Source of the DNA: a virus
Length of the DNA: 64,000 bases
Virus record (IMG/VR): IMGVR_UViG_3300028394_000055
Span: 28,632-92,631 of that record
Direction: 5' to 3' (one strand)
The translations under genes and the position numbers were made by a program. Below the pieces are notes generated by a model. It had not been told where the DNA came from, did no database searches, and saw nothing but the letters and a program-made list of their open reading frames with translations. Within the stretch, counting starts at the first letter, position 1. Every line of letters begins with the position of its first letter. Below, one piece after another: positions 1 through 64,000 of the stretch.

Positions 1-1
1 T

Positions 2-529
2 AAAGCACTTACATCACTTGTTCGTAACTGTGTTAATATGTTTGGCTCGTGGAATGTTGGTATGGTTTGTACAAATCACACATACGCAAGTCAGGACATG
101 TTTGATCCAGATGATAAAATTTCAGGTGGTCAAGGCTTCATCTACGCTAGTTCTATTGTAGTTGCTATGCGTAAATTGAAACTAAAAACCGACGAAGATG
201 GTAATAAAACTACCACCGTAAATGGTATTCGTTCAGCCTGTAAGATTATGAAAACCCGCTATTCTAAACCTTTTGAATCAGTACAAGTTGAGATTCCATA
301 CTCAACAGGTATGAGTCCATTTAGTGGTTTAGTTGATTTGTTTGAAGCCAAAGGTAAGTTAAAGAAAGAAGGCAATAGTCTTGTTTATACAACCAAGGAT
401 GGCGAGATCATCAAGCAATTCCGCAAAGCATGGAATAGTAATGACAAAGACGGTTTAACCGTAATTATGGCTGAGTGGGATGATAGTATTATTATGCCTG
501 TAGAGGCAGTGGAAACAGAGGAAGCATAA
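2..529 (+). CDS. uvsX: RecA-like recombinase UvsX, C-terminal part (5' end lies before the window)
   Basis: Frame is open from nt 2 (KALTSLVRNCVNMFG...). RecA motifs TNHTY, SGGQGFIYASS, KTRYSKPF; lies upstream of uvsY and uvsW. Confidence 0.9.
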   Translation, partial: KALTSLVRNCVNMFGSWNVGMVCTNHTYASQDMFDPDDKISGGQGFIYASSIVVAMRKLKLKTDEDGNKTTTVNGIRSACKIMKTRYSKPFESVQVEIPYSTGMSPFSGLVDLFEAKGKLKKEGNSLVYTTKDGEIIKQFRKAWNSNDKDGLTVIMAEWDDSIIMPVEAVETEEA

Positions 530-530
530 T

Positions 531-776
531 ATGGAAGAAGATCAAATTATCGGTGTATGGGACACTTTTAAGGACTATATCCCCGAGAAAAATCGTGAAA
601 CAGCAGCAACACATTTTGTAGATTTTCTAATTGCACAAGATGTAGAGTTGTCAGTTCTTGAGTCAGTTATGGGTTTTGATTCACATCTTGATTCTGCAAT
701 ACAACTTATTGTAGATGAATTCAATGAAGAAAATCAGATAGACGAAGACGATATTTACGACGAAGACGAGGAGTAA
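531..776 (+). CDS. acidic hypothetical protein
   Basis: 81-aa ORF tightly packed between uvsX and uvsY. Confidence 0.75.
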   Translation: MEEDQIIGVWDTFKDYIPEKNRETAATHFVDFLIAQDVELSVLESVMGFDSHLDSAIQLIVDEFNEENQIDEDDIYDEDEE

Positions 777-778
777 TT

Positions 779-1234
779 GTGAATTGGTACAGCAAAGTAA
801 GCAAAGATATTGCTCACTTGCCAGGCTGTATTGATTACTATTACCTTGAATTAGACTCAGCAAGAGCAGAGGTTAAAATCCACGGAAACGTGGAAAAATC
901 CTCTGCTGCTTTGCCTGGTATTGTTGCTCATCGATTTAATCAACTTCAAGAAATTGAAGGCATCTTAGAATATCTAAACATTGAACTACGCCGTCTGCGT
1001 TCCAAAACTTTTAAGAAATATTTGGAAAACTATCAACGTGCTCTCAGCAGTAGAGACGTGGAAAAGTATGTAGAAGGCGAAGCAGATGTGGTTGATATGG
1101 AAAAGATCATCAATGAGTTTGCACTACTACGCAATCAATGGCTAGGTATCATCAAGGGCTTAGATATCAAGCAATGGCAACTAAGTAATATTATCAAACT
1201 CCGAACAGCGGGTATGGAAGACGTTGTTATTTGA
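779..1234 (+). CDS. uvsY: recombination mediator UvsY-like
   Basis: 151-aa helical protein with LSSRDVEKYVEGE and KGLDIKQWQLSNIIKLRTAG; syntenic with uvsX/uvsW. Confidence 0.8.
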   Translation: MNWYSKVSKDIAHLPGCIDYYYLELDSARAEVKIHGNVEKSSAALPGIVAHRFNQLQEIEGILEYLNIELRRLRSKTFKKYLENYQRALSSRDVEKYVEGEADVVDMEKIINEFALLRNQWLGIIKGLDIKQWQLSNIIKLRTAGMEDVVI

Positions 1235-1239
1235 CACAG

Positions 1240-1274
1240 AAGGACTTGAGTCCTTTTGTGTTTTGTAGTATAAT
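1240..1274 (+). promoter_or_regulatory. terminator-like hairpin overlapping a sigma70-type promoter
   Basis: AAGGAC-TTGA-GTCCTT followed by a T-rich tract; TTGAGT(1246)-17 bp-TATAAT(1269); ATG at 1281, so probably leaderless. Confidence 0.6.
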
Positions 1275-1280
1275 AATTGT

Positions 1281-2453
1281 ATGTATATTGAAGATCTACT
1301 CCCAACTTTATATCTGTCAGTTAAAACCAATCGTTATGATTCAACATTGATACAGAGTTTCTACGAGCAGGTAAATTACAGAAATTTAGGTTTTACAGAA
1401 AAACAATCTGTCATAATGCTAAAAATTTCAAAAACATACAAGCAACAAATCAATGCCCATTTAGGCAAAGATATAACAGCATTGTTGGACAATCCAAAAT
1501 TTAAATTTAGTATCAGAACTATCAGTATGGTAAAACATATATCCACACATATTTCTGAAAGAATTATTAAAGTCAAGTTTCCTTATGAGGAAACACTTGT
1601 AAATGAGATTAAAAAAGTAAGAGGTGAGTTTTTACAAGCAGAATGGCAGTCCGATGACAAATTATGGATTTTTTCTCTGGAAGATAAAGTTATAAATTTC
1701 TTTTCATCTTGGATTGAAAATTATAATTTCACAGCCGATGACGAATTTAAAAATTTTATTATTCAAATTGAGGCCATAACTTCAAATATTGAAAAACATA
1801 TCCCCATGCTTATGTATGATGGCAAAAATACCAAATATTCCAACGTACATAGTAGTGTTCCGACGCTTACCAGTAACGATATTTTGACATCTATATTTGA
1901 AGCAAGACGTGCTGGCATTACTACATGGGATAATAATGTTAATAATGAATTGGATAATTGTAATAAAAATGAAATAGTCAAAAATTTCATAAAATCTGAC
2001 CCATCCGACAATTTTTCCATAAATTTGGAAGAAAATTCAATTTTAGATTTAAAATCAATTGTGAAAAATTTGTTGCCTTGTATTGTAACCGTGCCCGGTG
2101 GCAATGAATTAACTAAAATGCAACAGGCATTAGAATTATTAAAAGACATTGGTATTGAAAATCATGAAATTAGCGTTTTGTTCCGGTTACCCAGCGATAC
2201 TGGTGGAGATTTTAACAAATTTGTCAAAGAAGAAAAATTAAATTCTCCCATATCTGAAAAAACTAAAGTGGTAGTCCTTAGTGGAAAACTTCCTAAGACT
2301 ATATTTGATTCTGAATTGAAATTTAATTGTGTTTTAAACTTTAATTTTTACAATGTGCATTATACTCTTGCTAATTTCATGAAAAACAGGCATAATGTTA
2401 TTAACGTGTTAGCAGATAAAAAAACAAAGAGCCCGCAAATTGAGTACATGTAA
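1281..2453 (+). CDS. hypothetical protein
   Basis: 390-aa ORF with an upstream promoter, overlapping the uvsW start. Confidence 0.8.
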   Translation: MYIEDLLPTLYLSVKTNRYDSTLIQSFYEQVNYRNLGFTEKQSVIMLKISKTYKQQINAHLGKDITALLDNPKFKFSIRTISMVKHISTHISERIIKVKFPYEETLVNEIKKVRGEFLQAEWQSDDKLWIFSLEDKVINFFSSWIENYNFTADDEFKNFIIQIEAITSNIEKHIPMLMYDGKNTKYSNVHSSVPTLTSNDILTSIFEARRAGITTWDNNVNNELDNCNKNEIVKNFIKSDPSDNFSINLEENSILDLKSIVKNLLPCIVTVPGGNELTKMQQALELLKDIGIENHEISVLFRLPSDTGGDFNKFVKEEKLNSPISEKTKVVVLSGKLPKTIFDSELKFNCVLNFNFYNVHYTLANFMKNRHNVINVLADKKTKSPQIEYM

Positions 2454-3894
2454 AGTTATTATTAAAGATGAAGTTAATGTTAAGATTGAAAATTTAGATC
2501 TCGACATTCGTAAGGCTCTGGTTAAAAAATTCAAGTACGAAGACCCTACTGCCCGCTTCAGACCCAGCTTCAAATTGGGTCGATGGGACGGTAGCATCAG
2601 TTTCTTTGGTCTTGGTGGATCGACTTATCTCAGTATGTTGGGTCCGGTGTTAGAGTACATTGAAAGTAAGAATTATTGCATTGAAGTTGAAGATCAACGT
2701 GTTCCAACTACCCTGGAATTTAGTGAGATTTTTGAGGATTTTTGGGGTGAAAAAACATGGCCTTTAGGACATCGTTTTGCAGGTCATCTTATTCGATTAC
2801 GAAATGACCAAGTTGATGTTATTAATAAGTTTTTAGAAAATCCTCAATGTCTCCAAGAAATTGCCACTGGTTTTGGTAAGACAATTACCACCGCAACTTT
2901 GGCGAAAATTTGTGAAAAATACGGTCGAACAATAACCATTGTTCCTAACAAAAGTCTAGTGGAACAAACTGAAGAAGACTTTGTTAACGTTGGTTTAGAC
3001 GTTGGTGTATACTACGGAGATAGAAAAAATCTCAACAAAACACATACAATCTGCACTTGGCAAAGTTTAAATATTTGGGATAAAAAAAGTAAAAATGATG
3101 ACGAAATTTTACAAATTTCTGAGTTTTTAGCAGACGTAAGAACTGTCATGGTTGATGAGGTACATATGGCCAAAGCCGATGTATTGAAGAAATTACTCAC
3201 ACAGAATCTAAGTCATGTGCCAATCCGTTGGGGGTTGACCGGAACTATTCCAAAAGCAGAACATGAGTATCAAGCATTACGTGCAAGCCTAGGAGAAGTG
3301 GTAAATGTGGTAAAAGCACATGAATTGCAAGAAGCGGGTATATTAAGCAATTGTCATGTGAATGTTGTACAAACAGCAGAGTGGAAAGAATTTGGAAGTT
3401 ATGCAGAAGAATTGAAATATCTTGTTACTGATAGCACAAGGATGACACATATCAGTAATATGATTCGTAATATTGCAGCATCGGGAAATACCTTAGTCTT
3501 GGTTAATAGAATTGACTCAGGTAAATTTATTATCGAACAAATACCAGAAGCGGTGTTTGTTTCAGGTCAGGTTAAAACTAAAGACAGGAAAGAAGAGTAT
3601 GATGAGATTAGAACAAGTGATAACAAGATTATTGTGGCGACTTTTGGTGTGGCCGCTGTGGGTATTAATATTCCTCGTATTTTTAATCTGGTTCTTTTGG
3701 AACCCGGAAAAAGCTTTGTTAGAGTTATACAATCGATTGGACGCGGTATTCGAAAAGCAGACGACAAAGACTTCGTACAGATCTGGGATATAACCGCAGC
3801 CAGCAAATACGCTAAAAGACACTTGACAGAAAGAAAGAGGTTTTATAAAGAAGCCAAATACCCATTTAACATTGAGAAAGTAAAATATATATAA
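2440..3894 (+). CDS. uvsW: SF2 DNA helicase UvsW-like
   Basis: ATGFGKT (Walker A), DEVH, GLTGT, QSIGRGIR motifs. Confidence 0.92.
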   Translation: MSTCKVIIKDEVNVKIENLDLDIRKALVKKFKYEDPTARFRPSFKLGRWDGSISFFGLGGSTYLSMLGPVLEYIESKNYCIEVEDQRVPTTLEFSEIFEDFWGEKTWPLGHRFAGHLIRLRNDQVDVINKFLENPQCLQEIATGFGKTITTATLAKICEKYGRTITIVPNKSLVEQTEEDFVNVGLDVGVYYGDRKNLNKTHTICTWQSLNIWDKKSKNDDEILQISEFLADVRTVMVDEVHMAKADVLKKLLTQNLSHVPIRWGLTGTIPKAEHEYQALRASLGEVVNVVKAHELQEAGILSNCHVNVVQTAEWKEFGSYAEELKYLVTDSTRMTHISNMIRNIAASGNTLVLVNRIDSGKFIIEQIPEAVFVSGQVKTKDRKEEYDEIRTSDNKIIVATFGVAAVGINIPRIFNLVLLEPGKSFVRVIQSIGRGIRKADDKDFVQIWDITAASKYAKRHLTERKRFYKEAKYPFNIEKVKYI

Positions 3895-4397
3895 TGCAGA
3901 TCTTGACACTAAACAATGAGATATTTTATCTCAACGAACTACCAGAAGAAGTAGATGACGATTTGAGATTCGCAGTATTGGATAATAGTGATAGTAGTAA
4001 CCCGGACTATTTTTTTATTCCACTAATATTCCTTGAGTCATTTACTGGCCCAGCAGCAGTATTAAAAATAGGTAAACATGAACTTACTATGCCATTAGAT
4101 TGGTGTGCTATTGTTGGTGATCCCGAAGGACCTGATATGGAAGTGCTGCCATTAACTAGTTTAAATGATCGCGGTTTCAAAACATTCTGCTTTAATCCAT
4201 TAAGTAGCTTTAGACCCGAATTTCATGAGATTGATATCATCGATGTCTATCAAGATGTTAAATGGTATTTTCCAAAGATGAAACCGGGACAATTATTATG
4301 TACACCATTAGAGCCAGGCCCAAAACCTACCTGTGCATATTTTGTTAAAGAAGTTAGTCGTCAAAGTGAATTAGTGGATTATACAAGGTGCTGGTAA
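3894..4397 (+). CDS. conserved phage hypothetical protein
   Basis: 167-aa ORF translationally coupled to uvsW. Confidence 0.75.
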   Translation: MQILTLNNEIFYLNELPEEVDDDLRFAVLDNSDSSNPDYFFIPLIFLESFTGPAAVLKIGKHELTMPLDWCAIVGDPEGPDMEVLPLTSLNDRGFKTFCFNPLSSFRPEFHEIDIIDVYQDVKWYFPKMKPGQLLCTPLEPGPKPTCAYFVKEVSRQSELVDYTRCW

Positions 4398-4398
4398 C

Positions 4399-4683
4399 AT
4401 GGGAAATCTTAAGCCTGGTGCTGTGTACACTTACACACAAAGAAATGGGATAACTTATGCAGAAGAATTCGGATCTAATGAAAATATTGCAGTAGGATGG
4501 AAATGGGATAACCGAACTAGTGACGGTAGACCACTGCACGATCATATAATGGATGATAAACTGTGGGGAGATATACGTAGAGAATCTAAGACCAATCCGG
4601 CTTTACATAATGCATTAGAACGTGTTAAAATAATATACTACCTAAGCAAAGATAAAGACAATATTAATCATCATCCGGTATAA
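4399..4683 (+). CDS. hypothetical protein
   Basis: 94-aa ORF in the operon. Confidence 0.7.
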   Translation: MGNLKPGAVYTYTQRNGITYAEEFGSNENIAVGWKWDNRTSDGRPLHDHIMDDKLWGDIRRESKTNPALHNALERVKIIYYLSKDKDNINHHPV

Positions 4684-4685
4684 TT

Positions 4686-5144
4686 ATGGCACTTGATATT
4701 AAGCGAGAACTTAAAGCAGTAGATCAAAAGACCTACAACTTTTATGATAATCTCACAGACGAAGAAAAGAAAGCATTTAGCCCTTATATCTTAATGAGAT
4801 ATACCGCTAGTGTACAGATGCCTGATAGGGACATACAAGAATGGTACGTTGAAATGACCAACGAAATGGTTAATAAAAATCACTGGGATCTTAGTAAGAA
4901 ACATAAAGCATTATTGTGGAAATTGTTTGCTGCAACTGGAACTGGAGTTAACTGCTATCACCCATATCTAGCAGCAGGAAAAAAAGAAAAAGCAAATAAG
5001 ATTGAACGACTATTATGCGAACTATATCCAGCAATGAAAATGAGTGATATTAAATTAATGGCTTCTATGATGGAGAAAAAAGACAAAGAAGAACTCTTTG
5101 ATAAAATGGGGTTTGATAAAAAGCAACGGAAAGACTACGAATGA
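4686..5144 (+). CDS. clamp loader small subunit (T4 gp62-like)
   Basis: EEKKAFSPYILMRY...NEMVN...HKALLWKL pattern, size and replication context. Confidence 0.65.
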   Translation: MALDIKRELKAVDQKTYNFYDNLTDEEKKAFSPYILMRYTASVQMPDRDIQEWYVEMTNEMVNKNHWDLSKKHKALLWKLFAATGTGVNCYHPYLAAGKKEKANKIERLLCELYPAMKMSDIKLMASMMEKKDKEELFDKMGFDKKQRKDYE

Positions 5145-5836
5145 TAGCATTGGTGGAACAACCATATACTTGCGTACATTGCGGTAAGAGTTTTATGAAA
5201 GATAAAACTCTAGTAGCGCATATGTGCGAACGTAAACGTCGTGCTCTACAAAAAGATGAGAAACGTGTCCAAGCGGGTTTCATGGCATTTAATCGCTTTT
5301 GGCAATTGACACAAAATGCCAAGAAATCTAAATCATATGACGACTTTGCTGACAGCAGTTACTATAATGCCTTTGTAAAATTTGGTAGTTTTATTAATAA
5401 TGTTAATCCATTATATCCAACTAAATTTGTAGATTATGTAATCAAAAGTGGCGTTAAATTGGACCACTGGTGCAGAGATGAAATGTATGAAAAATACCTA
5501 TTTGATATACTAAAAGTTGAACCAGTGGAAAGTGCTGTACAAAGAAGTCTACAAACTATGATGGAATGGGGTGACTCACATAATGCAAATTTTGCACATT
5601 ACTTTTCTTATGTTAGTCTAAACAAAGCGGTGCATGATATACTTAATGGTCATATTAGTTTTTGGATTATAATGAATAGCAATACAGGCAAAACAATGAT
5701 TGCCAACATGAGTGATGAACAATTGGTCATGATTGCTCCAGTATTTGATGTGCCATTTTGGATGAAGAAATTTAAACAAAGCCCGGCGGATGTTGCACTG
5801 GTAAAAGAAATATGTTCGGAGGCAGGAATAAAATGA
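5141..5836 (+). CDS. conserved phage protein with N-terminal zinc finger
   Basis: YTCVHCGKSF...LVAHMC C2HC-like finger; 231 aa. Confidence 0.75.
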   Translation: MIALVEQPYTCVHCGKSFMKDKTLVAHMCERKRRALQKDEKRVQAGFMAFNRFWQLTQNAKKSKSYDDFADSSYYNAFVKFGSFINNVNPLYPTKFVDYVIKSGVKLDHWCRDEMYEKYLFDILKVEPVESAVQRSLQTMMEWGDSHNANFAHYFSYVSLNKAVHDILNGHISFWIIMNSNTGKTMIANMSDEQLVMIAPVFDVPFWMKKFKQSPADVALVKEICSEAGIK

Positions 5837-6222
5837 GTCAAGAAAATATTAAAAAATTTCTACAGTATCATCATATACAAGTTATTGATGATAACAAACG
5901 TGCCCATAAAATGACACGTATGCATGTGAAATATTTTAACAACCCTGCTGACTATAACGAATTAACAGCAATGAATGCTATGAATTTTGAAACTGAAAGA
6001 TTACTGACAGTGGAAATTGCAGAGAGTGAGTTAGAACGTATCGCAGATATCGAAGCAGAAGTTTTTAATAACTTACATGAGCGTGGTCATTATAGAATGT
6101 TTGAACATATGACTGAATTAAAAGAACGTGAAAAGTATATTAAGAACAAATATCCAGCAGTAAAGAAAGCCTACGAACATTATAGCCTACTGTTAAAACT
6201 AGCAGAGAGCGGCGAACTATGA
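5833..6222 (+). CDS. hypothetical protein
   Basis: ATG overlaps the upstream stop (ATGA); YPAVKKAYEHY C-terminal motif. Confidence 0.7.
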   Translation: MSQENIKKFLQYHHIQVIDDNKRAHKMTRMHVKYFNNPADYNELTAMNAMNFETERLLTVEIAESELERIADIEAEVFNNLHERGHYRMFEHMTELKEREKYIKNKYPAVKKAYEHYSLLLKLAESGEL

Positions 6223-6392
6223 AAATACCAAAAGAAGGAAGTAGGTGGGCCACTATTACCGAAACATTTGTTGTACTACATACAATTGAATTAAACGGGC
6301 ATATGTGGATTCATTATAGACTAGAATCTAGTGATCGAGAATATAGTTGCTATGTGGAAAGTTTCTTAGAAAGATTTACACCCGTATTATGA
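6219..6392 (+). CDS. small hypothetical protein (57 aa, not in ORF track)
   Basis: MKIPKEGSRW...YSCYVESFLERFTPVL; ATGA overlaps at both ends. Confidence 0.65.
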   Translation: MKIPKEGSRWATITETFVVLHTIELNGHMWIHYRLESSDREYSCYVESFLERFTPVL

Positions 6393-6916
6393 AACAAAAG
6401 TTTATTGACCTATATATGGACTGGGCTACTCGTACTGCCCAACTTAGCCATGCCCGACGATTACAGGTAGGTGCGGTCATTGTCAAGGACGACAGTGTGA
6501 TCAGTTATGGATATAATGGTATGCCCGCAGGTTGGGATAACAACTGCGAGAATAAAGAATATATGGGCGGTAGTGCCGGTGGTTGGCTCGATCCTGAAGA
6601 GATTTACGAACAGTGGCCATTTGAAGAAACCGTAGTAGTCGCAAACGATAATGAAAGTTTTGAAACTACTCGTCGATATAAACTAAAAACTAAACCAGAG
6701 GTATTACATGCAGAATCTAATGCAATTGCAAAATTGGCGAAGTCTAATAACAGTGGGGCTGGGGCTGACTTATTTGTTACTCACGGTCCTTGCCTCGAGT
6801 GTGCCAAGCTCATTCATCAGTCAGGTATTAGTCGGGTATGGTATAGTAAAAACTATAGAGATGATGCGGGAATCAAATTCTTAGTCATGTCGGGTGTAAA
6901 GGTTGAACAAATATAA
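6389..6916 (+). CDS. dCMP deaminase
   Basis: VGAVIV, GYNG, HAESNAI and PCLEC zinc motifs; start at MKQKF. Confidence 0.92.
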   Translation: MKQKFIDLYMDWATRTAQLSHARRLQVGAVIVKDDSVISYGYNGMPAGWDNNCENKEYMGGSAGGWLDPEEIYEQWPFEETVVVANDNESFETTRRYKLKTKPEVLHAESNAIAKLAKSNNSGAGADLFVTHGPCLECAKLIHQSGISRVWYSKNYRDDAGIKFLVMSGVKVEQI

Positions 6917-7491
6917 TGGACATAGATATAGACTTTCCTGATAGAAAGAAAATACTTGATATAATCAAGCATATTCCAGCACGTCTCGAAGATGGAAAGA
7001 AACATAACACAGGTGTGTATTGTCACGAAATTCCTTACAACCCATTAACTGATACCGCCAGTATTGATTATAAATCTGCAGAGGAACGTGGATACTTTAA
7101 GATCGATTTCTTAAATGTTGGTGCTTATGTTGGTGTCCGAGATGAACTACATCTTACTCAATTACTTGACACAGAACCATTATGGGATTTACTATACGAG
7201 AAAGATGTATGTAATCAACTGTTCCATATTAATGGATATCACAATTTATTAAATGAATTGAGACCTAAAAGTATATTAGAACTAGCCATAGTCCTTGCCA
7301 TGATCAGACCTGGTAAGAAACATCTCATTCCAATATGCAAGGACAAGGGATTCCAATCCATCAATGATGAAATATGGATTAAAAGTGAAGATTCCTATTT
7401 CTTTAAGAAGGCTCATGCTGTTTCCTATGCTAGTGTTATTGTGGTACAGTTGAATCTAATATGTGAACAACTTAGTTACGGATATTCTTAG
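6916..7491 (+). CDS. miniature DNA polymerase III alpha (DnaE)-like catalytic fragment
   Basis: DIDIDF, KHNTGVY, FKIDFL, AMIRPG and FKKAHAVSYA match DnaE motifs PDxDxDF, HAxG, KxDxL, RPG and FNKSHSxAY. Confidence 0.8.
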   Translation: MDIDIDFPDRKKILDIIKHIPARLEDGKKHNTGVYCHEIPYNPLTDTASIDYKSAEERGYFKIDFLNVGAYVGVRDELHLTQLLDTEPLWDLLYEKDVCNQLFHINGYHNLLNELRPKSILELAIVLAMIRPGKKHLIPICKDKGFQSINDEIWIKSEDSYFFKKAHAVSYASVIVVQLNLICEQLSYGYS

Positions 7492-7849
7492 GATTTCTGA
7501 CTAGTTGTATTGATTTTCTTTTTATTCTTTTCTCGGCAATTTCACGTAGATTAACTATGGGTCCAAACATTATTTCAACATCCTTACTGTTGAATGTCTT
7601 TATGTAACTTCTAAAAACTTGCATCTCCCTTTTTAAAAATATATTGATTGGTATTTTACGATTGCTTTCCCACCACCATACTTCACCTAATTCTAAAAAA
7701 GATTTACGCTGAGTTTCATTGATTATCATGGCCAAATCATACATGCTGGTCACATATTCATCACAATTGATAATGATACCCACATACTCTTTGTCGTTAG
7801 ACTTTAGGCATGATACAAAGGGAAAGTTGTCCTGAAACTGGTTACTCAT
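7472..7849 (-). CDS. conserved phage hypothetical protein
   Basis: 125 aa; WWWESNRKIPINIFL motif. Confidence 0.75.
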   Translation of the reverse strand: MSNQFQDNFPFVSCLKSNDKEYVGIIINCDEYVTSMYDLAMIINETQRKSFLELGEVWWWESNRKIPINIFLKREMQVFRSYIKTFNSKDVEIMFGPIVNLREIAEKRIKRKSIQLVRNPKNIRN

Positions 7850-7870
7850 TAGGGTTTAAATAAATACATT

Positions 7871-8704
7871 ATGCAAATTTTACCAATCTATTTATACGCA
7901 AACAAACTCGATGTAACACTAGATTTGGACGCTACAATCAGGGGAGTAAATCAGGTTATGTATCAACGAGACCTAACAATACAAAAAGGGATCAGAAATC
8001 AAATTAGGATCCAATTTAAAAATAGCGACCAAAAACGTGTGTCTGTTGCTACTACACAAACTGTTATCTTCAGTATGTTTGATGCTATAAATCAACGTAT
8101 GATGGTGGAGAAAGTACTGGAAGTATTACCTGAAACTACTAGCACTAAAGGTATGGCACTGCTTACCCTAGACGAAAGCGATACACTAGATTTAGATAAA
8201 TCCAGTTATACCTACAGCGTAAAATTGAGAACACTAGACGGAACTTATATTCCTGCTTATTCTAATACTTACTATGGTATGAATGGTACATTACATGTGG
8301 CTAATGATGTATTTCCTGTGTTGAAAGATAGTACTAAAATTACTAGTTTCCTTCCTACATATAATTCATCCACTCGTTTGTATGAATATAAAAGCGGAAA
8401 TATATATGCTAATTCAGAATATAACGGAAACTCCGGACTGCATACTGTTGCACTTTATATGACTGCATACAAAGGATTGGTGCTTATACAAGGCACTTTG
8501 GATAATAATCCAACTGATGATCGCAGTTACTATACTATCAACACCAAAGTATATGCTGGCTTTACTGGTATTGATCATGCTAACTTTAATGGCGTATATA
8601 CCTATATCCGAATTGTATACATCCCCGCTAAAGGACCTATTGACCCAAATAACGATAATCCTAATTTCTTCGGATCTTTTGACAAAGTACTATATAGAAG
8701 TTAA
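7871..8704 (+). CDS. hypothetical protein, possibly virion-associated
   Basis: 277-aa beta-rich ORF preceded by a late-type AATAAATA. Confidence 0.7.
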   Translation: MQILPIYLYANKLDVTLDLDATIRGVNQVMYQRDLTIQKGIRNQIRIQFKNSDQKRVSVATTQTVIFSMFDAINQRMMVEKVLEVLPETTSTKGMALLTLDESDTLDLDKSSYTYSVKLRTLDGTYIPAYSNTYYGMNGTLHVANDVFPVLKDSTKITSFLPTYNSSTRLYEYKSGNIYANSEYNGNSGLHTVALYMTAYKGLVLIQGTLDNNPTDDRSYYTINTKVYAGFTGIDHANFNGVYTYIRIVYIPAKGPIDPNNDNPNFFGSFDKVLYRS

Positions 8705-8707
8705 AAT
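8679..8707 (+). promoter_or_regulatory. sigma70 promoter for primase (probably leaderless)
   Basis: TTGACA-17 bp-TAAAAT, ending 5 nt before the ATG at 8713. Confidence 0.6.
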
Positions 8708-8712
8708 AGTGC

Positions 8713-9714
8713 ATGACTGAAATTCAGGCTGCACTACAGGCTCTACTACCACCTAATCGAAAACTTACATCCGGAGGCTGGGTAAGTTTTAATGCCGTCT
8801 GCTGCCATAATAGGGGCGATCGCCCAGATACTAAAAAACGTGGCGGCGTTCTATTCACCGATGAAGGATTTACTTATCATTGTTTCAACTGTGGATTTAA
8901 AGCAGGGTGGAGTCCGGGCAAACTACTCAGTGCCAATACTAAATCATTATTCAAATGGTGTGGTATGGGCGACTCTGATATAAGCCGATTGGGTTTGATA
9001 ACACTGAAGTTTAAAGAAGATCAACCCCAAACTAAAAAGGCATTAAATTTTGTACTAGAGGAACGACCATTGCCGGAAGGCGCCATGCTACTCAAAGAGT
9101 GGGCACTGGCAGTTTGGAAGCCCGGCGCCGAAGAAGACATGATTCGAGTGTTTGAATACCTAGTGAGCAGAGGTATGGATCTAGATTGGTATGATTGGAT
9201 GTGGACTCCTGCTCCTGGATACAAAGATCGATTGCTTATACCTTTCTATCAGGATGGCAAGGTGGTAGGATATACTGGTCGTAAGATCACTGAGGGTAAA
9301 CCTAAATATCTTACAGATAGTCAAAACGGCTACGTGTTTAACCTAGATAGACAGACCTATGATAGGTCATGTGTTATAGTAGTAGAAGGACAGTTTGATG
9401 CTATTGCTATAGATGGTGTGGCCATAATGACTAATGACCCTAACGAAACTCAATGCGCTAGATTAAATGCTTTGGGTAAACAAGTTATTGTGGTACCAGA
9501 TAGAGATCGCCCTGGCGCTAAACTAATAAAGGCAGCACTGGCAAATGGGTGGGATGTGAGCTTACCACCTTGGGAAGATGATATTAAAGACGTTGCTGAT
9601 GCTGTGAAGCGATATGGTAGAGTTTATACACTAACCACAATCTTACACTACCTCGAAACAAATAAGATAAAAATACAACTACTACAGAAAAAATTAGAGG
9701 CGCTAAATGAATAA
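8713..9714 (+). CDS. DNA primase (T4 gp61-like)
   Basis: Zinc-binding CC...HCFNCG; TOPRIM motifs VVEGQFDA and VPDRD. Confidence 0.9.
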   Translation: MTEIQAALQALLPPNRKLTSGGWVSFNAVCCHNRGDRPDTKKRGGVLFTDEGFTYHCFNCGFKAGWSPGKLLSANTKSLFKWCGMGDSDISRLGLITLKFKEDQPQTKKALNFVLEERPLPEGAMLLKEWALAVWKPGAEEDMIRVFEYLVSRGMDLDWYDWMWTPAPGYKDRLLIPFYQDGKVVGYTGRKITEGKPKYLTDSQNGYVFNLDRQTYDRSCVIVVEGQFDAIAIDGVAIMTNDPNETQCARLNALGKQVIVVPDRDRPGAKLIKAALANGWDVSLPPWEDDIKDVADAVKRYGRVYTLTTILHYLETNKIKIQLLQKKLEALNE

Positions 9715-11191
9715 AAAAGAAAAACAACCAAAACCAAACTATAATGCAGAGATGCAGAAACTATATTTGGAAATGTTTATGTCAGATGCTGAAACTTTTG
9801 TACGCTGCCAAAATATCTTTGATCCATTGAATTTTGATCAACGCTTCCAGGATACAGCAGAATTCATTACCAAATACGTTGATGAATATAAGATCATGCC
9901 CGAGGTGGCAATTGTTAATGCAAGTTGTAGATCTGAACTGCAATCTATACAATTACCCAAAGAAAACTATGAATGGCTGATGGACGAGTTTGAAAACTTT
10001 AGTAGACATAAAGCACTTGAACGTGCCATCATTGAGAGTGCCGATCTGCTGGAAGCAGGTGACTATGGACCAGTTGAGAAACTGATCAAAGACGCTATAC
10101 AGATATCACTGAACAAGGATATGGGTACAGATTACTTTGAAGATCCAAGAGCACGACTTACTAAACTTAAAGACGGTAATGGTCAAATATCCACAGGTTG
10201 GCCCAGCATTGATCGCAAGTTGTATGGTGGATTCAATAGAGGTGAACTCAACATCTTCTGTGCAGGATCAGGTGGTGGTAAAAGTTTGTTTCTTGCAAAT
10301 TTAGGCGTGAACTGGGCACAACAAGGTCTTAATGTATTGTATCTAACTTTCGAATTGGCAGAAGGATTAGTATCAATGCGTATAGATAGCATGATGACAG
10401 GTATTGGTACTAGAGAGATCTTTAAAAGCCTTGACGAGGTTGAACTTAAAGTAAAAATACTAGGAAAAAAATCTGGTAACTTGCAAATCAAATATATGCC
10501 CAGTGGTAAGAACTGTAATGACATTAGGGCATATCTAAAAGAATATCAGGTTAAGAAAGGATGTAAACCTGACGTTATCTTAATTGACTATTTGGACTTG
10601 ATGATGCCATTATCAGTTAAAGTTAGTCCAAGTGATTTGTTTGTTAAAGACAAATATGTAAGTGAAGAGATTCGCAATCTAGCAATGGAAACACAATGTA
10701 TTACTGTTACTGCTAGTCAATTGAATCGTAGTGCTGTTGAAGAAATTGAGTTTGATCATAGTCATATCTCAGGGGGACTTAGTAAGATCATGACAGCGGA
10801 TAATGTGATCGGCATCTTTACAAGTAGAGCAATGAAAGAACGTGGACGTTATCAAATACAGTTTATGAAGACACGTAGTTCAAGCGGTGTTGGACAGAAA
10901 GTTGACTTGGAGTTTAATGTTGATACCCTACGCATTACTGATCTAGGTGAAGATAGCGATAGTATTAGTTTTAGTCAGGGCGGTGGACAATCTAATGCTA
11001 GCGGTGGTAGTTCTATGATGAATGGGTTTAAACGTACTAGTACAGTATCTACTTCAACTGAAGAACCAGTTAAATGGGAAAGGCCTACACCTGCTGAAGG
11101 GTGGAGTATCGATAAACCTAATCGAACTCCTATTAAGGTAGCCGGCGACATCCGCAGTATGCTTAGTTCTTTAAATAGCGAAAAGGACTAA
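9707..11191 (+). CDS. replicative DnaB-family helicase (T4 gp41-like)
   Basis: GSGGGKS Walker A, IDYLDLM, TASQLNR and KTR motifs. Confidence 0.93.
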   Translation: MNKKEKQPKPNYNAEMQKLYLEMFMSDAETFVRCQNIFDPLNFDQRFQDTAEFITKYVDEYKIMPEVAIVNASCRSELQSIQLPKENYEWLMDEFENFSRHKALERAIIESADLLEAGDYGPVEKLIKDAIQISLNKDMGTDYFEDPRARLTKLKDGNGQISTGWPSIDRKLYGGFNRGELNIFCAGSGGGKSLFLANLGVNWAQQGLNVLYLTFELAEGLVSMRIDSMMTGIGTREIFKSLDEVELKVKILGKKSGNLQIKYMPSGKNCNDIRAYLKEYQVKKGCKPDVILIDYLDLMMPLSVKVSPSDLFVKDKYVSEEIRNLAMETQCITVTASQLNRSAVEEIEFDHSHISGGLSKIMTADNVIGIFTSRAMKERGRYQIQFMKTRSSSGVGQKVDLEFNVDTLRITDLGEDSDSISFSQGGGQSNASGGSSMMNGFKRTSTVSTSTEEPVKWERPTPAEGWSIDKPNRTPIKVAGDIRSMLSSLNSEKD

Positions 11192-11195
11192 CATA

Positions 11196-11993
11196 GTGAA
11201 AACATATGTGGTAAAATTCTGGGGAGGAGCAGGCGGTCATTTTATACAAGAACTTATATTATGTTGCGAAACTCAGACAGACAAAATTCTAGATTACCCA
11301 CAAGGTCATGCACATACATTTTTAGGTGAATGGATTAATGAAAATATAGAAAATGCTAAAGAAACCTCTGATCAGCAACAATTAAAAAAGAATAGTGATT
11401 ATGATTTTATTATTATTCACGGCGGAAACCCCGACCATATAAAACGTATATATAATAGAGATCCAAAAAATTTTAGCATGATTAGAGTAGTTGTAGAAAA
11501 TATACTTGATGTGGCTCTTTCCGAATATAATCATTTTTATAAGAATCAATATATAGAACCATATAATAAAGATTATGGACTATTTGAACATTATCAAAGA
11601 CTGGTAAAAAATAATGTAATTGATAAACAACAAGACTCGATTGAAATGCCCATATGGAAAGATATGTCTACAGACAATATAGTGCATATACTTAAAGAAA
11701 CAACGTTAAAAACATATAATAATAGAGATGATCTAATTAATAAAAAAAATCAATTTACAGAACTTAAAAAAGAAATAAGTTACGAAGAACTAACAATTAA
11801 AGAAATCATGTTTGGTAGTCCAAAAGTTTTAGAAATAATTTCAAAAGTGGTGGGTAAACCCATTACATCTGCTATGAAAATTAATTTTGACAGATATCAT
11901 AAAGCCCAGATTGAATTACATCAAATGTATCCCGCTTATACAATTTTGCGGGATACATTTGATCAGTGGAATCTAGAAATTAAAACCAACTAG
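11196..11993 (+). CDS. hypothetical protein, sulfotransferase-like family
   Basis: N-terminal VKFWGGAGGHFI shared with three other ORFs in the window. Confidence 0.6.
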   Translation: MKTYVVKFWGGAGGHFIQELILCCETQTDKILDYPQGHAHTFLGEWINENIENAKETSDQQQLKKNSDYDFIIIHGGNPDHIKRIYNRDPKNFSMIRVVVENILDVALSEYNHFYKNQYIEPYNKDYGLFEHYQRLVKNNVIDKQQDSIEMPIWKDMSTDNIVHILKETTLKTYNNRDDLINKKNQFTELKKEISYEELTIKEIMFGSPKVLEIISKVVGKPITSAMKINFDRYHKAQIELHQMYPAYTILRDTFDQWNLEIKTN

Positions 11994-12540
11994 ATATTTG
12001 CTGTTTGCTTGAATCGGCAATGATCCTATGCCACTGATCCACTTCAGTTAACCCAAATACTATCTCAGGACTGGCAGGAATAAAACTCCAACTATGATTA
12101 ATGGTCCACGGATCTTCACCTAATATTTCACCCTCTATATGCCCGGGCAACCAACGTGTGAATCCCGCTACTGCCCTAAAATAAGTAGGACCTTCATTCT
12201 TACTAATGGCTGTTAATACTGATATATCACTACTGATTCCAATTTGATCCGTTATCTTATTTGTTGTGGGACTGAACCAATCTAATGTGTGTATGACGTG
12301 TATACGGTTGGTGCTTTCGTGTCCCCCATTATATAACGCTTGATCATTATCCGCTTGTAATCCCACATTCTTCATGACAGTATTAAATGTTATAGCATCT
12401 GAATAAGGCTTGTTGACCTGTAGTCCAATAGCACCCGAACTGTCGTGATCTATAACTAATATAGAACCCCTACGCAATGTAGACTCCATTCTTTTAGGAT
12501 GGGCCGCTAACAAATGCCCTTTGTAATTTTGCTCAATCAT
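11980..12540 (-). CDS. YqgE/AlgH (DUF179) family protein
   Basis: GHLLAAHP, GAIGLQVNKP, LYNGG, GFTRWLPGHIEGEI...SW. Confidence 0.85.
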   Translation of the reverse strand: MIEQNYKGHLLAAHPKRMESTLRRGSILVIDHDSSGAIGLQVNKPYSDAITFNTVMKNVGLQADNDQALYNGGHESTNRIHVIHTLDWFSPTTNKITDQIGISSDISVLTAISKNEGPTYFRAVAGFTRWLPGHIEGEILGEDPWTINHSWSFIPASPEIVFGLTEVDQWHRIIADSSKQQISSWF

Positions 12541-12569
12541 ACAGATATTTAACTGATAAATAACTTGTT

Positions 12570-13259
12570 ATGACTATACTTGACTTTAAATTGGGATTTG
12601 AACCACATCAAACACTAAACACTAAATTGTGGAAAGGTGATCAACTACAACCCGAGATTGAATCAGCCTTGATTAAAGTGGCTAAAGACTTTAAGAAATT
12701 TATTGGCGTACCATTTGATGTGGTAGATGTACGTGTTACTGGTGGACAGGTCAGTTACTACTATACAGAACATAGCGATTTGGATCTGCATCTTATAGCA
12801 GATTATTCCTCTGTTACTTGCGATAGAGAAGCCGCTGAACTGTTTGATGCTAAACGATTACTATACAAAGCCAAATACGATGTTACAGTTAAAGGCATAC
12901 CCGTAGAACTATATGTGGAAGATCTGGATCATCCCGCTGTTAGTGCCGCTTATAGTGTGATGAAAAGAACTTGGATTACTCATCCAAAAAAAGATATCGG
13001 ACCCTTTGATGTTAACGAAATAGAACGTATGTCACATATATGGTCCACTGTGATAGGCTACAGTTTAGAGTCAAATAATGTCGAAACTGCTAAAAAAACT
13101 ATGAATTTATTACGTAAATTCCGTCATTTAGGCCTCAAATCAGGCGGAGAATATTCTACGGCTAATCTAGTATATAAAACACTACGTAACAGTGATCTTA
13201 TTCGTAATCTACAAAATTATATAGATCAAGCACATGATCATAATTTGAGCGTGAGATAG
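12570..13259 (+). CDS. putative Pol-beta-superfamily nucleotidyltransferase
   Basis: TGGQVSY...SDLDLH (G[GS]-x-DxD) and VELYVE; GATAAATA upstream. Confidence 0.7.
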   Translation: MTILDFKLGFEPHQTLNTKLWKGDQLQPEIESALIKVAKDFKKFIGVPFDVVDVRVTGGQVSYYYTEHSDLDLHLIADYSSVTCDREAAELFDAKRLLYKAKYDVTVKGIPVELYVEDLDHPAVSAAYSVMKRTWITHPKKDIGPFDVNEIERMSHIWSTVIGYSLESNNVETAKKTMNLLRKFRHLGLKSGGEYSTANLVYKTLRNSDLIRNLQNYIDQAHDHNLSVR

Positions 13260-13322
13260 ATTGAAGACGCTTACCTCGCGAAGCGAAAGCGCAAAAAAAT
13301 TATTCTAGGCTATTAAAACCCA

Positions 13323-13871
13323 CTATAATAGTTCAACTATAAGTCTACGTGTATTCATAGCATGATCTATCCTAGCCTGTAGATCCAATTGCAATTGCTC
13401 TATAGTAACATCCAAGGTTAATCCCACTTTGAAGGCTAATCCACCGGCAGCAGACCACGAATCACAATTATCCACCCTGTCATCAACTAATATATCATTG
13501 GGCTGACAATGCTTATATTTGTCCTCACTATAGGGACCAAAATGCACTGCTATATCGGGAAAATACTTTTTAACCCACTCGATCTTATCATAGAACGTCC
13601 AGGGCACATCATTGTTATGGGGTATAGCCGTTAAAAATAATAACTCCCAACCTAATCGGTCTCTATACTCTCGCGCTATATCCACTAATTCATTAGCACG
13701 GGACATTAGGGGTAAGTTTAAAAATATATGTGGATCACTACGTAACTTGTCCCAATCAACAGCATTATATCTTTGTTTTGGATCAAAACAATCATATCCT
13801 ATTACACGTACAGCGTTGGCCCGCCAATCCGCTACTACTCCATCCATGTCTAAATATATTGTATTGGTCAT
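13323..13871 (-). CDS. 5'(3')-deoxyribonucleotidase, HAD family
   Basis: YLDMDGVVAD, FLTA, K..W, ILVDDR...W...GG. Confidence 0.85.
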   Translation of the reverse strand: MTNTIYLDMDGVVADWRANAVRVIGYDCFDPKQRYNAVDWDKLRSDPHIFLNLPLMSRANELVDIAREYRDRLGWELLFLTAIPHNNDVPWTFYDKIEWVKKYFPDIAVHFGPYSEDKYKHCQPNDILVDDRVDNCDSWSAAGGLAFKVGLTLDVTIEQLQLDLQARIDHAMNTRRLIVELL

Positions 13872-14617
13872 ATTATTGATTCCATTGCCTTATTACGCTG
13901 ATCTACATATCTCTTATAATTATCTCTAACCTGTGGATCTACATGGCTAACTTGAGTATATTCAATCAGTTGATCCAATACTAGCCACGAATCTACCCCT
14001 ATAGGGGTGTATATGTCACTGTAATTGATTACTAGTTGATTGGGGGTGGATGTTCTATTATAATTGATAAACTTCCAATAATTTGGATCATTTAACATCC
14101 ATTTGTGTGTAAGTGCTACCATACGGCGACTTTCTTCACCACTGATATTGTCGATTGAACCTTTTAACCAATCAAAACCTATGGCCTCTAGATATATGCC
14201 CTTGAACTTATCTTCTGCACCACTGGTGAATTTATCCCAGGGCCAATCTCTATAATCTATTGATTGCTGGTCTACATATTTGTGTAAATTTAGAATTTTC
14301 TGCTCTCCAACTCTAAAGTCATCCACAATATTCTTTTGAAAATTATTGTAGGCAATTTCTTCTAAATCATCAGCATTGATGACTATTATTATATACTTTA
14401 TTTCGGGCCGAATTACTTCAGGCAATTGATGCCAACTGCGATACTTTGAACCAGTATAATAAAAAAAACTTCCTGGATTGTTATTTTGAAAATCATGAGC
14501 CGAATTGTTACTATATTCAACAGGTGCAGGGTCTACTAGTAATCCATATAATATGGTCATTATGAATCTACCACAAGAACCTGGTAAAAAATGAACACTA
14601 TATTGAAACTTGCTCAT
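13868..14617 (-). CDS. hypothetical protein, sulfotransferase-like family (tandem paralog A)
   Basis: YSVHFLPGSCGRFIMTIL; similar along its length to 14598-15362. Confidence 0.7.
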   Translation of the reverse strand: MSKFQYSVHFLPGSCGRFIMTILYGLLVDPAPVEYSNNSAHDFQNNNPGSFFYYTGSKYRSWHQLPEVIRPEIKYIIIVINADDLEEIAYNNFQKNIVDDFRVGEQKILNLHKYVDQQSIDYRDWPWDKFTSGAEDKFKGIYLEAIGFDWLKGSIDNISGEESRRMVALTHKWMLNDPNYWKFINYNRTSTPNQLVINYSDIYTPIGVDSWLVLDQLIEYTQVSHVDPQVRDNYKRYVDQRNKAMESII

Positions 14618-15362
14618 GATGTTCTACTGCTTGATTACGCTGACTTACATATTGCCTATAATTACTTAACACTATTGGATTTACATCTTTAACTTGAGCA
14701 TACTTTACTAATTGATCTAATGCAATCCATGAATCACTGCCAGTTGCTCGAAATATATCACCATACTCAATAACTAATAAGTTTTTAGCAGTGATCTGTA
14801 TTGGATCTAAAAATGCATTAACTTTTGGATCATTTAACATCCATTCGTACATCTGCTCTTCCATTGCTTGTTGTTCATCTACTGTAAGATCATCTGTTGA
14901 GTTTTTAACCCACTTGATGCCTGTAGCCTCTTGATATAAATCACGAAATATCTTTAGTGCATTATTTTCATATCGTTCTATGTCCCAATTTGAATAATCT
15001 ATATTTTTATTGTTTAGATAGTTTTTTAAATTTTTTCTTTTCTTTTCAATATTTTGAACATTGTATATGATGTTTTTGTACATCATATTTCTGGCTATTT
15101 CTTTTAATAAACTGGAATTATAACTGATTATGATGTATTTGGTGTCAGGAGAAAAATTTTTGGGAAAATCATGCCAGGTGGCAATCCCTTCAACAAAATA
15201 ATAAAAACGATTTGGATTACAACTTTGAAAATCATGTGCTGAATTATGTGTGTATTTGATTTCTATCGGATCTCTTAATAAACCATCTAAGATGGTCATT
15301 ATAAATCTACCACTGGCCCCCGCTGGAAAATATACACTATACTTTACTTGTTGATTATTCAT
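14598..15362 (-). CDS. hypothetical protein, sulfotransferase-like family (tandem paralog B)
   Basis: YSVYFPAGASGRFIMTIL; SAHDFQ, WMLNDP and LDQL shared with paralog A. Confidence 0.7.
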   Translation of the reverse strand: MNNQQVKYSVYFPAGASGRFIMTILDGLLRDPIEIKYTHNSAHDFQSCNPNRFYYFVEGIATWHDFPKNFSPDTKYIIISYNSSLLKEIARNMMYKNIIYNVQNIEKKRKNLKNYLNNKNIDYSNWDIERYENNALKIFRDLYQEATGIKWVKNSTDDLTVDEQQAMEEQMYEWMLNDPKVNAFLDPIQITAKNLLVIEYGDIFRATGSDSWIALDQLVKYAQVKDVNPIVLSNYRQYVSQRNQAVEHHEQVSI

Positions 15363-15795
15363 AACTGTAATTTACACTGTCCTCATTGACGTTTAATACG
15401 CTGGCACCATTACGTAAATGAAATACTCGAGCCATCTCAGTGGGTGGACTTAATGTTACATACTTCTTTATATAACTCCTACTACTCTCTATGTGCCGTT
15501 TTGCCGCAACTATTAACTTCCTGCCTGCTCCTTGTTGATAACTCCATATGGTGTAGAACACTGCTACACTGGGCTTATACGATGCAAACTCTAATAACTC
15601 TTCTCGACTTCTGGGCACTGCGTCTCTATATAATACACATACTACTGCTGTGGGCTTACCATACTCATCACTGGCAACTATGATTTCACTGACTTCACTG
15701 ACCCGAAAATCAGCACTAATTTCCGGACGTACTGGATCATCCTTTATTAAGACTAATAATGGATCTGATAATGAATTGATGGTGTGTAATGACAT
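15355..15795 (-). CDS. GNAT-fold-like phage protein
   Basis: AVFYTIWSY..GAGRKL...TLSP...ARVFHLRNGA resembles GNAT motifs A and B. Confidence 0.6.
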   Translation of the reverse strand: MSLHTINSLSDPLLVLIKDDPVRPEISADFRVSEVSEIIVASDEYGKPTAVVCVLYRDAVPRSREELLEFASYKPSVAVFYTIWSYQQGAGRKLIVAAKRHIESSRSYIKKYVTLSPPTEMARVFHLRNGASVLNVNEDSVNYSYE

Positions 15796-15886
15796 AATAC
15801 ACGTACTTATCTAAATTGGTGGAAAAATGTGTATATATAGGTCAACAACTATATACACAGTGAATGATACATTGTATACTATGTGT

Positions 15887-16111
15887 ATGAACAATACAAA
15901 TAAAACTTTTATCAGTCTTACCAATAGTACTCCAGCACATAGAGGTAATCGAATTGCTATAGCTAACGAACTGGTGGTCACTGTACATAACGCTTTGGCT
16001 ACTAGAGAAGATGGATTGACCGAAATGGTTACTTATGTGTTTTGCCCTCCTCACGGTACTTGGGAAGTGAGCGAAACTTACGAAGAAGTTATGGCGCAAT
16101 TGACGACATAA
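15887..16111 (+). CDS. small FlbD-like protein
   Basis: FISLTN...IAI..ELVVTV...WEVSETYEEV; TATACT just upstream of the ATG. Confidence 0.5.
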   Translation: MNNTNKTFISLTNSTPAHRGNRIAIANELVVTVHNALATREDGLTEMVTYVFCPPHGTWEVSETYEEVMAQLTT

Positions 16112-16113
16112 CT

Positions 16114-16380
16114 ATGTCATTGTGCTATGCTTGTAGATCTACTATAGACAGTTTGGCTATACGTTGCCCTTACTGTACTAGTGAGGTGGCGGCATATTCA
16201 GGTAATCAACCTACAATATCAAAATTGATTACAATACCTAGACAAGTATCAAAAACAGAATTAACTTTCCAAACAATATCGGCTATTGTGATCGCTGCTG
16301 GAGTTTCATGGGTTTTCCACTCTTGGTATTGCTTTTGTATTTTGATCTTTATTATAGTGTGGATGAATTTAACAGAATAA
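16114..16380 (+). CDS. zinc-ribbon membrane protein
   Basis: CYAC...AIRCPYCTS plus a hydrophobic C-terminus. Confidence 0.65.
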   Translation: MSLCYACRSTIDSLAIRCPYCTSEVAAYSGNQPTISKLITIPRQVSKTELTFQTISAIVIAAGVSWVFHSWYCFCILIFIIVWMNLTE

Positions 16381-16565
16381 CAGCCCGAGACCTATATAGC
16401 AATACAAAAAAATTGCCGCGCAAAATTTTAGAGAGTTGGAGATCTCGGCCCCTGGTGATCTAGTCTAACTCGACTTTTTTAGGGGGTGAAAATCGCTTGC
16501 TCAAACTTGCTTGCTAGGGCTTGCGGGCAGAGACACCACCTGGTGCCCCACCACCACCCCACCGG

Positions 16566-16835
16566 TCAGGCATCTTCAAGATCGAAAGTTTGCTCCGGTT
16601 GAGTCAATTCTGAATCACCGTAGACATCAAAGCCTTCAGCCTCCAGTTGATCGCAAGCCTCGTAGAATAGTTGTTGGACCATGCGTACCTTAGCGGCTAT
16701 CAGCGTGTCCTTCTTACGCTTACGCCCGCTACCTACCTTGTAGACTACAGCGTAGTGATCAGCGCAGTAACTACGACCCTCTAGTGCAGGATGTGTACAG
16801 CGTGGGCCTGAGCCTATGTATGTGCATGTAGTCAT
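16566..16835 (-). CDS. GcrA C-terminal-like Cys/His domain protein
   Basis: CTYIG...C..P...GRSYCADHYAVVY resembles GcrA C.WP.G...CG....PYC..H...AY. Confidence 0.5.
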   Translation of the reverse strand: MTTCTYIGSGPRCTHPALEGRSYCADHYAVVYKVGSGRKRKKDTLIAAKVRMVQQLFYEACDQLEAEGFDVYGDSELTQPEQTFDLEDA

Positions 16836-17098
16836 TAGTCTTCCGTCCTTGCTTTGATTACCAGTTCGATCATGTCCTTGCGCTGTTCTTCAGTCATGTC
16901 CACCCACATCTCTACAGCAGTGGCCACACCGGACTCAACACCGTCTCGGTAGTGTAGTAGATTACTACACATCATCATAGCAAAGATACACCAGAACTCC
17001 CAGGTGTCTATGGTATGGCCCATGGCCACTAGGGCCAAGCCCAGTGTAGTGGCTATGGCCAATCGTTGTAGTGTTTCGTTCATTAGCGTTTCATACAA
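16835..17098 (-). CDS. small membrane protein
   Basis: two hydrophobic segments; in the operon. Confidence 0.65.
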   Translation of the reverse strand: MYETLMNETLQRLAIATTLGLALVAMGHTIDTWEFWCIFAMMMCSNLLHYRDGVESGVATAVEMWVDMTEEQRKDMIELVIKARTED

Positions 17099-17952
17099 GT
17101 GGTCTTTACCATTGCGGTCCAGTTGTTGGGGAAGCCTTTGCGTAGGTCAGCGATCTTCAACACCATACGCAGGCTCAGTTCACGTAGACGATCTTGATTC
17201 TGTTCTACGAACTCAATCAGTTCGTCCTCTACACAGGGTTGGAACTCATAGCGTTCCAGCATCTGTCCTTGCTTGACCACTTGCCGGATACGTAGGATCT
17301 TCTCACGATTGGTATCCATTTGGAGATCAATGTAGTGGCAACGGCTTTCCAATGCATCCAAGTGATCGCGTAGTTTCTTTGATCGTACGTGTTCGAACTT
17401 GATGTTAGTGATAAAGATAGCAGCACCTTTGAACTCAAAGCGATCTGGGATACCTTCACTACGCAGGATGCGACTGTCAGTGTTCCAGCTGATGAACCTG
17501 CGACTACCGCTGTCCAAAGCACCCTTAAGGATGTTGAGGCTCAGGTCTTCCATAAGGATTGAGTCACAGTCGTCAAAGACCACAACGTTGCCTTCAGCGG
17601 CAAACTCATAGAGTTTAGAGTAGAGTCCGATGCTGGACATGGCACCCTTGACTACTTCGAACTTGGGTTTCTTCTCTGCTAGGATGTTGAACAGTTCGCT
17701 TTTTAGCAGGACCTTCTCAACGCCGAAGCTTTTGCCCACACCTGGAGGGCCACTGACAATCATAGCACGGATCTGTCCGTCTTTGACTGCCTTGGTCATC
17801 AGGTCCAGGATCTCAAAGCGTTCGCCCAGTCGTTGGTAGATCTGCTCGTCTGTTTCTTTAGCCACAGCGGCTTCGGTACGACGGATTGCATCTGTGTCGA
17901 ACTCTAGTACTGTAGCGCCTTTGCTGGGTTTCTGTGATGCTTTGGTTGCCAT
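17083..17952 (-). CDS. AAA+ family ATPase
   Basis: GPPGVGKS Walker A, VVVFDDCD Walker B, IFITN, ALESR arginine finger. Confidence 0.85.
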   Translation of the reverse strand: MATKASQKPSKGATVLEFDTDAIRRTEAAVAKETDEQIYQRLGERFEILDLMTKAVKDGQIRAMIVSGPPGVGKSFGVEKVLLKSELFNILAEKKPKFEVVKGAMSSIGLYSKLYEFAAEGNVVVFDDCDSILMEDLSLNILKGALDSGSRRFISWNTDSRILRSEGIPDRFEFKGAAIFITNIKFEHVRSKKLRDHLDALESRCHYIDLQMDTNREKILRIRQVVKQGQMLERYEFQPCVEDELIEFVEQNQDRLRELSLRMVLKIADLRKGFPNNWTAMVKTTCMKR

Positions 17953-18010
17953 GTCTTGCCTTTCTGTTTAAAAGTGTTATTGTAACAGGGAGTTGCCTCC
18001 CTGTCTATGT

Positions 18011-18355
18011 TCAATCTGCCCGACCGCCTGCGTAGGCTGTGACACCCAGTCGTTCTTTCAAAATCTTTGCAGCCGCCGATGCACCTGCTTCTTTCACTGA
18101 CATGCTCTGGGTACCGTGACCACTTGGGTTCCACCATTGCAGGCCGCCACCGTAGGCTTTCTTAAAGCCTGCTTTGATCAATGCGCGGCCCAGTTTGGTT
18201 GAGCCTTTCTCGTAGACGTTAACCCAGGCAAAGCCGCAGTACCAATCTTCACCGTGTTTGGTGATGTAGTCCTGAGCGGCCTGGGCGGCGGCTTGTTGGG
18301 CTTCGCGGATAGCGTCGTTGACGATCTTCTGTACTTGAGTTGCTGTGAGTCCCAT
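18011..18355 (-). CDS. conserved phage hypothetical protein
   Basis: own promoter and AGGAG RBS; CGFAWV...QS...KEAGA.A.A motif. Confidence 0.85.
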   Translation of the reverse strand: MGLTATQVQKIVNDAIREAQQAAAQAAQDYITKHGEDWYCGFAWVNVYEKGSTKLGRALIKAGFKKAYGGGLQWWNPSGHGTQSMSVKEAGASAAAKILKERLGVTAYAGGRAD

Positions 18356-18429
18356 TTAGTGCTCCTTAGTGTGTAAGTAAGTATTATAAGCGAGAACAGC
18401 ACACTTGTCAAGTGTGCTAGTAATAACCC

Positions 18430-18600
18430 TTAGGCTGTCTGGGTCTCTACAAATTGCATAAGTTCCTCGTATGTAAGTTCGTATGCATTTGCAAGTTCCG
18501 CGTCCAATTCCTCAAAATTGTCCCCTAAATAGTTAATAGTTTGTACTAGGGACATTCCGCTGTCTTTTGCAAACTGTGCAACAATTACTAAGTGTTTCAT
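18430..18600 (-). CDS. small acidic protein (56 aa, not in ORF track)
   Basis: MKHLVIVAQFAKDSGMSLVQTINYLGDNFEELDAELANAYELTYEELMQFVETQTA; own promoter and AAGGA RBS. Confidence 0.75.
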   Translation of the reverse strand: MKHLVIVAQFAKDSGMSLVQTINYLGDNFEELDAELANAYELTYEELMQFVETQTA

Positions 18601-18637
18601 ATGTGTTCCTTTTTGTTTATGTGTGTATTATAGCAGT

Positions 18638-18805
18638 TTAGTCTGCTGCTGTCAAGTCTTTTTGTGTAAAGTTAAACAGTTTGTTGTATGTAGCAACCAA
18701 CTCGTCGTCGGTCATTTTATAGCAAACACTATTTGTATCGTATTCCATTTTAATATTATACATCATTTGCCAACGTGTTAGTCCGTTACTTAATACTTTT
18801 CTCAT
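18638..18805 (-). CDS. small protein (55 aa, not in ORF track)
   Basis: MRKVLSNGLTRWQMMYNIKMEYDTNSVCYKMTDDELVATYNKLFNFTQKDLTAAD; own promoter and RBS. Confidence 0.75.
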   Translation of the reverse strand: MRKVLSNGLTRWQMMYNIKMEYDTNSVCYKMTDDELVATYNKLFNFTQKDLTAAD

Positions 18806-18891
18806 TATGTTCCTTTTTGTTTAAGTGTGTATTATAACGCAAAAAAGCACATTTGTCAAATGTGCTGTTAATAACCCTGAGGGCAGTGTGG

Positions 18892-19062
18892 TTATTTCTT
18901 GGTCGTTGGAGCCTGCTGTATCTGCACACAGGTGCCTTTGAATTGCTGTTTCTGCAGGTCTTGTAGTGCGGCTTGACACACCGCCTGCTGTTCAAACTGC
19001 CCTATGTAGGTCACGCTGGGTGCTGTGGTTCCTATGCCGATGAGTGCTATTGCCCAGAACAT
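18892..19062 (-). CDS. small exported-type protein (56 aa, not in ORF track)
   Basis: MFWAIALIGIG...F...AVCQAA...GTCVQ; follows the ORF at 19064. Confidence 0.65.
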   Translation of the reverse strand: MFWAIALIGIGTTAPSVTYIGQFEQQAVCQAALQDLQKQQFKGTCVQIQQAPTTKK

Positions 19063-19063
19063 A

Positions 19064-19294
19064 TCAATCCTTCTTGGTTAGGGCGGCCTTGAACAGGGTG
19101 GCCTTGAACAGGATGCCGCATAGGAACTGGATGCCCCAAGCCTGTAGCCACGTGACTTCTTTAACGCCATCTACAGCACCTACCAAGCATCCATTCCACA
19201 GCATCATCACGGGCCAGGATAGCACAAAGGATAGGAACAGCAGGGTGGCAACGCCGACTACCATTGCGGTGAGTGCTACAATTACGTCTTTCAT
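19064..19294 (-). CDS. small membrane protein
   Basis: hydrophobic; MMLWN...VTWLQAWG motif; GAGG RBS. Confidence 0.8.
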   Translation of the reverse strand: MKDVIVALTAMVVGVATLLFLSFVLSWPVMMLWNGCLVGAVDGVKEVTWLQAWGIQFLCGILFKATLFKAALTKKD

Positions 19295-19303
19295 ATTGAC
19301 CTC

Positions 19304-19405
19304 TTACAAAAATATGTACACGATGGCATAACCTACGGGCAACAGGCAAAGTGTTCCCACAGTTAGAACAATGGCAAAATCTAGTGTGTCTTTTAACAGT
19401 TGCAT
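19304..19405 (-). CDS. 33-aa hydrophobic peptide (not in ORF track)
   Basis: MQLLKDTLDFAIVLTVGTLCLLPVGYAIVYIFL; own promoter and AGGAG. Confidence 0.6.
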   Translation of the reverse strand: MQLLKDTLDFAIVLTVGTLCLLPVGYAIVYIFL

Positions 19406-19433
19406 CTCTATCTCCTAAAAATGTATTATAACA

Positions 19434-19652
19434 CTAAATGCGGAATTGGTCAAGCATTTCTTTTGCCTCATTGACCTCAGTGATCTCATCGGCAAAGGCC
19501 ATGATCATCAACTGGATCAGTGATCGGCACTCAAGACGTTCTGCCCGGGGCAGGGTAGCGATGAATGCTTCCACAGCATTGTATTCCTCCAAGGACCACA
19601 TGATGTCGCATAGGGCCTTTTGCTTGTGGGTTAGTCCAGTAATTAGTTTCAT
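19434..19652 (-). CDS. hypothetical protein
   Basis: own promoter and RBS. Confidence 0.8.
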   Translation of the reverse strand: MKLITGLTHKQKALCDIMWSLEEYNAVEAFIATLPRAERLECRSLIQLMIMAFADEITEVNEAKEMLDQFRI

Positions 19653-19692
19653 CGTCGTCTCCTAAAATTGTATTATAGCAGGGTTCTAGGGT

Positions 19693-19887
19693 TCAGTCAA
19701 CCGGTTTGAATGTCCGGCCTTTTAGGTCAAGTACCAAGGGTGTCTTGAACTTGAACACTTGGTTTGATCCTTGTGGCACGTAGGCCAAGGCACTTGCACT
19801 TCGTTCTCCGGGCTTGCCCTTGAAGATGTAGATGTGATTGCCACCTTGCCCATCGGGCCACCGGGTGGTCTCTTGTAGGACGATCAC
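19693..19887 (-). CDS. hypothetical protein
   Basis: LQETT.W...NHIY...F..PL..D..GRTF motif; coupled to the upstream ORF. Confidence 0.75.
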   Translation of the reverse strand: MIVLQETTRWPDGQGGNHIYIFKGKPGERSASALAYVPQGSNQVFKFKTPLVLDLKGRTFKPVD

Positions 19888-20105
19888 AGGGCACCGGCCT
19901 TGCGGAACATGTCCATGAACGCCGTGTTGATCAAGTCCATCTCCTCTTGCTCTACGTAGAAGTCCGTGGTGGGATCGTAGTACATGCCTTCCTTGTTGTC
20001 GTAGTACAGAACACGACCTGAGAAGTTGAACGGACCTTCCAGTCCCTTGCGGGGACCATACTTGTCACGCATACGATCTACGGTGTCCATTACGCGATAT
20101 CCCAT
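19884..20105 (-). CDS. conserved phage hypothetical protein
   Basis: GLEGPF..GRVLYYD.KEG.YYDP.TD; own promoter and RBS. Confidence 0.85.
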   Translation of the reverse strand: MGYRVMDTVDRMRDKYGPRKGLEGPFNFSGRVLYYDNKEGMYYDPTTDFYVEQEEMDLINTAFMDMFRKAGAL

Positions 20106-20141
20106 GCTGTGCTCCTTAGTGTGTAAGTATGTATTATAAGG

Positions 20142-20318
20142 TCAAACACCCACTATGTCAACCAGTTCTTCCCAGGCTTCTTCGATGGTGTCAAAGCCGC
20201 AGACATCATAGGATCCATCGTAGAGTCGAACATAGAACTTGCCGTTGCCCGGACTGGCTTCTGTATCCAAGCCCGCTTCGCCCACGCTGGGGATAACTCG
20301 CATGGTCTGATCAGTCAT
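20142..20318 (-). CDS. hypothetical protein
   Basis: start at MTDQT overlaps the upstream stop. Confidence 0.65.
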   Translation of the reverse strand: MTDQTMRVIPSVGEAGLDTEASPGNGKFYVRLYDGSYDVCGFDTIEEAWEELVDIVGV

Positions 20319-20674
20319 ACAGCCGCCTTGGCAAAGTAGCGATAGGGCAAGCCAACCAGGTAGCAGAGGAACTCGTCGTCCCCATTCGAACCTTCTGCCT
20401 CGTGGATCCAACGCAGGGCCATCTCACGGTCCTTAGCACCGCAGGCCATTACGGATTGGATCCGCATCTCAAAGGCGTGTGCGGCTTTTTCCTCTGCGGC
20501 CTTACGCAGGAGTTCATTGTCAGCGATGATGACCTGCAGACGATCCAAGTCTGCTTCAATCTCTGCTTCAGTGCAGAGGTCCAAGCGGATGTGACGTGGG
20601 CGGAAGCCGTGTGCGTCCTTGTACATATCCCAGAAGATGCTCTGTAGTTCTTCCATGCGGGTCATTGTTTCCAT
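20315..20674 (-). CDS. conserved phage hypothetical protein
   Basis: WDMYKDAHGFRPR...ALRWI...GLPY.YF; start at METMT after GGAG. Confidence 0.85.
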   Translation of the reverse strand: METMTRMEELQSIFWDMYKDAHGFRPRHIRLDLCTEAEIEADLDRLQVIIADNELLRKAAEEKAAHAFEMRIQSVMACGAKDREMALRWIHEAEGSNGDDEFLCYLVGLPYRYFAKAAV

Positions 20675-20747
20675 AGTGTGCTCCAGTGTGTTGCTGTTCA
20701 TGTGTGTATTATAGCAGGAAACAATGCCCTTGTCAACCAAAGGGTCT

Positions 20748-20981
20748 TTACAGATTCTCACCAGAGACCGTATCAATGGCACCAGTGTAGACAGCAACGA
20801 CGCCGTTGCCTTCCTCAAGCCAGCCATTTATGTTCCAGACGTCACGATGTCGATTGTAGGATTCCACCCACATGAGTGCATCCTCACGGGTGTCGAACTC
20901 TTCCTCTCCGAGCACCTTGTGATCATTCACATGACCGGCATAGATAGGGTAGATTTGAACATTGTGTACGATTGCCATCAT
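20748..20981 (-). CDS. hypothetical protein downstream of the structured leader
   Basis: GGAGCAC RBS; 77 aa. Confidence 0.75.
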   Translation of the reverse strand: MMAIVHNVQIYPIYAGHVNDHKVLGEEEFDTREDALMWVESYNRHRDVWNINGWLEEGNGVVAVYTGAIDTVSGENL

Positions 20982-20987
20982 GTGCTC

Positions 20988-21199
20988 CAGTTAGGAAAAA
21001 GTTAGAGGAACTTTGCTGATCAATTCTGAGCTAGCTACTCTCAGATCAATCGCCGTCATTACTGCCTGCCTATTTCGTCTGCTTCTCCTTGCGGATTGCC
21101 ATCTTGTAAGTGGAGGAGTAGCCTGCTAAGGCGGGGCTCAAACCCATAATCCCATCACTCACCTAACGATGCAGGTAACCTCTAACTCTTTCCTAACTG
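20988..21199 (-). ncRNA. candidate structured ncRNA closed by a 21-bp stem
   Basis: Inverted repeat at 20988-21008 / 21179-21199 (one difference, a G-U pair in the RNA) encloses 170 nt with several hairpins and no ORF; lies directly behind a consensus promoter. Confidence 0.6.
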
Positions 21200-21242
21200 T
21201 CTATGTGTGTATTATAACGCACATAGACAGCCTTGTCAACCT

Positions 21243-21506
21243 TTATTTGTCACTGCCCCAATCTTTTTTCTCACCAAACGATTCATTGTCGTTGAAGCCT
21301 GCGGTGTAGGCTGTGATCTCAGCGGCAGTCATGTTCTCCAAGTCCACACGAGGTGTGGTGCTTGTGGCACCTTCAAAGTAGTGCGGATGATATCCACGAC
21401 CGTAGTAACTGTCGGCACTGCCCCGATCATAGGGGCCACCATGCCGTGGGTCATAGTTAGGTTGGCTGGTGTGGTTACCAGCCACTGCGTCCATATATGA
21501 GGCCAT
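21243..21506 (-). CDS. conserved phage hypothetical protein
   Basis: HGGPYDRGSADSYY.R...PHY...EI.AY.AG motif. Confidence 0.85.
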   Translation of the reverse strand: MASYMDAVAGNHTSQPNYDPRHGGPYDRGSADSYYGRGYHPHYFEGATSTTPRVDLENMTAAEITAYTAGFNDNESFGEKKDWGSDK

Positions 21507-21516
21507 TGTCTGCTCC

Positions 21517-21717
21517 TTAGTAAGATTGGTGACTGTGACCAATGCGGTACATCACAGTGGGCACATTCTCTTCTGTGTCCGGTGTGTAAGGCTCTGGCAA
21601 CATGATCGTTGCGAATTCGCCATAGCAGTAATAACCGCTTTCGGTCACTACCAACTCTGCGTCGCCGGGCAAACGGCTCAATGCCTCTATCATCGCTGCT
21701 ACTGTTATTACTGTCAT
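21517..21717 (-). CDS. hypothetical protein
   Basis: TVAAMIEALSRLPGDAELV; own promoter and RBS. Confidence 0.8.
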   Translation of the reverse strand: MTVITVAAMIEALSRLPGDAELVVTESGYYCYGEFATIMLPEPYTPDTEENVPTVMYRIGHSHQSY

Positions 21718-21778
21718 CTTCTGCTCCTAGTGTGTGTTGCTGTCTATGTGTGTATTATAGCAGGATCCTAAGACCCTG

Positions 21779-21988
21779 TCAACCGGAAGTGTATTCTCTA
21801 ACCCACTCAAATTGGCTAGCCACCGCAAGGGCCGGCACCCACTTGAACTCAGAGCGCTTGCCATACATCTTGTCAAAGTCCAAGCAGACCAAGACCCAAC
21901 CTGGCTCAGGGCTGAAGCCCACGGTCTCTGCAGTCCGAACGATTTCAACGATCCTACCGTCTCTCATCTTTGCTACTTTGATCATCAT
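21779..21988 (-). CDS. hypothetical protein
   Basis: start at MMIKV after AAGGAG; own promoter. Confidence 0.75.
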   Translation of the reverse strand: MMIKVAKMRDGRIVEIVRTAETVGFSPEPGWVLVCLDFDKMYGKRSEFKWVPALAVASQFEWVREYTSG

Positions 21989-22050
21989 GTGCTCCTTGCT
22001 GTCTATGTGTGTATTATAGCAGGTTTGGAGAACCCTGTCAACCTCTAAGG

Positions 22051-22401
22051 TTATCGGCAATCAATGTAAGCAGATTGGATCCATTGACCCCAAGGGTTAC
22101 GAACCCAACCACGCTGTTCAAAGGGCATGGTTCCAGGAGGGCATTGAACGAACCCTTGCGGTGCTTGTGGTTGAACATAGACTTGGGGTTGTTGTTGAAT
22201 TACAACAGGTTCCTGACGATTGGCATTAGCGATCGCTGCACCAAAGATGCCGCCGATGATCAAGGGCACTAGGACGTCTCCGCCGGTCTGAACTCGCTCA
22301 ACGATCACGGTGCGTGGCTGATGGCGGTATTCACGGTAGTAGTCTGCTTGAGCAGCACCGACTAAGGTTAATCCGATTGCAAGGGCGATGATCTGTTTCA
22401 T
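22051..22401 (-). CDS. secreted/membrane protein with glycine-zipper-like segment
   Basis: signal peptide ending AAQA, LIIGGIFGAAIA, Q/P/V-rich tail. Confidence 0.75.
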   Translation of the reverse strand: MKQIIALAIGLTLVGAAQADYYREYRHQPRTVIVERVQTGGDVLVPLIIGGIFGAAIANANRQEPVVIQQQPQVYVQPQAPQGFVQCPPGTMPFEQRGWVRNPWGQWIQSAYIDCR

Positions 22402-22491
22402 AGTGTTCTCCGTTGTATGCTATTATTATAGTCTCAAAGTATTTACCTGTCAACCTGTAGGGTCTTTCAAAAGAGGTTGACAACCATAGAT

Positions 22492-22580
22492 GAACCCCGT
22501 ACACTTTGGGCATACGGGGTTCTGGGGGTTTGCCCGGGACACTACCCCCGGGACTTTTGTCCAGTACGCGATGCTGGACT
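22492..22580 (-). other. GC-rich triple-hairpin intergenic structure
   Basis: GAACCCCGTA/TACGGGGTTC, CCCGGG/CCCGGG and GTCCAG/CTGGAC stems. Confidence 0.55.
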
Positions 22581-22592
22581 TCGGAGCGTTCT

Positions 22593-22868
22593 TTAGACTA
22601 GGCCAAGAGCCATTGCCCGGTAACCGGCTGCGATCAACTTGCGTGAAGGCTGTCCGATTACGTATTCTTTAACTTCTACGTGATTACCAGCGACACGAGT
22701 GTTACCGTACACTGCAAAGCCAGCAGCACGGATGCGGCTAACTTCAGCACTGATGTTCTTGATACCGAAACGCTTCTCTGCTTGGCTAGCGGTAACAGAC
22801 TCTCCGGACTTCAATGCGCTGAATAGTTTGTGGGTCTTGGTGCCCTGGTTGATGTTATAAGTTGTCAT
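22593..22868 (-). CDS. winged-HTH DNA-binding protein
   Basis: LFSALKSGESVTASQAEKRFGIKNISAEVSRIR..G..V pattern. Confidence 0.7.
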   Translation of the reverse strand: MTTYNINQGTKTHKLFSALKSGESVTASQAEKRFGIKNISAEVSRIRAAGFAVYGNTRVAGNHVEVKEYVIGQPSRKLIAAGYRAMALGLV

Positions 22869-22916
22869 TTGTTTTCCTTAATGTTATACTGTTCACACAG
22901 TTACAACAATATTACA

Positions 22917-23174
22917 TTAATCCTTGATCAATGTCAATGTCCTTTGGAACTTCTTGGCTGGTTTCTTTTTGCCAAACTCTTGATCAGTGTAGAACTCAAT
23001 CAACCTACGCTGAATCATAGTCAGCAAGTCACCGTGCTCGTTGTCAATGATGAACCTAACAGGGCAATGAGCCCAAGACTTACGTGCTTGGAACTCTGCA
23101 AACCACTGTCGGTGTTGTTTGGATTGGGCGTCAAACACTACCCATTGTCTGCCATATAACGAAAGCCTACTCAT
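22917..23174 (-). CDS. conserved phage hypothetical protein
   Basis: FDA.SK.HR....EF....SW..CPVRF motif. Confidence 0.8.
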   Translation of the reverse strand: MSRLSLYGRQWVVFDAQSKQHRQWFAEFQARKSWAHCPVRFIIDNEHGDLLTMIQRRLIEFYTDQEFGKKKPAKKFQRTLTLIKD

Positions 23175-23188
23175 TGTGTCTCCTAGTG

Positions 23189-23260
23189 TCTTAGTTAAAC
23201 AGAGTACTCATTTTCTTCGATGCCCGGCACTCTGTTTAACTAAGAGGGGCATATAGCCCC
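23189..23260 (-). other. 17-bp perfect stem-loop (RNase III-like) plus small hairpin
   Basis: TCTTAGTTAAACAGAGT(23189-23205) pairs with ACTCTGTTTAACTAAGA(23229-23245); GGGGC-ATATA-GCCCC at 23246-23260. Confidence 0.65.
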
Positions 23261-23277
23261 AATACCCCGCTATTAGA

Positions 23278-23667
23278 TTAGTAGGGTGCGTCTTCCATCT
23301 GGGCAACGATCGCTGCCTTGGAGACAGTGCTCTTAGGAGCGGCCTTGACCTTAGCCTTGATGGATTCCATCGTAGGTTTGGCCTTAGCAGCCTTAGGAGC
23401 CTTGGCGGGCTTAACGGCACGCTTGTCTACAGCCTCGAACAATGCTGCTTCAACTTCGGCATTGGTAACGCCGTTTTGAGTAGCGAAGTCAATGCTCATA
23501 AGATACGCAATGGCATCTTCTTTAGTCATTGGCTCTTTGAGCTCGATGATGTCAATGTCCTTGTGACCATTCTTGGCCAAGACCTTGACGCGAAGAGCAT
23601 CATTAGCGAAACGAACTTTGAACTCACCGTTGAGACGGGAAACACCTGCATGTGTAAAAACTGACAT
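23278..23667 (-). CDS. hypothetical protein with Lys/Ala/Pro-rich histone-like tail
   Basis: start at MSVFTH after AGAGG; KPAKAPKAAKAKP tail. Confidence 0.8.
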   Translation of the reverse strand: MSVFTHAGVSRLNGEFKVRFANDALRVKVLAKNGHKDIDIIELKEPMTKEDAIAYLMSIDFATQNGVTNAEVEAALFEAVDKRAVKPAKAPKAAKAKPTMESIKAKVKAAPKSTVSKAAIVAQMEDAPY

Positions 23668-23763
23668 AATAAACCTCTTTCTCTGTGTGTAAAAATATGG
23701 ATGCATAATTGCGTGTCCATATGTTAATTATACAACGGTTATGGTCCGTTGTCAACCATTATT

Positions 23764-23946
23764 TTAAGAATTTATTGTTTCGAATGGGCTCAGCTCCTCC
23801 TGTGGCGTATCTGCCACAAAGTTGCTTTCGATCCAACCATATACAATCTCTATAGGGCACTCTAATTGAACTGCAATGCTACGGGCACTGAACCCTGCAA
23901 TGTACATCTGCTCAATGTCGTATGATAGTTCGCTCATCTTACTCAT
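23764..23946 (-). CDS. small HTH-like protein
   Basis: IEQMYIAGFSARSIAVQLECPIEIVYGW. Confidence 0.7.
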   Translation of the reverse strand: MSKMSELSYDIEQMYIAGFSARSIAVQLECPIEIVYGWIESNFVADTPQEELSPFETINS

Positions 23947-24151
23947 CGTAGGCCTCCTCGCCCATTTCGGTTACTGTTTCTTCAAACACCCGAACATCAA
24001 CGATGCGGGCTGTTTGATCTTCATTGCTAACACCTTCAAAGGCATCTCGGAAACTTTGGCACTCTGCCAAGAAGTTGAAAACATCTTGTCGATCCCAAGT
24101 GCCCGGCACTTCCAATACCTGTACCAGTTCTGTGCGTACTGTGACTTTCAT
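23939..24151 (-). CDS. hypothetical protein
   Basis: overlapping start/stop with both neighbours. Confidence 0.75.
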   Translation of the reverse strand: MKVTVRTELVQVLEVPGTWDRQDVFNFLAECQSFRDAFEGVSNEDQTARIVDVRVFEETVTEMGEEAYDE

Positions 24152-24615
24152 GCTGTTTCCTTTTCTAATGCTTCTGTTAATAGTGTCAAACGCTTGCTCA
24201 AAGGCGTGCTTGTGTATGTGTCACCACAATACCAAACACCGTCCTTGATAATGTAGTAGTACTCAGCACCACAGCCGTCTGCTTGCTCCAGGAACTCTTC
24301 GAAGGTGTGTGCTACTTGGAACTCAGTACCAGTCTCGCCGCGGTCACGTGCGTAGAACGTGCAGTAGCCTGCTTCTTTGGCTGCTTCGTATGCCAACTTG
24401 TCTAATTCGCTAGTGTGTGGGCTGAACGGATGTGCTTCACCAATTACCCGGCCCAACGAACTCATGTCGCCTAATGCTACAAGGTTGTTGGCTCGAGCAC
24501 TGTCGTAATGCTCTTGGAGGATTGCTCCGTTGTGTGCGAGATAGCCATCCCAGTGGCAATAAACGCTTTTGACCTTGTCACCGTGCATGACTCCAATGCG
24601 TGATCGTGTTCCCAT
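24148..24615 (-). CDS. conserved phage hypothetical protein
   Basis: MGTRSRIG...YCHWDGY...G..L..HY...EYYY family motif; own promoter. Confidence 0.88.
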   Translation of the reverse strand: MGTRSRIGVMHGDKVKSVYCHWDGYLAHNGAILQEHYDSARANNLVALGDMSSLGRVIGEAHPFSPHTSELDKLAYEAAKEAGYCTFYARDRGETGTEFQVAHTFEEFLEQADGCGAEYYYIIKDGVWYCGDTYTSTPLSKRLTLLTEALEKETA

Positions 24616-24678
24616 AGTGTGCTCCAGTTAGTGTGTGTAAGTGTATATTATAACAGGGTTCTTAGGCCCTGTCAACCA

Positions 24679-24888
24679 TTATTTGAAATAAACTACCAAA
24701 TTCCGTGTAGCAGTCTTTACGAATGCACAGTTGCCATCTACCGTGTGCTTGGGGTTGTTCATTACTTTATTGTATATAATTTTGACACTGCGAGCGCTTT
24801 GCTCGGGTGTAGTGTACTTGCCCTGGCACCCGCACATACAGCCGCGGTTGCCGCTATAAACTTCCTCTACGTTGGCTAGTGTAAACAT
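24679..24888 (-). CDS. hypothetical protein
   Basis: YSG..GCMCGC.GKY motif; own promoter and RBS. Confidence 0.8.
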   Translation of the reverse strand: MFTLANVEEVYSGNRGCMCGCQGKYTTPEQSARSVKIIYNKVMNNPKHTVDGNCAFVKTATRNLVVYFK

Positions 24889-24973
24889 GAACGCTCCTTA
24901 GTGTGTAAGCATTAATTATAACAAGGTTTTACCACTTTGTCAACCAACCCTACACACCGTAGGGTCTTTGTTG

Positions 24974-25321
24974 TTAATCTACAACAACCAGTTGTCCGAA
25001 CTTAGCAGTCCAACTCTTGAGGAACTTTGGACCCACATCACATGACACATAGTCATTGCCCTGCATACCCTGCTCGCTATAACTGACATCCAAGCCCAAC
25101 TTGTGCTCGACTAGGAAGTTGGTCACATCTTCAAAGAACTGACCATCTGTGTAGATCAAACCGTCTTTGCGTGTATCCCAAGTCTCGGTGTTGAAGTAGA
25201 TACGCAGTTCGCCAAAGTCTAGTTCGTCACTGACATAGCCCAACTGCATATCAACGATCTCTACAGCCTTTCGGGCTCGACTCCAGTAGCCATCGCCTTT
25301 GGTGTTGAAAATTACTGTCAT
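24974..25321 (-). CDS. conserved phage hypothetical protein
   Basis: GLIYTD..F...YSEQGMQG..YVS.DV motif. Confidence 0.85.
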   Translation of the reverse strand: MTVIFNTKGDGYWSRARKAVEIVDMQLGYVSDELDFGELRIYFNTETWDTRKDGLIYTDGQFFEDVTNFLVEHKLGLDVSYSEQGMQGNDYVSCDVGPKFLKSWTAKFGQLVVVD

Positions 25322-25421
25322 TGCTGCTCCTTAGTGTGTAAGCATGTATTATAGCACCAAATAGAAACCCTGTCAACCGTAGGGTTATTTGGTTAGGATC
25401 TTGACCATCCACTCAATTGCA

Positions 25422-25913
25422 TCACTCATTTTCGTTCTCCTCTTCTTGCTCTGCTTCGTACTCTGCTACAGACTCGCTGATGCCAAAGGTCTCATCCAAG
25501 TCATCGGGTAGCAGGGCTTCGATCTCCTCGGCACTCATGTCACCATATTCATAGTAGTCATCATCACCGTTCTCCCACTTGCCGCAGAAGGCCATACCAG
25601 GTTCGTAGTAGTAGGCCAGTATCTTGAAGCCCTGCTCCATCAACTGCTCATAGGCACTAGTAGGGGGAGCCCAGGCACTATCAAAGTTGAACACAACACC
25701 ATTGGCATCCTGCTCTACCATGTGAGCATCTTCACCGCCCACATCCCACTTGGTGCCCCAGTTCTGGACACACCAATTGTAGTCCCACTCACCGTTGGGG
25801 AATGGTACGAACTCTTGTAAGAACCTGCCTGCTTGATAGGCCGTCTTAGCCCGCTCAATCATAGCAGGGTCGTTGTGGCTGATGTTCAGCGTGTTATTGC
25901 ACCAATTTGGCAT
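25422..25913 (-). CDS. DUF1281/YubB-like ferredoxin-fold phage protein
   Basis: MPNWCNN, WCVQNWGTKWD, FDSAWAPP, YYEPGMAFCG. Confidence 0.85.
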   Translation of the reverse strand: MPNWCNNTLNISHNDPAMIERAKTAYQAGRFLQEFVPFPNGEWDYNWCVQNWGTKWDVGGEDAHMVEQDANGVVFNFDSAWAPPTSAYEQLMEQGFKILAYYYEPGMAFCGKWENGDDDYYEYGDMSAEEIEALLPDDLDETFGISESVAEYEAEQEEENENE

Positions 25914-25914
25914 G

Positions 25915-26187
25915 TTATTCTCCAGTGTAATATTCGTAAAAGGATTCTTTAACAGCGGGATCCAACCGGATCAACTCTGTTACACATTGATTCAAGTAGT
26001 CCTGCTTCTTACGCAGTTCTACACCACGTACCTCGCCATCACAGGTCAAGTTCTCTGGGCTTAGGTCTGCATCCAACGATTGGGCAACCCGCCGGCGACC
26101 TGAGGCACTCTGCACCTCAAACTGCTCACCTTTGAAGATAGCGTTCCAACGGTTCTTCTGCTCTACATAGGCTGTCAATGCTTTCAT
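25915..26187 (-). CDS. conserved phage hypothetical protein
   Basis: LSPENLTCDGE motif; own promoter and RBS. Confidence 0.85.
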   Translation of the reverse strand: MKALTAYVEQKNRWNAIFKGEQFEVQSASGRRRVAQSLDADLSPENLTCDGEVRGVELRKKQDYLNQCVTELIRLDPAVKESFYEYYTGE

Positions 26188-26245
26188 CTCTGCTCCTTAG
26201 TGTGTAAGTAAGTATTATAGCAGGGGATTGCTCCCCTGTCAACCA

Positions 26246-26530
26246 TTACATTGTGTGAAACAGTTCGCGACTCGGGTCGTTGCAGGTTCCCTGGCACTCA
26301 CGGCGGATCTCAACTTCCTTACCAGTCAAACAGTTCTTCACAGTCACAAGCTGGCGACCGTTGAATGCGGCAACCTGCTTGACGAACTCTTTCTGCTTGC
26401 GTTTGGGCAATAGGCGCAACATCTCCTGCGCCATCTGGTTGGTGTAGCCTGCTGTGAATGCGGCACCTTGCTCGCTGAACATGAGGTTCAGTTCTTCTTT
26501 GAGTGCAGTTTGATTGTCTGTGGTAAACAT
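26246..26530 (-). CDS. hypothetical protein
   Basis: VKNCLTGKEVEI...C.DPS.E motif; own promoter. Confidence 0.8.
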   Translation of the reverse strand: MFTTDNQTALKEELNLMFSEQGAAFTAGYTNQMAQEMLRLLPKRKQKEFVKQVAAFNGRQLVTVKNCLTGKEVEIRRECQGTCNDPSRELFHTM

Positions 26531-26581
26531 GAGTGCTCCTTAGTGTGTAAGCAGTAATTATAACAAGGTTTTACCAGTCTG

Positions 26582-26830
26582 TCAAGCCAGTGCTCGGAAT
26601 AACCCTACAGCCATTGTGGCTAATGCTGCAACGTTAACTGCCATCTGTGGCTTATTTGCCACACGTATGGTCCATGTCAAGAACAATATAGTTCCCACAG
26701 CAAAGGCCGCAATGTTCCAAACGTCCTTATGATAGGCACTGCCCATGGTGTTGAGTACGTGCCCTGCTGTGATAAAGAACGCCCCTGTCCATTGTAGTAC
26801 TTCGTCTTTGTTAATATTAAGCACAGGCAT
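26582..26830 (-). CDS. small multi-pass membrane protein
   Basis: three hydrophobic helices; start at MPVLN. Confidence 0.75.
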   Translation of the reverse strand: MPVLNINKDEVLQWTGAFFITAGHVLNTMGSAYHKDVWNIAAFAVGTILFLTWTIRVANKPQMAVNVAALATMAVGLFRALA

Positions 26831-27191
26831 TCTCTCGGTCAACCTGATCGCTTAACTCAGCAAACTTCTTGCTCATACGATATACTTGACTCTTAGCCTC
26901 AGTCATAGCCTCAGCAATGAAGTCCTCGGCAGTCCCGTCAGTAAGCACCTCACGGGCATCTTCGTATAAGCATCCGCCCAAATAGGCACTGCCAAGTTCG
27001 AGCCCTTCGACGAGTACACGTACCCGCAACATGAACCATTCGTAGGTCCCGTTGTCAATCTTACGGAGGATCTCGTCCATGTCGTCTGATTCGAAGTGAT
27101 CCCTGGGGTTAAAGTCTTCATAGGTCTTATCCACAATAACGGTGTAGCCGTCACGTTCAAACTCAGCGATTGTGTCGTAATATTGTGTCAT
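26817..27191 (-). CDS. conserved phage hypothetical protein
   Basis: WFMLRV...ELGSAYLGGC.Y motif. Confidence 0.8.
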   Translation of the reverse strand: MTQYYDTIAEFERDGYTVIVDKTYEDFNPRDHFESDDMDEILRKIDNGTYEWFMLRVRVLVEGLELGSAYLGGCLYEDAREVLTDGTAEDFIAEAMTEAKSQVYRMSKKFAELSDQVDRENACA

Positions 27192-27478
27192 TATGCCAAT
27201 TCCTTTTCAACGATGGTGAGCATGTTAGCAGGCACTCTCCACATGCCAGTGGTTGTGCATACTGTGACAAACTTGATAGCGATCTTCATCACGGTGCCCT
27301 GCATAGTGCGGCCTGTCTTAGAACTAGTGAAACTGACCTCGTCGCCGTAGCGTAGGCTTCGTTTGGTGTTTTCACGCAGGCGTGCTTGTGCAAAGCGGAC
27401 AGCGTCCACAATGCTAACCAGTTGAGCGTTGGTAAAGCCACCCTGCAGGATCTCAGTGTTAATCTGCGTAATATTCAT
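27191..27478 (-). CDS. SH3-like hypothetical protein
   Basis: GDEVSF...GTVMKI..K.V.V....WRVP..ML; own promoter. Confidence 0.8.
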   Translation of the reverse strand: MNITQINTEILQGGFTNAQLVSIVDAVRFAQARLRENTKRSLRYGDEVSFTSSKTGRTMQGTVMKIAIKFVTVCTTTGMWRVPANMLTIVEKELA

Positions 27479-27530
27479 CTCATGCTCCTTAGTGTGTAAG
27501 TAAGTATTATAACGCCGTTAGGCACTCTTG

Positions 27531-27770
27531 TCAACCTAAAACTATCACGCGGCGAGCACCTTCGAAGTCGCCTTCTTCTTCGTACATCTCGTCCTCGTCT
27601 AAGAGCCGGTCCATACGGTGATATTCACTGTACTTGACCATGCCCTCTAATACGCTGCCTACTTTGGGGGCAACCTCTGTGCGCCAGTGATCGCCATAGT
27701 TATAACTGAAGTGAACTTCAGCATTGGGATCTAAATCCATCAATTGCTCGATTAGTTGAAAGACTTGCAT
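27531..27770 (-). CDS. hypothetical protein
   Basis: V.QLIEQL..LDPNAEV..SYNYGDHWRT; own promoter. Confidence 0.8.
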   Translation of the reverse strand: MQVFQLIEQLMDLDPNAEVHFSYNYGDHWRTEVAPKVGSVLEGMVKYSEYHRMDRLLDEDEMYEEEGDFEGARRVIVLG

Positions 27771-27850
27771 CTCATGCTCCTTAGTGTGTAAGCGTTAATT
27801 ATACAATGGTTTTACCACTAGGTCAACCAAAGACCCTACAATGCCTAGGG

Positions 27851-28066
27851 TTAATACTTGACCACGCGATCCACTTGTGTCAAGTAAGCCCATGAGTCAT
27901 CGTAGTCAATGCCCGGGAGTCCATTCTTGATATCCTCATCTACGCCCGTTACAGTAACAGTCTTTGGGCTACCCGTGCCAAAGTTATCACGCACACGCAC
28001 GATGGATCCCTCGCGAATGTCGCTGAGCATGACTCGCTTGAGAACTGTTGAGTATTGTGTAAACAT
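27851..28066 (-). CDS. hypothetical protein
   Basis: AAGGAG RBS; IKNG.PG.DY...WAY..QV motif. Confidence 0.8.
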   Translation of the reverse strand: MFTQYSTVLKRVMLSDIREGSIVRVRDNFGTGSPKTVTVTGVDEDIKNGLPGIDYDDSWAYLTQVDRVVKY

Positions 28067-28077
28067 AAGTGCTCCTT

Positions 28078-28290
28078 TTAGCAGTCAGCGTCAAAGTCTG
28101 CCCACTCTTGGGCTTCATCGGGCTGACCGTCATCATCTTCTTCTTCGAAGCGCTCGCTCAACTCGTTGGCATCCAGCAGGTCTTCAACTTCGCTTTCGCT
28201 CATGAAACCCATGCACATGTCAACCACTTGCTCATGAGTGATCATACCCTGATCTAGCAAGTCGTATAGTCTCTCTCTGGCTTTAGTCAT
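28078..28290 (-). CDS. acidic hypothetical protein
   Basis: start at MTKAR; C-terminal DGQPDEAQEWADFDADC. Confidence 0.8.
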   Translation of the reverse strand: MTKARERLYDLLDQGMITHEQVVDMCMGFMSESEVEDLLDANELSERFEEEDDDGQPDEAQEWADFDADC

Positions 28291-28337
28291 CTCATGCTCC
28301 TTAGTGTCTATGCGTGTATTATAGCGGACATCCGCCA

Positions 28338-28682
28338 CTATGTCAAGTCGCCGCGAATGTCCGTGTTCAGCGCAGGGTTAATCAAGCGACGCAGTTCAAC
28401 TTCCCGCTTGTGAGCAGCAGCCTTACCACGTATGATCTCATGCACACGAATCTCAATCTCGCTCTTGTCATTCAAAGAGCGCAAAGCCACGCACAGGGCC
28501 CAGTCCTTGTTCTCAGTCTTGGCACGATAGAAGTGCTTGGCTGCACGAGCACGAACTGACTTCAATACAGTGGTCTCTGTCTTAGCAGTGACACCAATGT
28601 AGTTGAGGCCGTTGACCACTAGTTCATACACTATGTGATTGCGGTCTACACGCTTCTTACGAGTAACAGTTTCTTTGTTCAT
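28338..28682 (-). CDS. GIY-YIG-like protein (leaderless)
   Basis: HIVYEL...NYIGVT...R...H...AHKRE...P.LN; ATG at the predicted +1 of the promoter. Confidence 0.7.
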   Translation of the reverse strand: MNKETVTRKKRVDRNHIVYELVVNGLNYIGVTAKTETTVLKSVRARAAKHFYRAKTENKDWALCVALRSLNDKSEIEIRVHEIIRGKAAAHKREVELRRLINPALNTDIRGDLT

Positions 28683-28969
28683 GTATGTATTATAACAAGG
28701 TTTTACCACTTTGTCAATAACTTTCTTTCTGTAGGGTTATTCGTTGTTTTCCCACAACATGACCGGCACTCCTGTGAAACTTAACATAATGCCAAAAGAA
28801 AACCCTATTACCACAAGGGTCTTAGGGTCTCTTAGTCAGTACATTCAGCAAGTCTCTGTCGTACTGCCCGATCAGCTTGTTCCAATGTAGTCTCCTACAC
28901 GTGCCTTTACCACCGGATGTTTACGTGGTCACTGATTCAACTCCAGTAGCATATAGTCTATGACTGTAC

Positions 28970-29098
28970 TCAATACCGCTTATAGAACTCCCAGGCATCC
29001 GGCCCCTGTTCTAGGTCACTGTATCTATCCTGGCGTTTACGGTTTATATATACACTACCCACAGTGGAGTTATACTCTACGAGTACATGTCTTAGCAT
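28970..29098 (-). CDS. possible 42-aa protein
   Basis: MLRHVLVEYNSTVGSVYINRKRQDRYSDLEQGPDAWEFYKRY behind TTGTCC-17 bp-TATACT. Confidence 0.4.
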   Translation of the reverse strand: MLRHVLVEYNSTVGSVYINRKRQDRYSDLEQGPDAWEFYKRY

Positions 29099-29513
29099 AC
29101 ATGTATATAGTATAACATACTCTCACACTTTGGACAACACATGATCTCGTGTGTGTTGCACTAGTACAACATTGACTACACAGTAGTTATACACGTAGAT
29201 TACCGTGGCAGAATCGTCACGAAACGATGCAAAAACGGTCTAATTAGAGTGGAAATTGTCCCGATCTCCACCATTTTCACACTGAATCATAGTGATTTTT
29301 ATAGTGTTTTTAGAATGGAACAGGGTGGGGATGAGAGGCTATCGTAAGATACTCTACCATACTTTCACAGTAGTCTCACAGTGTTTTCATAGTGTAATAC
29401 CAAAGTAGATTTAGAGGCTATACCAAAGTAAATCTCAACCTTAGACTACGGTCCAGAGGACCCCTGAAGGGGAGGATCGACTTCTATATAGGTGTTTGTT
29501 TTGAGTGTCGGCC

Positions 29514-29584
29514 CCTATAGCGGGGTATTTGGCACTAGGCCTACAGCGGGGTATTTGGCACTAGGCCTACAGCGGGGTATTTGG
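29514..29584. repeat. 26-bp tandem repeat, about 2.7 copies
   Basis: CCTA[TC]AGCGGGGTATTTGGCACTAGG at 29514, 29540 and 29566 (partial); core CAGCGGGGTATT again near 29646. Confidence 0.9.
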
Positions 29585-29769
29585 TATATAGTGTATATAC
29601 ACAGTGGTGATCACGCTGTGCATATACTCAATTCAAAGAGTGTTCCAGCGGGGTATTCATTACCAGTTAAGTCTATGGCATATATGGTAAGCAATGCCCA
29701 AGATGATCATAGGTCCGCTAATGGCGAGTAGTTCTAGCATGTTATATTCTCCTTATATTCAAGTAGTAT

Positions 29770-30369
29770 TTAACGCCAAGGGGGTCCAGCCACCCAGCCC
29801 ACCAAACTTGCACGTTGTCCTGTAAGTAAGGGAGTAACGCGATGCATCTGGAAACTGGGGAATACATGTAAAGCGCCCTGTTCTCTGCCCGCTAGATGTG
29901 TTTCCTCATGTCCCAGCATCATTTCCAGATCGCATCCTGTATACAGTGTAGGGTCAGTCAGTTGTAGACTAAAGCTAAGTTTTCTATTGTGCATACCTTT
30001 GTAGTACCACATATCCACATGTGATTCATTAGCATCGTTAGGATGTAGATATTCTGTATATTGTAAGCATTCTATGTAGTCCAAATCGTATTTAAAAGCC
30101 TGTTCATTAACGGTCATTATTTGGTCAGTCAATCGTTTGTATATCCATTGTGTATCGATATTACCGCTATCAAACCAACGTATAGTACTTCTTCTTATAT
30201 TATTATCAATGCTATCAGTTCTACCCACACGGGCGGGTATTCTAGGATATTGTTCAGCCAGTTGTTGGATTGTTTGGCATTCCATTGGAGTAAACGCTGG
30301 ATTAAGGGTAACCCAGGGATTGTGGGTAGTTTGTTTAAGATACCATTGTGAGTGGAAGTAGTTGTTCAT
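29770..30369 (-). CDS. 2OG-Fe(II) oxygenase (PKHD/P4H-like)
   Basis: HVD, RKLSFSLQL, VFPSF..HRVTP...G.RASLVGW. Confidence 0.9.
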   Translation of the reverse strand: MNNYFHSQWYLKQTTHNPWVTLNPAFTPMECQTIQQLAEQYPRIPARVGRTDSIDNNIRRSTIRWFDSGNIDTQWIYKRLTDQIMTVNEQAFKYDLDYIECLQYTEYLHPNDANESHVDMWYYKGMHNRKLSFSLQLTDPTLYTGCDLEMMLGHEETHLAGREQGALHVFPSFQMHRVTPLLTGQRASLVGWVAGPPWR

Positions 30370-30381
30370 AGTCAAGTGTGT

Positions 30382-31179
30382 TCAGTATCGTGAAAAAAAG
30401 CCCAGTGGAATACCGTTTGGAAACATAATCTGCGCTGAGCGCTCCGCGCTTGGTTCAGTATTTTTTAAAGTTATCAGCATTGATTTAGTAAGTTCAACGC
30501 CTGCACTAGTAGATTTTCTCCATTCAAGTAACGTATCAGTATGGAAATCTACCTCGGGTATATCAGTAAACCTACTCAATTTAGATATAATAATAGAGGG
30601 ATTCAGTGTAAACATTTCTTTCCAAGTAACATTAATGGAGTTATCATCTGTTACAAAGGTTGAAGAGTCAAACAAGTAGTTATTAAATCTAAAGTGACCT
30701 GCCCAAATTTTTATCAATTTTCCGGGTGGAGTATTAAGTAAATCCATTGATTGGTCAAATCGTTGAGCATGTTCATTTTCGTCAAGTCCCCATTTGCCCA
30801 ACAAGACCAATCCCAAACAAACGCAATCTGTTTGATCAAAGGTAATATTAATAACTTTAGGATATCTAGTTCTAAGTATGTTCAAATTTACATTTTCCGA
30901 GCAAACAAAGTAAGGTGGTTGGGTAATACCTATCAAATCAGGGGAATGCACCAGTTCTACTATGCCCTCCATTTGATTTTTAAAGGGCATCCATGGCCAA
31001 AAAGGTTTTTCGTGCAGCCTATATTCTCTTTTACTGTAATGGCAGTTACCGTGTCGACTGAATTCAAATCCATCTTGAGATTTAGTTTTAGCCTGTGTAA
31101 GCCATGAAGCAAGGAAATTACCCCCTGTGCCTCCTAAAAACCTCACGGGTATAAATTCAAATTTTATCTCCTGTGTCAT
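30382..31179 (-). CDS. hypothetical protein, sulfotransferase-like family
   Basis: VRFLGGTGGNFLASWL...GNCH. Confidence 0.6.
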   Translation of the reverse strand: MTQEIKFEFIPVRFLGGTGGNFLASWLTQAKTKSQDGFEFSRHGNCHYSKREYRLHEKPFWPWMPFKNQMEGIVELVHSPDLIGITQPPYFVCSENVNLNILRTRYPKVINITFDQTDCVCLGLVLLGKWGLDENEHAQRFDQSMDLLNTPPGKLIKIWAGHFRFNNYLFDSSTFVTDDNSINVTWKEMFTLNPSIIISKLSRFTDIPEVDFHTDTLLEWRKSTSAGVELTKSMLITLKNTEPSAERSAQIMFPNGIPLGFFSRY

Positions 31180-31549
31180 GATATTTCTCTTCTATAATAG
31201 CACTACCGCAAATCAAATTAATCTCATATTTAATTGTGGCTCTTGCATCGTTTTTCAAGTATACATTTCGAGCAGCATCTATAAAGGCTTGATCAAAGCA
31301 GGCCTTATGTTCACACGCACGTTTGTAGTTCTCTATATGCCACAGTTCTAAATTAGTGGTGTATAGTTCTTGTTCTTTGTATTTAATTTCTGTTGGCAGG
31401 GTTAGTTGTTCGTATATAAGGGCAAGTTCTTCTCGTTCTTTGCGTACATTGGCCAATTTAAATGGATTAATGACTTCTTTGAGTTTAATATCTAGGATAG
31501 TGATCTTATCGATCAGTTCGCCTACAGATATTGGAGCAAACACTATCAT
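31157..31549 (-). CDS. conserved protein (DUF6165-like)
   Basis: PISVGELIDKITILDIK...LW.IE...R.VY..ND.RA..K..IN....S.I.EEK. Confidence 0.8.
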   Translation of the reverse strand: MIVFAPISVGELIDKITILDIKLKEVINPFKLANVRKEREELALIYEQLTLPTEIKYKEQELYTTNLELWHIENYKRACEHKACFDQAFIDAARNVYLKNDARATIKYEINLICGSAIIEEKYHDTGDKI

Positions 31550-32304
31550 CCCGGAGTACCCACTGTCTTATGCTGTGCTGGTAGTGTGGGATTAGCGAGC
31601 CAAGTCCACTGTGTGCCAAACACTGGTTGCCAATTCAAGTGGTGTAATGGTATAAAGTATTTGTCTTCGCCCAATTTCAGTTGATCTGTCATATTAGCAA
31701 ACACCGAATTAGTCATAATAATGCTCTGAGCGCCTTCGATGATCTTAATCCAATCAAATATGTAGCCATCATCGTCGATATTAACTATATCCCAGCCCTC
31801 GGGTACTGTGCTAGTGTCAAATGGTGCTGTAAAAGCAGAGGATTTCAAGTGTGTGACCACATAGTTAGGGTTTTTAACCTTACGATCGTAAAGTGCTTGT
31901 TCTCTCTCTGAGTCACGTTTAATACATTCGTTCAAGCGCCATTTCTCTAAGAATGGAACACCTGCCTGTACATATTTGTATTGATCAAACGTGGTAAATT
32001 GGAAGAAGGGTTCGTTTGAGAATTCAGGGTGGCCAGTTAGGGCATTGTATAAGCAGATAATCTCATCGCATTTAAAGTTCTTCAGACGTTCCAAGGGTAT
32101 ATCGTAGAAGAATGGGCCAGCATCAGCAGGAATAGGAATCCATTTAACCCAAGGAGCATAGTGTTTCATTTGTTCAACCCAAACATCTGTAATGGGCCAA
32201 TGGATATCGTATCCTTGTTCTTGATAGTGTAGGGCTATGGGTAGGGCAATAATAATATCACCCAGGCCTCTACTCTGTATAATTCCTAATCTTTTATTTG
32301 CCAT
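31546..32304 (-). CDS. glycosyltransferase, GT9/heptosyltransferase-like
   Basis: RGLGDIIIALP N-terminal motif; adjacent to gmd. Confidence 0.65.
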   Translation of the reverse strand: MANKRLGIIQSRGLGDIIIALPIALHYQEQGYDIHWPITDVWVEQMKHYAPWVKWIPIPADAGPFFYDIPLERLKNFKCDEIICLYNALTGHPEFSNEPFFQFTTFDQYKYVQAGVPFLEKWRLNECIKRDSEREQALYDRKVKNPNYVVTHLKSSAFTAPFDTSTVPEGWDIVNIDDDGYIFDWIKIIEGAQSIIMTNSVFANMTDQLKLGEDKYFIPLHHLNWQPVFGTQWTWLANPTLPAQHKTVGTPG

Positions 32305-33322
32305 TTTGAGCGTTCCAATCGTTTGTACACATATCGTTAACTAGAGTTTCTAGTGTATGTTTAGGAGTCCAACCCATTTTTGTACGGGCTTTAGTACTAT
32401 CACCTAGTAGTGTATTAACATCAGCAGGTCTATAGAATTCTGGGTTAACTTTATATATGGTGTTGCCTGTATTGAGATCAATGCCTATTTCGTCTGTGCC
32501 CTGTCCTTGCCATTGTAAGTTCATACCATGCCATTTAGCCACAAGTTCGCAGAATTCGCGGACGCTATGTTGTTTACCGGTGCTGAGGATATAGTCATCG
32601 GGTTTATCTTGTTGTAGCATAAGCCACATGCCATTGACAAAGTCTTCAGCATGGCCCCAATCTCTAAGGGCATCAATGTTACCTAGTTCAACGCAAGGTT
32701 GTAGGCCAGCACGTACACGGGCCACACCCAGGGTGATCTTACGTGTAACAAATGTTTCGCCTCTACGTGGGCTTTCGTGATTGAATAGTATACCTGAGCA
32801 GCCGTATAGGCCATAACTTTCTCTATAGTTAACAGTAATCCAATGTCCAAACAGTTTGGCTACCCCATAAGGGCTACGTGGGTAGAATGCAGTAGTTTCC
32901 TTTTGTGGAACTTCCTGCACCTGTCCAAACATCTCACTAGTACTTGCTTGATAGAATTTAACATTTTTCTTTTTGTTCAGTGTACGTATAGCTTCAAGCA
33001 TACGTAGCACCCCTATAGCATTTGATTCTGCTGTAAGACTGGGTAGAGCAAAACTCACATGTACATGGCTTTGGGCTGCTAAATTATATACTTCATCGGG
33101 TTGAGTTTCTAATAGCACATTCATAATATTACCAGAATCGGTAACATCGCCATAGTGTAGTTTTAGTCTATGTCGTATATGTTGTATATTGGGCATAACA
33201 TCCCAATTAGTTGTTTTACGCACCATACCGTAGACATCGTATCCTTTATTCAGTAGTAGTTCTGCCAAATAGGATCCGTCTTGTCCGGTAATACCTGTTA
33301 TCAATGCTGATTTGTTTGTCAT
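32294..33322 (-). CDS. gmd: GDP-mannose 4,6-dehydratase
   Basis: ITGITGQDGSYLAE, YNLAAQSHV, YQASTSE, PRSPYGVAK, FNHESPRRG. Confidence 0.97.
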   Translation of the reverse strand: MTNKSALITGITGQDGSYLAELLLNKGYDVYGMVRKTTNWDVMPNIQHIRHRLKLHYGDVTDSGNIMNVLLETQPDEVYNLAAQSHVHVSFALPSLTAESNAIGVLRMLEAIRTLNKKKNVKFYQASTSEMFGQVQEVPQKETTAFYPRSPYGVAKLFGHWITVNYRESYGLYGCSGILFNHESPRRGETFVTRKITLGVARVRAGLQPCVELGNIDALRDWGHAEDFVNGMWLMLQQDKPDDYILSTGKQHSVREFCELVAKWHGMNLQWQGQGTDEIGIDLNTGNTIYKVNPEFYRPADVNTLLGDSTKARTKMGWTPKHTLETLVNDMCTNDWNAQNGK

Positions 33323-33347
33323 AGTCACCTTTGTGTGAGATTGTTTT

Positions 33348-33376
33348 ATTATATACGTATTTAATGTTTAAGTCAA
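33348..33376 (-). promoter_or_regulatory. promoter of the gmd operon (sigma70 with an embedded TAAATA)
   Basis: TTGACT-17 bp-TATAAT, with TAAATA in the spacer. Confidence 0.6.
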
Positions 33377-33426
33377 TGTTATCAAAAGGATATTGACTAA
33401 ATATTATATTAATAATATCATACATC

Positions 33427-34224
33427 ATGACTGTAACTACATTAACCACCATCAATTCTAATGATTATAATACTGATGTCAATCTAATAGAGGATATACT
33501 AGGGTTAGGTGAAAACGGTTGGGGATTGCCGTTAATATCGTCAAACCCCACCCCATCAGGTAGAAAAATATATGCCTCTAGTTATAACAATTTACTCAAA
33601 GATATAAACGTAGCGCATTTACATATAACCAACGCCTCTAGTAGCACCGTTGCCGCTACAAGTTCTACAACTATTAGAGCCAACTACACCAATGAATTAT
33701 CCGATATAGTAAATTGGTTGTATGATGACACTAGGAGATATACATGTCATCCACAGCAATATTTTCGAATCAACAAAGCGGGTGGTGGAACCACTTCTAC
33801 ACTCATTGCTTCATCGGCTACTAGTATTAGGACATACTCATGGGGTGCCAATGATACCACACAAATATCGCATGAAGTAACATGTAGATTTCGTAGTAGA
33901 TTAGCGGCTCGATACTATTTCAATCAAGGTAATTATCTATCTTGGTCGCCGTTTTATACAACTGGATTTATAAATGATCTTGATGCCGAGTGGGCTACTT
34001 TTATTGATTATCTAGCAGTAAACGGTGTTGTACATTATGGACGAGAAGAATATATAACCGGAGACAGCCTTGTAGAATACACTAGCGGAACACTATATGT
34101 TAGTGTATATGCCAACCGATCCGATGATGAAGCCGCAGTGGATTTCAAAATACTTTATGGTAATGTCGCAACTCCAAATTTATTAATAACTCCAGCAGTC
34201 GGAGTTTACAACATAATATTATAA
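33427..34224 (+). CDS. putative virion structural protein
   Basis: CTAAATA upstream; ILG.G..GWG...ARYYFNQG motif typical of large-phage tail proteins. Confidence 0.7.
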   Translation: MTVTTLTTINSNDYNTDVNLIEDILGLGENGWGLPLISSNPTPSGRKIYASSYNNLLKDINVAHLHITNASSSTVAATSSTTIRANYTNELSDIVNWLYDDTRRYTCHPQQYFRINKAGGGTTSTLIASSATSIRTYSWGANDTTQISHEVTCRFRSRLAARYYFNQGNYLSWSPFYTTGFINDLDAEWATFIDYLAVNGVVHYGREEYITGDSLVEYTSGTLYVSVYANRSDDEAAVDFKILYGNVATPNLLITPAVGVYNIIL

Positions 34225-34225
34225 T

Positions 34226-36223
34226 ATGTCTACACCAGCAACCCCAATCACATTCACATTACATAATAATAGTACAAGTAGCATTGCTATACGTAGTATA
34301 AGTTATGTTGATGCTGCCGAAATTCAACATGTATCAGATTATACAGGTATAGGTGGCACCTCCGGAGACACTCGGGGAGATACAATTGTAAGACATACAA
34401 AGTTGTATGAGTATGGTGACTATCTGCAAAAGAATTTTGTAAGAGACACAAAACCTGCAAGTGCAAGATATACCACAATGACTGGTGTGACATTGACAGT
34501 TGAAAGCGTATTAAACATACAACCGGGTTGGATTGCTTCGGGAAATGGATTAACTGGAAGATCAGTTGTAACAGTAACCCCACCTACCACTTTAACACTT
34601 GATGGCACATATTCTAGTCCGCCCCCTCCTACAATTGGTGGAACTGTTACTTTTTCTACAACTACCAAGGCTATTATAGTAAACAATTCCACTAATCTAG
34701 GATTAGGTTGGAAAATTATAGGTAATGGTTATGAATTAGCAGACAATGCAATAATCACATCTATAAATGGTAGCACATTAGAAGTTAATGTGTTATCAGG
34801 AACTAATTCGGTAGTAGGAAGTCCCTTTACCTTTTCATCTTCAACAAATTATCTAACACTCAATAACAATACAAGTCTTGAAACCGGATTTAGTGCAAAA
34901 AACAATGGTTATAATGATACACAAAATATAATATCTGTTTTAATAGATGGTAAAACAGTTCAAATGAGTGCACCTCCTGGTAGTCTTCCTACAGTGGGTA
35001 ATCCTATTACGTTCACATCTAATGCAAATCTAGTTGTAATACCAGCCTACAGTGAAGTTACTTTCTCAATCAATTATACAAGTGGTGGACCAGTAGGTAC
35101 AAACTATTATTCAGCGATAACCATAAATGCTACTCAGTTGCCATCCACTCCATTAGTGGGTCATATAGATAATTATGTAAATATAGCAACTCCTGCTGCA
35201 CCCCCTCCTGCACCAGGCTCACCAACTACAACATACACAACAACATATACCGGTGGTGGACAAGGTGGTAATCGTCAAACTTACGTAACAACCACTTATG
35301 GTTATGCAGACGGCTCTACACTCTCCATTACAACTAATGAAAATGGTACTATAACATCACAAAGTTCAACAAATGCCGACCCAGGCAGCGAAGGCGATCC
35401 GGGTGCTGGCACAGTAACTACTAGTGTTACAAGTAACCCCAATGCCAGTAGTCCTTCGGGGGAGTGTTTTGATCCAATGGCGCTAGTTACTATGCATGAT
35501 GGATCAAAAAAACATATTAAAGATATTATGGTTGGTGACTTATTAATGAATCAACAGGGAACATCCAATGAAGTGCTTGGTATTGTTACGCCAAAGTTAA
35601 AGAGTAGTTTAATGTATTCTTTTAACAAGCATTGGGCATTTGTATCAGAGTCACATCCTATATTAACAACCACTGGTTGGGCAGCATTTAACCCCAACAG
35701 TTGGGCAGTAGAAGAAGAATTTGTGGGTAAGTTATCTAAAATAGAAATAGGTACAGAAATTATAACTCAAGATGGAACTGAATTAGTCACTGAGATCAAA
35801 GGGCATGTATTACCAGAATATTATACCATATACAATTTGATATTAGGTGGTGATCACACGTACATTGTTGAAGATTGTATAGTGCATAACAAGAAAGGTA
35901 TTGTATGCACAGCAATGAATGATCATTATGGTTTTGGTTCGTTCCGTAATCGTGTATGGTTAAAATATGCAGAAAAGAATTTAACCAAAGCGCATGAAGT
36001 AGGATATCATACAATCTTTTTACCTTTAGTTAATTATGGATTCAAACAAGGTAATGGCATCACAAATCGAATAGTTAGGAACATATTAGAGCATATAGCA
36101 AGACATCGCAGCACAGACATACGGGCAGAAATGCGAGGATTAAAACGAGATGCCCTCGGAAGAGCATATAGATTCATACTTGAACCTTTGTGTTGTCTAG
36201 TTGGTAAATTAAAAGGATATTAA
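34226..36223 (+). CDS. Thr/Ser-rich virion protein with Hint (intein-like) domain and C-terminal IVCTAMN domain
   Basis: Three ~60-aa repeats; Hint CFDPMALV...SESHP...YNL...HTYIV...IVHN at 35465-35890. Confidence 0.85.
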   Translation: MSTPATPITFTLHNNSTSSIAIRSISYVDAAEIQHVSDYTGIGGTSGDTRGDTIVRHTKLYEYGDYLQKNFVRDTKPASARYTTMTGVTLTVESVLNIQPGWIASGNGLTGRSVVTVTPPTTLTLDGTYSSPPPPTIGGTVTFSTTTKAIIVNNSTNLGLGWKIIGNGYELADNAIITSINGSTLEVNVLSGTNSVVGSPFTFSSSTNYLTLNNNTSLETGFSAKNNGYNDTQNIISVLIDGKTVQMSAPPGSLPTVGNPITFTSNANLVVIPAYSEVTFSINYTSGGPVGTNYYSAITINATQLPSTPLVGHIDNYVNIATPAAPPPAPGSPTTTYTTTYTGGGQGGNRQTYVTTTYGYADGSTLSITTNENGTITSQSSTNADPGSEGDPGAGTVTTSVTSNPNASSPSGECFDPMALVTMHDGSKKHIKDIMVGDLLMNQQGTSNEVLGIVTPKLKSSLMYSFNKHWAFVSESHPILTTTGWAAFNPNSWAVEEEFVGKLSKIEIGTEIITQDGTELVTEIKGHVLPEYYTIYNLILGGDHTYIVEDCIVHNKKGIVCTAMNDHYGFGSFRNRVWLKYAEKNLTKAHEVGYHTIFLPLVNYGFKQGNGITNRIVRNILEHIARHRSTDIRAEMRGLKRDALGRAYRFILEPLCCLVGKLKGY

Positions 36224-36229
36224 TAAATT

Positions 36230-37696
36230 ATGGCAACCTCATTTGATGTTAATTTAAACATAGGAAGCCAGATTGGTTATACTCTTCCAGGCAATCCAAA
36301 ATTATTAGGATATGCTCCAGATATACAAACAACAGCAACTCTCAATGGAGAATTAATTCCTTATAGTGGTGTTAATTCTCTTCAAAAATCACCTCTGCTA
36401 GTAATCTCTGCTTCACCTACAGCAGATAATATTCCGTTAGATGATTTTATTATGAGTACCTATCAAACTAGTACATATCAAACACTGTATTTGAAAAACA
36501 AAGGTAACGCAGTATTGACCATCACTGATGTTATAATGACCTACAGTGATGGTATAGAAGCAGTATTCCGTGCTGGTGCTACAACTTTGCCAATAACTAT
36601 ACAGCCTGGGAGTCAAACAAATGTTTCAGGTGCTTATTATGCTTTTGACTCCGGTATATATGATAACTTTTTTGTATTTCAATCAAATAGTATCAGTGGT
36701 TACGAAAAAGTCCGAACACATCAAATTGTATTAGACACACAAAACTTTAGAACAATTCCTTTAAATTTTAGTACCAGTACTAATAAAATAGGACAAGTCG
36801 TAACTCAAACTTATAAATTAATACCTATTTTTAATAATATAGAATATCCAGATAGTGTTATTACTGTAGATGGTTCAATAAGTGGAAACGGTGCTTGGTA
36901 TATAGTGACTACCGGTACTAATTCTATAACAATAGCATTTGATTCTAATCAAGTTAATAATATTAACGGTGTTTATTCTGCTGATTTAACAATACTTGCT
37001 AATGGGGCAACTCATAAAGCCATCAATACTGCAACAGTAGTGATAGATCATGACAAAAATAAAAATCTTAGCAACTGGATGAGTCCAGCAAGCCATTATA
37101 ATAGCATTATAGGTGTAAGTTATGACCTTGAAGATGATGTGCGAATTCTTACAGTAGGTGTGGGCATGGGCGGGGATGGAGTTCCTATATATGGAGATGG
37201 TGGAAGTTTATATGCTAATGTAAACAATCTCGGACTAGGTAGTGGTGATGCTCGTCAACCATACACATTTTGGTCTAAAGTATATCGCATTCCATTTACC
37301 GGAGCAGCACAAATTTATAACAGCAGTGACTATGTGATAAAAACTACTACAGCATCAGATTATAGCAGTTATTTTGGTGAAAATCACGCACCTGGATCTA
37401 TGTTTATAGTTGAAGATGATGGATATGGCTCACTCAAAATTGAACTTAATCATTTAAAAGAGTTTTACGATGAATATATTGATGATACTGTAAAAACGAC
37501 ATTAATCAATCTAACTAGAGCATTCTATTATTATTCTAATGTAGATAGATTAGGTAGATATGAACCTTTACCAGTGGAATATTCTGCACCTATAGTAACA
37601 AACACTGCTACTACTAATTTGTTTATTGGATTTAATTATAATACCAGAGATAAACTAGCCTACGTTAACTCATCTATTGTAGAATTACCGATCTAA
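36230..37696 (+). CDS. putative virion protein with Ig-like domain
   Basis: LKNKGNAVLTI...PITIQPG Ig/ASH-like motif; follows the tail genes. Confidence 0.7.
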   Translation: MATSFDVNLNIGSQIGYTLPGNPKLLGYAPDIQTTATLNGELIPYSGVNSLQKSPLLVISASPTADNIPLDDFIMSTYQTSTYQTLYLKNKGNAVLTITDVIMTYSDGIEAVFRAGATTLPITIQPGSQTNVSGAYYAFDSGIYDNFFVFQSNSISGYEKVRTHQIVLDTQNFRTIPLNFSTSTNKIGQVVTQTYKLIPIFNNIEYPDSVITVDGSISGNGAWYIVTTGTNSITIAFDSNQVNNINGVYSADLTILANGATHKAINTATVVIDHDKNKNLSNWMSPASHYNSIIGVSYDLEDDVRILTVGVGMGGDGVPIYGDGGSLYANVNNLGLGSGDARQPYTFWSKVYRIPFTGAAQIYNSSDYVIKTTTASDYSSYFGENHAPGSMFIVEDDGYGSLKIELNHLKEFYDEYIDDTVKTTLINLTRAFYYYSNVDRLGRYEPLPVEYSAPIVTNTATTNLFIGFNYNTRDKLAYVNSSIVELPI

Positions 37697-37735
37697 TTTT
37701 AAAAAGATAATTATATACTATGATAATTAGTATAT

Positions 37736-39232
37736 ATGATAATAGCCCTTGCATGGAGTAAAAATCCCGATATAGACAAACTAATGACGTTTGAAGATGA
37801 TCCCTTTGGGGAATTTGAACCCGAGCCATGGGACAGCCGTTATCAATTAGTTTGGTATATTGATCCTAGATTTAATCCATTACCTGATAAAGTTTGGGCT
37901 GTCAGTTGCAAACCCATTGGCAGACCTATTGAAGGTGTTAAAGATATGGGTTATCTTGTTCCAAAAGTTAATATTGAATACAACAATGAACTACCGGACC
38001 TGGGTGTTGACTTTGATAAATGTTGTCCTGCCTTTTGGGAACTTGAAAATGAAATAGCATGGGAACTTGACCCTGCATGTACATTGGATGAAAGAATATG
38101 GGTAGTAAGAATGTCGCCTGCCTATAGAAAACCCAAAAACTGGGTATGGTATGGTACAATAACTCCTGAATATCATGTAGAGTATAATCCCAAATTACCT
38201 GTAATGGATTATGATGTAGATTATGTTATACCATATCACGATTTTACATTTGAACACGTATGGATGCTTGATCGTAAACACTTACAACATGATGAAGATG
38301 ACATATGGGCATTTAAAATTTGTGTAACACCCGACATAGAAGGTAGTAAAAACATAGACTATATAAGTCCTATACATACTGTAGAATATAATCCAGAGTT
38401 GCCTAAATTCAATTTAGATATTGATTATGTTATACCATGGTATGATTTATCATATAGCCATGTATGGAATGTTGCTGGGGAGGAGAAGATATGGGCCATA
38501 GCATTGTCAACCACTAATCCTTCTGTAGGTATTAAAGAAATGCCCAATATAATTCCTGCATTATCTGACAACTTGGATGTAATTTTTATAAGTTATTATG
38601 AACTTAATGCAGAAAAAAATTGGCAACGAGTATTAAAAAAAGCACCTTGGGCTAAACGTATAAATGGAGTTAAAGGTATATTCGAAGCGCATAAAGCAGC
38701 AGCCAAAATATCGTCAACTGATATGTTTTACATAGTAGATGGAGATGCATATCTAGTAGATGATTGGGAATTTAATTTTCAACCTGGCGTATTTGATCGA
38801 AACTGTGCTTACGTATGGAGTAGTCGAAATCCTGTTAATAGTTTGACTTATGCTCACGGTGGTGTTAAACTGTTTAATAAGAATATTCTTATGAGTAAAA
38901 AGAAGTGGACAACTCTCGATATGTTCACTGGTATAATGCCAAAAATAAAAGTAGAAGAAAAAATTAGTTGTTTTACAAATTTCAACGTGGATGAGTTTTC
39001 GACATGGCGAAGTGCATTTAGAGAATGTACTAAACTCTATAAAAATAATCAAATGAGTAAAATCAACGAATGGTTAAGATCAAATACTAAGAAAAAATTT
39101 GGTAGTTATGCAGTGTTAGGTGCGGTCAATGCCTGCCAATATGCTAAAGAATTTTTAAATGATAATGATGCATTGTTGATGATCAATGACTACGATTGGT
39201 TGAAAGAATATTTTAATAAAATGAAAGCGTGA
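37736..39232 (+). CDS. glycosyltransferase-like protein (GT-A DxD) with N-terminal repeats
   Basis: LDVIFISYYE...GVKGI..AH..AA...FYIVDGDA; three EYN..LP...D...P......W repeats. Confidence 0.7.
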   Translation: MIIALAWSKNPDIDKLMTFEDDPFGEFEPEPWDSRYQLVWYIDPRFNPLPDKVWAVSCKPIGRPIEGVKDMGYLVPKVNIEYNNELPDLGVDFDKCCPAFWELENEIAWELDPACTLDERIWVVRMSPAYRKPKNWVWYGTITPEYHVEYNPKLPVMDYDVDYVIPYHDFTFEHVWMLDRKHLQHDEDDIWAFKICVTPDIEGSKNIDYISPIHTVEYNPELPKFNLDIDYVIPWYDLSYSHVWNVAGEEKIWAIALSTTNPSVGIKEMPNIIPALSDNLDVIFISYYELNAEKNWQRVLKKAPWAKRINGVKGIFEAHKAAAKISSTDMFYIVDGDAYLVDDWEFNFQPGVFDRNCAYVWSSRNPVNSLTYAHGGVKLFNKNILMSKKKWTTLDMFTGIMPKIKVEEKISCFTNFNVDEFSTWRSAFRECTKLYKNNQMSKINEWLRSNTKKKFGSYAVLGAVNACQYAKEFLNDNDALLMINDYDWLKEYFNKMKA

Positions 39233-39236
39233 TAAA

Positions 39237-40619
39237 ATGTCAGAGCCACAAAATGTTAGGATTAAAAAAATAATTCCTATTATAAATGCAATAAGCCCTA
39301 CCTTTTGTTTGGCTAAATGGCACCACGTAACTTTATATCTACAAACCGGAGAGACACATAGTTGTTATCATCCTACTCCACATAAAATTGATTTAGATGA
39401 ACTTGAAAACAATCCAAGTGCATTACACAATACATCTCATAAAAAATTAGAGCGTAAAGAAATGTTAGAAGGTATAGAAACTAAAGGATGTCAATATTGT
39501 TGGAATATTGAGGATATGGGAACTGATTACATAAGTGATAGACATATACGTAATGCCAGCATTTTTACAGAAGAAAGATTTAAGAATGTAGTGGATGGTC
39601 CATGGAATCAAAATGTAAATCCAGAATATGTTGAGATTAGTTTTGGCAATGAGTGCAATTTTAAATGTGGATATTGTCATCCTAAAGCCAGCAGCAGATT
39701 TTATAATGAAATAAAAGAATACGGTCCTGTTACTAAAGTAAAAAATCATCGATGTGATATTGATTGGATGGATTTGTATGAAAGAGAAGAATTTAATCCT
39801 TATGTAGATGCTTGGTGGGAATGGTGGCCTGAAATGCGTAAAACGTTAAACATTTTACGTATTACAGGAGGTGAACCTCTCATGCATAAAAGCACATGGA
39901 GACTATTAGATAGTTTAAAAGTAGACCCTATGCCTGCTCTCGAATTAAACATTAACAGTAATCTAGGAGTTAAATCTAAATTAGTTGATAAGATGATTAC
40001 TAATATTAACACACTTATTGACAACAATGGTATAAAACAATTTAAATTGTTTACCAGCATCGACACTTGGGGACCTAGAGCAGAATATATTCGAACAGGG
40101 TTGGATTTAACATTATGGGAAAGTAATTTAGATAGATATTTAAAATCTACTGGAAACCCTATTAGTTTCATGATTACTTTTAATATATTGTCAGTTACAA
40201 CTTTTAAAGAGTTGCTATCTAAAATTTTAGAATGGCGATCTATATATAATCAATACAATAAGACTAGTCAATTTCAAATGATTACATTTGACACACCATA
40301 TTTGAAAGAACCATTGCAGTATGACATGAACATTTTACCTAAAGAAGAATTTATGCCTTATATGTTAGATTCTTTAAAATTTATGGAAGAGAATACAGAT
40401 AGTTCAAATGTTAATAAATTTTCTCAAGTTGAATTTGAAAAATTTAGAAGAGTAGTTGACTATATGCAAACTACTGATTACGGACAAGATAAAATAAATG
40501 AAGGTCGCAAAGATTTCTATCATTGGTTTATAGAGATTGATAAAAGAAGGGGAACTGACTTCCTATTAACATTTCCTGAGATGGGAGATTTTTTAAAAGA
40601 TATAAAAAATGATATTTAA
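39237..40619 (+). CDS. radical SAM protein with twitch-like N-terminal Cys cluster
   Basis: CNFKCGYC and TGGEP; extra FC..KW...SC.H...GC.YCW. Confidence 0.9.
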   Translation: MSEPQNVRIKKIIPIINAISPTFCLAKWHHVTLYLQTGETHSCYHPTPHKIDLDELENNPSALHNTSHKKLERKEMLEGIETKGCQYCWNIEDMGTDYISDRHIRNASIFTEERFKNVVDGPWNQNVNPEYVEISFGNECNFKCGYCHPKASSRFYNEIKEYGPVTKVKNHRCDIDWMDLYEREEFNPYVDAWWEWWPEMRKTLNILRITGGEPLMHKSTWRLLDSLKVDPMPALELNINSNLGVKSKLVDKMITNINTLIDNNGIKQFKLFTSIDTWGPRAEYIRTGLDLTLWESNLDRYLKSTGNPISFMITFNILSVTTFKELLSKILEWRSIYNQYNKTSQFQMITFDTPYLKEPLQYDMNILPKEEFMPYMLDSLKFMEENTDSSNVNKFSQVEFEKFRRVVDYMQTTDYGQDKINEGRKDFYHWFIEIDKRRGTDFLLTFPEMGDFLKDIKNDI

Positions 40620-41802
40620 TGAAAATTGGTATCATAAACTTTTTAGTCAAGGACATCAGCAACCTTCTAAATCAATAATGCAAGAATATTCTTTTGAAGT
40701 AAGTATACTGTCAAAATCGTTAGAAAATAATAAGAATTATTGGTATGTAGAGTTTCATGGACCCAATGAATTAGAACTATTACCTACGATAGTCCCTGGA
40801 TCTATATTAAACTTGCTGAGAAGTAAAAAACTTAATTTGTTACTAGGAAATTCAAATGAGTCCTTCCATTCTATAATAGAACAAATTTATAAAATAGCAA
40901 TAGACCATTTAAAAATACCAGAAGAATGTATTACACTGGTCTCCGGATCTGCAGATATATTATCAGAAATTAAAAATGTGTCTACATCATATAATAGACA
41001 AGAGATTAAAGCAATTTGGTCTTCAATATTTGAGGCTCGATTAAGAGAATATATAGATTATAGACCTAATTTAAATATCAAACTACAAAATAAAAATTAT
41101 AATAAAAAATTTTTAAATTTTAATCGTCGATGGAGATTACATAGGCCGTTATTTGTTGCTTTGATGTTTTCTAAGAATTTGTTAGATTTAGGTTATATTA
41201 GTTTGGCTAATAGTGATGACAATAAAAACTGGAACAACGTTTGGGAAGAGTTAATAAAATTTAATTCATTGCCATATAACAAAACATGCCCAAACATAAC
41301 ACATTTATTAGAAACAAATAAAGATAAAATATTAGAACTCCCAGAAATGTATTTAGATACAGATGAATTAGTAGATAATAAATTTCTTCCTGATACTTCT
41401 TCTGATGTGTATTACACTAATAGTTATTTTAGTATAATAAGTGAAACTAATTTTTATACTTCATTTGATCATTATGAAAAAGGGCGATTCCTTACTGAAA
41501 AGATATTTAAATCTGTTTATTACAAGCATCCTTTTATATTAATATCTACACCAGGTAGCCTTAATTTTTTTAAATCTTTAGGTTATAAAACGTTTGGAGA
41601 ATTTATTAACGAAGATTATGACAATGAGTGTGATGATTACAAAAGAATAATAATGATATTACATGAAGTTGAAAGATTATCAAAATTAAACAATGATCAA
41701 CTTAAAGAATTCATAGAATATGCTCAATCTATATGCGAGTATAACTATCAACATCTTGCTAACAAGAATTACAAAAATAATTTTATTAAATTATTGAATT
41801 AA
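40609..41802 (+). CDS. glycosyltransferase-like paralog 1 (GT10-like C-terminus)
   Basis: NFNRR.R.HR...SIISET...FLTEK.FK....HPFI...GYKTF..FI.E.YD. Confidence 0.65.
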   Translation: MIFNENWYHKLFSQGHQQPSKSIMQEYSFEVSILSKSLENNKNYWYVEFHGPNELELLPTIVPGSILNLLRSKKLNLLLGNSNESFHSIIEQIYKIAIDHLKIPEECITLVSGSADILSEIKNVSTSYNRQEIKAIWSSIFEARLREYIDYRPNLNIKLQNKNYNKKFLNFNRRWRLHRPLFVALMFSKNLLDLGYISLANSDDNKNWNNVWEELIKFNSLPYNKTCPNITHLLETNKDKILELPEMYLDTDELVDNKFLPDTSSDVYYTNSYFSIISETNFYTSFDHYEKGRFLTEKIFKSVYYKHPFILISTPGSLNFFKSLGYKTFGEFINEDYDNECDDYKRIIMILHEVERLSKLNNDQLKEFIEYAQSICEYNYQHLANKNYKNNFIKLLN

Positions 41803-42963
41803 TTTTTTTATTTTTAATATTATTTCTAATATTTGAACAATCAAGTATTCGTCATTAAACACTCTATTTCGATTATAACTCAGTAGTTCAGAGTTTTTAT
41901 ATCTCCATTCTATCTGTTGATCCCTAGTTAGCGATTTTAAGTAACTTACTACATCAGACGCACTTACTAACAATTTTTGATATCTTAAAATGTCATCTGG
42001 TTCATCATCGAAACTTAAATCAAAATATGATTCGTAAGTTTTAAATCCTATTAATGGTAATCGTTTGTTAATTCCTTTTTGTCCCCATATTATCATTGGC
42101 TGAAAATTAAACATAGGTTTTAATATTTTTTCAGAATAAAACAAAGAAGTTTCATTTTGATTTACGCACAGTGTTTCGTTTACAATACTAAATGCCGTTG
42201 AAAAGTGTAGATCTGATAAATGACCAGTTGGATTATTAATATGAAATGTATCACCATCTGCAAAGAATGGTAGTTTTTTTTTAAAATTATTAAAATCGTC
42301 AATTGTAACGTTCAATCTTTCTAATAAAAACGGAGAAGGTTGAAAATCATCAAGTTTATCTTGACTTACAATACATTCATCAAATATATCTGATCTGCTT
42401 AACATAAAGTGTCCCCAAACTCGATGTTCTCGATTTCTTCTAGACAAACTAAGCACTAATTTTTTAAATTTTTTATAACATAAATTTTTTGAAGTTACTA
42501 TATCTTCTGCATCAAATATATGCATCTCGTTAATATTTTGAAACATCATACTTAACAAAAATATAGGAGTTACGTTAATATCTGTTTTAAATTTAACTGT
42601 TTCTAGGTTTCCTGTTAACAAAAATATTTTTTTTGGATTTATATTGTATATTCTACAACTACTTTCAAATGACTTTGATAATATTTCTATCTCTTCACTA
42701 TATCCTTCAAATGTTCTATCAAAAAACATTACAGTATTTTTATCATTTGCTAGTCTGTCAATAGTATCTTTATCAAAATATTGAAATAGATCAATCTCGG
42801 GCGTTAAGTTTTGTCCATAACCTATTAATATGTTGAAGTATGATACATTTTCCAACTCTTCTAAAAGCAACGTGGGAAATCTACTGTTTAAATATCTAGT
42901 AAATGTTGTACCGGTTTCTCGAATATAATCATTTTCGATTACTTTAGCAAATATATGTTCCAT
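41791..42963 (-). CDS. glycosyltransferase-like paralog 2 (inverted orientation)
   Basis: LSRRNREHR...SIVNET...SEKILKP....QPMI...GFKTY..YFD.SFD; GATAAATA upstream. Confidence 0.65.
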   Translation of the reverse strand: MEHIFAKVIENDYIRETGTTFTRYLNSRFPTLLLEELENVSYFNILIGYGQNLTPEIDLFQYFDKDTIDRLANDKNTVMFFDRTFEGYSEEIEILSKSFESSCRIYNINPKKIFLLTGNLETVKFKTDINVTPIFLLSMMFQNINEMHIFDAEDIVTSKNLCYKKFKKLVLSLSRRNREHRVWGHFMLSRSDIFDECIVSQDKLDDFQPSPFLLERLNVTIDDFNNFKKKLPFFADGDTFHINNPTGHLSDLHFSTAFSIVNETLCVNQNETSLFYSEKILKPMFNFQPMIIWGQKGINKRLPLIGFKTYESYFDLSFDDEPDDILRYQKLLVSASDVVSYLKSLTRDQQIEWRYKNSELLSYNRNRVFNDEYLIVQILEIILKIKKLIQ

Positions 42964-42992
42964 GAGGTATTTATCGAATAAATACATACATA

Positions 42993-44333
42993 ATGAATTT
43001 TATTAACTACAAGTTTGAAACTTTTAATTGTACTCCAACTGATCGAATATCTGAAGCCTTGTTTGGGAGACGTCTAGCAAATTTCTTAAAATACAATGTT
43101 ATAAAAAACTCAGGTGGTAACCCTACATATAGATCTTCCCATTTGGTTGAAAGTTTTTTCTTTTATGACGAGAATAATACTACGGATTTAGATAGGGGAG
43201 CAGCCTTTCCTGTAGAATCTGACGTACCGTTAAACTATATTATTTCGTTAGGGGTAGCAGATGCACCTAATGATTGGGCAGGTAAAAGAATAAAATGGCC
43301 GCCATCTGTTTTTAAATTACTTAATCCTACATATCTACAAGATCTACAAAACAAAAAGGCTTTATTCTTAATAGATCAATCATTGGAAGGCTATCACAAA
43401 ACTTGGTTGTGGGAATGGTTCCATGAGGAATGTAGCAAATATCAAATTGATCCATCTGCAATTATTTACGCAACTGGAAATCAAGCAGCATCAGATGATT
43501 ACAACACGTGGCATGAAATAAATGCTGGCAATTCAAAAAAACTTAAAATTATTCCTTCCATAGCACTGTCAATGCCTGTTTATAAACATTATCAAATATA
43601 TAATTTTGATATTAAATTTACAGAATTATTATCTCATAAAAAAGAAAACATTCAAAACATTTCACTATACGATTGTATTAATTTTAAGTTTAGAACACAA
43701 CGTATTATAAATTTTTTACATTTAATAAATGAAAATTTAATAGATGATGGCAAAATAAGCATAGGATCTCTATTAGAAGTTTTTCATAAACGTCATTTAT
43801 CTGTAACAGAATATAATTTGCCATCTGATATAATTTTTAAAATACCTGATAAAGAAAATTGGATAGCAGGAGACCCTAACACTCAAAAGTTCGGCGATCT
43901 CATCGCTAGAATATTAAAAGATGTTTATGCAAATACATGGGTATCTTTAGTAACAGAGTCATCATTTTTTAAAGAAGAAAATACAGTTTTTATTAGCGAA
44001 AAAACTTTTAAACCTATTGCATGTATGCAACCATTTATTATATTAGGTAGTAAAGGTACACTGAAATATTTAAGAAAACTTGGATATAAGACATTTGATG
44101 GATTTATCGACGAATCATATGATGACTGTGAAGATGTAGATAGATTTGCTGCTATTATTAAATCATTAAAACAAATAAAAAATATTTCAGATAAAGTTGC
44201 ATGGTATGAATCTATGCAAGAGATATTAGAACATAATCACAAACTATTCTTATCAATAGGCACATCAAAATCTATCGAACATTTGGAAGTTATTAAATAC
44301 TATAACAACTATTTTAAGGAATCACATGTTTAA
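42993..44333 (+). CDS. glycosyltransferase-like paralog 3
   Basis: SLVTES...ISEKTFKP....QPFI..G....L..L...GYKTFDGFIDESYD. Confidence 0.65.
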   Translation: MNFINYKFETFNCTPTDRISEALFGRRLANFLKYNVIKNSGGNPTYRSSHLVESFFFYDENNTTDLDRGAAFPVESDVPLNYIISLGVADAPNDWAGKRIKWPPSVFKLLNPTYLQDLQNKKALFLIDQSLEGYHKTWLWEWFHEECSKYQIDPSAIIYATGNQAASDDYNTWHEINAGNSKKLKIIPSIALSMPVYKHYQIYNFDIKFTELLSHKKENIQNISLYDCINFKFRTQRIINFLHLINENLIDDGKISIGSLLEVFHKRHLSVTEYNLPSDIIFKIPDKENWIAGDPNTQKFGDLIARILKDVYANTWVSLVTESSFFKEENTVFISEKTFKPIACMQPFIILGSKGTLKYLRKLGYKTFDGFIDESYDDCEDVDRFAAIIKSLKQIKNISDKVAWYESMQEILEHNHKLFLSIGTSKSIEHLEVIKYYNNYFKESHV

Positions 44334-45210
44334 TGATCTTGCAGACACTATCAATACAGGCGATAATGTTATTATTGCCTTAGGAGATAGTTTTACCCAA
44401 GGAGTAGGGGCTTACAGTTTACAATCTTGGGAAGATTCACTTAGAATTGGAAAAGGAAATGAGTTCAATCTCTCAGCAACTTATTTTCGAAAAGAACAAC
44501 ATAACAATAATTGGGCAGCACAACTAAGAAACAAATATTTTCCTGATTACAAAGTTTGGAATTTAGGAATTAATGGTACAGGCAATCGGGGAACAATAAA
44601 AGAATTATATTTAAATCCTTTACCAAAAAAATTAGGAAATGTTATAGTAATATTAATGGCAACAGGACTTGAAAGGTTTGATTTTCTTAAAAAAAGTAAA
44701 GAAACTGGTGGGCTTTATAATCATCAAAAATGGCAAACAATATGGCCTGTTGAAAGTAATCGAGGTGAAATCTCTGTCATAGAAACAGCATATCAAAATT
44801 TGTTGTATTCAAAAAGAATAATAGCCACCGAATTTTTAATGAATGTTGCTGAGGCTCAACATGTATGTAAAGCACGAGATTATAAATTTTTGTTTGGATC
44901 TGCATTCGATGATCGTGTGAATAAAGAAATATTAACCAGATTGTTAGATGATGATCACGCTTATATAGATATAGTTAACTGGAATGACTTTGTAAAACCA
45001 GAAGATGATCCTGCCTTTATGGAAATGTTGATAAGATTAGAAGGCGATCCTAGATTTAATGATTTTTTTGAATTTCAAAATAAAAAAATAATAGACACTA
45101 TGAAAATGCCATTAAGATACATAACACCATGTATGCATTGGACTATTGAAGGTCAATCGGTAGTTGCTGATGTTTTATATAAAGAAATAAAAAAAAGAAG
45201 AATAGCATGA
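44326..45210 (+). CDS. SGNH/GDSL-like protein
   Basis: ALGDSFT.G, NLG..G.GN, C-terminal H.T..G. Confidence 0.7.
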   Translation: MFNDLADTINTGDNVIIALGDSFTQGVGAYSLQSWEDSLRIGKGNEFNLSATYFRKEQHNNNWAAQLRNKYFPDYKVWNLGINGTGNRGTIKELYLNPLPKKLGNVIVILMATGLERFDFLKKSKETGGLYNHQKWQTIWPVESNRGEISVIETAYQNLLYSKRIIATEFLMNVAEAQHVCKARDYKFLFGSAFDDRVNKEILTRLLDDDHAYIDIVNWNDFVKPEDDPAFMEMLIRLEGDPRFNDFFEFQNKKIIDTMKMPLRYITPCMHWTIEGQSVVADVLYKEIKKRRIA

Positions 45211-46208
45211 AAATATTTGTTACTGGAATTGCAGGATTCTTAGGAAGTCATCTAGCAGAAAGAATGCTTTCACTAGGCCATACTGTTAGTGGAAATGATT
45301 CGTTAGTTGGGGGCTATTTGCATAATATCCCTAAAGATGCAGAATTTTTTAAAATTGATTGCTGTGATATGCAATCAATGATTAAAGCAATGAAAAGCAG
45401 TGACATTGTAATTCATACCGCTGCCACTGCTCATGAAGGTTTAAGTATATTCAGCCCTGCATTCATCACTCGTAATATATATGAAGCAAGTATATCTACA
45501 ATTTCAGCCGCTATTCAATCTAATGTAAAACGATTTGTATTTTGTAGCAGTATGGCTAGATATGGTAATCAACAAGGGCCATTCACAGAAGACATGCAGC
45601 CAACAGGTATTGATCCATACGGCATTGCCAAAGTTGCTGTTGAGAATACATTAAAAGTATTATGTTCTACACATGGAATGGAATGGAATGTAGCAGTTCC
45701 GCATAATATTGTTGGTCCACGGCAAAGATATGATGATCCATTTAGAAATGTAATAAGCATTATGATTAATCGTAATTTACAAGGCAAACCTGCTATTGTT
45801 TATGGTGATGGCTTGCAAACTCGTTGTTTTTCTTATATAGATGATTGTATTCAATGTTTAGAAAAAATAGCACTTGATCCCAATATAAAATTTGAAACGA
45901 TTAATATTGGTCCAGATGAAGGCGAAATTACTATTAAAGAAATGGCAGAACTAGTTGCAGAAGAATGCAATATGACATTACCTTTAATATATATGCCTGA
46001 TAGACCCTGTGAAGTAAAACATGCAACTTGTTCTTCAAATAAAGCAAGACAGTTGCTTAATTATAAAACAAATACAGATTTAAAAACTGCAATTAAATAT
46101 ACTGTAGAATATATAAAAAAACACGGGATCAAAGAGTTTGATTATAATTTTCCATTAGAGATAATAAACAACCAAACACCTAAAACATGGAGTGAAAGAT
46201 TAATATGA
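45207..46208 (+). CDS. NAD-dependent epimerase/dehydratase
   Basis: VTGIAGFLGSHL, SSMARYG, YGIAK, YGDG.QTR.F. Confidence 0.93.
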   Translation: MKIFVTGIAGFLGSHLAERMLSLGHTVSGNDSLVGGYLHNIPKDAEFFKIDCCDMQSMIKAMKSSDIVIHTAATAHEGLSIFSPAFITRNIYEASISTISAAIQSNVKRFVFCSSMARYGNQQGPFTEDMQPTGIDPYGIAKVAVENTLKVLCSTHGMEWNVAVPHNIVGPRQRYDDPFRNVISIMINRNLQGKPAIVYGDGLQTRCFSYIDDCIQCLEKIALDPNIKFETINIGPDEGEITIKEMAELVAEECNMTLPLIYMPDRPCEVKHATCSSNKARQLLNYKTNTDLKTAIKYTVEYIKKHGIKEFDYNFPLEIINNQTPKTWSERLI

Positions 46209-46876
46209 GTAGCGATAAACCACATCTAGTTTTAAATTGGATCTTTGATGTTCCAAATTATAAACTTTTTATACAAATTGCAGATGATTTAGAATATGAG
46301 GCAGTCGAAGGTGGCTGTTTAGGATTTATCAAAACGTACAAGGGAGTAGTATCTCATGTATCTTTATTGGATTGGCAAGAAAAAGAGAAATTTTGGATAA
46401 GTGAACATTATGGACATATCTATGGTTATTTTCAACCAGCACATCGAGTAAAAAAACATCCTAAGTGGGGCTGGGATCAAGTTTGTGCAAATGGATTAGG
46501 GCCGGATGGAGAATATCTTGATCACATGCAACGTATGCAAATATTACTAGAAGGAAATGATATGGCATACGTATGGGGCGGCCAAAAGATTCCGTTGTTT
46601 TTGACTCCAGATAAGGGTTTAACTATATATAAACGTATTCCTACAAGAGATGTAAATTATCCTGAAGAAATGATGAAAGATCCTGAAGTTTTTTGGCCGG
46701 AATGGCCGCAGGCTTGTTTAATGCAACCTCGAACAAAAGGTCCTAGACTTAGCAGTTATGCAGAATTGAAAGAAAATGGAGCACCTTCGAATATAATTAA
46801 CAAATGTGCGGCAGGACTTTGGGATGCTCCACCATTTCCTGAATTACAAAAGTGGTACATATACCCAACTAAGTAA
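46205..46876 (+). CDS. hypothetical protein
   Basis: 223-aa ORF in the operon. Confidence 0.7.
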   Translation: MSSDKPHLVLNWIFDVPNYKLFIQIADDLEYEAVEGGCLGFIKTYKGVVSHVSLLDWQEKEKFWISEHYGHIYGYFQPAHRVKKHPKWGWDQVCANGLGPDGEYLDHMQRMQILLEGNDMAYVWGGQKIPLFLTPDKGLTIYKRIPTRDVNYPEEMMKDPEVFWPEWPQACLMQPRTKGPRLSSYAELKENGAPSNIINKCAAGLWDAPPFPELQKWYIYPTK

Positions 46877-46877
46877 T

Positions 46878-47690
46878 ATGTATATGAATAAAATAGATTT
46901 TAAAAAATATAAAAGATTCTTTGCATTTGGATGCAGTTTTACTGATTATCACTGGCCAACTTGGGCAAATATTATATCTCAAGAAATACCAAATTCAACT
47001 GTCTTTGGGAAATCTGGCGCAGGAAATTTCTTTATATATCAATCTTTGATTGAGGCAAATATAAGATATAAATTGAATAAAGACGATCTAATTATGGTTA
47101 TGTTTTCAAATGTAACAAGAGAAGATAGATTTATGCGTAGTCGCGGAACTTGGGTAACTCCTGGGAACCTATTTCATCAAAGCGAATATGATGAAAATTT
47201 TATGAAAAACTTATTTTGTCATCACGGATATTTAATGAGAGATTTAAATCTTGTCTATGGTTGTAAAAATATTTTAAATAGTATAGGTTGTGAATATGAA
47301 TTAATGTCTATTGTTCCATTTAATAGTTTAAAGAGTGATGGAGATATGATGGACGATATTGACTATCTTTTAAATTTTCACAAAGATACTATATCTCAAA
47401 TTAAACCTAGTGTACTTGAAGTATTATTTAATAATGATTGGAACACTAGATTGCCTAGACCCAAATATAAAGTTAATTGGACTGACGATCTTTTTGTAGA
47501 TAATCATCCTACCACATTAGAGCATTTTGAATATTTGCAATTGATATTTCCTGAAACAGAATTTTCACAACATACAATAGAGTACGTTAAAAAATATAAT
47601 CAATTAATTTTTGATAAAGATTTTAGTGACGACACATCAAAACACGATAAAAAATTAAGCAGTCGATTGGGCGTAACATATTATGAATAG
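46878..47690 (+). CDS. SGNH-like protein
   Basis: FAFGCSFT...W...G.SGAGN...DNHPT. Confidence 0.7.
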   Translation: MYMNKIDFKKYKRFFAFGCSFTDYHWPTWANIISQEIPNSTVFGKSGAGNFFIYQSLIEANIRYKLNKDDLIMVMFSNVTREDRFMRSRGTWVTPGNLFHQSEYDENFMKNLFCHHGYLMRDLNLVYGCKNILNSIGCEYELMSIVPFNSLKSDGDMMDDIDYLLNFHKDTISQIKPSVLEVLFNNDWNTRLPRPKYKVNWTDDLFVDNHPTTLEHFEYLQLIFPETEFSQHTIEYVKKYNQLIFDKDFSDDTSKHDKKLSSRLGVTYYE

Positions 47691-48948
47691 AATTTTACAA
47701 GTATTAGATATAGCATCTATTACATATGATGAAAAAATATATAATGGAACAGCAGTAAATGATAAAAACGAACCATTCTGGGTAGAATTTGCAAGGCCGC
47801 ATTTTAATGAAATAGGAGTAGATTTAAAATTACTAACTTTAAATGAAATTGACAAAAGCAAAAACTGGATTATAAATCTTGATATTAAAGCATGGGAATG
47901 GTATCCCTGTAACGAAGTATTTGAATCATTAGGTACAGAAATATTAAATGAAATAAAATATGGTAATGCTTATATAATACTTAATCACCAATGTGAATCA
48001 CAAACTAATCGATTTTTTATTAATCTTTATCAAAAGGCAGGGAAAGGATTCCCTTTCCCTTTTAATAAAATAATGTATATGGTAGGTGCTGCTGACGCAG
48101 AAAGAGAATATAGGATTTTTGTTAAAGAAAATGATATTCCTAAAGAAAATCAAATTAGGATTTTATATACTCACCATGTATACAAGCGTTTTCACTCTGA
48201 TGTACAGAGGTATGAGATAGATTATTTCAATAATAAAAACAAAACTCTTAAAAAAGAGAAAAAGTTTTTATCTTTGAATCGTAGAGGACATGATCATAGG
48301 ATACTATTAGTATCTTCACTTGTATCTGCTAATTTAATGGAGCATGGTTATGTAAGTTTAGGACTGTATCCAGATGATTTACCTTTAGCAGATCATCAAA
48401 TATTTTATCTAACTAAAGACGAAATTAATATGGGATATATTAAAGAAAGTTTTGATACCATTAGAGACCAAGTACCGTTAAGAGTTGATTCGTCTAATTT
48501 AAAAGTTAACTTATTTGGAACAACTTCTTTGCCAATGGATTTCTATCAACAGAGTTGTTTTAGTTTAGTATCGAGTACATGTGGAATACAACGTCAGGAA
48601 AAATCTGTGGGATTTACCGAAAAAGAAGTTAAGCCTATACTTGCTCGTCACCCTTTTATCATATATAATTTATCAGGTGCGCTGGAACATCTTAAAAGTA
48701 TGGGATTTTTAACTTTTGAACGCTGGTTTGACGAAAGTTATGATTTAGAAACTAATGACAGAAGACGTTTGGAAAAAATAATAAAAGAGGTAGCAAGATT
48801 GAGTGCAATATCATTTGAAGATTGGGAAATAATGTTAGAAGAGATGAAACCAGTGCTTGATCATAATCACAATCGTATGGTAAAATATACCACAGAGCAT
48901 TGTTATTTTAATAGTGATCTAAAAAAATTATTATATTATGTCTCTTAA
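47683..48948 (+). CDS. glycosyltransferase-like paralog 4
   Basis: LSLNRR..DHR...FTEKEVKP...HPFI...GFLTF..WFDESYD. Confidence 0.65.
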   Translation: MNRILQVLDIASITYDEKIYNGTAVNDKNEPFWVEFARPHFNEIGVDLKLLTLNEIDKSKNWIINLDIKAWEWYPCNEVFESLGTEILNEIKYGNAYIILNHQCESQTNRFFINLYQKAGKGFPFPFNKIMYMVGAADAEREYRIFVKENDIPKENQIRILYTHHVYKRFHSDVQRYEIDYFNNKNKTLKKEKKFLSLNRRGHDHRILLVSSLVSANLMEHGYVSLGLYPDDLPLADHQIFYLTKDEINMGYIKESFDTIRDQVPLRVDSSNLKVNLFGTTSLPMDFYQQSCFSLVSSTCGIQRQEKSVGFTEKEVKPILARHPFIIYNLSGALEHLKSMGFLTFERWFDESYDLETNDRRRLEKIIKEVARLSAISFEDWEIMLEEMKPVLDHNHNRMVKYTTEHCYFNSDLKKLLYYVS

Positions 48949-50863
48949 ATTGATTAGTCTTATACAACCAAATTTTCAGCAAGGACCGAAAGAGTTTAAT
49001 GCTCACTATCTGCCCTATAGCGTGGGCGTATTATGGAGTTATGTTCAAACGTTTCCTAAAGTAAACAAAAATTTTAAATTAGACAAATTAATATGGCTGC
49101 GGAGTGATCTTGAAAAAACATTAGATTCATTAAAGAACAGCGAAATATTTGCGTTCAGTACATACATATGGAATAAAAATTACAATTATACACTAGCCAA
49201 GCGGTTAAAAGAAAATAATCCTAATTGTTTTATTATATTTGGCGGTCCAGAACTTCCTATAACTAAACGTGATATGTTTAAACGTTATCCTTTTATTGAT
49301 GTTGTAGTAAAAGGAGAAGGAGAAATTACCTTCAAAAATCTACTAGAACATCTAGCAGATGGAACTCCATTTGAAAATGTTACAGGTCTTGTCATTAACA
49401 AAAATGGCAAAGCATATGATACGGGTAATTCTGAAAGAATAAACGCATTAGAAGATATTCCTAGTCCTTACTTAACAGGAGTATTTGATAACTTAATAGC
49501 AGATACTACAGGTGTAGAATGGAATGCTACATTAGAAACAAATAGGGGATGTCCATATGCTTGTACATTTTGTGATTGGGGAAGCCTTACATATAATAAA
49601 GTTAAGAAGTTTGACATGCAACGTGTCTTTGATGAATTAGAATGGATAGGTAAAAACAAATGCGGATTTGTTAGTATAACCGATGCTAACTTTGGCATGT
49701 TTATTGATAGGGATAATGCCATTGCAGATAAGTTATTAGAAGTGCAGGCAAAATACGGTTACCCATATACATTTAGTGTAGCCTGGGCAAAAAATCAAAA
49801 AGCAGAAGTATTTGATATTGTATTCAAATTAATTAAAAGTCCTAAATTCAATCAAGGTCTAACCGTTAGTGTTCAAAGTATGGATCTAGATGTATTAGAA
49901 AACATTAAACGTAAAAACTTAGATCAACATAAAATTTCAGATATATTTAAATTATGTGACAAACATAATGTGCCAGTCTATACCGAAGTTATACTAGGGT
50001 TGCCTGGCGAAACCAAAAACAGTTGGCAACAAAACTTTTGGAAGTTGTTTGATGCGGGCAATCACACAGGTGTAACCATATTACAAGCACAGATGTTAGA
50101 AAATGCAGAAATGAATTTACTTCAAAGAAAACTCTACGGAATAAAAAGTGTGCCTGTGTACGATTATATGAGCGGTAGTTATAATTATGATGAACTACAA
50201 GAATCAGTAGAAGTAGTCATTGCTACAAAAGATTTGCCTTTTGAAGATATGCTGGATAGTCACATGTTTTCTTGGTACATCAATACATTTCATATAAATG
50301 GACTCACAACATATATAAGTAGATTTTTAAATAAACAAAAAGGTATAAGTTATGAAGAGTTTTATGATAAATTGTATGATTATTTAAAATTAGATCTTTG
50401 GTTTATTAAAGAACGTGATGAAGTAAGAATGTATTACAAAAATTGGATGACAGATGGTCGCATCAACCATCCTAATATTAGTAACATCGAAGTACACGGT
50501 TGGAATATTGTACATCGTGCAACATTAAACTTGCATGCCGATAGAAAATATGATACAGTATTTAGAATAGTTGAAAAATTTGTAAAAGAATCATTTAACT
50601 TAGATTTAGAATTAGCAGATCAGTTAATTAAATTTCAAAAGTTTTTTGTTATTGACTATGATAAGATTGATCATTACCCGATGGATTTATCTTTTGACTA
50701 TGATTTTTTGGGGTATGTACAAGAAGACACAGAATTAGTTATTCCCACTACGTATGCATTTGAATTTTTTGAAGATAAAAATATAACAATTGAACGATTT
50801 TTAGAAAACATTTATTTTAGTAGACGAAGGAATTTTGGTAAAGCATGTATAACAAAAAAGTAA
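48938..50863 (+). CDS. B12-binding-domain radical SAM enzyme
   Basis: FSTYIWN...GGP...GEGE B12-binding domain; TNRGCPYACTFCDW; DANFG; ILGLPGET. Confidence 0.92.
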   Translation: MSLKLISLIQPNFQQGPKEFNAHYLPYSVGVLWSYVQTFPKVNKNFKLDKLIWLRSDLEKTLDSLKNSEIFAFSTYIWNKNYNYTLAKRLKENNPNCFIIFGGPELPITKRDMFKRYPFIDVVVKGEGEITFKNLLEHLADGTPFENVTGLVINKNGKAYDTGNSERINALEDIPSPYLTGVFDNLIADTTGVEWNATLETNRGCPYACTFCDWGSLTYNKVKKFDMQRVFDELEWIGKNKCGFVSITDANFGMFIDRDNAIADKLLEVQAKYGYPYTFSVAWAKNQKAEVFDIVFKLIKSPKFNQGLTVSVQSMDLDVLENIKRKNLDQHKISDIFKLCDKHNVPVYTEVILGLPGETKNSWQQNFWKLFDAGNHTGVTILQAQMLENAEMNLLQRKLYGIKSVPVYDYMSGSYNYDELQESVEVVIATKDLPFEDMLDSHMFSWYINTFHINGLTTYISRFLNKQKGISYEEFYDKLYDYLKLDLWFIKERDEVRMYYKNWMTDGRINHPNISNIEVHGWNIVHRATLNLHADRKYDTVFRIVEKFVKESFNLDLELADQLIKFQKFFVIDYDKIDHYPMDLSFDYDFLGYVQEDTELVIPTTYAFEFFEDKNITIERFLENIYFSRRRNFGKACITKK

Positions 50864-51825
50864 TTAATTATCACATTTGGTCTGAAAGTATATTTGATAA
50901 TATATTAAAAGATATAAAAACACATAAGCCTGATGTTATCAACATATGGGCTGCAGAAGAACATGAAGTTTTTTTGGCTTGGTCAGATAATAACAGCGAG
51001 CCATATAAAAGTATTTTTATAGAAAATAATATAGAAGTAAATTATCTATTTGGAACTTTTGAAATAGATTGGTATCTTAATCGATATCATTTTCCTGAAC
51101 ATAATATTAATGTTCATTTATGGCCAACTTATTATCTATCATTTACTTATCAGTCAATGCTGTCTAATAACTTGGTGTTAACCCCTCCTAATTCTAATTT
51201 TTCTTATCCTATTATATCGTTAAACAATCGTCCTCATAGACATAGATGCCATATGATGGATATGTTAGCAAAATATGATTTAATTGAGGGTAATGCTATA
51301 TCATGGCATAACGATTTAGACACATGCCCGCATGAATGGAAATATTGGAATCCACATAAAATGATCTTATCAGATGAATTTGTTACTAAACCTTCATCAT
51401 ATCCGCCGCCATCTCAGTGGAATGAATCTTTTTTGCATGTTATATCAGAATGCAGTATTCGAAATTTGTATGTTTCAGAAAAAACATGGATGGCTATACT
51501 GGGTAGAAAATTATTCATTGCTCAATCAAAGCATGGATTCCATAAAGGATTAAAAAATTTAGGATTTCAATTATATGATGAGTTGTTTGACTATAGTTTT
51601 GATAGTATTATCGATGATAACGATAGATGTGAAGCAGTAATACAACAAGCAAAAAATTTAATATCAAAAGGCAATTTTAATAAAGTATATAGTGATTTGC
51701 AAGATAAAATTAATTATAATGCAAAACATGCACTTGAACTAGCAACAACTAATAAAGTACCTGATATTGTAAAAAAATACGATTTTCATCATTATGATTT
51801 TGTGGAAAGGATAACAAAAATATGA
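50845..51825 (+). CDS. glycosyltransferase-like paralog 5
   Basis: SLNNRPHRHR...VISE...SEKTW...GFQLYDELFDYSFD. Confidence 0.65.
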   Translation: MYNKKVINYHIWSESIFDNILKDIKTHKPDVINIWAAEEHEVFLAWSDNNSEPYKSIFIENNIEVNYLFGTFEIDWYLNRYHFPEHNINVHLWPTYYLSFTYQSMLSNNLVLTPPNSNFSYPIISLNNRPHRHRCHMMDMLAKYDLIEGNAISWHNDLDTCPHEWKYWNPHKMILSDEFVTKPSSYPPPSQWNESFLHVISECSIRNLYVSEKTWMAILGRKLFIAQSKHGFHKGLKNLGFQLYDELFDYSFDSIIDDNDRCEAVIQQAKNLISKGNFNKVYSDLQDKINYNAKHALELATTNKVPDIVKKYDFHHYDFVERITKI

Positions 51826-53123
51826 AAACAAAAGTTTCAATGATAGGACTAGGCAAATTAGGATTGCCTTGTGCTGAAGTAATGGCAGAACACTACGAGG
51901 TATCGGGATATGATATTTCTTTAGTAGACCCTACATTTCTTGTATCAGTTAAAAAATCAATAGAAGATGCAGTGTTAGGCCGTGATATTATTTTTGTAGC
52001 AGTACCAACTCCTCACGATCCACAGTATAGCGGCAGCACTCCTATTGCAGATATGTCACCTATGGATTTTGATTATAGTATTGTTCAAAATGTATTAACT
52101 GAAATTAATCAATATGTTAATAAAAATCAACTAGTGGTATTAATTAGTACAGTTCTTCCAGGCACAGTAAGATCACACTTACGTCCGTGTATTACTAATG
52201 CACGTTTCATTTATAATCCTTATCTTATTGCAATGGGTAGTGTAAAATGGGATATGGTCAATCCTGAATGTTTAATCATAGGAACAGACGATGGATCAAA
52301 GACAGGTGATGCAAAATTATTAATTGATTTTTATGCCCCCCTAATGAAAAATTCTCCTACAATCAATATTGGAACATGGGATGAAGCAGAAGCAATTAAA
52401 ATTTTCTACAACACTTTTATCAGTGCTAAAATTGGTTTAGTTAATATGATACAAGATGTGGCTGAAAAGAATGGTAATATTAATGTAGATGTTGTTACAG
52501 ATGCATTAAAGGCTGCTACTCAACGTATTACCGGTCCTAGATATTTAACAGCAGGAATGGGTGATGCAGGTGCTTGCCATCCTAGAGATAATATTGCATT
52601 AAGATATTTGGCTGAACGATTAGATTTGGGCTATGATTTATTTCATGCAATTATGCACAGTAGGGATCAACAAGCCAAAAATATGGCAAAAAGATTAGTA
52701 GGATTAGCAAAGGAGCATAACCTTCCAATTGTTATTCATGGGAGAGCATATAAACCTTATGTAGAATACACTATAGGTAGTTATAGCGAATTAGTAGGAC
52801 ATTTTATTCAATCAGAAGGTATGGAAGTGTCTTATGCAGATCCGCTAACACACGATGTATGGAAAAGCGGTGCTGCTGTTATATTAATGGCACATAATCC
52901 TGCTATAACATACTTAGGTACAGGTGTTAATATTAAACCAAATCAATTTTATTTTAATATAGAAGTAGGTAGTGTTATATTAGATCCTTGGAGGACTATA
53001 AGTGACATGACAGGGATAACTGTTATTCATTATGGTAATACACGACCCAAAAATAACATTAATTCTAAACTAAAAGAAAAATTAAAAGAACTTAGTAATC
53101 GTGATCCATTTATATACAAATGA
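51822..53123 (+). CDS. UDP-glucose/GDP-mannose dehydrogenase family
   Basis: GLGKLG, FVAVPTP, STVLPGT, AE.IK..YN.F, GDAGACHPRD. Confidence 0.9.
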   Translation: MKTKVSMIGLGKLGLPCAEVMAEHYEVSGYDISLVDPTFLVSVKKSIEDAVLGRDIIFVAVPTPHDPQYSGSTPIADMSPMDFDYSIVQNVLTEINQYVNKNQLVVLISTVLPGTVRSHLRPCITNARFIYNPYLIAMGSVKWDMVNPECLIIGTDDGSKTGDAKLLIDFYAPLMKNSPTINIGTWDEAEAIKIFYNTFISAKIGLVNMIQDVAEKNGNINVDVVTDALKAATQRITGPRYLTAGMGDAGACHPRDNIALRYLAERLDLGYDLFHAIMHSRDQQAKNMAKRLVGLAKEHNLPIVIHGRAYKPYVEYTIGSYSELVGHFIQSEGMEVSYADPLTHDVWKSGAAVILMAHNPAITYLGTGVNIKPNQFYFNIEVGSVILDPWRTISDMTGITVIHYGNTRPKNNINSKLKEKLKELSNRDPFIYK

Positions 53124-54592
53124 TTGTTTGGGGAATTAGTGCTAACAGTCACGATGCCGCAGTTAGTGTGTGGCACGATAAAGATCTACGGTTCGCTGCT
53201 CATAGTGAAAGATACAGTGGTATAAAGAACGACGGTGATCTATGTCCTGGAATAATTGAAGAAGCCGGTCAACATGGACAACCTGATCTTATAGTATGGT
53301 ATGAAGATCCTCTATTAAAAACTGCAAGACAACTTAAAGCGGGACAAGGGAATAAAGAACAAGAGAATAATATAAAAGATTATCTTGCCAAATACAATAT
53401 TACTCAAAAAATACATTTTGGAAAACATCATCACAGCCATGCCGCCGCCGGCTATTATACCAGTGGATTTACTGATGCAGCAGTTGTAGTTATTGATAGC
53501 ATAGGCGAGTTTGAAACTCTTACGTTATGGCACGGTCAGGGCAATGACCTAAAGAAAATATACACACAAGAATATCCTAACAGTGTTGGCCTCTGGTTTA
53601 GTGCTATGACACAGCGTTGTGGTTTAAAACCCAATGAGGAAGAATATATATTAATGGGTATGGCTGCTTATGGAGATTCAAATAGACTTAAAGCAGATAT
53701 ATACAAAGATTTCTTTAAAACAATAAACGGTCCTTCAATCTCATTCAAACAAAATCTACATAAAGGATGCTTAGAATGGAGAATAGATTTAATTAAAGAA
53801 CAAGACACATTTGATATAGCAGCAGCAACTCAACAGATATATACAGAATTGTTACAAGGCATCAGTACCTGGGCACGTAGAAATATACCTAGTAGCAATC
53901 TCATACTTATGGGGGGGTGTGCTCTTAATTGTGTGGCTAATAGTACTATAACAGGTGACTGGGATAATATATGGATAATGCCTAATCCTGGTGATGCAGG
54001 TAGTGCAGTTGGCGCAGTAGCAGGTTACTTTGGTGAACATATCAATTGGCCTGGCGCATATCTTGGTACAGATATAGGTACAATATATCCAGTGGAAGAA
54101 ACTATTGATATTCTAAAAAAGAATAAGATTGTAGGTGTTGCAAGCGGACGTGCAGAATATGGGCCTAGAGCATTAGGACATCGTAGTTTACTTGCTGATC
54201 CGAGAGGTTCAACAATTAAAGATATAGTTAATGCTATTAAACGTAGACAGCAGTTTAGGCCATTTGCACCTGCTATATTAGAAGAACACGTACATGAATA
54301 TTTTGAGATGCCTAAGGGCATTACCGCCAGTCCTTATATGCAATTTGTTGCCCGTTGCACTAAACCTGATGAGTTCCCTGCTATTATACACAAGGATGGA
54401 ACTAGCAGAGTACAAACTGTAAGTAAAACGGATAGTCCCGGATTTAGAAAGTTGTTAGAGAATTGGTATCAAGAAACGGGATGTCCTATGTTGCTCAACA
54501 CTAGTTTAAACATAAAAGGTAAACCTATGGTTAACACCAGTGATGATGCTAATCAATTCTATCTTCAATATAATGTTCCGGTAGTCACCTAA
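53120..54592 (+). CDS. carbamoyltransferase (NodU/CmcH family)
   Basis: SHDAA, SERYS..KND, HH.SHAA, GG.ALNC..N, GPRALGHRS, RPFAP, LLNTS.N. Confidence 0.95.
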   Translation: MIVWGISANSHDAAVSVWHDKDLRFAAHSERYSGIKNDGDLCPGIIEEAGQHGQPDLIVWYEDPLLKTARQLKAGQGNKEQENNIKDYLAKYNITQKIHFGKHHHSHAAAGYYTSGFTDAAVVVIDSIGEFETLTLWHGQGNDLKKIYTQEYPNSVGLWFSAMTQRCGLKPNEEEYILMGMAAYGDSNRLKADIYKDFFKTINGPSISFKQNLHKGCLEWRIDLIKEQDTFDIAAATQQIYTELLQGISTWARRNIPSSNLILMGGCALNCVANSTITGDWDNIWIMPNPGDAGSAVGAVAGYFGEHINWPGAYLGTDIGTIYPVEETIDILKKNKIVGVASGRAEYGPRALGHRSLLADPRGSTIKDIVNAIKRRQQFRPFAPAILEEHVHEYFEMPKGITASPYMQFVARCTKPDEFPAIIHKDGTSRVQTVSKTDSPGFRKLLENWYQETGCPMLLNTSLNIKGKPMVNTSDDANQFYLQYNVPVVT

Positions 54593-55143
54593 TGAAAATA
54601 GATAAAGATGCATTTAGCAGTGGGCAGATTGGTAGCAAGATTTGGCTTTGTGAACAGTTAGAATTATTATTTGATAAAGTAGATTCTATATGGATTTATG
54701 GTGGCTGGTATGGTATAACTGCATTTTTACTGCAATCTAGAGGTAATATCAATATATCAAACATACGTAGTTACGATATAAATCCTTCATTCGAAGAAGT
54801 TGCTGATATAATCAATGAAAATTGGGTATATCAAAATTGGAAATTTAAAGCATATACCGAGGATTGTTCTGCACTTATTCCTAAAAAAAATACACCAGAC
54901 TTAATAATTAATACAAGTACTGAACATTTCAAAACAATGGATTGGTGGAACAATATACCCAAAGGTACATACATTGCAATACAAGGCAATGATATGCCAC
55001 ATACTGATCATGTTGTTTATTCAACATCGTTAGATGACTTCTGCCACGCTTATCCATTAGATGATCTATTGTATAAAGGCGAATTGAAATTTTCTTATCC
55101 CGACTGGAGTTTTACCAGATTTATGCAAATTGGCATAAAATAG
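54592..55143 (+). CDS. class I SAM-dependent methyltransferase-like protein
   Basis: GGWYG, SYDIN, INTSTEH. Confidence 0.7.
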   Translation: MKIDKDAFSSGQIGSKIWLCEQLELLFDKVDSIWIYGGWYGITAFLLQSRGNINISNIRSYDINPSFEEVADIINENWVYQNWKFKAYTEDCSALIPKKNTPDLIINTSTEHFKTMDWWNNIPKGTYIAIQGNDMPHTDHVVYSTSLDDFCHAYPLDDLLYKGELKFSYPDWSFTRFMQIGIK

Positions 55144-55144
55144 A

Positions 55145-55173
55145 TTGACATCATTAAAGTAATAGTTTATACT
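55145..55173 (+). promoter_or_regulatory. sigma70 promoter
   Basis: TTGACA-17 bp-TATACT; AGGAGG RBS before 55221. Confidence 0.7.
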
Positions 55174-55220
55174 AGTTGATTATTGATAACTACTAAACCG
55201 CTAACGAAAAGGAGGTCTAT

Positions 55221-55787
55221 ATGACTACTATTGCGCTAGACAGGGAACAGACTGGTACATCGGCTGCTAAGATTGTTAACATCACGTTAATGATTGTTGC
55301 ATTGCTCGGTAGTATAATGCTGCTAAATTGGGCAGTAACAGACAAATTTTCCCGAATTGGAGTAACCCAAACATCACAGGTTACTGCCGAAATGCGAGAA
55401 CGACAATTAGGTTGTCTTGCTAAAAATATATATCACGAAGCAGGCAGCGAACCATTTGAAGGTAAGGTTGCTGTGGCTCAAGTGACTATGAATCGTGTTG
55501 CCAGCAGCCAATTCCCTGGAGATGTCTGCAAGGTAATTTATCAAAAGAACTTGTTCTACGAACGGGTTGTTTGCCAATTCTCTTGGGTATGCGATAGAGA
55601 AGTATCATTTAGGCCTACCAACCGTGCCAACTATAATGAAAGCATGATTGCGGCCCAAAAGGTTCTGCTAGAAGACTATCGTTTGCCTAGTTTGAAAAAT
55701 GCACTTTACTATCATGCGGATTATGTAAATCCACGTTGGAATAAAGAGCAAGTGGCTAAAATTGGACATCATATTTTTTACAAGTAA
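55221..55787 (+). CDS. cell wall hydrolase (SleB/Hydrolase_2)
   Basis: CLA.NIY.EA..E...GK.AVA.V..NR, CQFSW, ALYYHA.YV.P.W, IG.HIFY; N-terminal TM segment. Confidence 0.92.
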   Translation: MTTIALDREQTGTSAAKIVNITLMIVALLGSIMLLNWAVTDKFSRIGVTQTSQVTAEMRERQLGCLAKNIYHEAGSEPFEGKVAVAQVTMNRVASSQFPGDVCKVIYQKNLFYERVVCQFSWVCDREVSFRPTNRANYNESMIAAQKVLLEDYRLPSLKNALYYHADYVNPRWNKEQVAKIGHHIFYK

Positions 55788-55796
55788 GGAAACAAA

Positions 55797-56123
55797 ATGA
55801 AATCAGCATTTTTGAACATAGTTGGACATATCCCTAATAATATCTACGTTTTTTTACATGAGCATTTGGGTAGAATCAGCGCCCATACCTTAGGATGGAT
55901 TACTATTATTCTATTGCATTTTGCCAGTATTCCTACACTATTGGCGGTACTAATGGCGCAGAGTGATAAACTACCTCCTGTGGACTTAATGATATTTGTT
56001 TGGGCAGGATTGATCACATTGTTCTTTAAAAGTCTAATTGAGCGCAACTTCTTATATATTGCTACCATCTGTATGGGATTTGCTGCTCAAACTTTGATTA
56101 TGGGATTGATTCTTTTTAAGTAA
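55797..56123 (+). CDS. membrane protein
   Basis: three hydrophobic helices; next to the hydrolase. Confidence 0.75.
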   Translation: MKSAFLNIVGHIPNNIYVFLHEHLGRISAHTLGWITIILLHFASIPTLLAVLMAQSDKLPPVDLMIFVWAGLITLFFKSLIERNFLYIATICMGFAAQTLIMGLILFK

Positions 56124-56133
56124 TAAATACTTG

Positions 56134-56385
56134 ATGCGAATATTAGAACTACTTACTGAAAAAACAATAGCAGCCCCTACTGCTAGTCAATGCTCAATTG
56201 GACAGGCACGTTTGAGCAATGTGCGTTATTCACAATGTGTAAGTCACGGTTTATTGAAACATGATAGTGATCATACAGCGGGAACAGGTAAGCAAGGAAA
56301 AGCAGGATCCGGAGTTAAACTTAAAGGTAAAAAATCTAAAAGTACCATCCACGGTGGACCTGTTAAAGATTACGACGGCAAATAA
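56134..56385 (+). CDS. small basic late protein
   Basis: AATAAATA upstream; MRILELLTE N-terminus. Confidence 0.7.
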   Translation: MRILELLTEKTIAAPTASQCSIGQARLSNVRYSQCVSHGLLKHDSDHTAGTGKQGKAGSGVKLKGKKSKSTIHGGPVKDYDGK

Positions 56386-56388
56386 ATT

Positions 56389-57330
56389 ATGAAATGGTTT
56401 AAATATAATTATTCTTTACCAGAAAATTATAGAAGATGTGAATTATGGTTAAATGATGATAATATTAATCCACCATGGTTCAATTACAGGCCACCATTTA
56501 CAGAATTGCACATTAAATCCGGTAGTAAAACTCTTTTAATTGTTGCAGGCGAGTCTTGGACGTACGGTGAATCTTTACCTGGTATTGCTGGTGGTACCAG
56601 TTATAATTTGTTTACACAATTAGAATATTGTTGGGGACCTCAAATTGGAAATATGTTAGGCATTGATGTACTGCAATATGCTAGGGCAGGTTGCAGCAAT
56701 GCCTACATTACGCTTGAATTGGAACGTTTAGTAAAATATGCAATTGATTTAAATATTTACGATCAACATTTAGTATGTTGCCAAATGACCGATGATAGTA
56801 GAGAATTTATAGGACCTGATCATTTAAATTGGGGAGACAAACATCCTCTAAAATCAATAATAAATCTAACACCTAGAAGAGAATTTAAAGATTGGTTGTG
56901 TGAATATGATAATGTTTTTTTTAACATAGTTGATTCGATAATTGATTATGCAAAAGATAAAATAGCAGTAGATGCTACATTATTTAGAAATTTAACAAGA
57001 GTCTCCACTAGCATGATTCCAAGAAATTTTAGAATTATTCCCGACACCTGGATTGAATATAGTGCAAAACTAGATAATGTTAATAATTTAAAAAGTCCTA
57101 ATACATGGACTGTTGCAAAAGATTTAGAACATGGTCCAAATTTAAGAAACATTATAATGTCTGATGAATGGGCAATGGAGCAATTAAAGTTAGTTGAAAT
57201 GTCTGTAAATTATATACAGGGAAAAATAGTACCTACACAATTACACAACAACCATCCCTCGAGACTTGGACATAAAAAATGGGCAGATCATTTGATTAAT
57301 CAGTCAAGTTGGGAAAAATTTGGCAAATGA
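56389..57330 (+). CDS. SGNH-like protein
   Basis: AGESWTYG, A.AG.SN, HPSRLGH..WA. Confidence 0.7.
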   Translation: MKWFKYNYSLPENYRRCELWLNDDNINPPWFNYRPPFTELHIKSGSKTLLIVAGESWTYGESLPGIAGGTSYNLFTQLEYCWGPQIGNMLGIDVLQYARAGCSNAYITLELERLVKYAIDLNIYDQHLVCCQMTDDSREFIGPDHLNWGDKHPLKSIINLTPRREFKDWLCEYDNVFFNIVDSIIDYAKDKIAVDATLFRNLTRVSTSMIPRNFRIIPDTWIEYSAKLDNVNNLKSPNTWTVAKDLEHGPNLRNIIMSDEWAMEQLKLVEMSVNYIQGKIVPTQLHNNHPSRLGHKKWADHLINQSSWEKFGK

Positions 57331-57653
57331 TCACATTAACTGAACAAGCATCAAGCAAAGTCAAGCAACAATTAATCAAACGTGGCAAGGGAATAGGACT
57401 TAGTGTTGGCGTTCGAACTACAGGTTGCTCAGGACTAGCCTATGTGTTAGAATATATAGACCATGCACCAGTTACTCGTGATTGGTTTAAGTATGATAGC
57501 CACGGTGTAACAGTTTGGGTAAATGGGAGAGATTCGGTTTACCTAAACGGTCTTGAAATAGACTGGAAAAGACAAGGTCTCAACGAAGGCTTTGACTTTA
57601 ACAACCCACAAGAACGTGATCGATGTGGATGCGGAGAAAGTTTTAGGATTTAA
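57327..57653 (+). CDS. iscA: Fe-S A-type carrier IscA
   Basis: GVRTTGCSGLAY, GLNEGF.F.NP, CGCGESF. Confidence 0.93.
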   Translation: MITLTEQASSKVKQQLIKRGKGIGLSVGVRTTGCSGLAYVLEYIDHAPVTRDWFKYDSHGVTVWVNGRDSVYLNGLEIDWKRQGLNEGFDFNNPQERDRCGCGESFRI

Positions 57654-57654
57654 T

Positions 57655-58035
57655 ATGGCATATTCAAATAGTGTAATTGATCATTATGAAAACCCTCGCA
57701 ATGTAGGTAAGTTTGATATAGATGATACTATAGGTACTGGTATGGTTGGAGCCCCTGCATGTGGAGATGTAATGCGATTACAAATAAAAGTAAAAGATGG
57801 GATCATCACAGATGCGAGATTTAAAACATACGGATGCGGATCAGCGATTGCCAGCTCCAGCCTTGTCACAGAATGGGTCAAGGGAAAAACGCTTGACCAA
57901 GCGGGAACGATTACTAATTCAAGAATTGCTGAAGAACTTGCCCTCCCACCGGTTAAAATACATTGTAGCATACTTGCAGAAGATGCTATAAAAGCAGCCG
58001 TTGAAGATTATAGGAGTAAACATGAACCAAATTGA
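57655..58035 (+). CDS. iscU: Fe-S scaffold IscU
   Basis: [40 protein letters not shown]. Confidence 0.97.
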
Positions 58036-58351
58036 AGTTACTGATTCGGCAATACTTAAAATTGCAGACATACTTGCTGAAGAAAACAATCCTCAATTGA
58101 TGTTACGTACTTTTGTACAGGGTGGCGGATGCAGTGGATTCAGTTATGGATTTACACTTGATGAAATACAAAATGAAGATGATTTTGTAATTAAAAAACC
58201 CGGTATGACTATATTGATAGATGCCATGAGTATGCAATATCTACAAGGTGCTGAAATAGATTATAAAGAAGAGGATATGGGATCTAATTTTATAATTAAA
58301 AATCCTAATGCTCAAAGCACATGCGGATGTGGATCTAGTTTTTCTGTTTAA
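58022..58351 (+). CDS. erpA: Fe-S insertion protein ErpA
   Basis: [38 protein letters not shown]. Confidence 0.93.
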
Positions 58352-58686
58352 TCGTCTGGATTAAAGGTTTCTACGGCTTCTTTTAGTAATTCAATGTGAG
58401 TAAGATTTATATATCTATCGTCTAACTCATAGAATTTTTCAGCACCCGATTCCGAGTCTTCTATACCTAGCATTTCCATAAGTTCAATATATGTGATATC
58501 TTCATCACGTAGTTGGCTTACCCATATGCAGGTTAAAAACATGCACATAAAAACTACTCTGTCGTCATCAACTTCGTTTTCATTGCACCATCTTTCTGTT
58601 ATTTCAAGATAGTGTGCTATATCTTCAAGTCGATCCTGTAATTGAGCAATCCATTCTTTTGTGTTTTCTCTAGACCAGTAAGTCAC
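58348..58686 (-). CDS. hypothetical protein
   Basis: 112-aa acidic ORF with GTG start. Confidence 0.65.
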
Positions 58687-58825
58687 AATAGTTATAGTCC
58701 TATATTTTATTTATAAATATTCGTATGCACACAGATCATATTGACGAACATCTATTAAAAGTTACAAAGTACTTATTTAAAGATATTAATTCATCATGTA
58801 ATCTCGATGTGAGGAAATTAAAAAA

Positions 58826-59626
58826 ATGAAAGATGATCAACTAACTCCTTTATTACAAAATTATTTTACAGAAGCACTCGGAGAATTAGATCCAAATTAT
58901 GATCCAATCACAGATAATATTCCACAAGGTATATACCGTAGACACGAAATACCAATTGCTGACTATTTAATGAATTTTAAAGAAACATTAACAACAGAAT
59001 TTTTAAAAGGATATAATTCTTTAGAAGAAGCAATTAACGCAGAAGGTATTAATACCTTAGAAAATAGATCAGAGTTTTCCACTGACGATCAAAAAATTGA
59101 TAATACTCATGAACTAATTAGAACAAAAACAAACAAAACTGAATCAGTCTCAAATGTTAAGGGTTGGAAAAATGTAGGATTCAAATATCAGCATCCAACA
59201 GCCGGTATTGATTATTTTTGTGATTTGTCTTACAGAAAAAAATATCCTACAGCATATAAATTAGTAGAAGAGTTTGGTGATGATTGTCCTATTGCTAATT
59301 ATTCTTATATAGCACCTCAAACTATATTGCATAGACATGTCGGTCCAGAAAATCAAAGTGGTGAATTCATAAGAATACACATACCTCTAATAATTCCAGA
59401 AGGTGATATATTTCTCGAAGTAAATGGTGAAGAAGTTGATTGGAGCGACATATTTGCATTTGATAATCAACTAGCCCATAGTGCTCATAACCTAAGTAAT
59501 GAACATAGATTAATATTTTTAATTGATATAAGAAGAAGTAGGATAGGTATGCCGCCCGGCCAAAAGTTTAATAAAGATAGATTTTTATACTCTTTATTAA
59601 AACCATTTGTCAGAAAACATCAATGA
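58826..59626 (+). CDS. aspartyl/asparaginyl beta-hydroxylase-like 2OG-Fe(II) enzyme
   Basis: HRHVG, IRIHIPLIIP, FDN...HSA.N....R..F.ID. Confidence 0.85.
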   Translation: MKDDQLTPLLQNYFTEALGELDPNYDPITDNIPQGIYRRHEIPIADYLMNFKETLTTEFLKGYNSLEEAINAEGINTLENRSEFSTDDQKIDNTHELIRTKTNKTESVSNVKGWKNVGFKYQHPTAGIDYFCDLSYRKKYPTAYKLVEEFGDDCPIANYSYIAPQTILHRHVGPENQSGEFIRIHIPLIIPEGDIFLEVNGEEVDWSDIFAFDNQLAHSAHNLSNEHRLIFLIDIRRSRIGMPPGQKFNKDRFLYSLLKPFVRKHQ

Positions 59627-59641
59627 ATTTTAAAATTTCAC

Positions 59642-59670
59642 TTGACACATGTGGTAAAATCCAGTATAAT
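59642..59670 (+). promoter_or_regulatory. sigma70 promoter of the ligase gene
   Basis: TTGACA-CATGTGGTAAAATCCAG-TATAAT. Confidence 0.8.
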
Positions 59671-59702
59671 TACTATATTATAGCAAATATCACAGAGGAA
59701 CT

Positions 59703-61016
59703 ATGAGCAATTGCGATAGTATTATTCGAATTTTAGAAGACCATCCTAGCCGCCTTAACAAAGAAGGCATTTTGGAAGCAGAAGCCAAAAGTGATAATCA
59801 GGAATTGTTTGAAGGTATGCGTATGGCCTTAGACAGTCTCTATACCTTCGGTGTAAAGAAAATACCTACACATGGCGGCCCTGATGGGCAAGGGTTACCT
59901 TGGATTGCGTTTAAAGAATTAGCACATTTGCTAGCCACTAGACAACTTACCGGGCATGATGCTCGAGATGCAATTGAACTAGCATTATCTACAAGTACAC
60001 AAAAACAATGGAATGATTGGTATCGTCGTATTCTTATTAAAGACCTACGTTGTGGCCTAAGTGAAAAAACTGTAAACAAAGTACTCAAGACATTCTCTGA
60101 AATTAAATCTGTTCCTGTGTTTGAATGTATGTTAGCGCACGATGGTGCTAATCATGAAAAGAAGATTACAGGTAAGAAACTACTAGAACCTAAACTAGAC
60201 GGTGTGCGTGTAATTACCGTAATCAATGCTGAAAATAAGACAGCAGTAATGTATAGCCGTAATGGTACAATTTTAGAAAATTTTGGACATATCAGCAAAG
60301 CAATTGAAGCAAACATTGATATGTTTGACCGTAGTATGGTCCTTGATGGAGAAATGATTAGTAGCAGTTTCCAAGAATTAATGAAACAAGTACATCGTAA
60401 AAGTGATGTTCAAAGTCAAGATGCTCGTTTGATGTTGTTTGATATTATACCACTTAGCGAGTTTCAGCGCGGTGAGAGCATGTTAGGTCAAAAACGTCGT
60501 AGTAATCTATTACGCACAATGAAGGCTGTGTTTGATAAAGTTGATAGTATTGATATCATTCCACAAATAGAAATTGATTTAGATAGTTATGTTGGTGAAT
60601 TAGAATTTAAGCAATACAACAAAGATGCTATTGAAGCAGGCTTTGAAGGTATTATGATTAAAGATGTCGGCGCACCTTACCAATGCAAGCGGAGCACTAG
60701 TTGGCTCAAAATGAAACCATTTATTGAAGTAAGTTTGGAGGTCACAAATGTTGAAGAGGGCACTGGTAAGAATGTGGGACGATTGGGAGCTCTTGTTTGT
60801 TCCGGCGTCGACGATGGTAGGGATGTACGAGTCAATGTTGGTAGCGGTTTTAGTGACTCTGATCGAACTGAGTTTTGGAATAACCGCGATAGTCTTGCTG
60901 GTCAAGTTGTGGAAGTAAGAGCAGATGCTGTTACACAAAATCAAGACGGTACTTATAGCCTACGTTTTCCGCGCTTTCTCCGTTTCCGTGGTTTTATGGC
61001 TGGCGAGAAGATTTAA
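59703..61016 (+). CDS. ATP-dependent DNA ligase
   Basis: EPKLDGVR, LDGE, FDI, EGIMIK, WLKMK, SLRFPRF. Confidence 0.96.
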   Translation: MSNCDSIIRILEDHPSRLNKEGILEAEAKSDNQELFEGMRMALDSLYTFGVKKIPTHGGPDGQGLPWIAFKELAHLLATRQLTGHDARDAIELALSTSTQKQWNDWYRRILIKDLRCGLSEKTVNKVLKTFSEIKSVPVFECMLAHDGANHEKKITGKKLLEPKLDGVRVITVINAENKTAVMYSRNGTILENFGHISKAIEANIDMFDRSMVLDGEMISSSFQELMKQVHRKSDVQSQDARLMLFDIIPLSEFQRGESMLGQKRRSNLLRTMKAVFDKVDSIDIIPQIEIDLDSYVGELEFKQYNKDAIEAGFEGIMIKDVGAPYQCKRSTSWLKMKPFIEVSLEVTNVEEGTGKNVGRLGALVCSGVDDGRDVRVNVGSGFSDSDRTEFWNNRDSLAGQVVEVRADAVTQNQDGTYSLRFPRFLRFRGFMAGEKI

Positions 61017-61017
61017 T

Positions 61018-61260
61018 ATGGAAAAAGACGCAGTAAAATCTATCATGTATGGTGGTATCAACGAACTAATGAATAATAGAGATTATTATCATCGAAGTCC
61101 TGTTGGTTCCAAATATAGTACCTGGACTGAAAAAGGTATGGCAGTATTAATGGAACACACACTTGAAATGACTCAGCGTATACAAGATGCTGAAGACAAG
61201 GCATTAGACAAACGTGCCAAAGAATTGGTAATTAAAGGTTTAAAAGGAGAGAAAGTTTAA
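61018..61260 (+). CDS. hypothetical protein
   Basis: start at MEKDAV; lies between ligase and IF-1. Confidence 0.7.
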
Positions 61261-61262
61261 TC

Positions 61263-61481
61263 GTGGCTAAAGAAGATTTAATCACTTCTGACGGAGTGGT
61301 AGAGGAAGTATTACCTAACGCAATGTTTAGGGTAAAAATGGCCCAAGGGCCAGTGGTATTAGGACACATCTCGGGCAAGATGCGTCAGAACAAGATTCAA
61401 ATTTTAGCAGGTGATCGTGTTAAAATTGAAATGAGTCCGTATGATCTATCAAAATGTAGAATAACTTATCGTGAGAGATAA
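61263..61481 (+). CDS. infA: translation initiation factor IF-1
   Basis: AKED.I...[11 protein letters not shown]...HISGKMR...I.IL.GDRV..E.SPYDL...RITYR. Confidence 0.96.
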
Positions 61482-61510
61482 AAAAATAGCACCCTAAGGT
61501 GCTATTCTTT
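61481..61510. terminator. bidirectional intrinsic terminator
   Basis: AATAGCACC-CTAA-GGTGCTATT between convergent genes, with A- and T-rich flanks. Confidence 0.8.
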
Positions 61511-62018
61511 ATTCTAAGTATGCCGCCCAACTTGGGTGACGCAGATCAAACTTCATCTTCTTCCGCTTATCTACTAATTGGAAGTATGTAGGCTTGAATG
61601 GCTTAACTTTTGGAACAATACGTTTGTCATTACCCTTACTAGCATTACATTTGGCACAACTACAGACACAGTTCTCGTAAGTAGTCTTACCACCGTGACT
61701 AGTTGGCAATACATGATCCAACGTTGCAGTCTTGCCAGTTACATCAACTCCACAGTATTGGCATTTGAACAAGTCACGCAGGAATACATTCTGTTTGCTA
61801 AAACGCACAGAAGTTTTCTTCTTTTGGTATTCCTTTAAGATCATAACAGCGGGTACTCGGGTTTCCCAAGTTGCACTATGTACAATCCAGTCGTCATACC
61901 ATTCTAGAACCGTGGCCTTATCCGATACTAGGTATCGTATGGATTCTTCCCACGGAATTACGCTCAGTGGAAGTACAGAAATTGGTGCTGCGTCAGCATT
62001 TAAAATTAGGCAAGTCAT
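61509..62018 (-). CDS. HNH endonuclease (McrA-like)
   Basis: RD.F.CQYCG...TLDHV.P.S.GG...N....C..CN..K. Confidence 0.92.
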   Translation of the reverse strand: MTCLILNADAAPISVLPLSVIPWEESIRYLVSDKATVLEWYDDWIVHSATWETRVPAVMILKEYQKKKTSVRFSKQNVFLRDLFKCQYCGVDVTGKTATLDHVLPTSHGGKTTYENCVCSCAKCNASKGNDKRIVPKVKPFKPTYFQLVDKRKKMKFDLRHPSWAAYLE

Positions 62019-62080
62019 GATAACAATATTTATTGTAATAAAACAGTACTATTATAACATTATTATACCAAACAAGCAAC

Positions 62081-62359
62081 CTAAATTTTTATATCACTGC
62101 TTACTGGTAAATTCCAAATCTTTCTACGTTCGACACCTTTTTGTTGAGCAAATCGTTTTGGATCACAATTGCTACAAACATGAAAGTAATCATTGTTAAG
62201 ACGCCTATGATCCATAGTTCCTTTTTCTCGTTCAAACAAGGATTGACAGCAGTCGCATTGAATAACGACAACAGTTTTAGATCTACTATAAGGGTGTGAC
62301 TTTTTTAGTTTACTATATCTTTGGTAATGTAAAGTAATTTTTTTAGTTTCAATGATCAT
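62081..62359 (-). CDS. zinc-binding hypothetical protein
   Basis: CDCC...HVCSNC; GTAAATA upstream. Confidence 0.7.
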   Translation of the reverse strand: MIIETKKITLHYQRYSKLKKSHPYSRSKTVVVIQCDCCQSLFEREKGTMDHRRLNNDYFHVCSNCDPKRFAQQKGVERRKIWNLPVSSDIKI

Positions 62360-62433
62360 AACTTATTTACATTCGGATTATAAAAATCCAAACTAAATAG
62401 CATTATAGATTTAAAATTAACAAGGATCTAGCA

Positions 62434-64000
62434 ATGACTATTCAAATTATAAACACAGGGTCGGGCGCCAACTCGAGAGATGGTGATAGTATACGTTCTG
62501 CGTTTAACAAAGTCAATATTAATTTTTTAGAATTAACATCATACCTTAGTACACTAAGCAGTTTTACCACAGCAACATCATTAGTTAAAATTAGCGCGGT
62601 ACCACCTCAATATCCAGAGATTGGAATGTTGTGGTATGATGACTTTGGTGGAAGAACTTACATTTATTATGATGATTCATGGATAGATACTAGTCCAGCA
62701 ATTCCTGCGGCAGGGTACGTTGGGAGCCAAGGATTTCGTGGATTTACTGGTAGTCGAGGTGCCGGCTTTACAGGTAGTAGCGGATATTGTGGTTCAGTAG
62801 GTTACACTGGATCAACTGGTACACAAGGTGAGTTTGGATTTACCGGTAGTCGAGGTGCTGGATTTACGGGATCAACTGGTACTCAAGGTGAGTTTGGATT
62901 CACCGGTAGTCGGGGTGATGGTTATACAGGTTCAACTGGTACTCAAGGTGGAACCGGGTTTACTGGTAGTAGCGGATATTGGGGTTCTGTTGGGTATACT
63001 GGTAGCACAGGTACACAAGGTGAGGTTGGTTTTACTGGTTCAACAGGTACACAAGGTGAGGTTGGTTTTACTGGTTCAACAGGCACACAAGGTATTACTG
63101 GTTATACTGGTAGCAAAGGAACAGACGGTACTAGTGTAACAATTCTAGGTAGTTCGCCAACACTTGTAGATTTACCAGGTTATCCAACTAGTTATACAGG
63201 ACATATAGGTGATGGATATCTAACACTAGATAATGGATATTTAAATATATGGGAGGGCGTTTCCTGGATTCCTGTAGGTCGAATTATTGGATATACAGGA
63301 AGTCAAGGAGCAGGTTATACAGGTAGCACTGGTACACAGGGTGTGCGGGGATTTATAGGTAGTCGAGGTCCAGGTGCTGATCAAAATTTAGACACTACTA
63401 GTAGCGTCACATTTTTATCTGTCAATCTTAGTCCTTTGCATGACCCCGGTGTTCCTGGATTAGGAGGAATTACGTTAAGCAGTACAAATACAGATAATTT
63501 TTACGTAATAGGAACAAATTCACTTAGTACAACTACATTGCTGTCAATTCAAGGTGGCAACATAAAAATTGGCAGATTTGCTGGGTTTACTGCCTCTGCC
63601 AATACTGCATCTATTGCAATTGGACTATCTGCAGGAAGAATTTCTCAACAAGATGAAGCAATTGCTATAGGATTTCGATCGGGCTCGCAATATCAAGGTA
63701 GCCGTAGTATTTCTATTGGAAAAAATAGTGCTCTTTTATATCAAGGAGATCAATCAATTGCTATCGGTGAAGATGCGGGTCAATTTAATCAAGGTCCGTT
63801 AACAATTGCATTAGGATGGACTGCTGGAAATTATTTACAAAATACCGGAAGTATAGCAATTGGTGCTTTTGCAGGAAATATAGGCCAAGGTACTGATGCT
63901 GTGGCATTTGGTTCAACCGCAGGCATGATGTATCAAGGACCGTCATCAGTAGCTGTTGGAAATGCCGCCGGCCAAAGATATCAAGGTATAAGTTCTGTAT
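62434..64000 (+). CDS. collagen-like tail fibre/baseplate-attached protein (runs off the window)
   Basis: Open frame from ATG 62434. MTIQIINTG..AN..DGDSIRSAFNKVN.NF.EL is a gp9/gp10-like N-terminus, followed by LWYD...YIYY...W, G-X-Y repeats and 15-aa AIAIG repeats. CTAAATA upstream. Confidence 0.88.
   Translation, partial: MTIQIINTGSGANSRDGDSIRSAFNKVNINFLELTSYLSTLSSFTTATSLVKISAVPPQYPEIGMLWYDDFGGRTYIYYDDSWIDTSPAIPAAGYVGSQGFRGFTGSRGAGFTGSSGYCGSVGYTGSTGTQGEFGFTGSRGAGFTGSTGTQGEFGFTGSRGDGYTGSTGTQGGTGFTGSSGYWGSVGYTGSTGTQGEVGFTGSTGTQGEVGFTGSTGTQGITGYTGSKGTDGTSVTILGSSPTLVDLPGYPTSYTGHIGDGYLTLDNGYLNIWEGVSWIPVGRIIGYTGSQGAGYTGSTGTQGVRGFIGSRGPGADQNLDTTSSVTFLSVNLSPLHDPGVPGLGGITLSSTNTDNFYVIGTNSLSTTTLLSIQGGNIKIGRFAGFTASANTASIAIGLSAGRISQQDEAIAIGFRSGSQYQGSRSISIGKNSALLYQGDQSIAIGEDAGQFNQGPLTIALGWTAGNYLQNTGSIAIGAFAGNIGQGTDAVAFGSTAGMMYQGPSSVAVGNAAGQRYQGISSV
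62713..63130 (+). repeat. collagen-like coding repeat (GFTGSTGTQG...)
   Basis: G-X-Y triplets dominated by GFT/GYT, GST and GTQ; 36-nt near-identical units. Confidence 0.9.

Follow-up and report, generated by a model that had tools for sequence, protein, structure and literature searches.

A gene for an uncatalogued structured RNA of giant freshwater phages, placed in one lineage between an early-type promoter and a messenger RNA

A 212-base insert (21199-20988, minus strand) in a viral DNA stretch of 64,000 nucleotides, hereafter the window (positions 28,632 to 92,631 of IMG/VR record IMGVR_UViG_3300028394_000055), is a gene for an uncatalogued structured non-coding RNA of giant freshwater phages with T4-like replication genes. 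To our knowledge, all evidence of such phages comes from metagenomes, and hardly any of their early genes has been explained. The data collected here show that the RNA gene is present in single copy and that, as a rule, it forms a separate unit, either following an early sigma-70-type promoter or lying within a tRNA array. Taken as a whole, we consider it probable that the insert represents one RNA gene of this family, which is fused to an mRNA in the window, would be released by RNase III and would act in trans.

The proteins encoded in the window include UvsW-like and DnaB-like helicases, radical-SAM enzymes and a carbamoyltransferase, a set that fits a large T4-like phage. No tRNA was found in the window or in its own 92.6-kb contig. 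An ORF of 665 aa (34226-36223, plus strand) shows a weak, sub-threshold match to a Hint or homing-endonuclease-associated Hint domain at residues 408-486, perhaps the remnant of an intein; it has as neighbours two radical-SAM ORFs (48938-50863 and 39237-40619) and the carbamoyltransferase (53120-54592).

The insert occupies the leader of a small transcription unit (Table 1). The perfect promoter reported by the first-pass annotation is indeed present, and the leader behind it has both ends in common with the sister cassettes, ACACACAUAGACAG at its start and GGAGCAC-AUG at its close. Its length, however, is 232 nt. It is unique in this among the 22 promoter cassettes between 17 and 30 kb, the remaining 21 having leaders of 19-59 nt, and so bears out the earlier description of a usual leader interrupted by about 200 nt. 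The closing stem stops one base inside the Shine-Dalgarno GGAG, in agreement with the earlier statement that it ends at the ribosome-binding site of the next gene. Since neither a promoter nor a terminator is present between the RNA element and the following 77-aa ORF, the two are co-transcribed. The annotation was mistaken in stating that no ORF exceeds about 10 codons, because a GTG frame of 30 codons (21162-21070, minus strand) and a TTG frame of 38 codons (plus strand) exist. Both frames are devoid of a ribosome-binding site and lie in the part of the RNA where relatives differ by insertions and deletions, and therefore the designation as non-coding stands.

Table 1. Features of the RNA gene and its surroundings in the window, listed in the direction of transcription
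Feature	Position	Strand	Remarks
Sigma-70-type promoter, TTGACA-17 nt-TATAAT	21211..21239	(-)	12/12 consensus positions
Start of standard cassette leader, ACACACAUAGA	21200..21210	(-)	Common to sister cassettes
P1 5' arm of 21-bp closing stem	21179..21199	(-)	Inner GAGG invariant across family
Match to covariance model R1, full length	20995..21192	(-)	111.1 bits, E 1.6e-31, model positions 1-197; match partly by construction, the window copy being among the 12 sequences used to build R1
Invariant UUA, then 5' strands of P2 (CCUGC) and P2a (UCGUU)	21165..21178	(-)	Partners 21065-21069 and 21075-21079 by family homology; both helices covary
P3 domain, subtype-specific: GUGAGUG/CACUUAC encloses twin hairpins	21106..21162	(-)	Second loop UAGC 21128-21125
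P4 hairpin UCC-GCAA-GGA, GNRA loop, into conserved GGAGAAGC joiner	21081..21095	(-)	Family-wide: position kept, stem sequence variable
3' strands of P2a (GACGA) and P2 (GCAGG), then invariant AGUAAUGAC	21055..21079	(-)	
P5 hairpin, subtype-specific; loop AGUAGCUAG 21039-21031	21018..21051	(-)	GCUA (21035-21032) complementary to P3 loop UAGC
P1 3' arm of closing stem	20988..21008	(-)	Inner CCUC invariant; last G is first G of Shine-Dalgarno GGAG
Shine-Dalgarno GGAG, start codon and 77-aa ORF (ORF 20981-20748)	20748..20988	(-)	No assigned function

The cassette belongs to an early island on the minus strand (17979-28717) with 22 near-perfect sigma-70 promoters with 17-bp spacers, near-uniform leaders of 19-59 nt and tiny ORFs. 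Recombination among the promoter-leader modules of this island appears to move cargo from cassette to cassette. The ORF-poor region upstream of the island contains three tandem copies of a 26-bp unit (29514-29591), and inverted copies related to this unit are found at 23252-23282.

The two arms of the closing stem, P1, pair at 21/21 positions with 20 Watson-Crick pairs and one G-U pair, as the first-pass annotation had proposed for this stem. We estimate that chance alone would produce about 3e-4 matches of this quality within 300 nt in 64 kb. The minimum free energy (MFE) fold of the element has -80 kcal/mol with z = -4.85, and none of 200 shuffled sequences folds equally well. The hairpins named earlier, i.e. 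GUGAGUG/CACUUAC around GGGU-UUGA-GCCC and GCCU-UAGC-AGGC, then UCC-GCAA-GGA and CUGAG-N9-CUCAG, are all recovered in this fold. For P2a the pairing is assigned by homology (21169-21165 with 21079-21075), the MFE fold having given that strand another partner. The Shine-Dalgarno sequence is unsequestered in the predicted fold.

Three IMG/VR contigs have the identical element, but they carry it in identical mosaic blocks (in one case with 0 differences over 850 nt) and are consequently uninformative on covariation or constraint. Among relatives of both flanking genes (41 loci), the element was present at that place only in the near-identical ones. Diverged copies with the same architecture as the window (L050-L052) were obtained by scanning for the stem-arm motif, and a two-block pattern scan yielded 23 viral loci. 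A search with R1 found the RNA in 29/41 related phage records, with one copy each in a 364-kb genome (100% complete), a 353-kb genome (98% complete) and the 92.6-kb contig of the window; one contig among the related records has two tandem copies. In JGI metagenome contigs, a three-block scan combined with R1 gave 92 matches, 71 of them distinct, in lake metagenome sequences. The conserved family core measures about 170 nt; with its closing stem, the RNA reaches 190-240 nt. A looser three-block pattern applied to prokaryote genomes produced 19 matches, none of which was confirmed by R1; we attribute them all to chance, and they provide no host clue. Searching the window copy and two typical members by blastn against 50,697 cultured-phage records returned no match.

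The conserved plan reads, from 5' to 3', P1 with the invariant inner GAGG/CCUC, UUA, P2, P2a, UAGG, a variable P3 domain, A(U/C/A)GAA, P4 (often with a GNRA loop), GGAGAAGC, the 3' strands of P2a and P2, AGUAAUGAC, a P5 domain and GUUCCUC. The predicted family fold comprises two three-way junctions, P1/P2/P5 and P2a/P3/P4, and the single strands joining them (GAGG-UUA-CCU, UAGG, GGAGAAGC, AGUAAUGAC and GUUCCUC) are invariant. All of these blocks are found in the window copy in the same order, and its P1, P2, P2a, P4 and P5 are located in homologous positions that are backed by covariation. P2 is CCUAC/GUAGG in most members and CCUAG/CUAGG also occurs, relative to which the CCUGC/GCAGG of the window is changed on both sides; P2a is CCGUU/GGCGG in most members and UCGUU/GACGA in the window. 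The sequence of P1 is wholly different between phage groups and still pairs. It is rich in G-U, and this frequent use of G-U implies that selection acts on the RNA of this strand, not on the DNA.

Covariation, the check suggested in the first-pass annotation, is strong. Across the 71 distinct sequences, 90.1% of the cells hold standard pairs compared with 36-48% when the partners are slid, both-side changes are seen in 33/43 pairs, and the covariation score is 0.414 against at most 0.11 with slid partners and 0.17 after shuffling, with 0/500 shuffles reaching 0.414; the alignment had been fitted to R1, which biases these counts in favour of the structure, though the difference is wide. The alignment demonstrates that the predicted family fold is maintained by compensatory change. 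Fold, covariation and promoter all support the earlier proposal of a structured non-coding RNA behind an early-type promoter.

The window copy is classified by its sequence as a divergent subtype, common to L095, L221 and L222, since it carries UAGC and AGUAGCUAG instead of the typical loop pair. In this subtype all invariant blocks are kept, and the P3 and P5 domains are replaced. L095, L221 and L222, in which the RNA precedes tRNA-Glu in other phages, have P3 and P5 modules of the window type with compensating changes: CUGAG/CUCAG becomes CUAAUC/GAUUAG, a U-A pair of the second P3 hairpin becomes G-U, and the sequence of P1 is wholly different. A further scan for relatives of the window type recovered only the L095-type interior again. 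Because only these two interior variants are known, the P3 and P5 modules of the subtype rest on few compensating changes.

In typical members, the P3 domain ends in a GNCG tetraloop (GACG or GCCG) and the P5 domain in a GACGK loop. By pattern match, with the pattern misses settled by inspection, both loops are present in 61 distinct sequences, neither in 10, and just one of the two in none. The 10 sequences represent five lineages, that of the window included, and for four of them a complement to the new P5 loop exists in another loop, which is the new P3 loop in three and a P4-extension loop in the fourth. The replaced pairs are UAGC with GCUA in the window, UGGCU with AGCUA in L095, GCAAC with GUUGC in L156, GCA with UGC in L083, and CACCA on the P4 extension with UGGUG on P5 in L096; such complementarity is absent from the replaced loops of the fifth lineage (the second copy of L080). 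GACG tetraloops are a known motif of loop-loop association and dimerisation in retroviral RNAs (PMC516450). The family resembles these kissing hairpins in that most members have GNCG and GACGK loops that are always gained or lost together, but it differs in that retroviral dimer linkage and packaging signals belong to a different biology, and the loops of the window are Watson-Crick complementary (UAGC/GCUA) instead.

Since the two loops are lost or replaced together, the new loops are complementary and GACG provides a precedent, it is most likely that the P3 and P5 loops touch in a kissing contact, either within one molecule or between molecules. The contact is deduced from about five independent events, which do not amount to statistical proof, and the commonest loops would imply only two G-C pairs. 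Pairing of the GACG loops with CCGU or CCGUU elsewhere in the RNA was considered and rejected, because these sites vary by eye without matching loop change. A pseudoknot search by crude all-against-all column pairing was swamped by noise.

The surroundings of the family members reveal how the RNA is normally placed. Among 78 distinct contexts, a consensus-like promoter lies at most 170 nt upstream in 59. Downstream of the RNA, there is another promoter in 35 contexts and a tRNA or other conserved RNA-like block in 31 (tRNA-Asp six times, tRNA-Glu twice). A ribosome-binding site with ATG follows in only 10, seven of which belong to the lineage of the window. Because the RNA elsewhere stands alone between promoters or before tRNA-Asp or tRNA-Glu, it is a gene and not a leader, and its direct fusion to a ribosome-binding site is peculiar to the window's lineage. 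The identical window-type core also changes its setting: L131 has the same promoter with a different downstream gene, the core is followed by another promoter in L157, and it is preceded by other promoters in L116 and L125 and by an extra RNA block of 110 nt in L132. These contexts break at the repeated promoter-leader modules, which is where homologous recombination between cassettes would place the breakpoints. For this lineage it is thereby shown that shuffling between promoter-leader cassettes put the RNA between the promoter and the ribosome-binding site of the 77-aa gene; with the RNA wedged there, the gene is transcribed only as an RNA-mRNA fusion. The earlier picture of a cassette is well supported by these settings.

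The same contexts bear on the idea, also raised in the first-pass annotation, that the RNA is a cis-regulatory leader (riboswitch, thermosensor or protein-binding operator) controlling translation of the 77-aa gene. Such a role would suit the window itself, in which the RNA lies in the 5' UTR with its stem abutting the Shine-Dalgarno sequence, and this arrangement is kept in seven contexts of the lineage. However, the identical core precedes a different gene in L131 and a promoter in L157, its relatives precede tRNAs or other RNAs, and a consistent position upstream of one gene family was not observed. Moreover, homologues of the downstream gene in other phages are preceded by a short leader of the usual kind or by no leader at all, and the predicted fold of the window copy leaves the ribosome-binding site free. 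We therefore regard the leader reading as unlikely for the window, and as a general role it is disfavored by the fact that mostly another promoter, a tRNA or an RNA, and no ORF, follows elsewhere.

Several other conserved blocks were observed around the RNA. Between promoter and RNA, many relatives (L081:1705-1830 on the minus strand, L132, and L050/L054/L055/L057/L058) carry a second hairpin-rich block of about 110 nt with AACCC...GGGUU and CGAGU...ACUCG, which is absent from the contig of the window and has no Rfam match at the gathering threshold. Downstream of the RNA in other phages, two recurring ORF-free blocks start with GGGGUGCUGGCCAUCGGGGCGG or GCGGAUAGGGUCAAGUGCG, one set in the flanks of L120, L150, L119, L168, L121 and L155 and the other in those of L166, L139, L172 and L162; their recurrence suggests clusters of several uncharacterised RNAs. 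One cassette upstream of the RNA in L116 (2880-3000), a module with a stem of about 20 bp (UUUGUUUAGUAAGUGC ... GCACUUACUAAACAAAG) encloses an unrelated interior.

Comparison with catalogued RNAs did not assign the family. Rfam 15 gave no match over the whole window, and with the element alone, for which E values up to 10 were admitted, nothing but a snoRNA match of 11.8 bits due to chance; eleven family loci returned tRNAs only, and a typical member at E up to 10 returned one tRNA and one chance match. The family that the first-pass annotation did not recognise is thus unmatched in Rfam. A description was not found in the literature searched either; a catalogue of 8,495 viral RNA candidates (PMC10690425) has motifs of at most 151 nt, and at best a fragment of the family could be listed there. 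Resemblances to a tRNA T arm, box C/D, k-turn, hammerhead, RNase P and a 16S complement were considered, and none survived inspection or the Rfam scans.

The closest counterparts in character are other orphan phage RNAs. RNAC and RNAD of T4 (species 1 and 2) are small stable RNAs of the tRNA cluster with a role still unknown (PMC3014915, PMC9697503). They share with the present family that they are small structured phage RNAs, and many family members likewise sit with tRNA genes. In contrast to them, the window copy is located away from any tRNA; rnaC and rnaD are 139 and 119 nt long, and rnaC ends in a tRNA-like T arm. An unfiltered R1 run across the tRNA region of T4 scored no higher than 3.6 bits within rnaC and rnaD, which is noise. 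GOLLD and ROOL (RF01998, RF03087) are described (bioRxiv 10.1101/2024.12.08.627333) as ornate orphan RNAs of phages and prophages, often located by tRNA genes and capable of RNA-RNA assembly. They differ from the window family in being three to four times larger, and a sequence or model match is absent.

A putative ribozyme, self-cleaving or otherwise catalytic, that processes its own transcript would account for the two junctions with invariant joining strands, the GNRA hairpin and the position at boundaries of RNA units. We hold it to be quite improbable, as relaxing the threshold to E up to 10 still brought no match to a ribozyme or intron family of Rfam, and an exon context is absent. The closing stem formed from the 5' and 3' ends, the interacting loops and the variable interior module are also reminiscent of RNA subunits or ligands of known systems, such as the Ro60/Y RNA, retron msr-msd, IS110 bridge RNA or phi29-type packaging RNA. 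However, TROVE, reverse transcriptase and IS110 (DEDD) transposase were found in 0/5 carrier records, including two near-complete genomes, although control genomes matched. With these proteins absent from the carriers, the Y RNA, retron and bridge RNA readings fall, and Rfam gave no match to any such RNA. The known-system reading is largely refuted for phage-encoded partners and, overall, very improbable. Finally, a selfish MITE-like DNA insertion with 21-bp terminal inverted repeats and no RNA function would explain the repeats, the presence/absence polymorphism relative to flanking genes and the several contexts, but it is scarcely credible, because there is one copy per genome (complete genomes included) without target-site duplication, the interior helices covary, the arms pair through G-U (where the opposite strand, or DNA, would have a mismatch) and are wholly different in sequence between phage groups around a conserved core, and the context changes map to promoter-leader modules as homologous recombination predicts; the MITE match that the first-pass annotation had allowed for thus finds no counterpart in the behavior of the element.

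For the trans-acting RNA gene, the reading that we prefer, the closing stem offers a plausible route of release. RNase III is known to process stalks in which a helix of at least 20 bp is formed from the flanks, as in the rrn operons of E. coli, and it cuts the R sites between the cistrons of T7 early RNA. The window RNA resembles these stalks in that its flanks form an uninterrupted helix of 21 bp, but it differs in that the enclosed RNA is unrelated to rRNA and about a third of the family is without the long helix. P1 extends over 20-26 bp in 35/62 family contexts, and about a third retain just the 4 inner pairs, which implies that the long stem is accessory and not needed for the core function. 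The initial description of an RNA module inside a 21-bp closing stem is hence accurate for the window, but such a stem does not define the family. By analogy with the stalks, the long P1 would fit a processing or stabilising role, its length being suited to RNase III. An RNase III of their own was not found in the complete carrier genomes, and therefore the host enzyme must be assumed for cutting.

The following sequence of events can be envisaged. Host RNA polymerase would synthesize the RNA-mRNA fusion early in infection, and host RNase III would cut the 21-bp P1 in the manner of rRNA stalks and T7 early RNA. The cut would free a stable RNA capped by its stem, together with an mRNA that has a short leader. 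The freed RNA would then work in trans, its most likely target being a protein of the host or the phage, and the contact between the P3 and P5 loops may lock both domains together or join two molecules.

Parts of the stretch are contained in six metatranscriptome runs, of which four were examined, and contigs from three studies cover the element. One contig spans 20939-21218; another spans 20946-21202 and then continues into an upstream RNA block of the L132 type; a third, of 200 nt, covers 20988-21184 and starts at the 3' end of P1. As assembled contigs from RNA libraries, in which DNA carry-over is possible, they attest presence only and give no ends, strand or level; their depth cannot rank expression, and uncovered bins are meaningless. 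One run labelled salt marsh (X17) contained a 200-nt contig of window-type RNA with 4 differences as well as neighbouring pieces, all other sources being lake or freshwater samples.

Considering its single copy, strong covariation, invariant junction strands, early-type promoters or tRNA operons and occurrence in many phages, the RNA likely serves a core step of infection. The abundance and the decoy or anti-defence roles suggested by the first-pass annotation are conjectural. A more speculative extension is that the paired loops are intermolecular contacts through which, at an early stage of infection, the RNA builds dimers or higher assemblies made of RNA alone, as a small counterpart of ROOL and GOLLD; the P5 loop of the window also contains the palindrome UAGCUA. 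We look upon this as doubtful. If it is true, the choice of pairing partner would be dictated by the interchangeable P3 and P5 modules, and the family would constitute a novel class of self-assembling phage RNA that serves host take-over.

The window adds to the family an mRNA-fused divergent subtype, a module shuffled between cassettes, an optional long stem and a joint loop replacement with the GACG precedent, and it illustrates how promoter-leader cassettes carry an RNA gene between transcription units. At about 170 nt, the RNA is small enough for structural and biochemical study, and the natural loop swaps are ready-made compensatory mutants that provide a defined test of the loop-loop pairing. 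The family thereby joins the handful of orphan RNAs from phages (T4 RNAC/RNAD, GOLLD and ROOL), whose questions of function are decades old.
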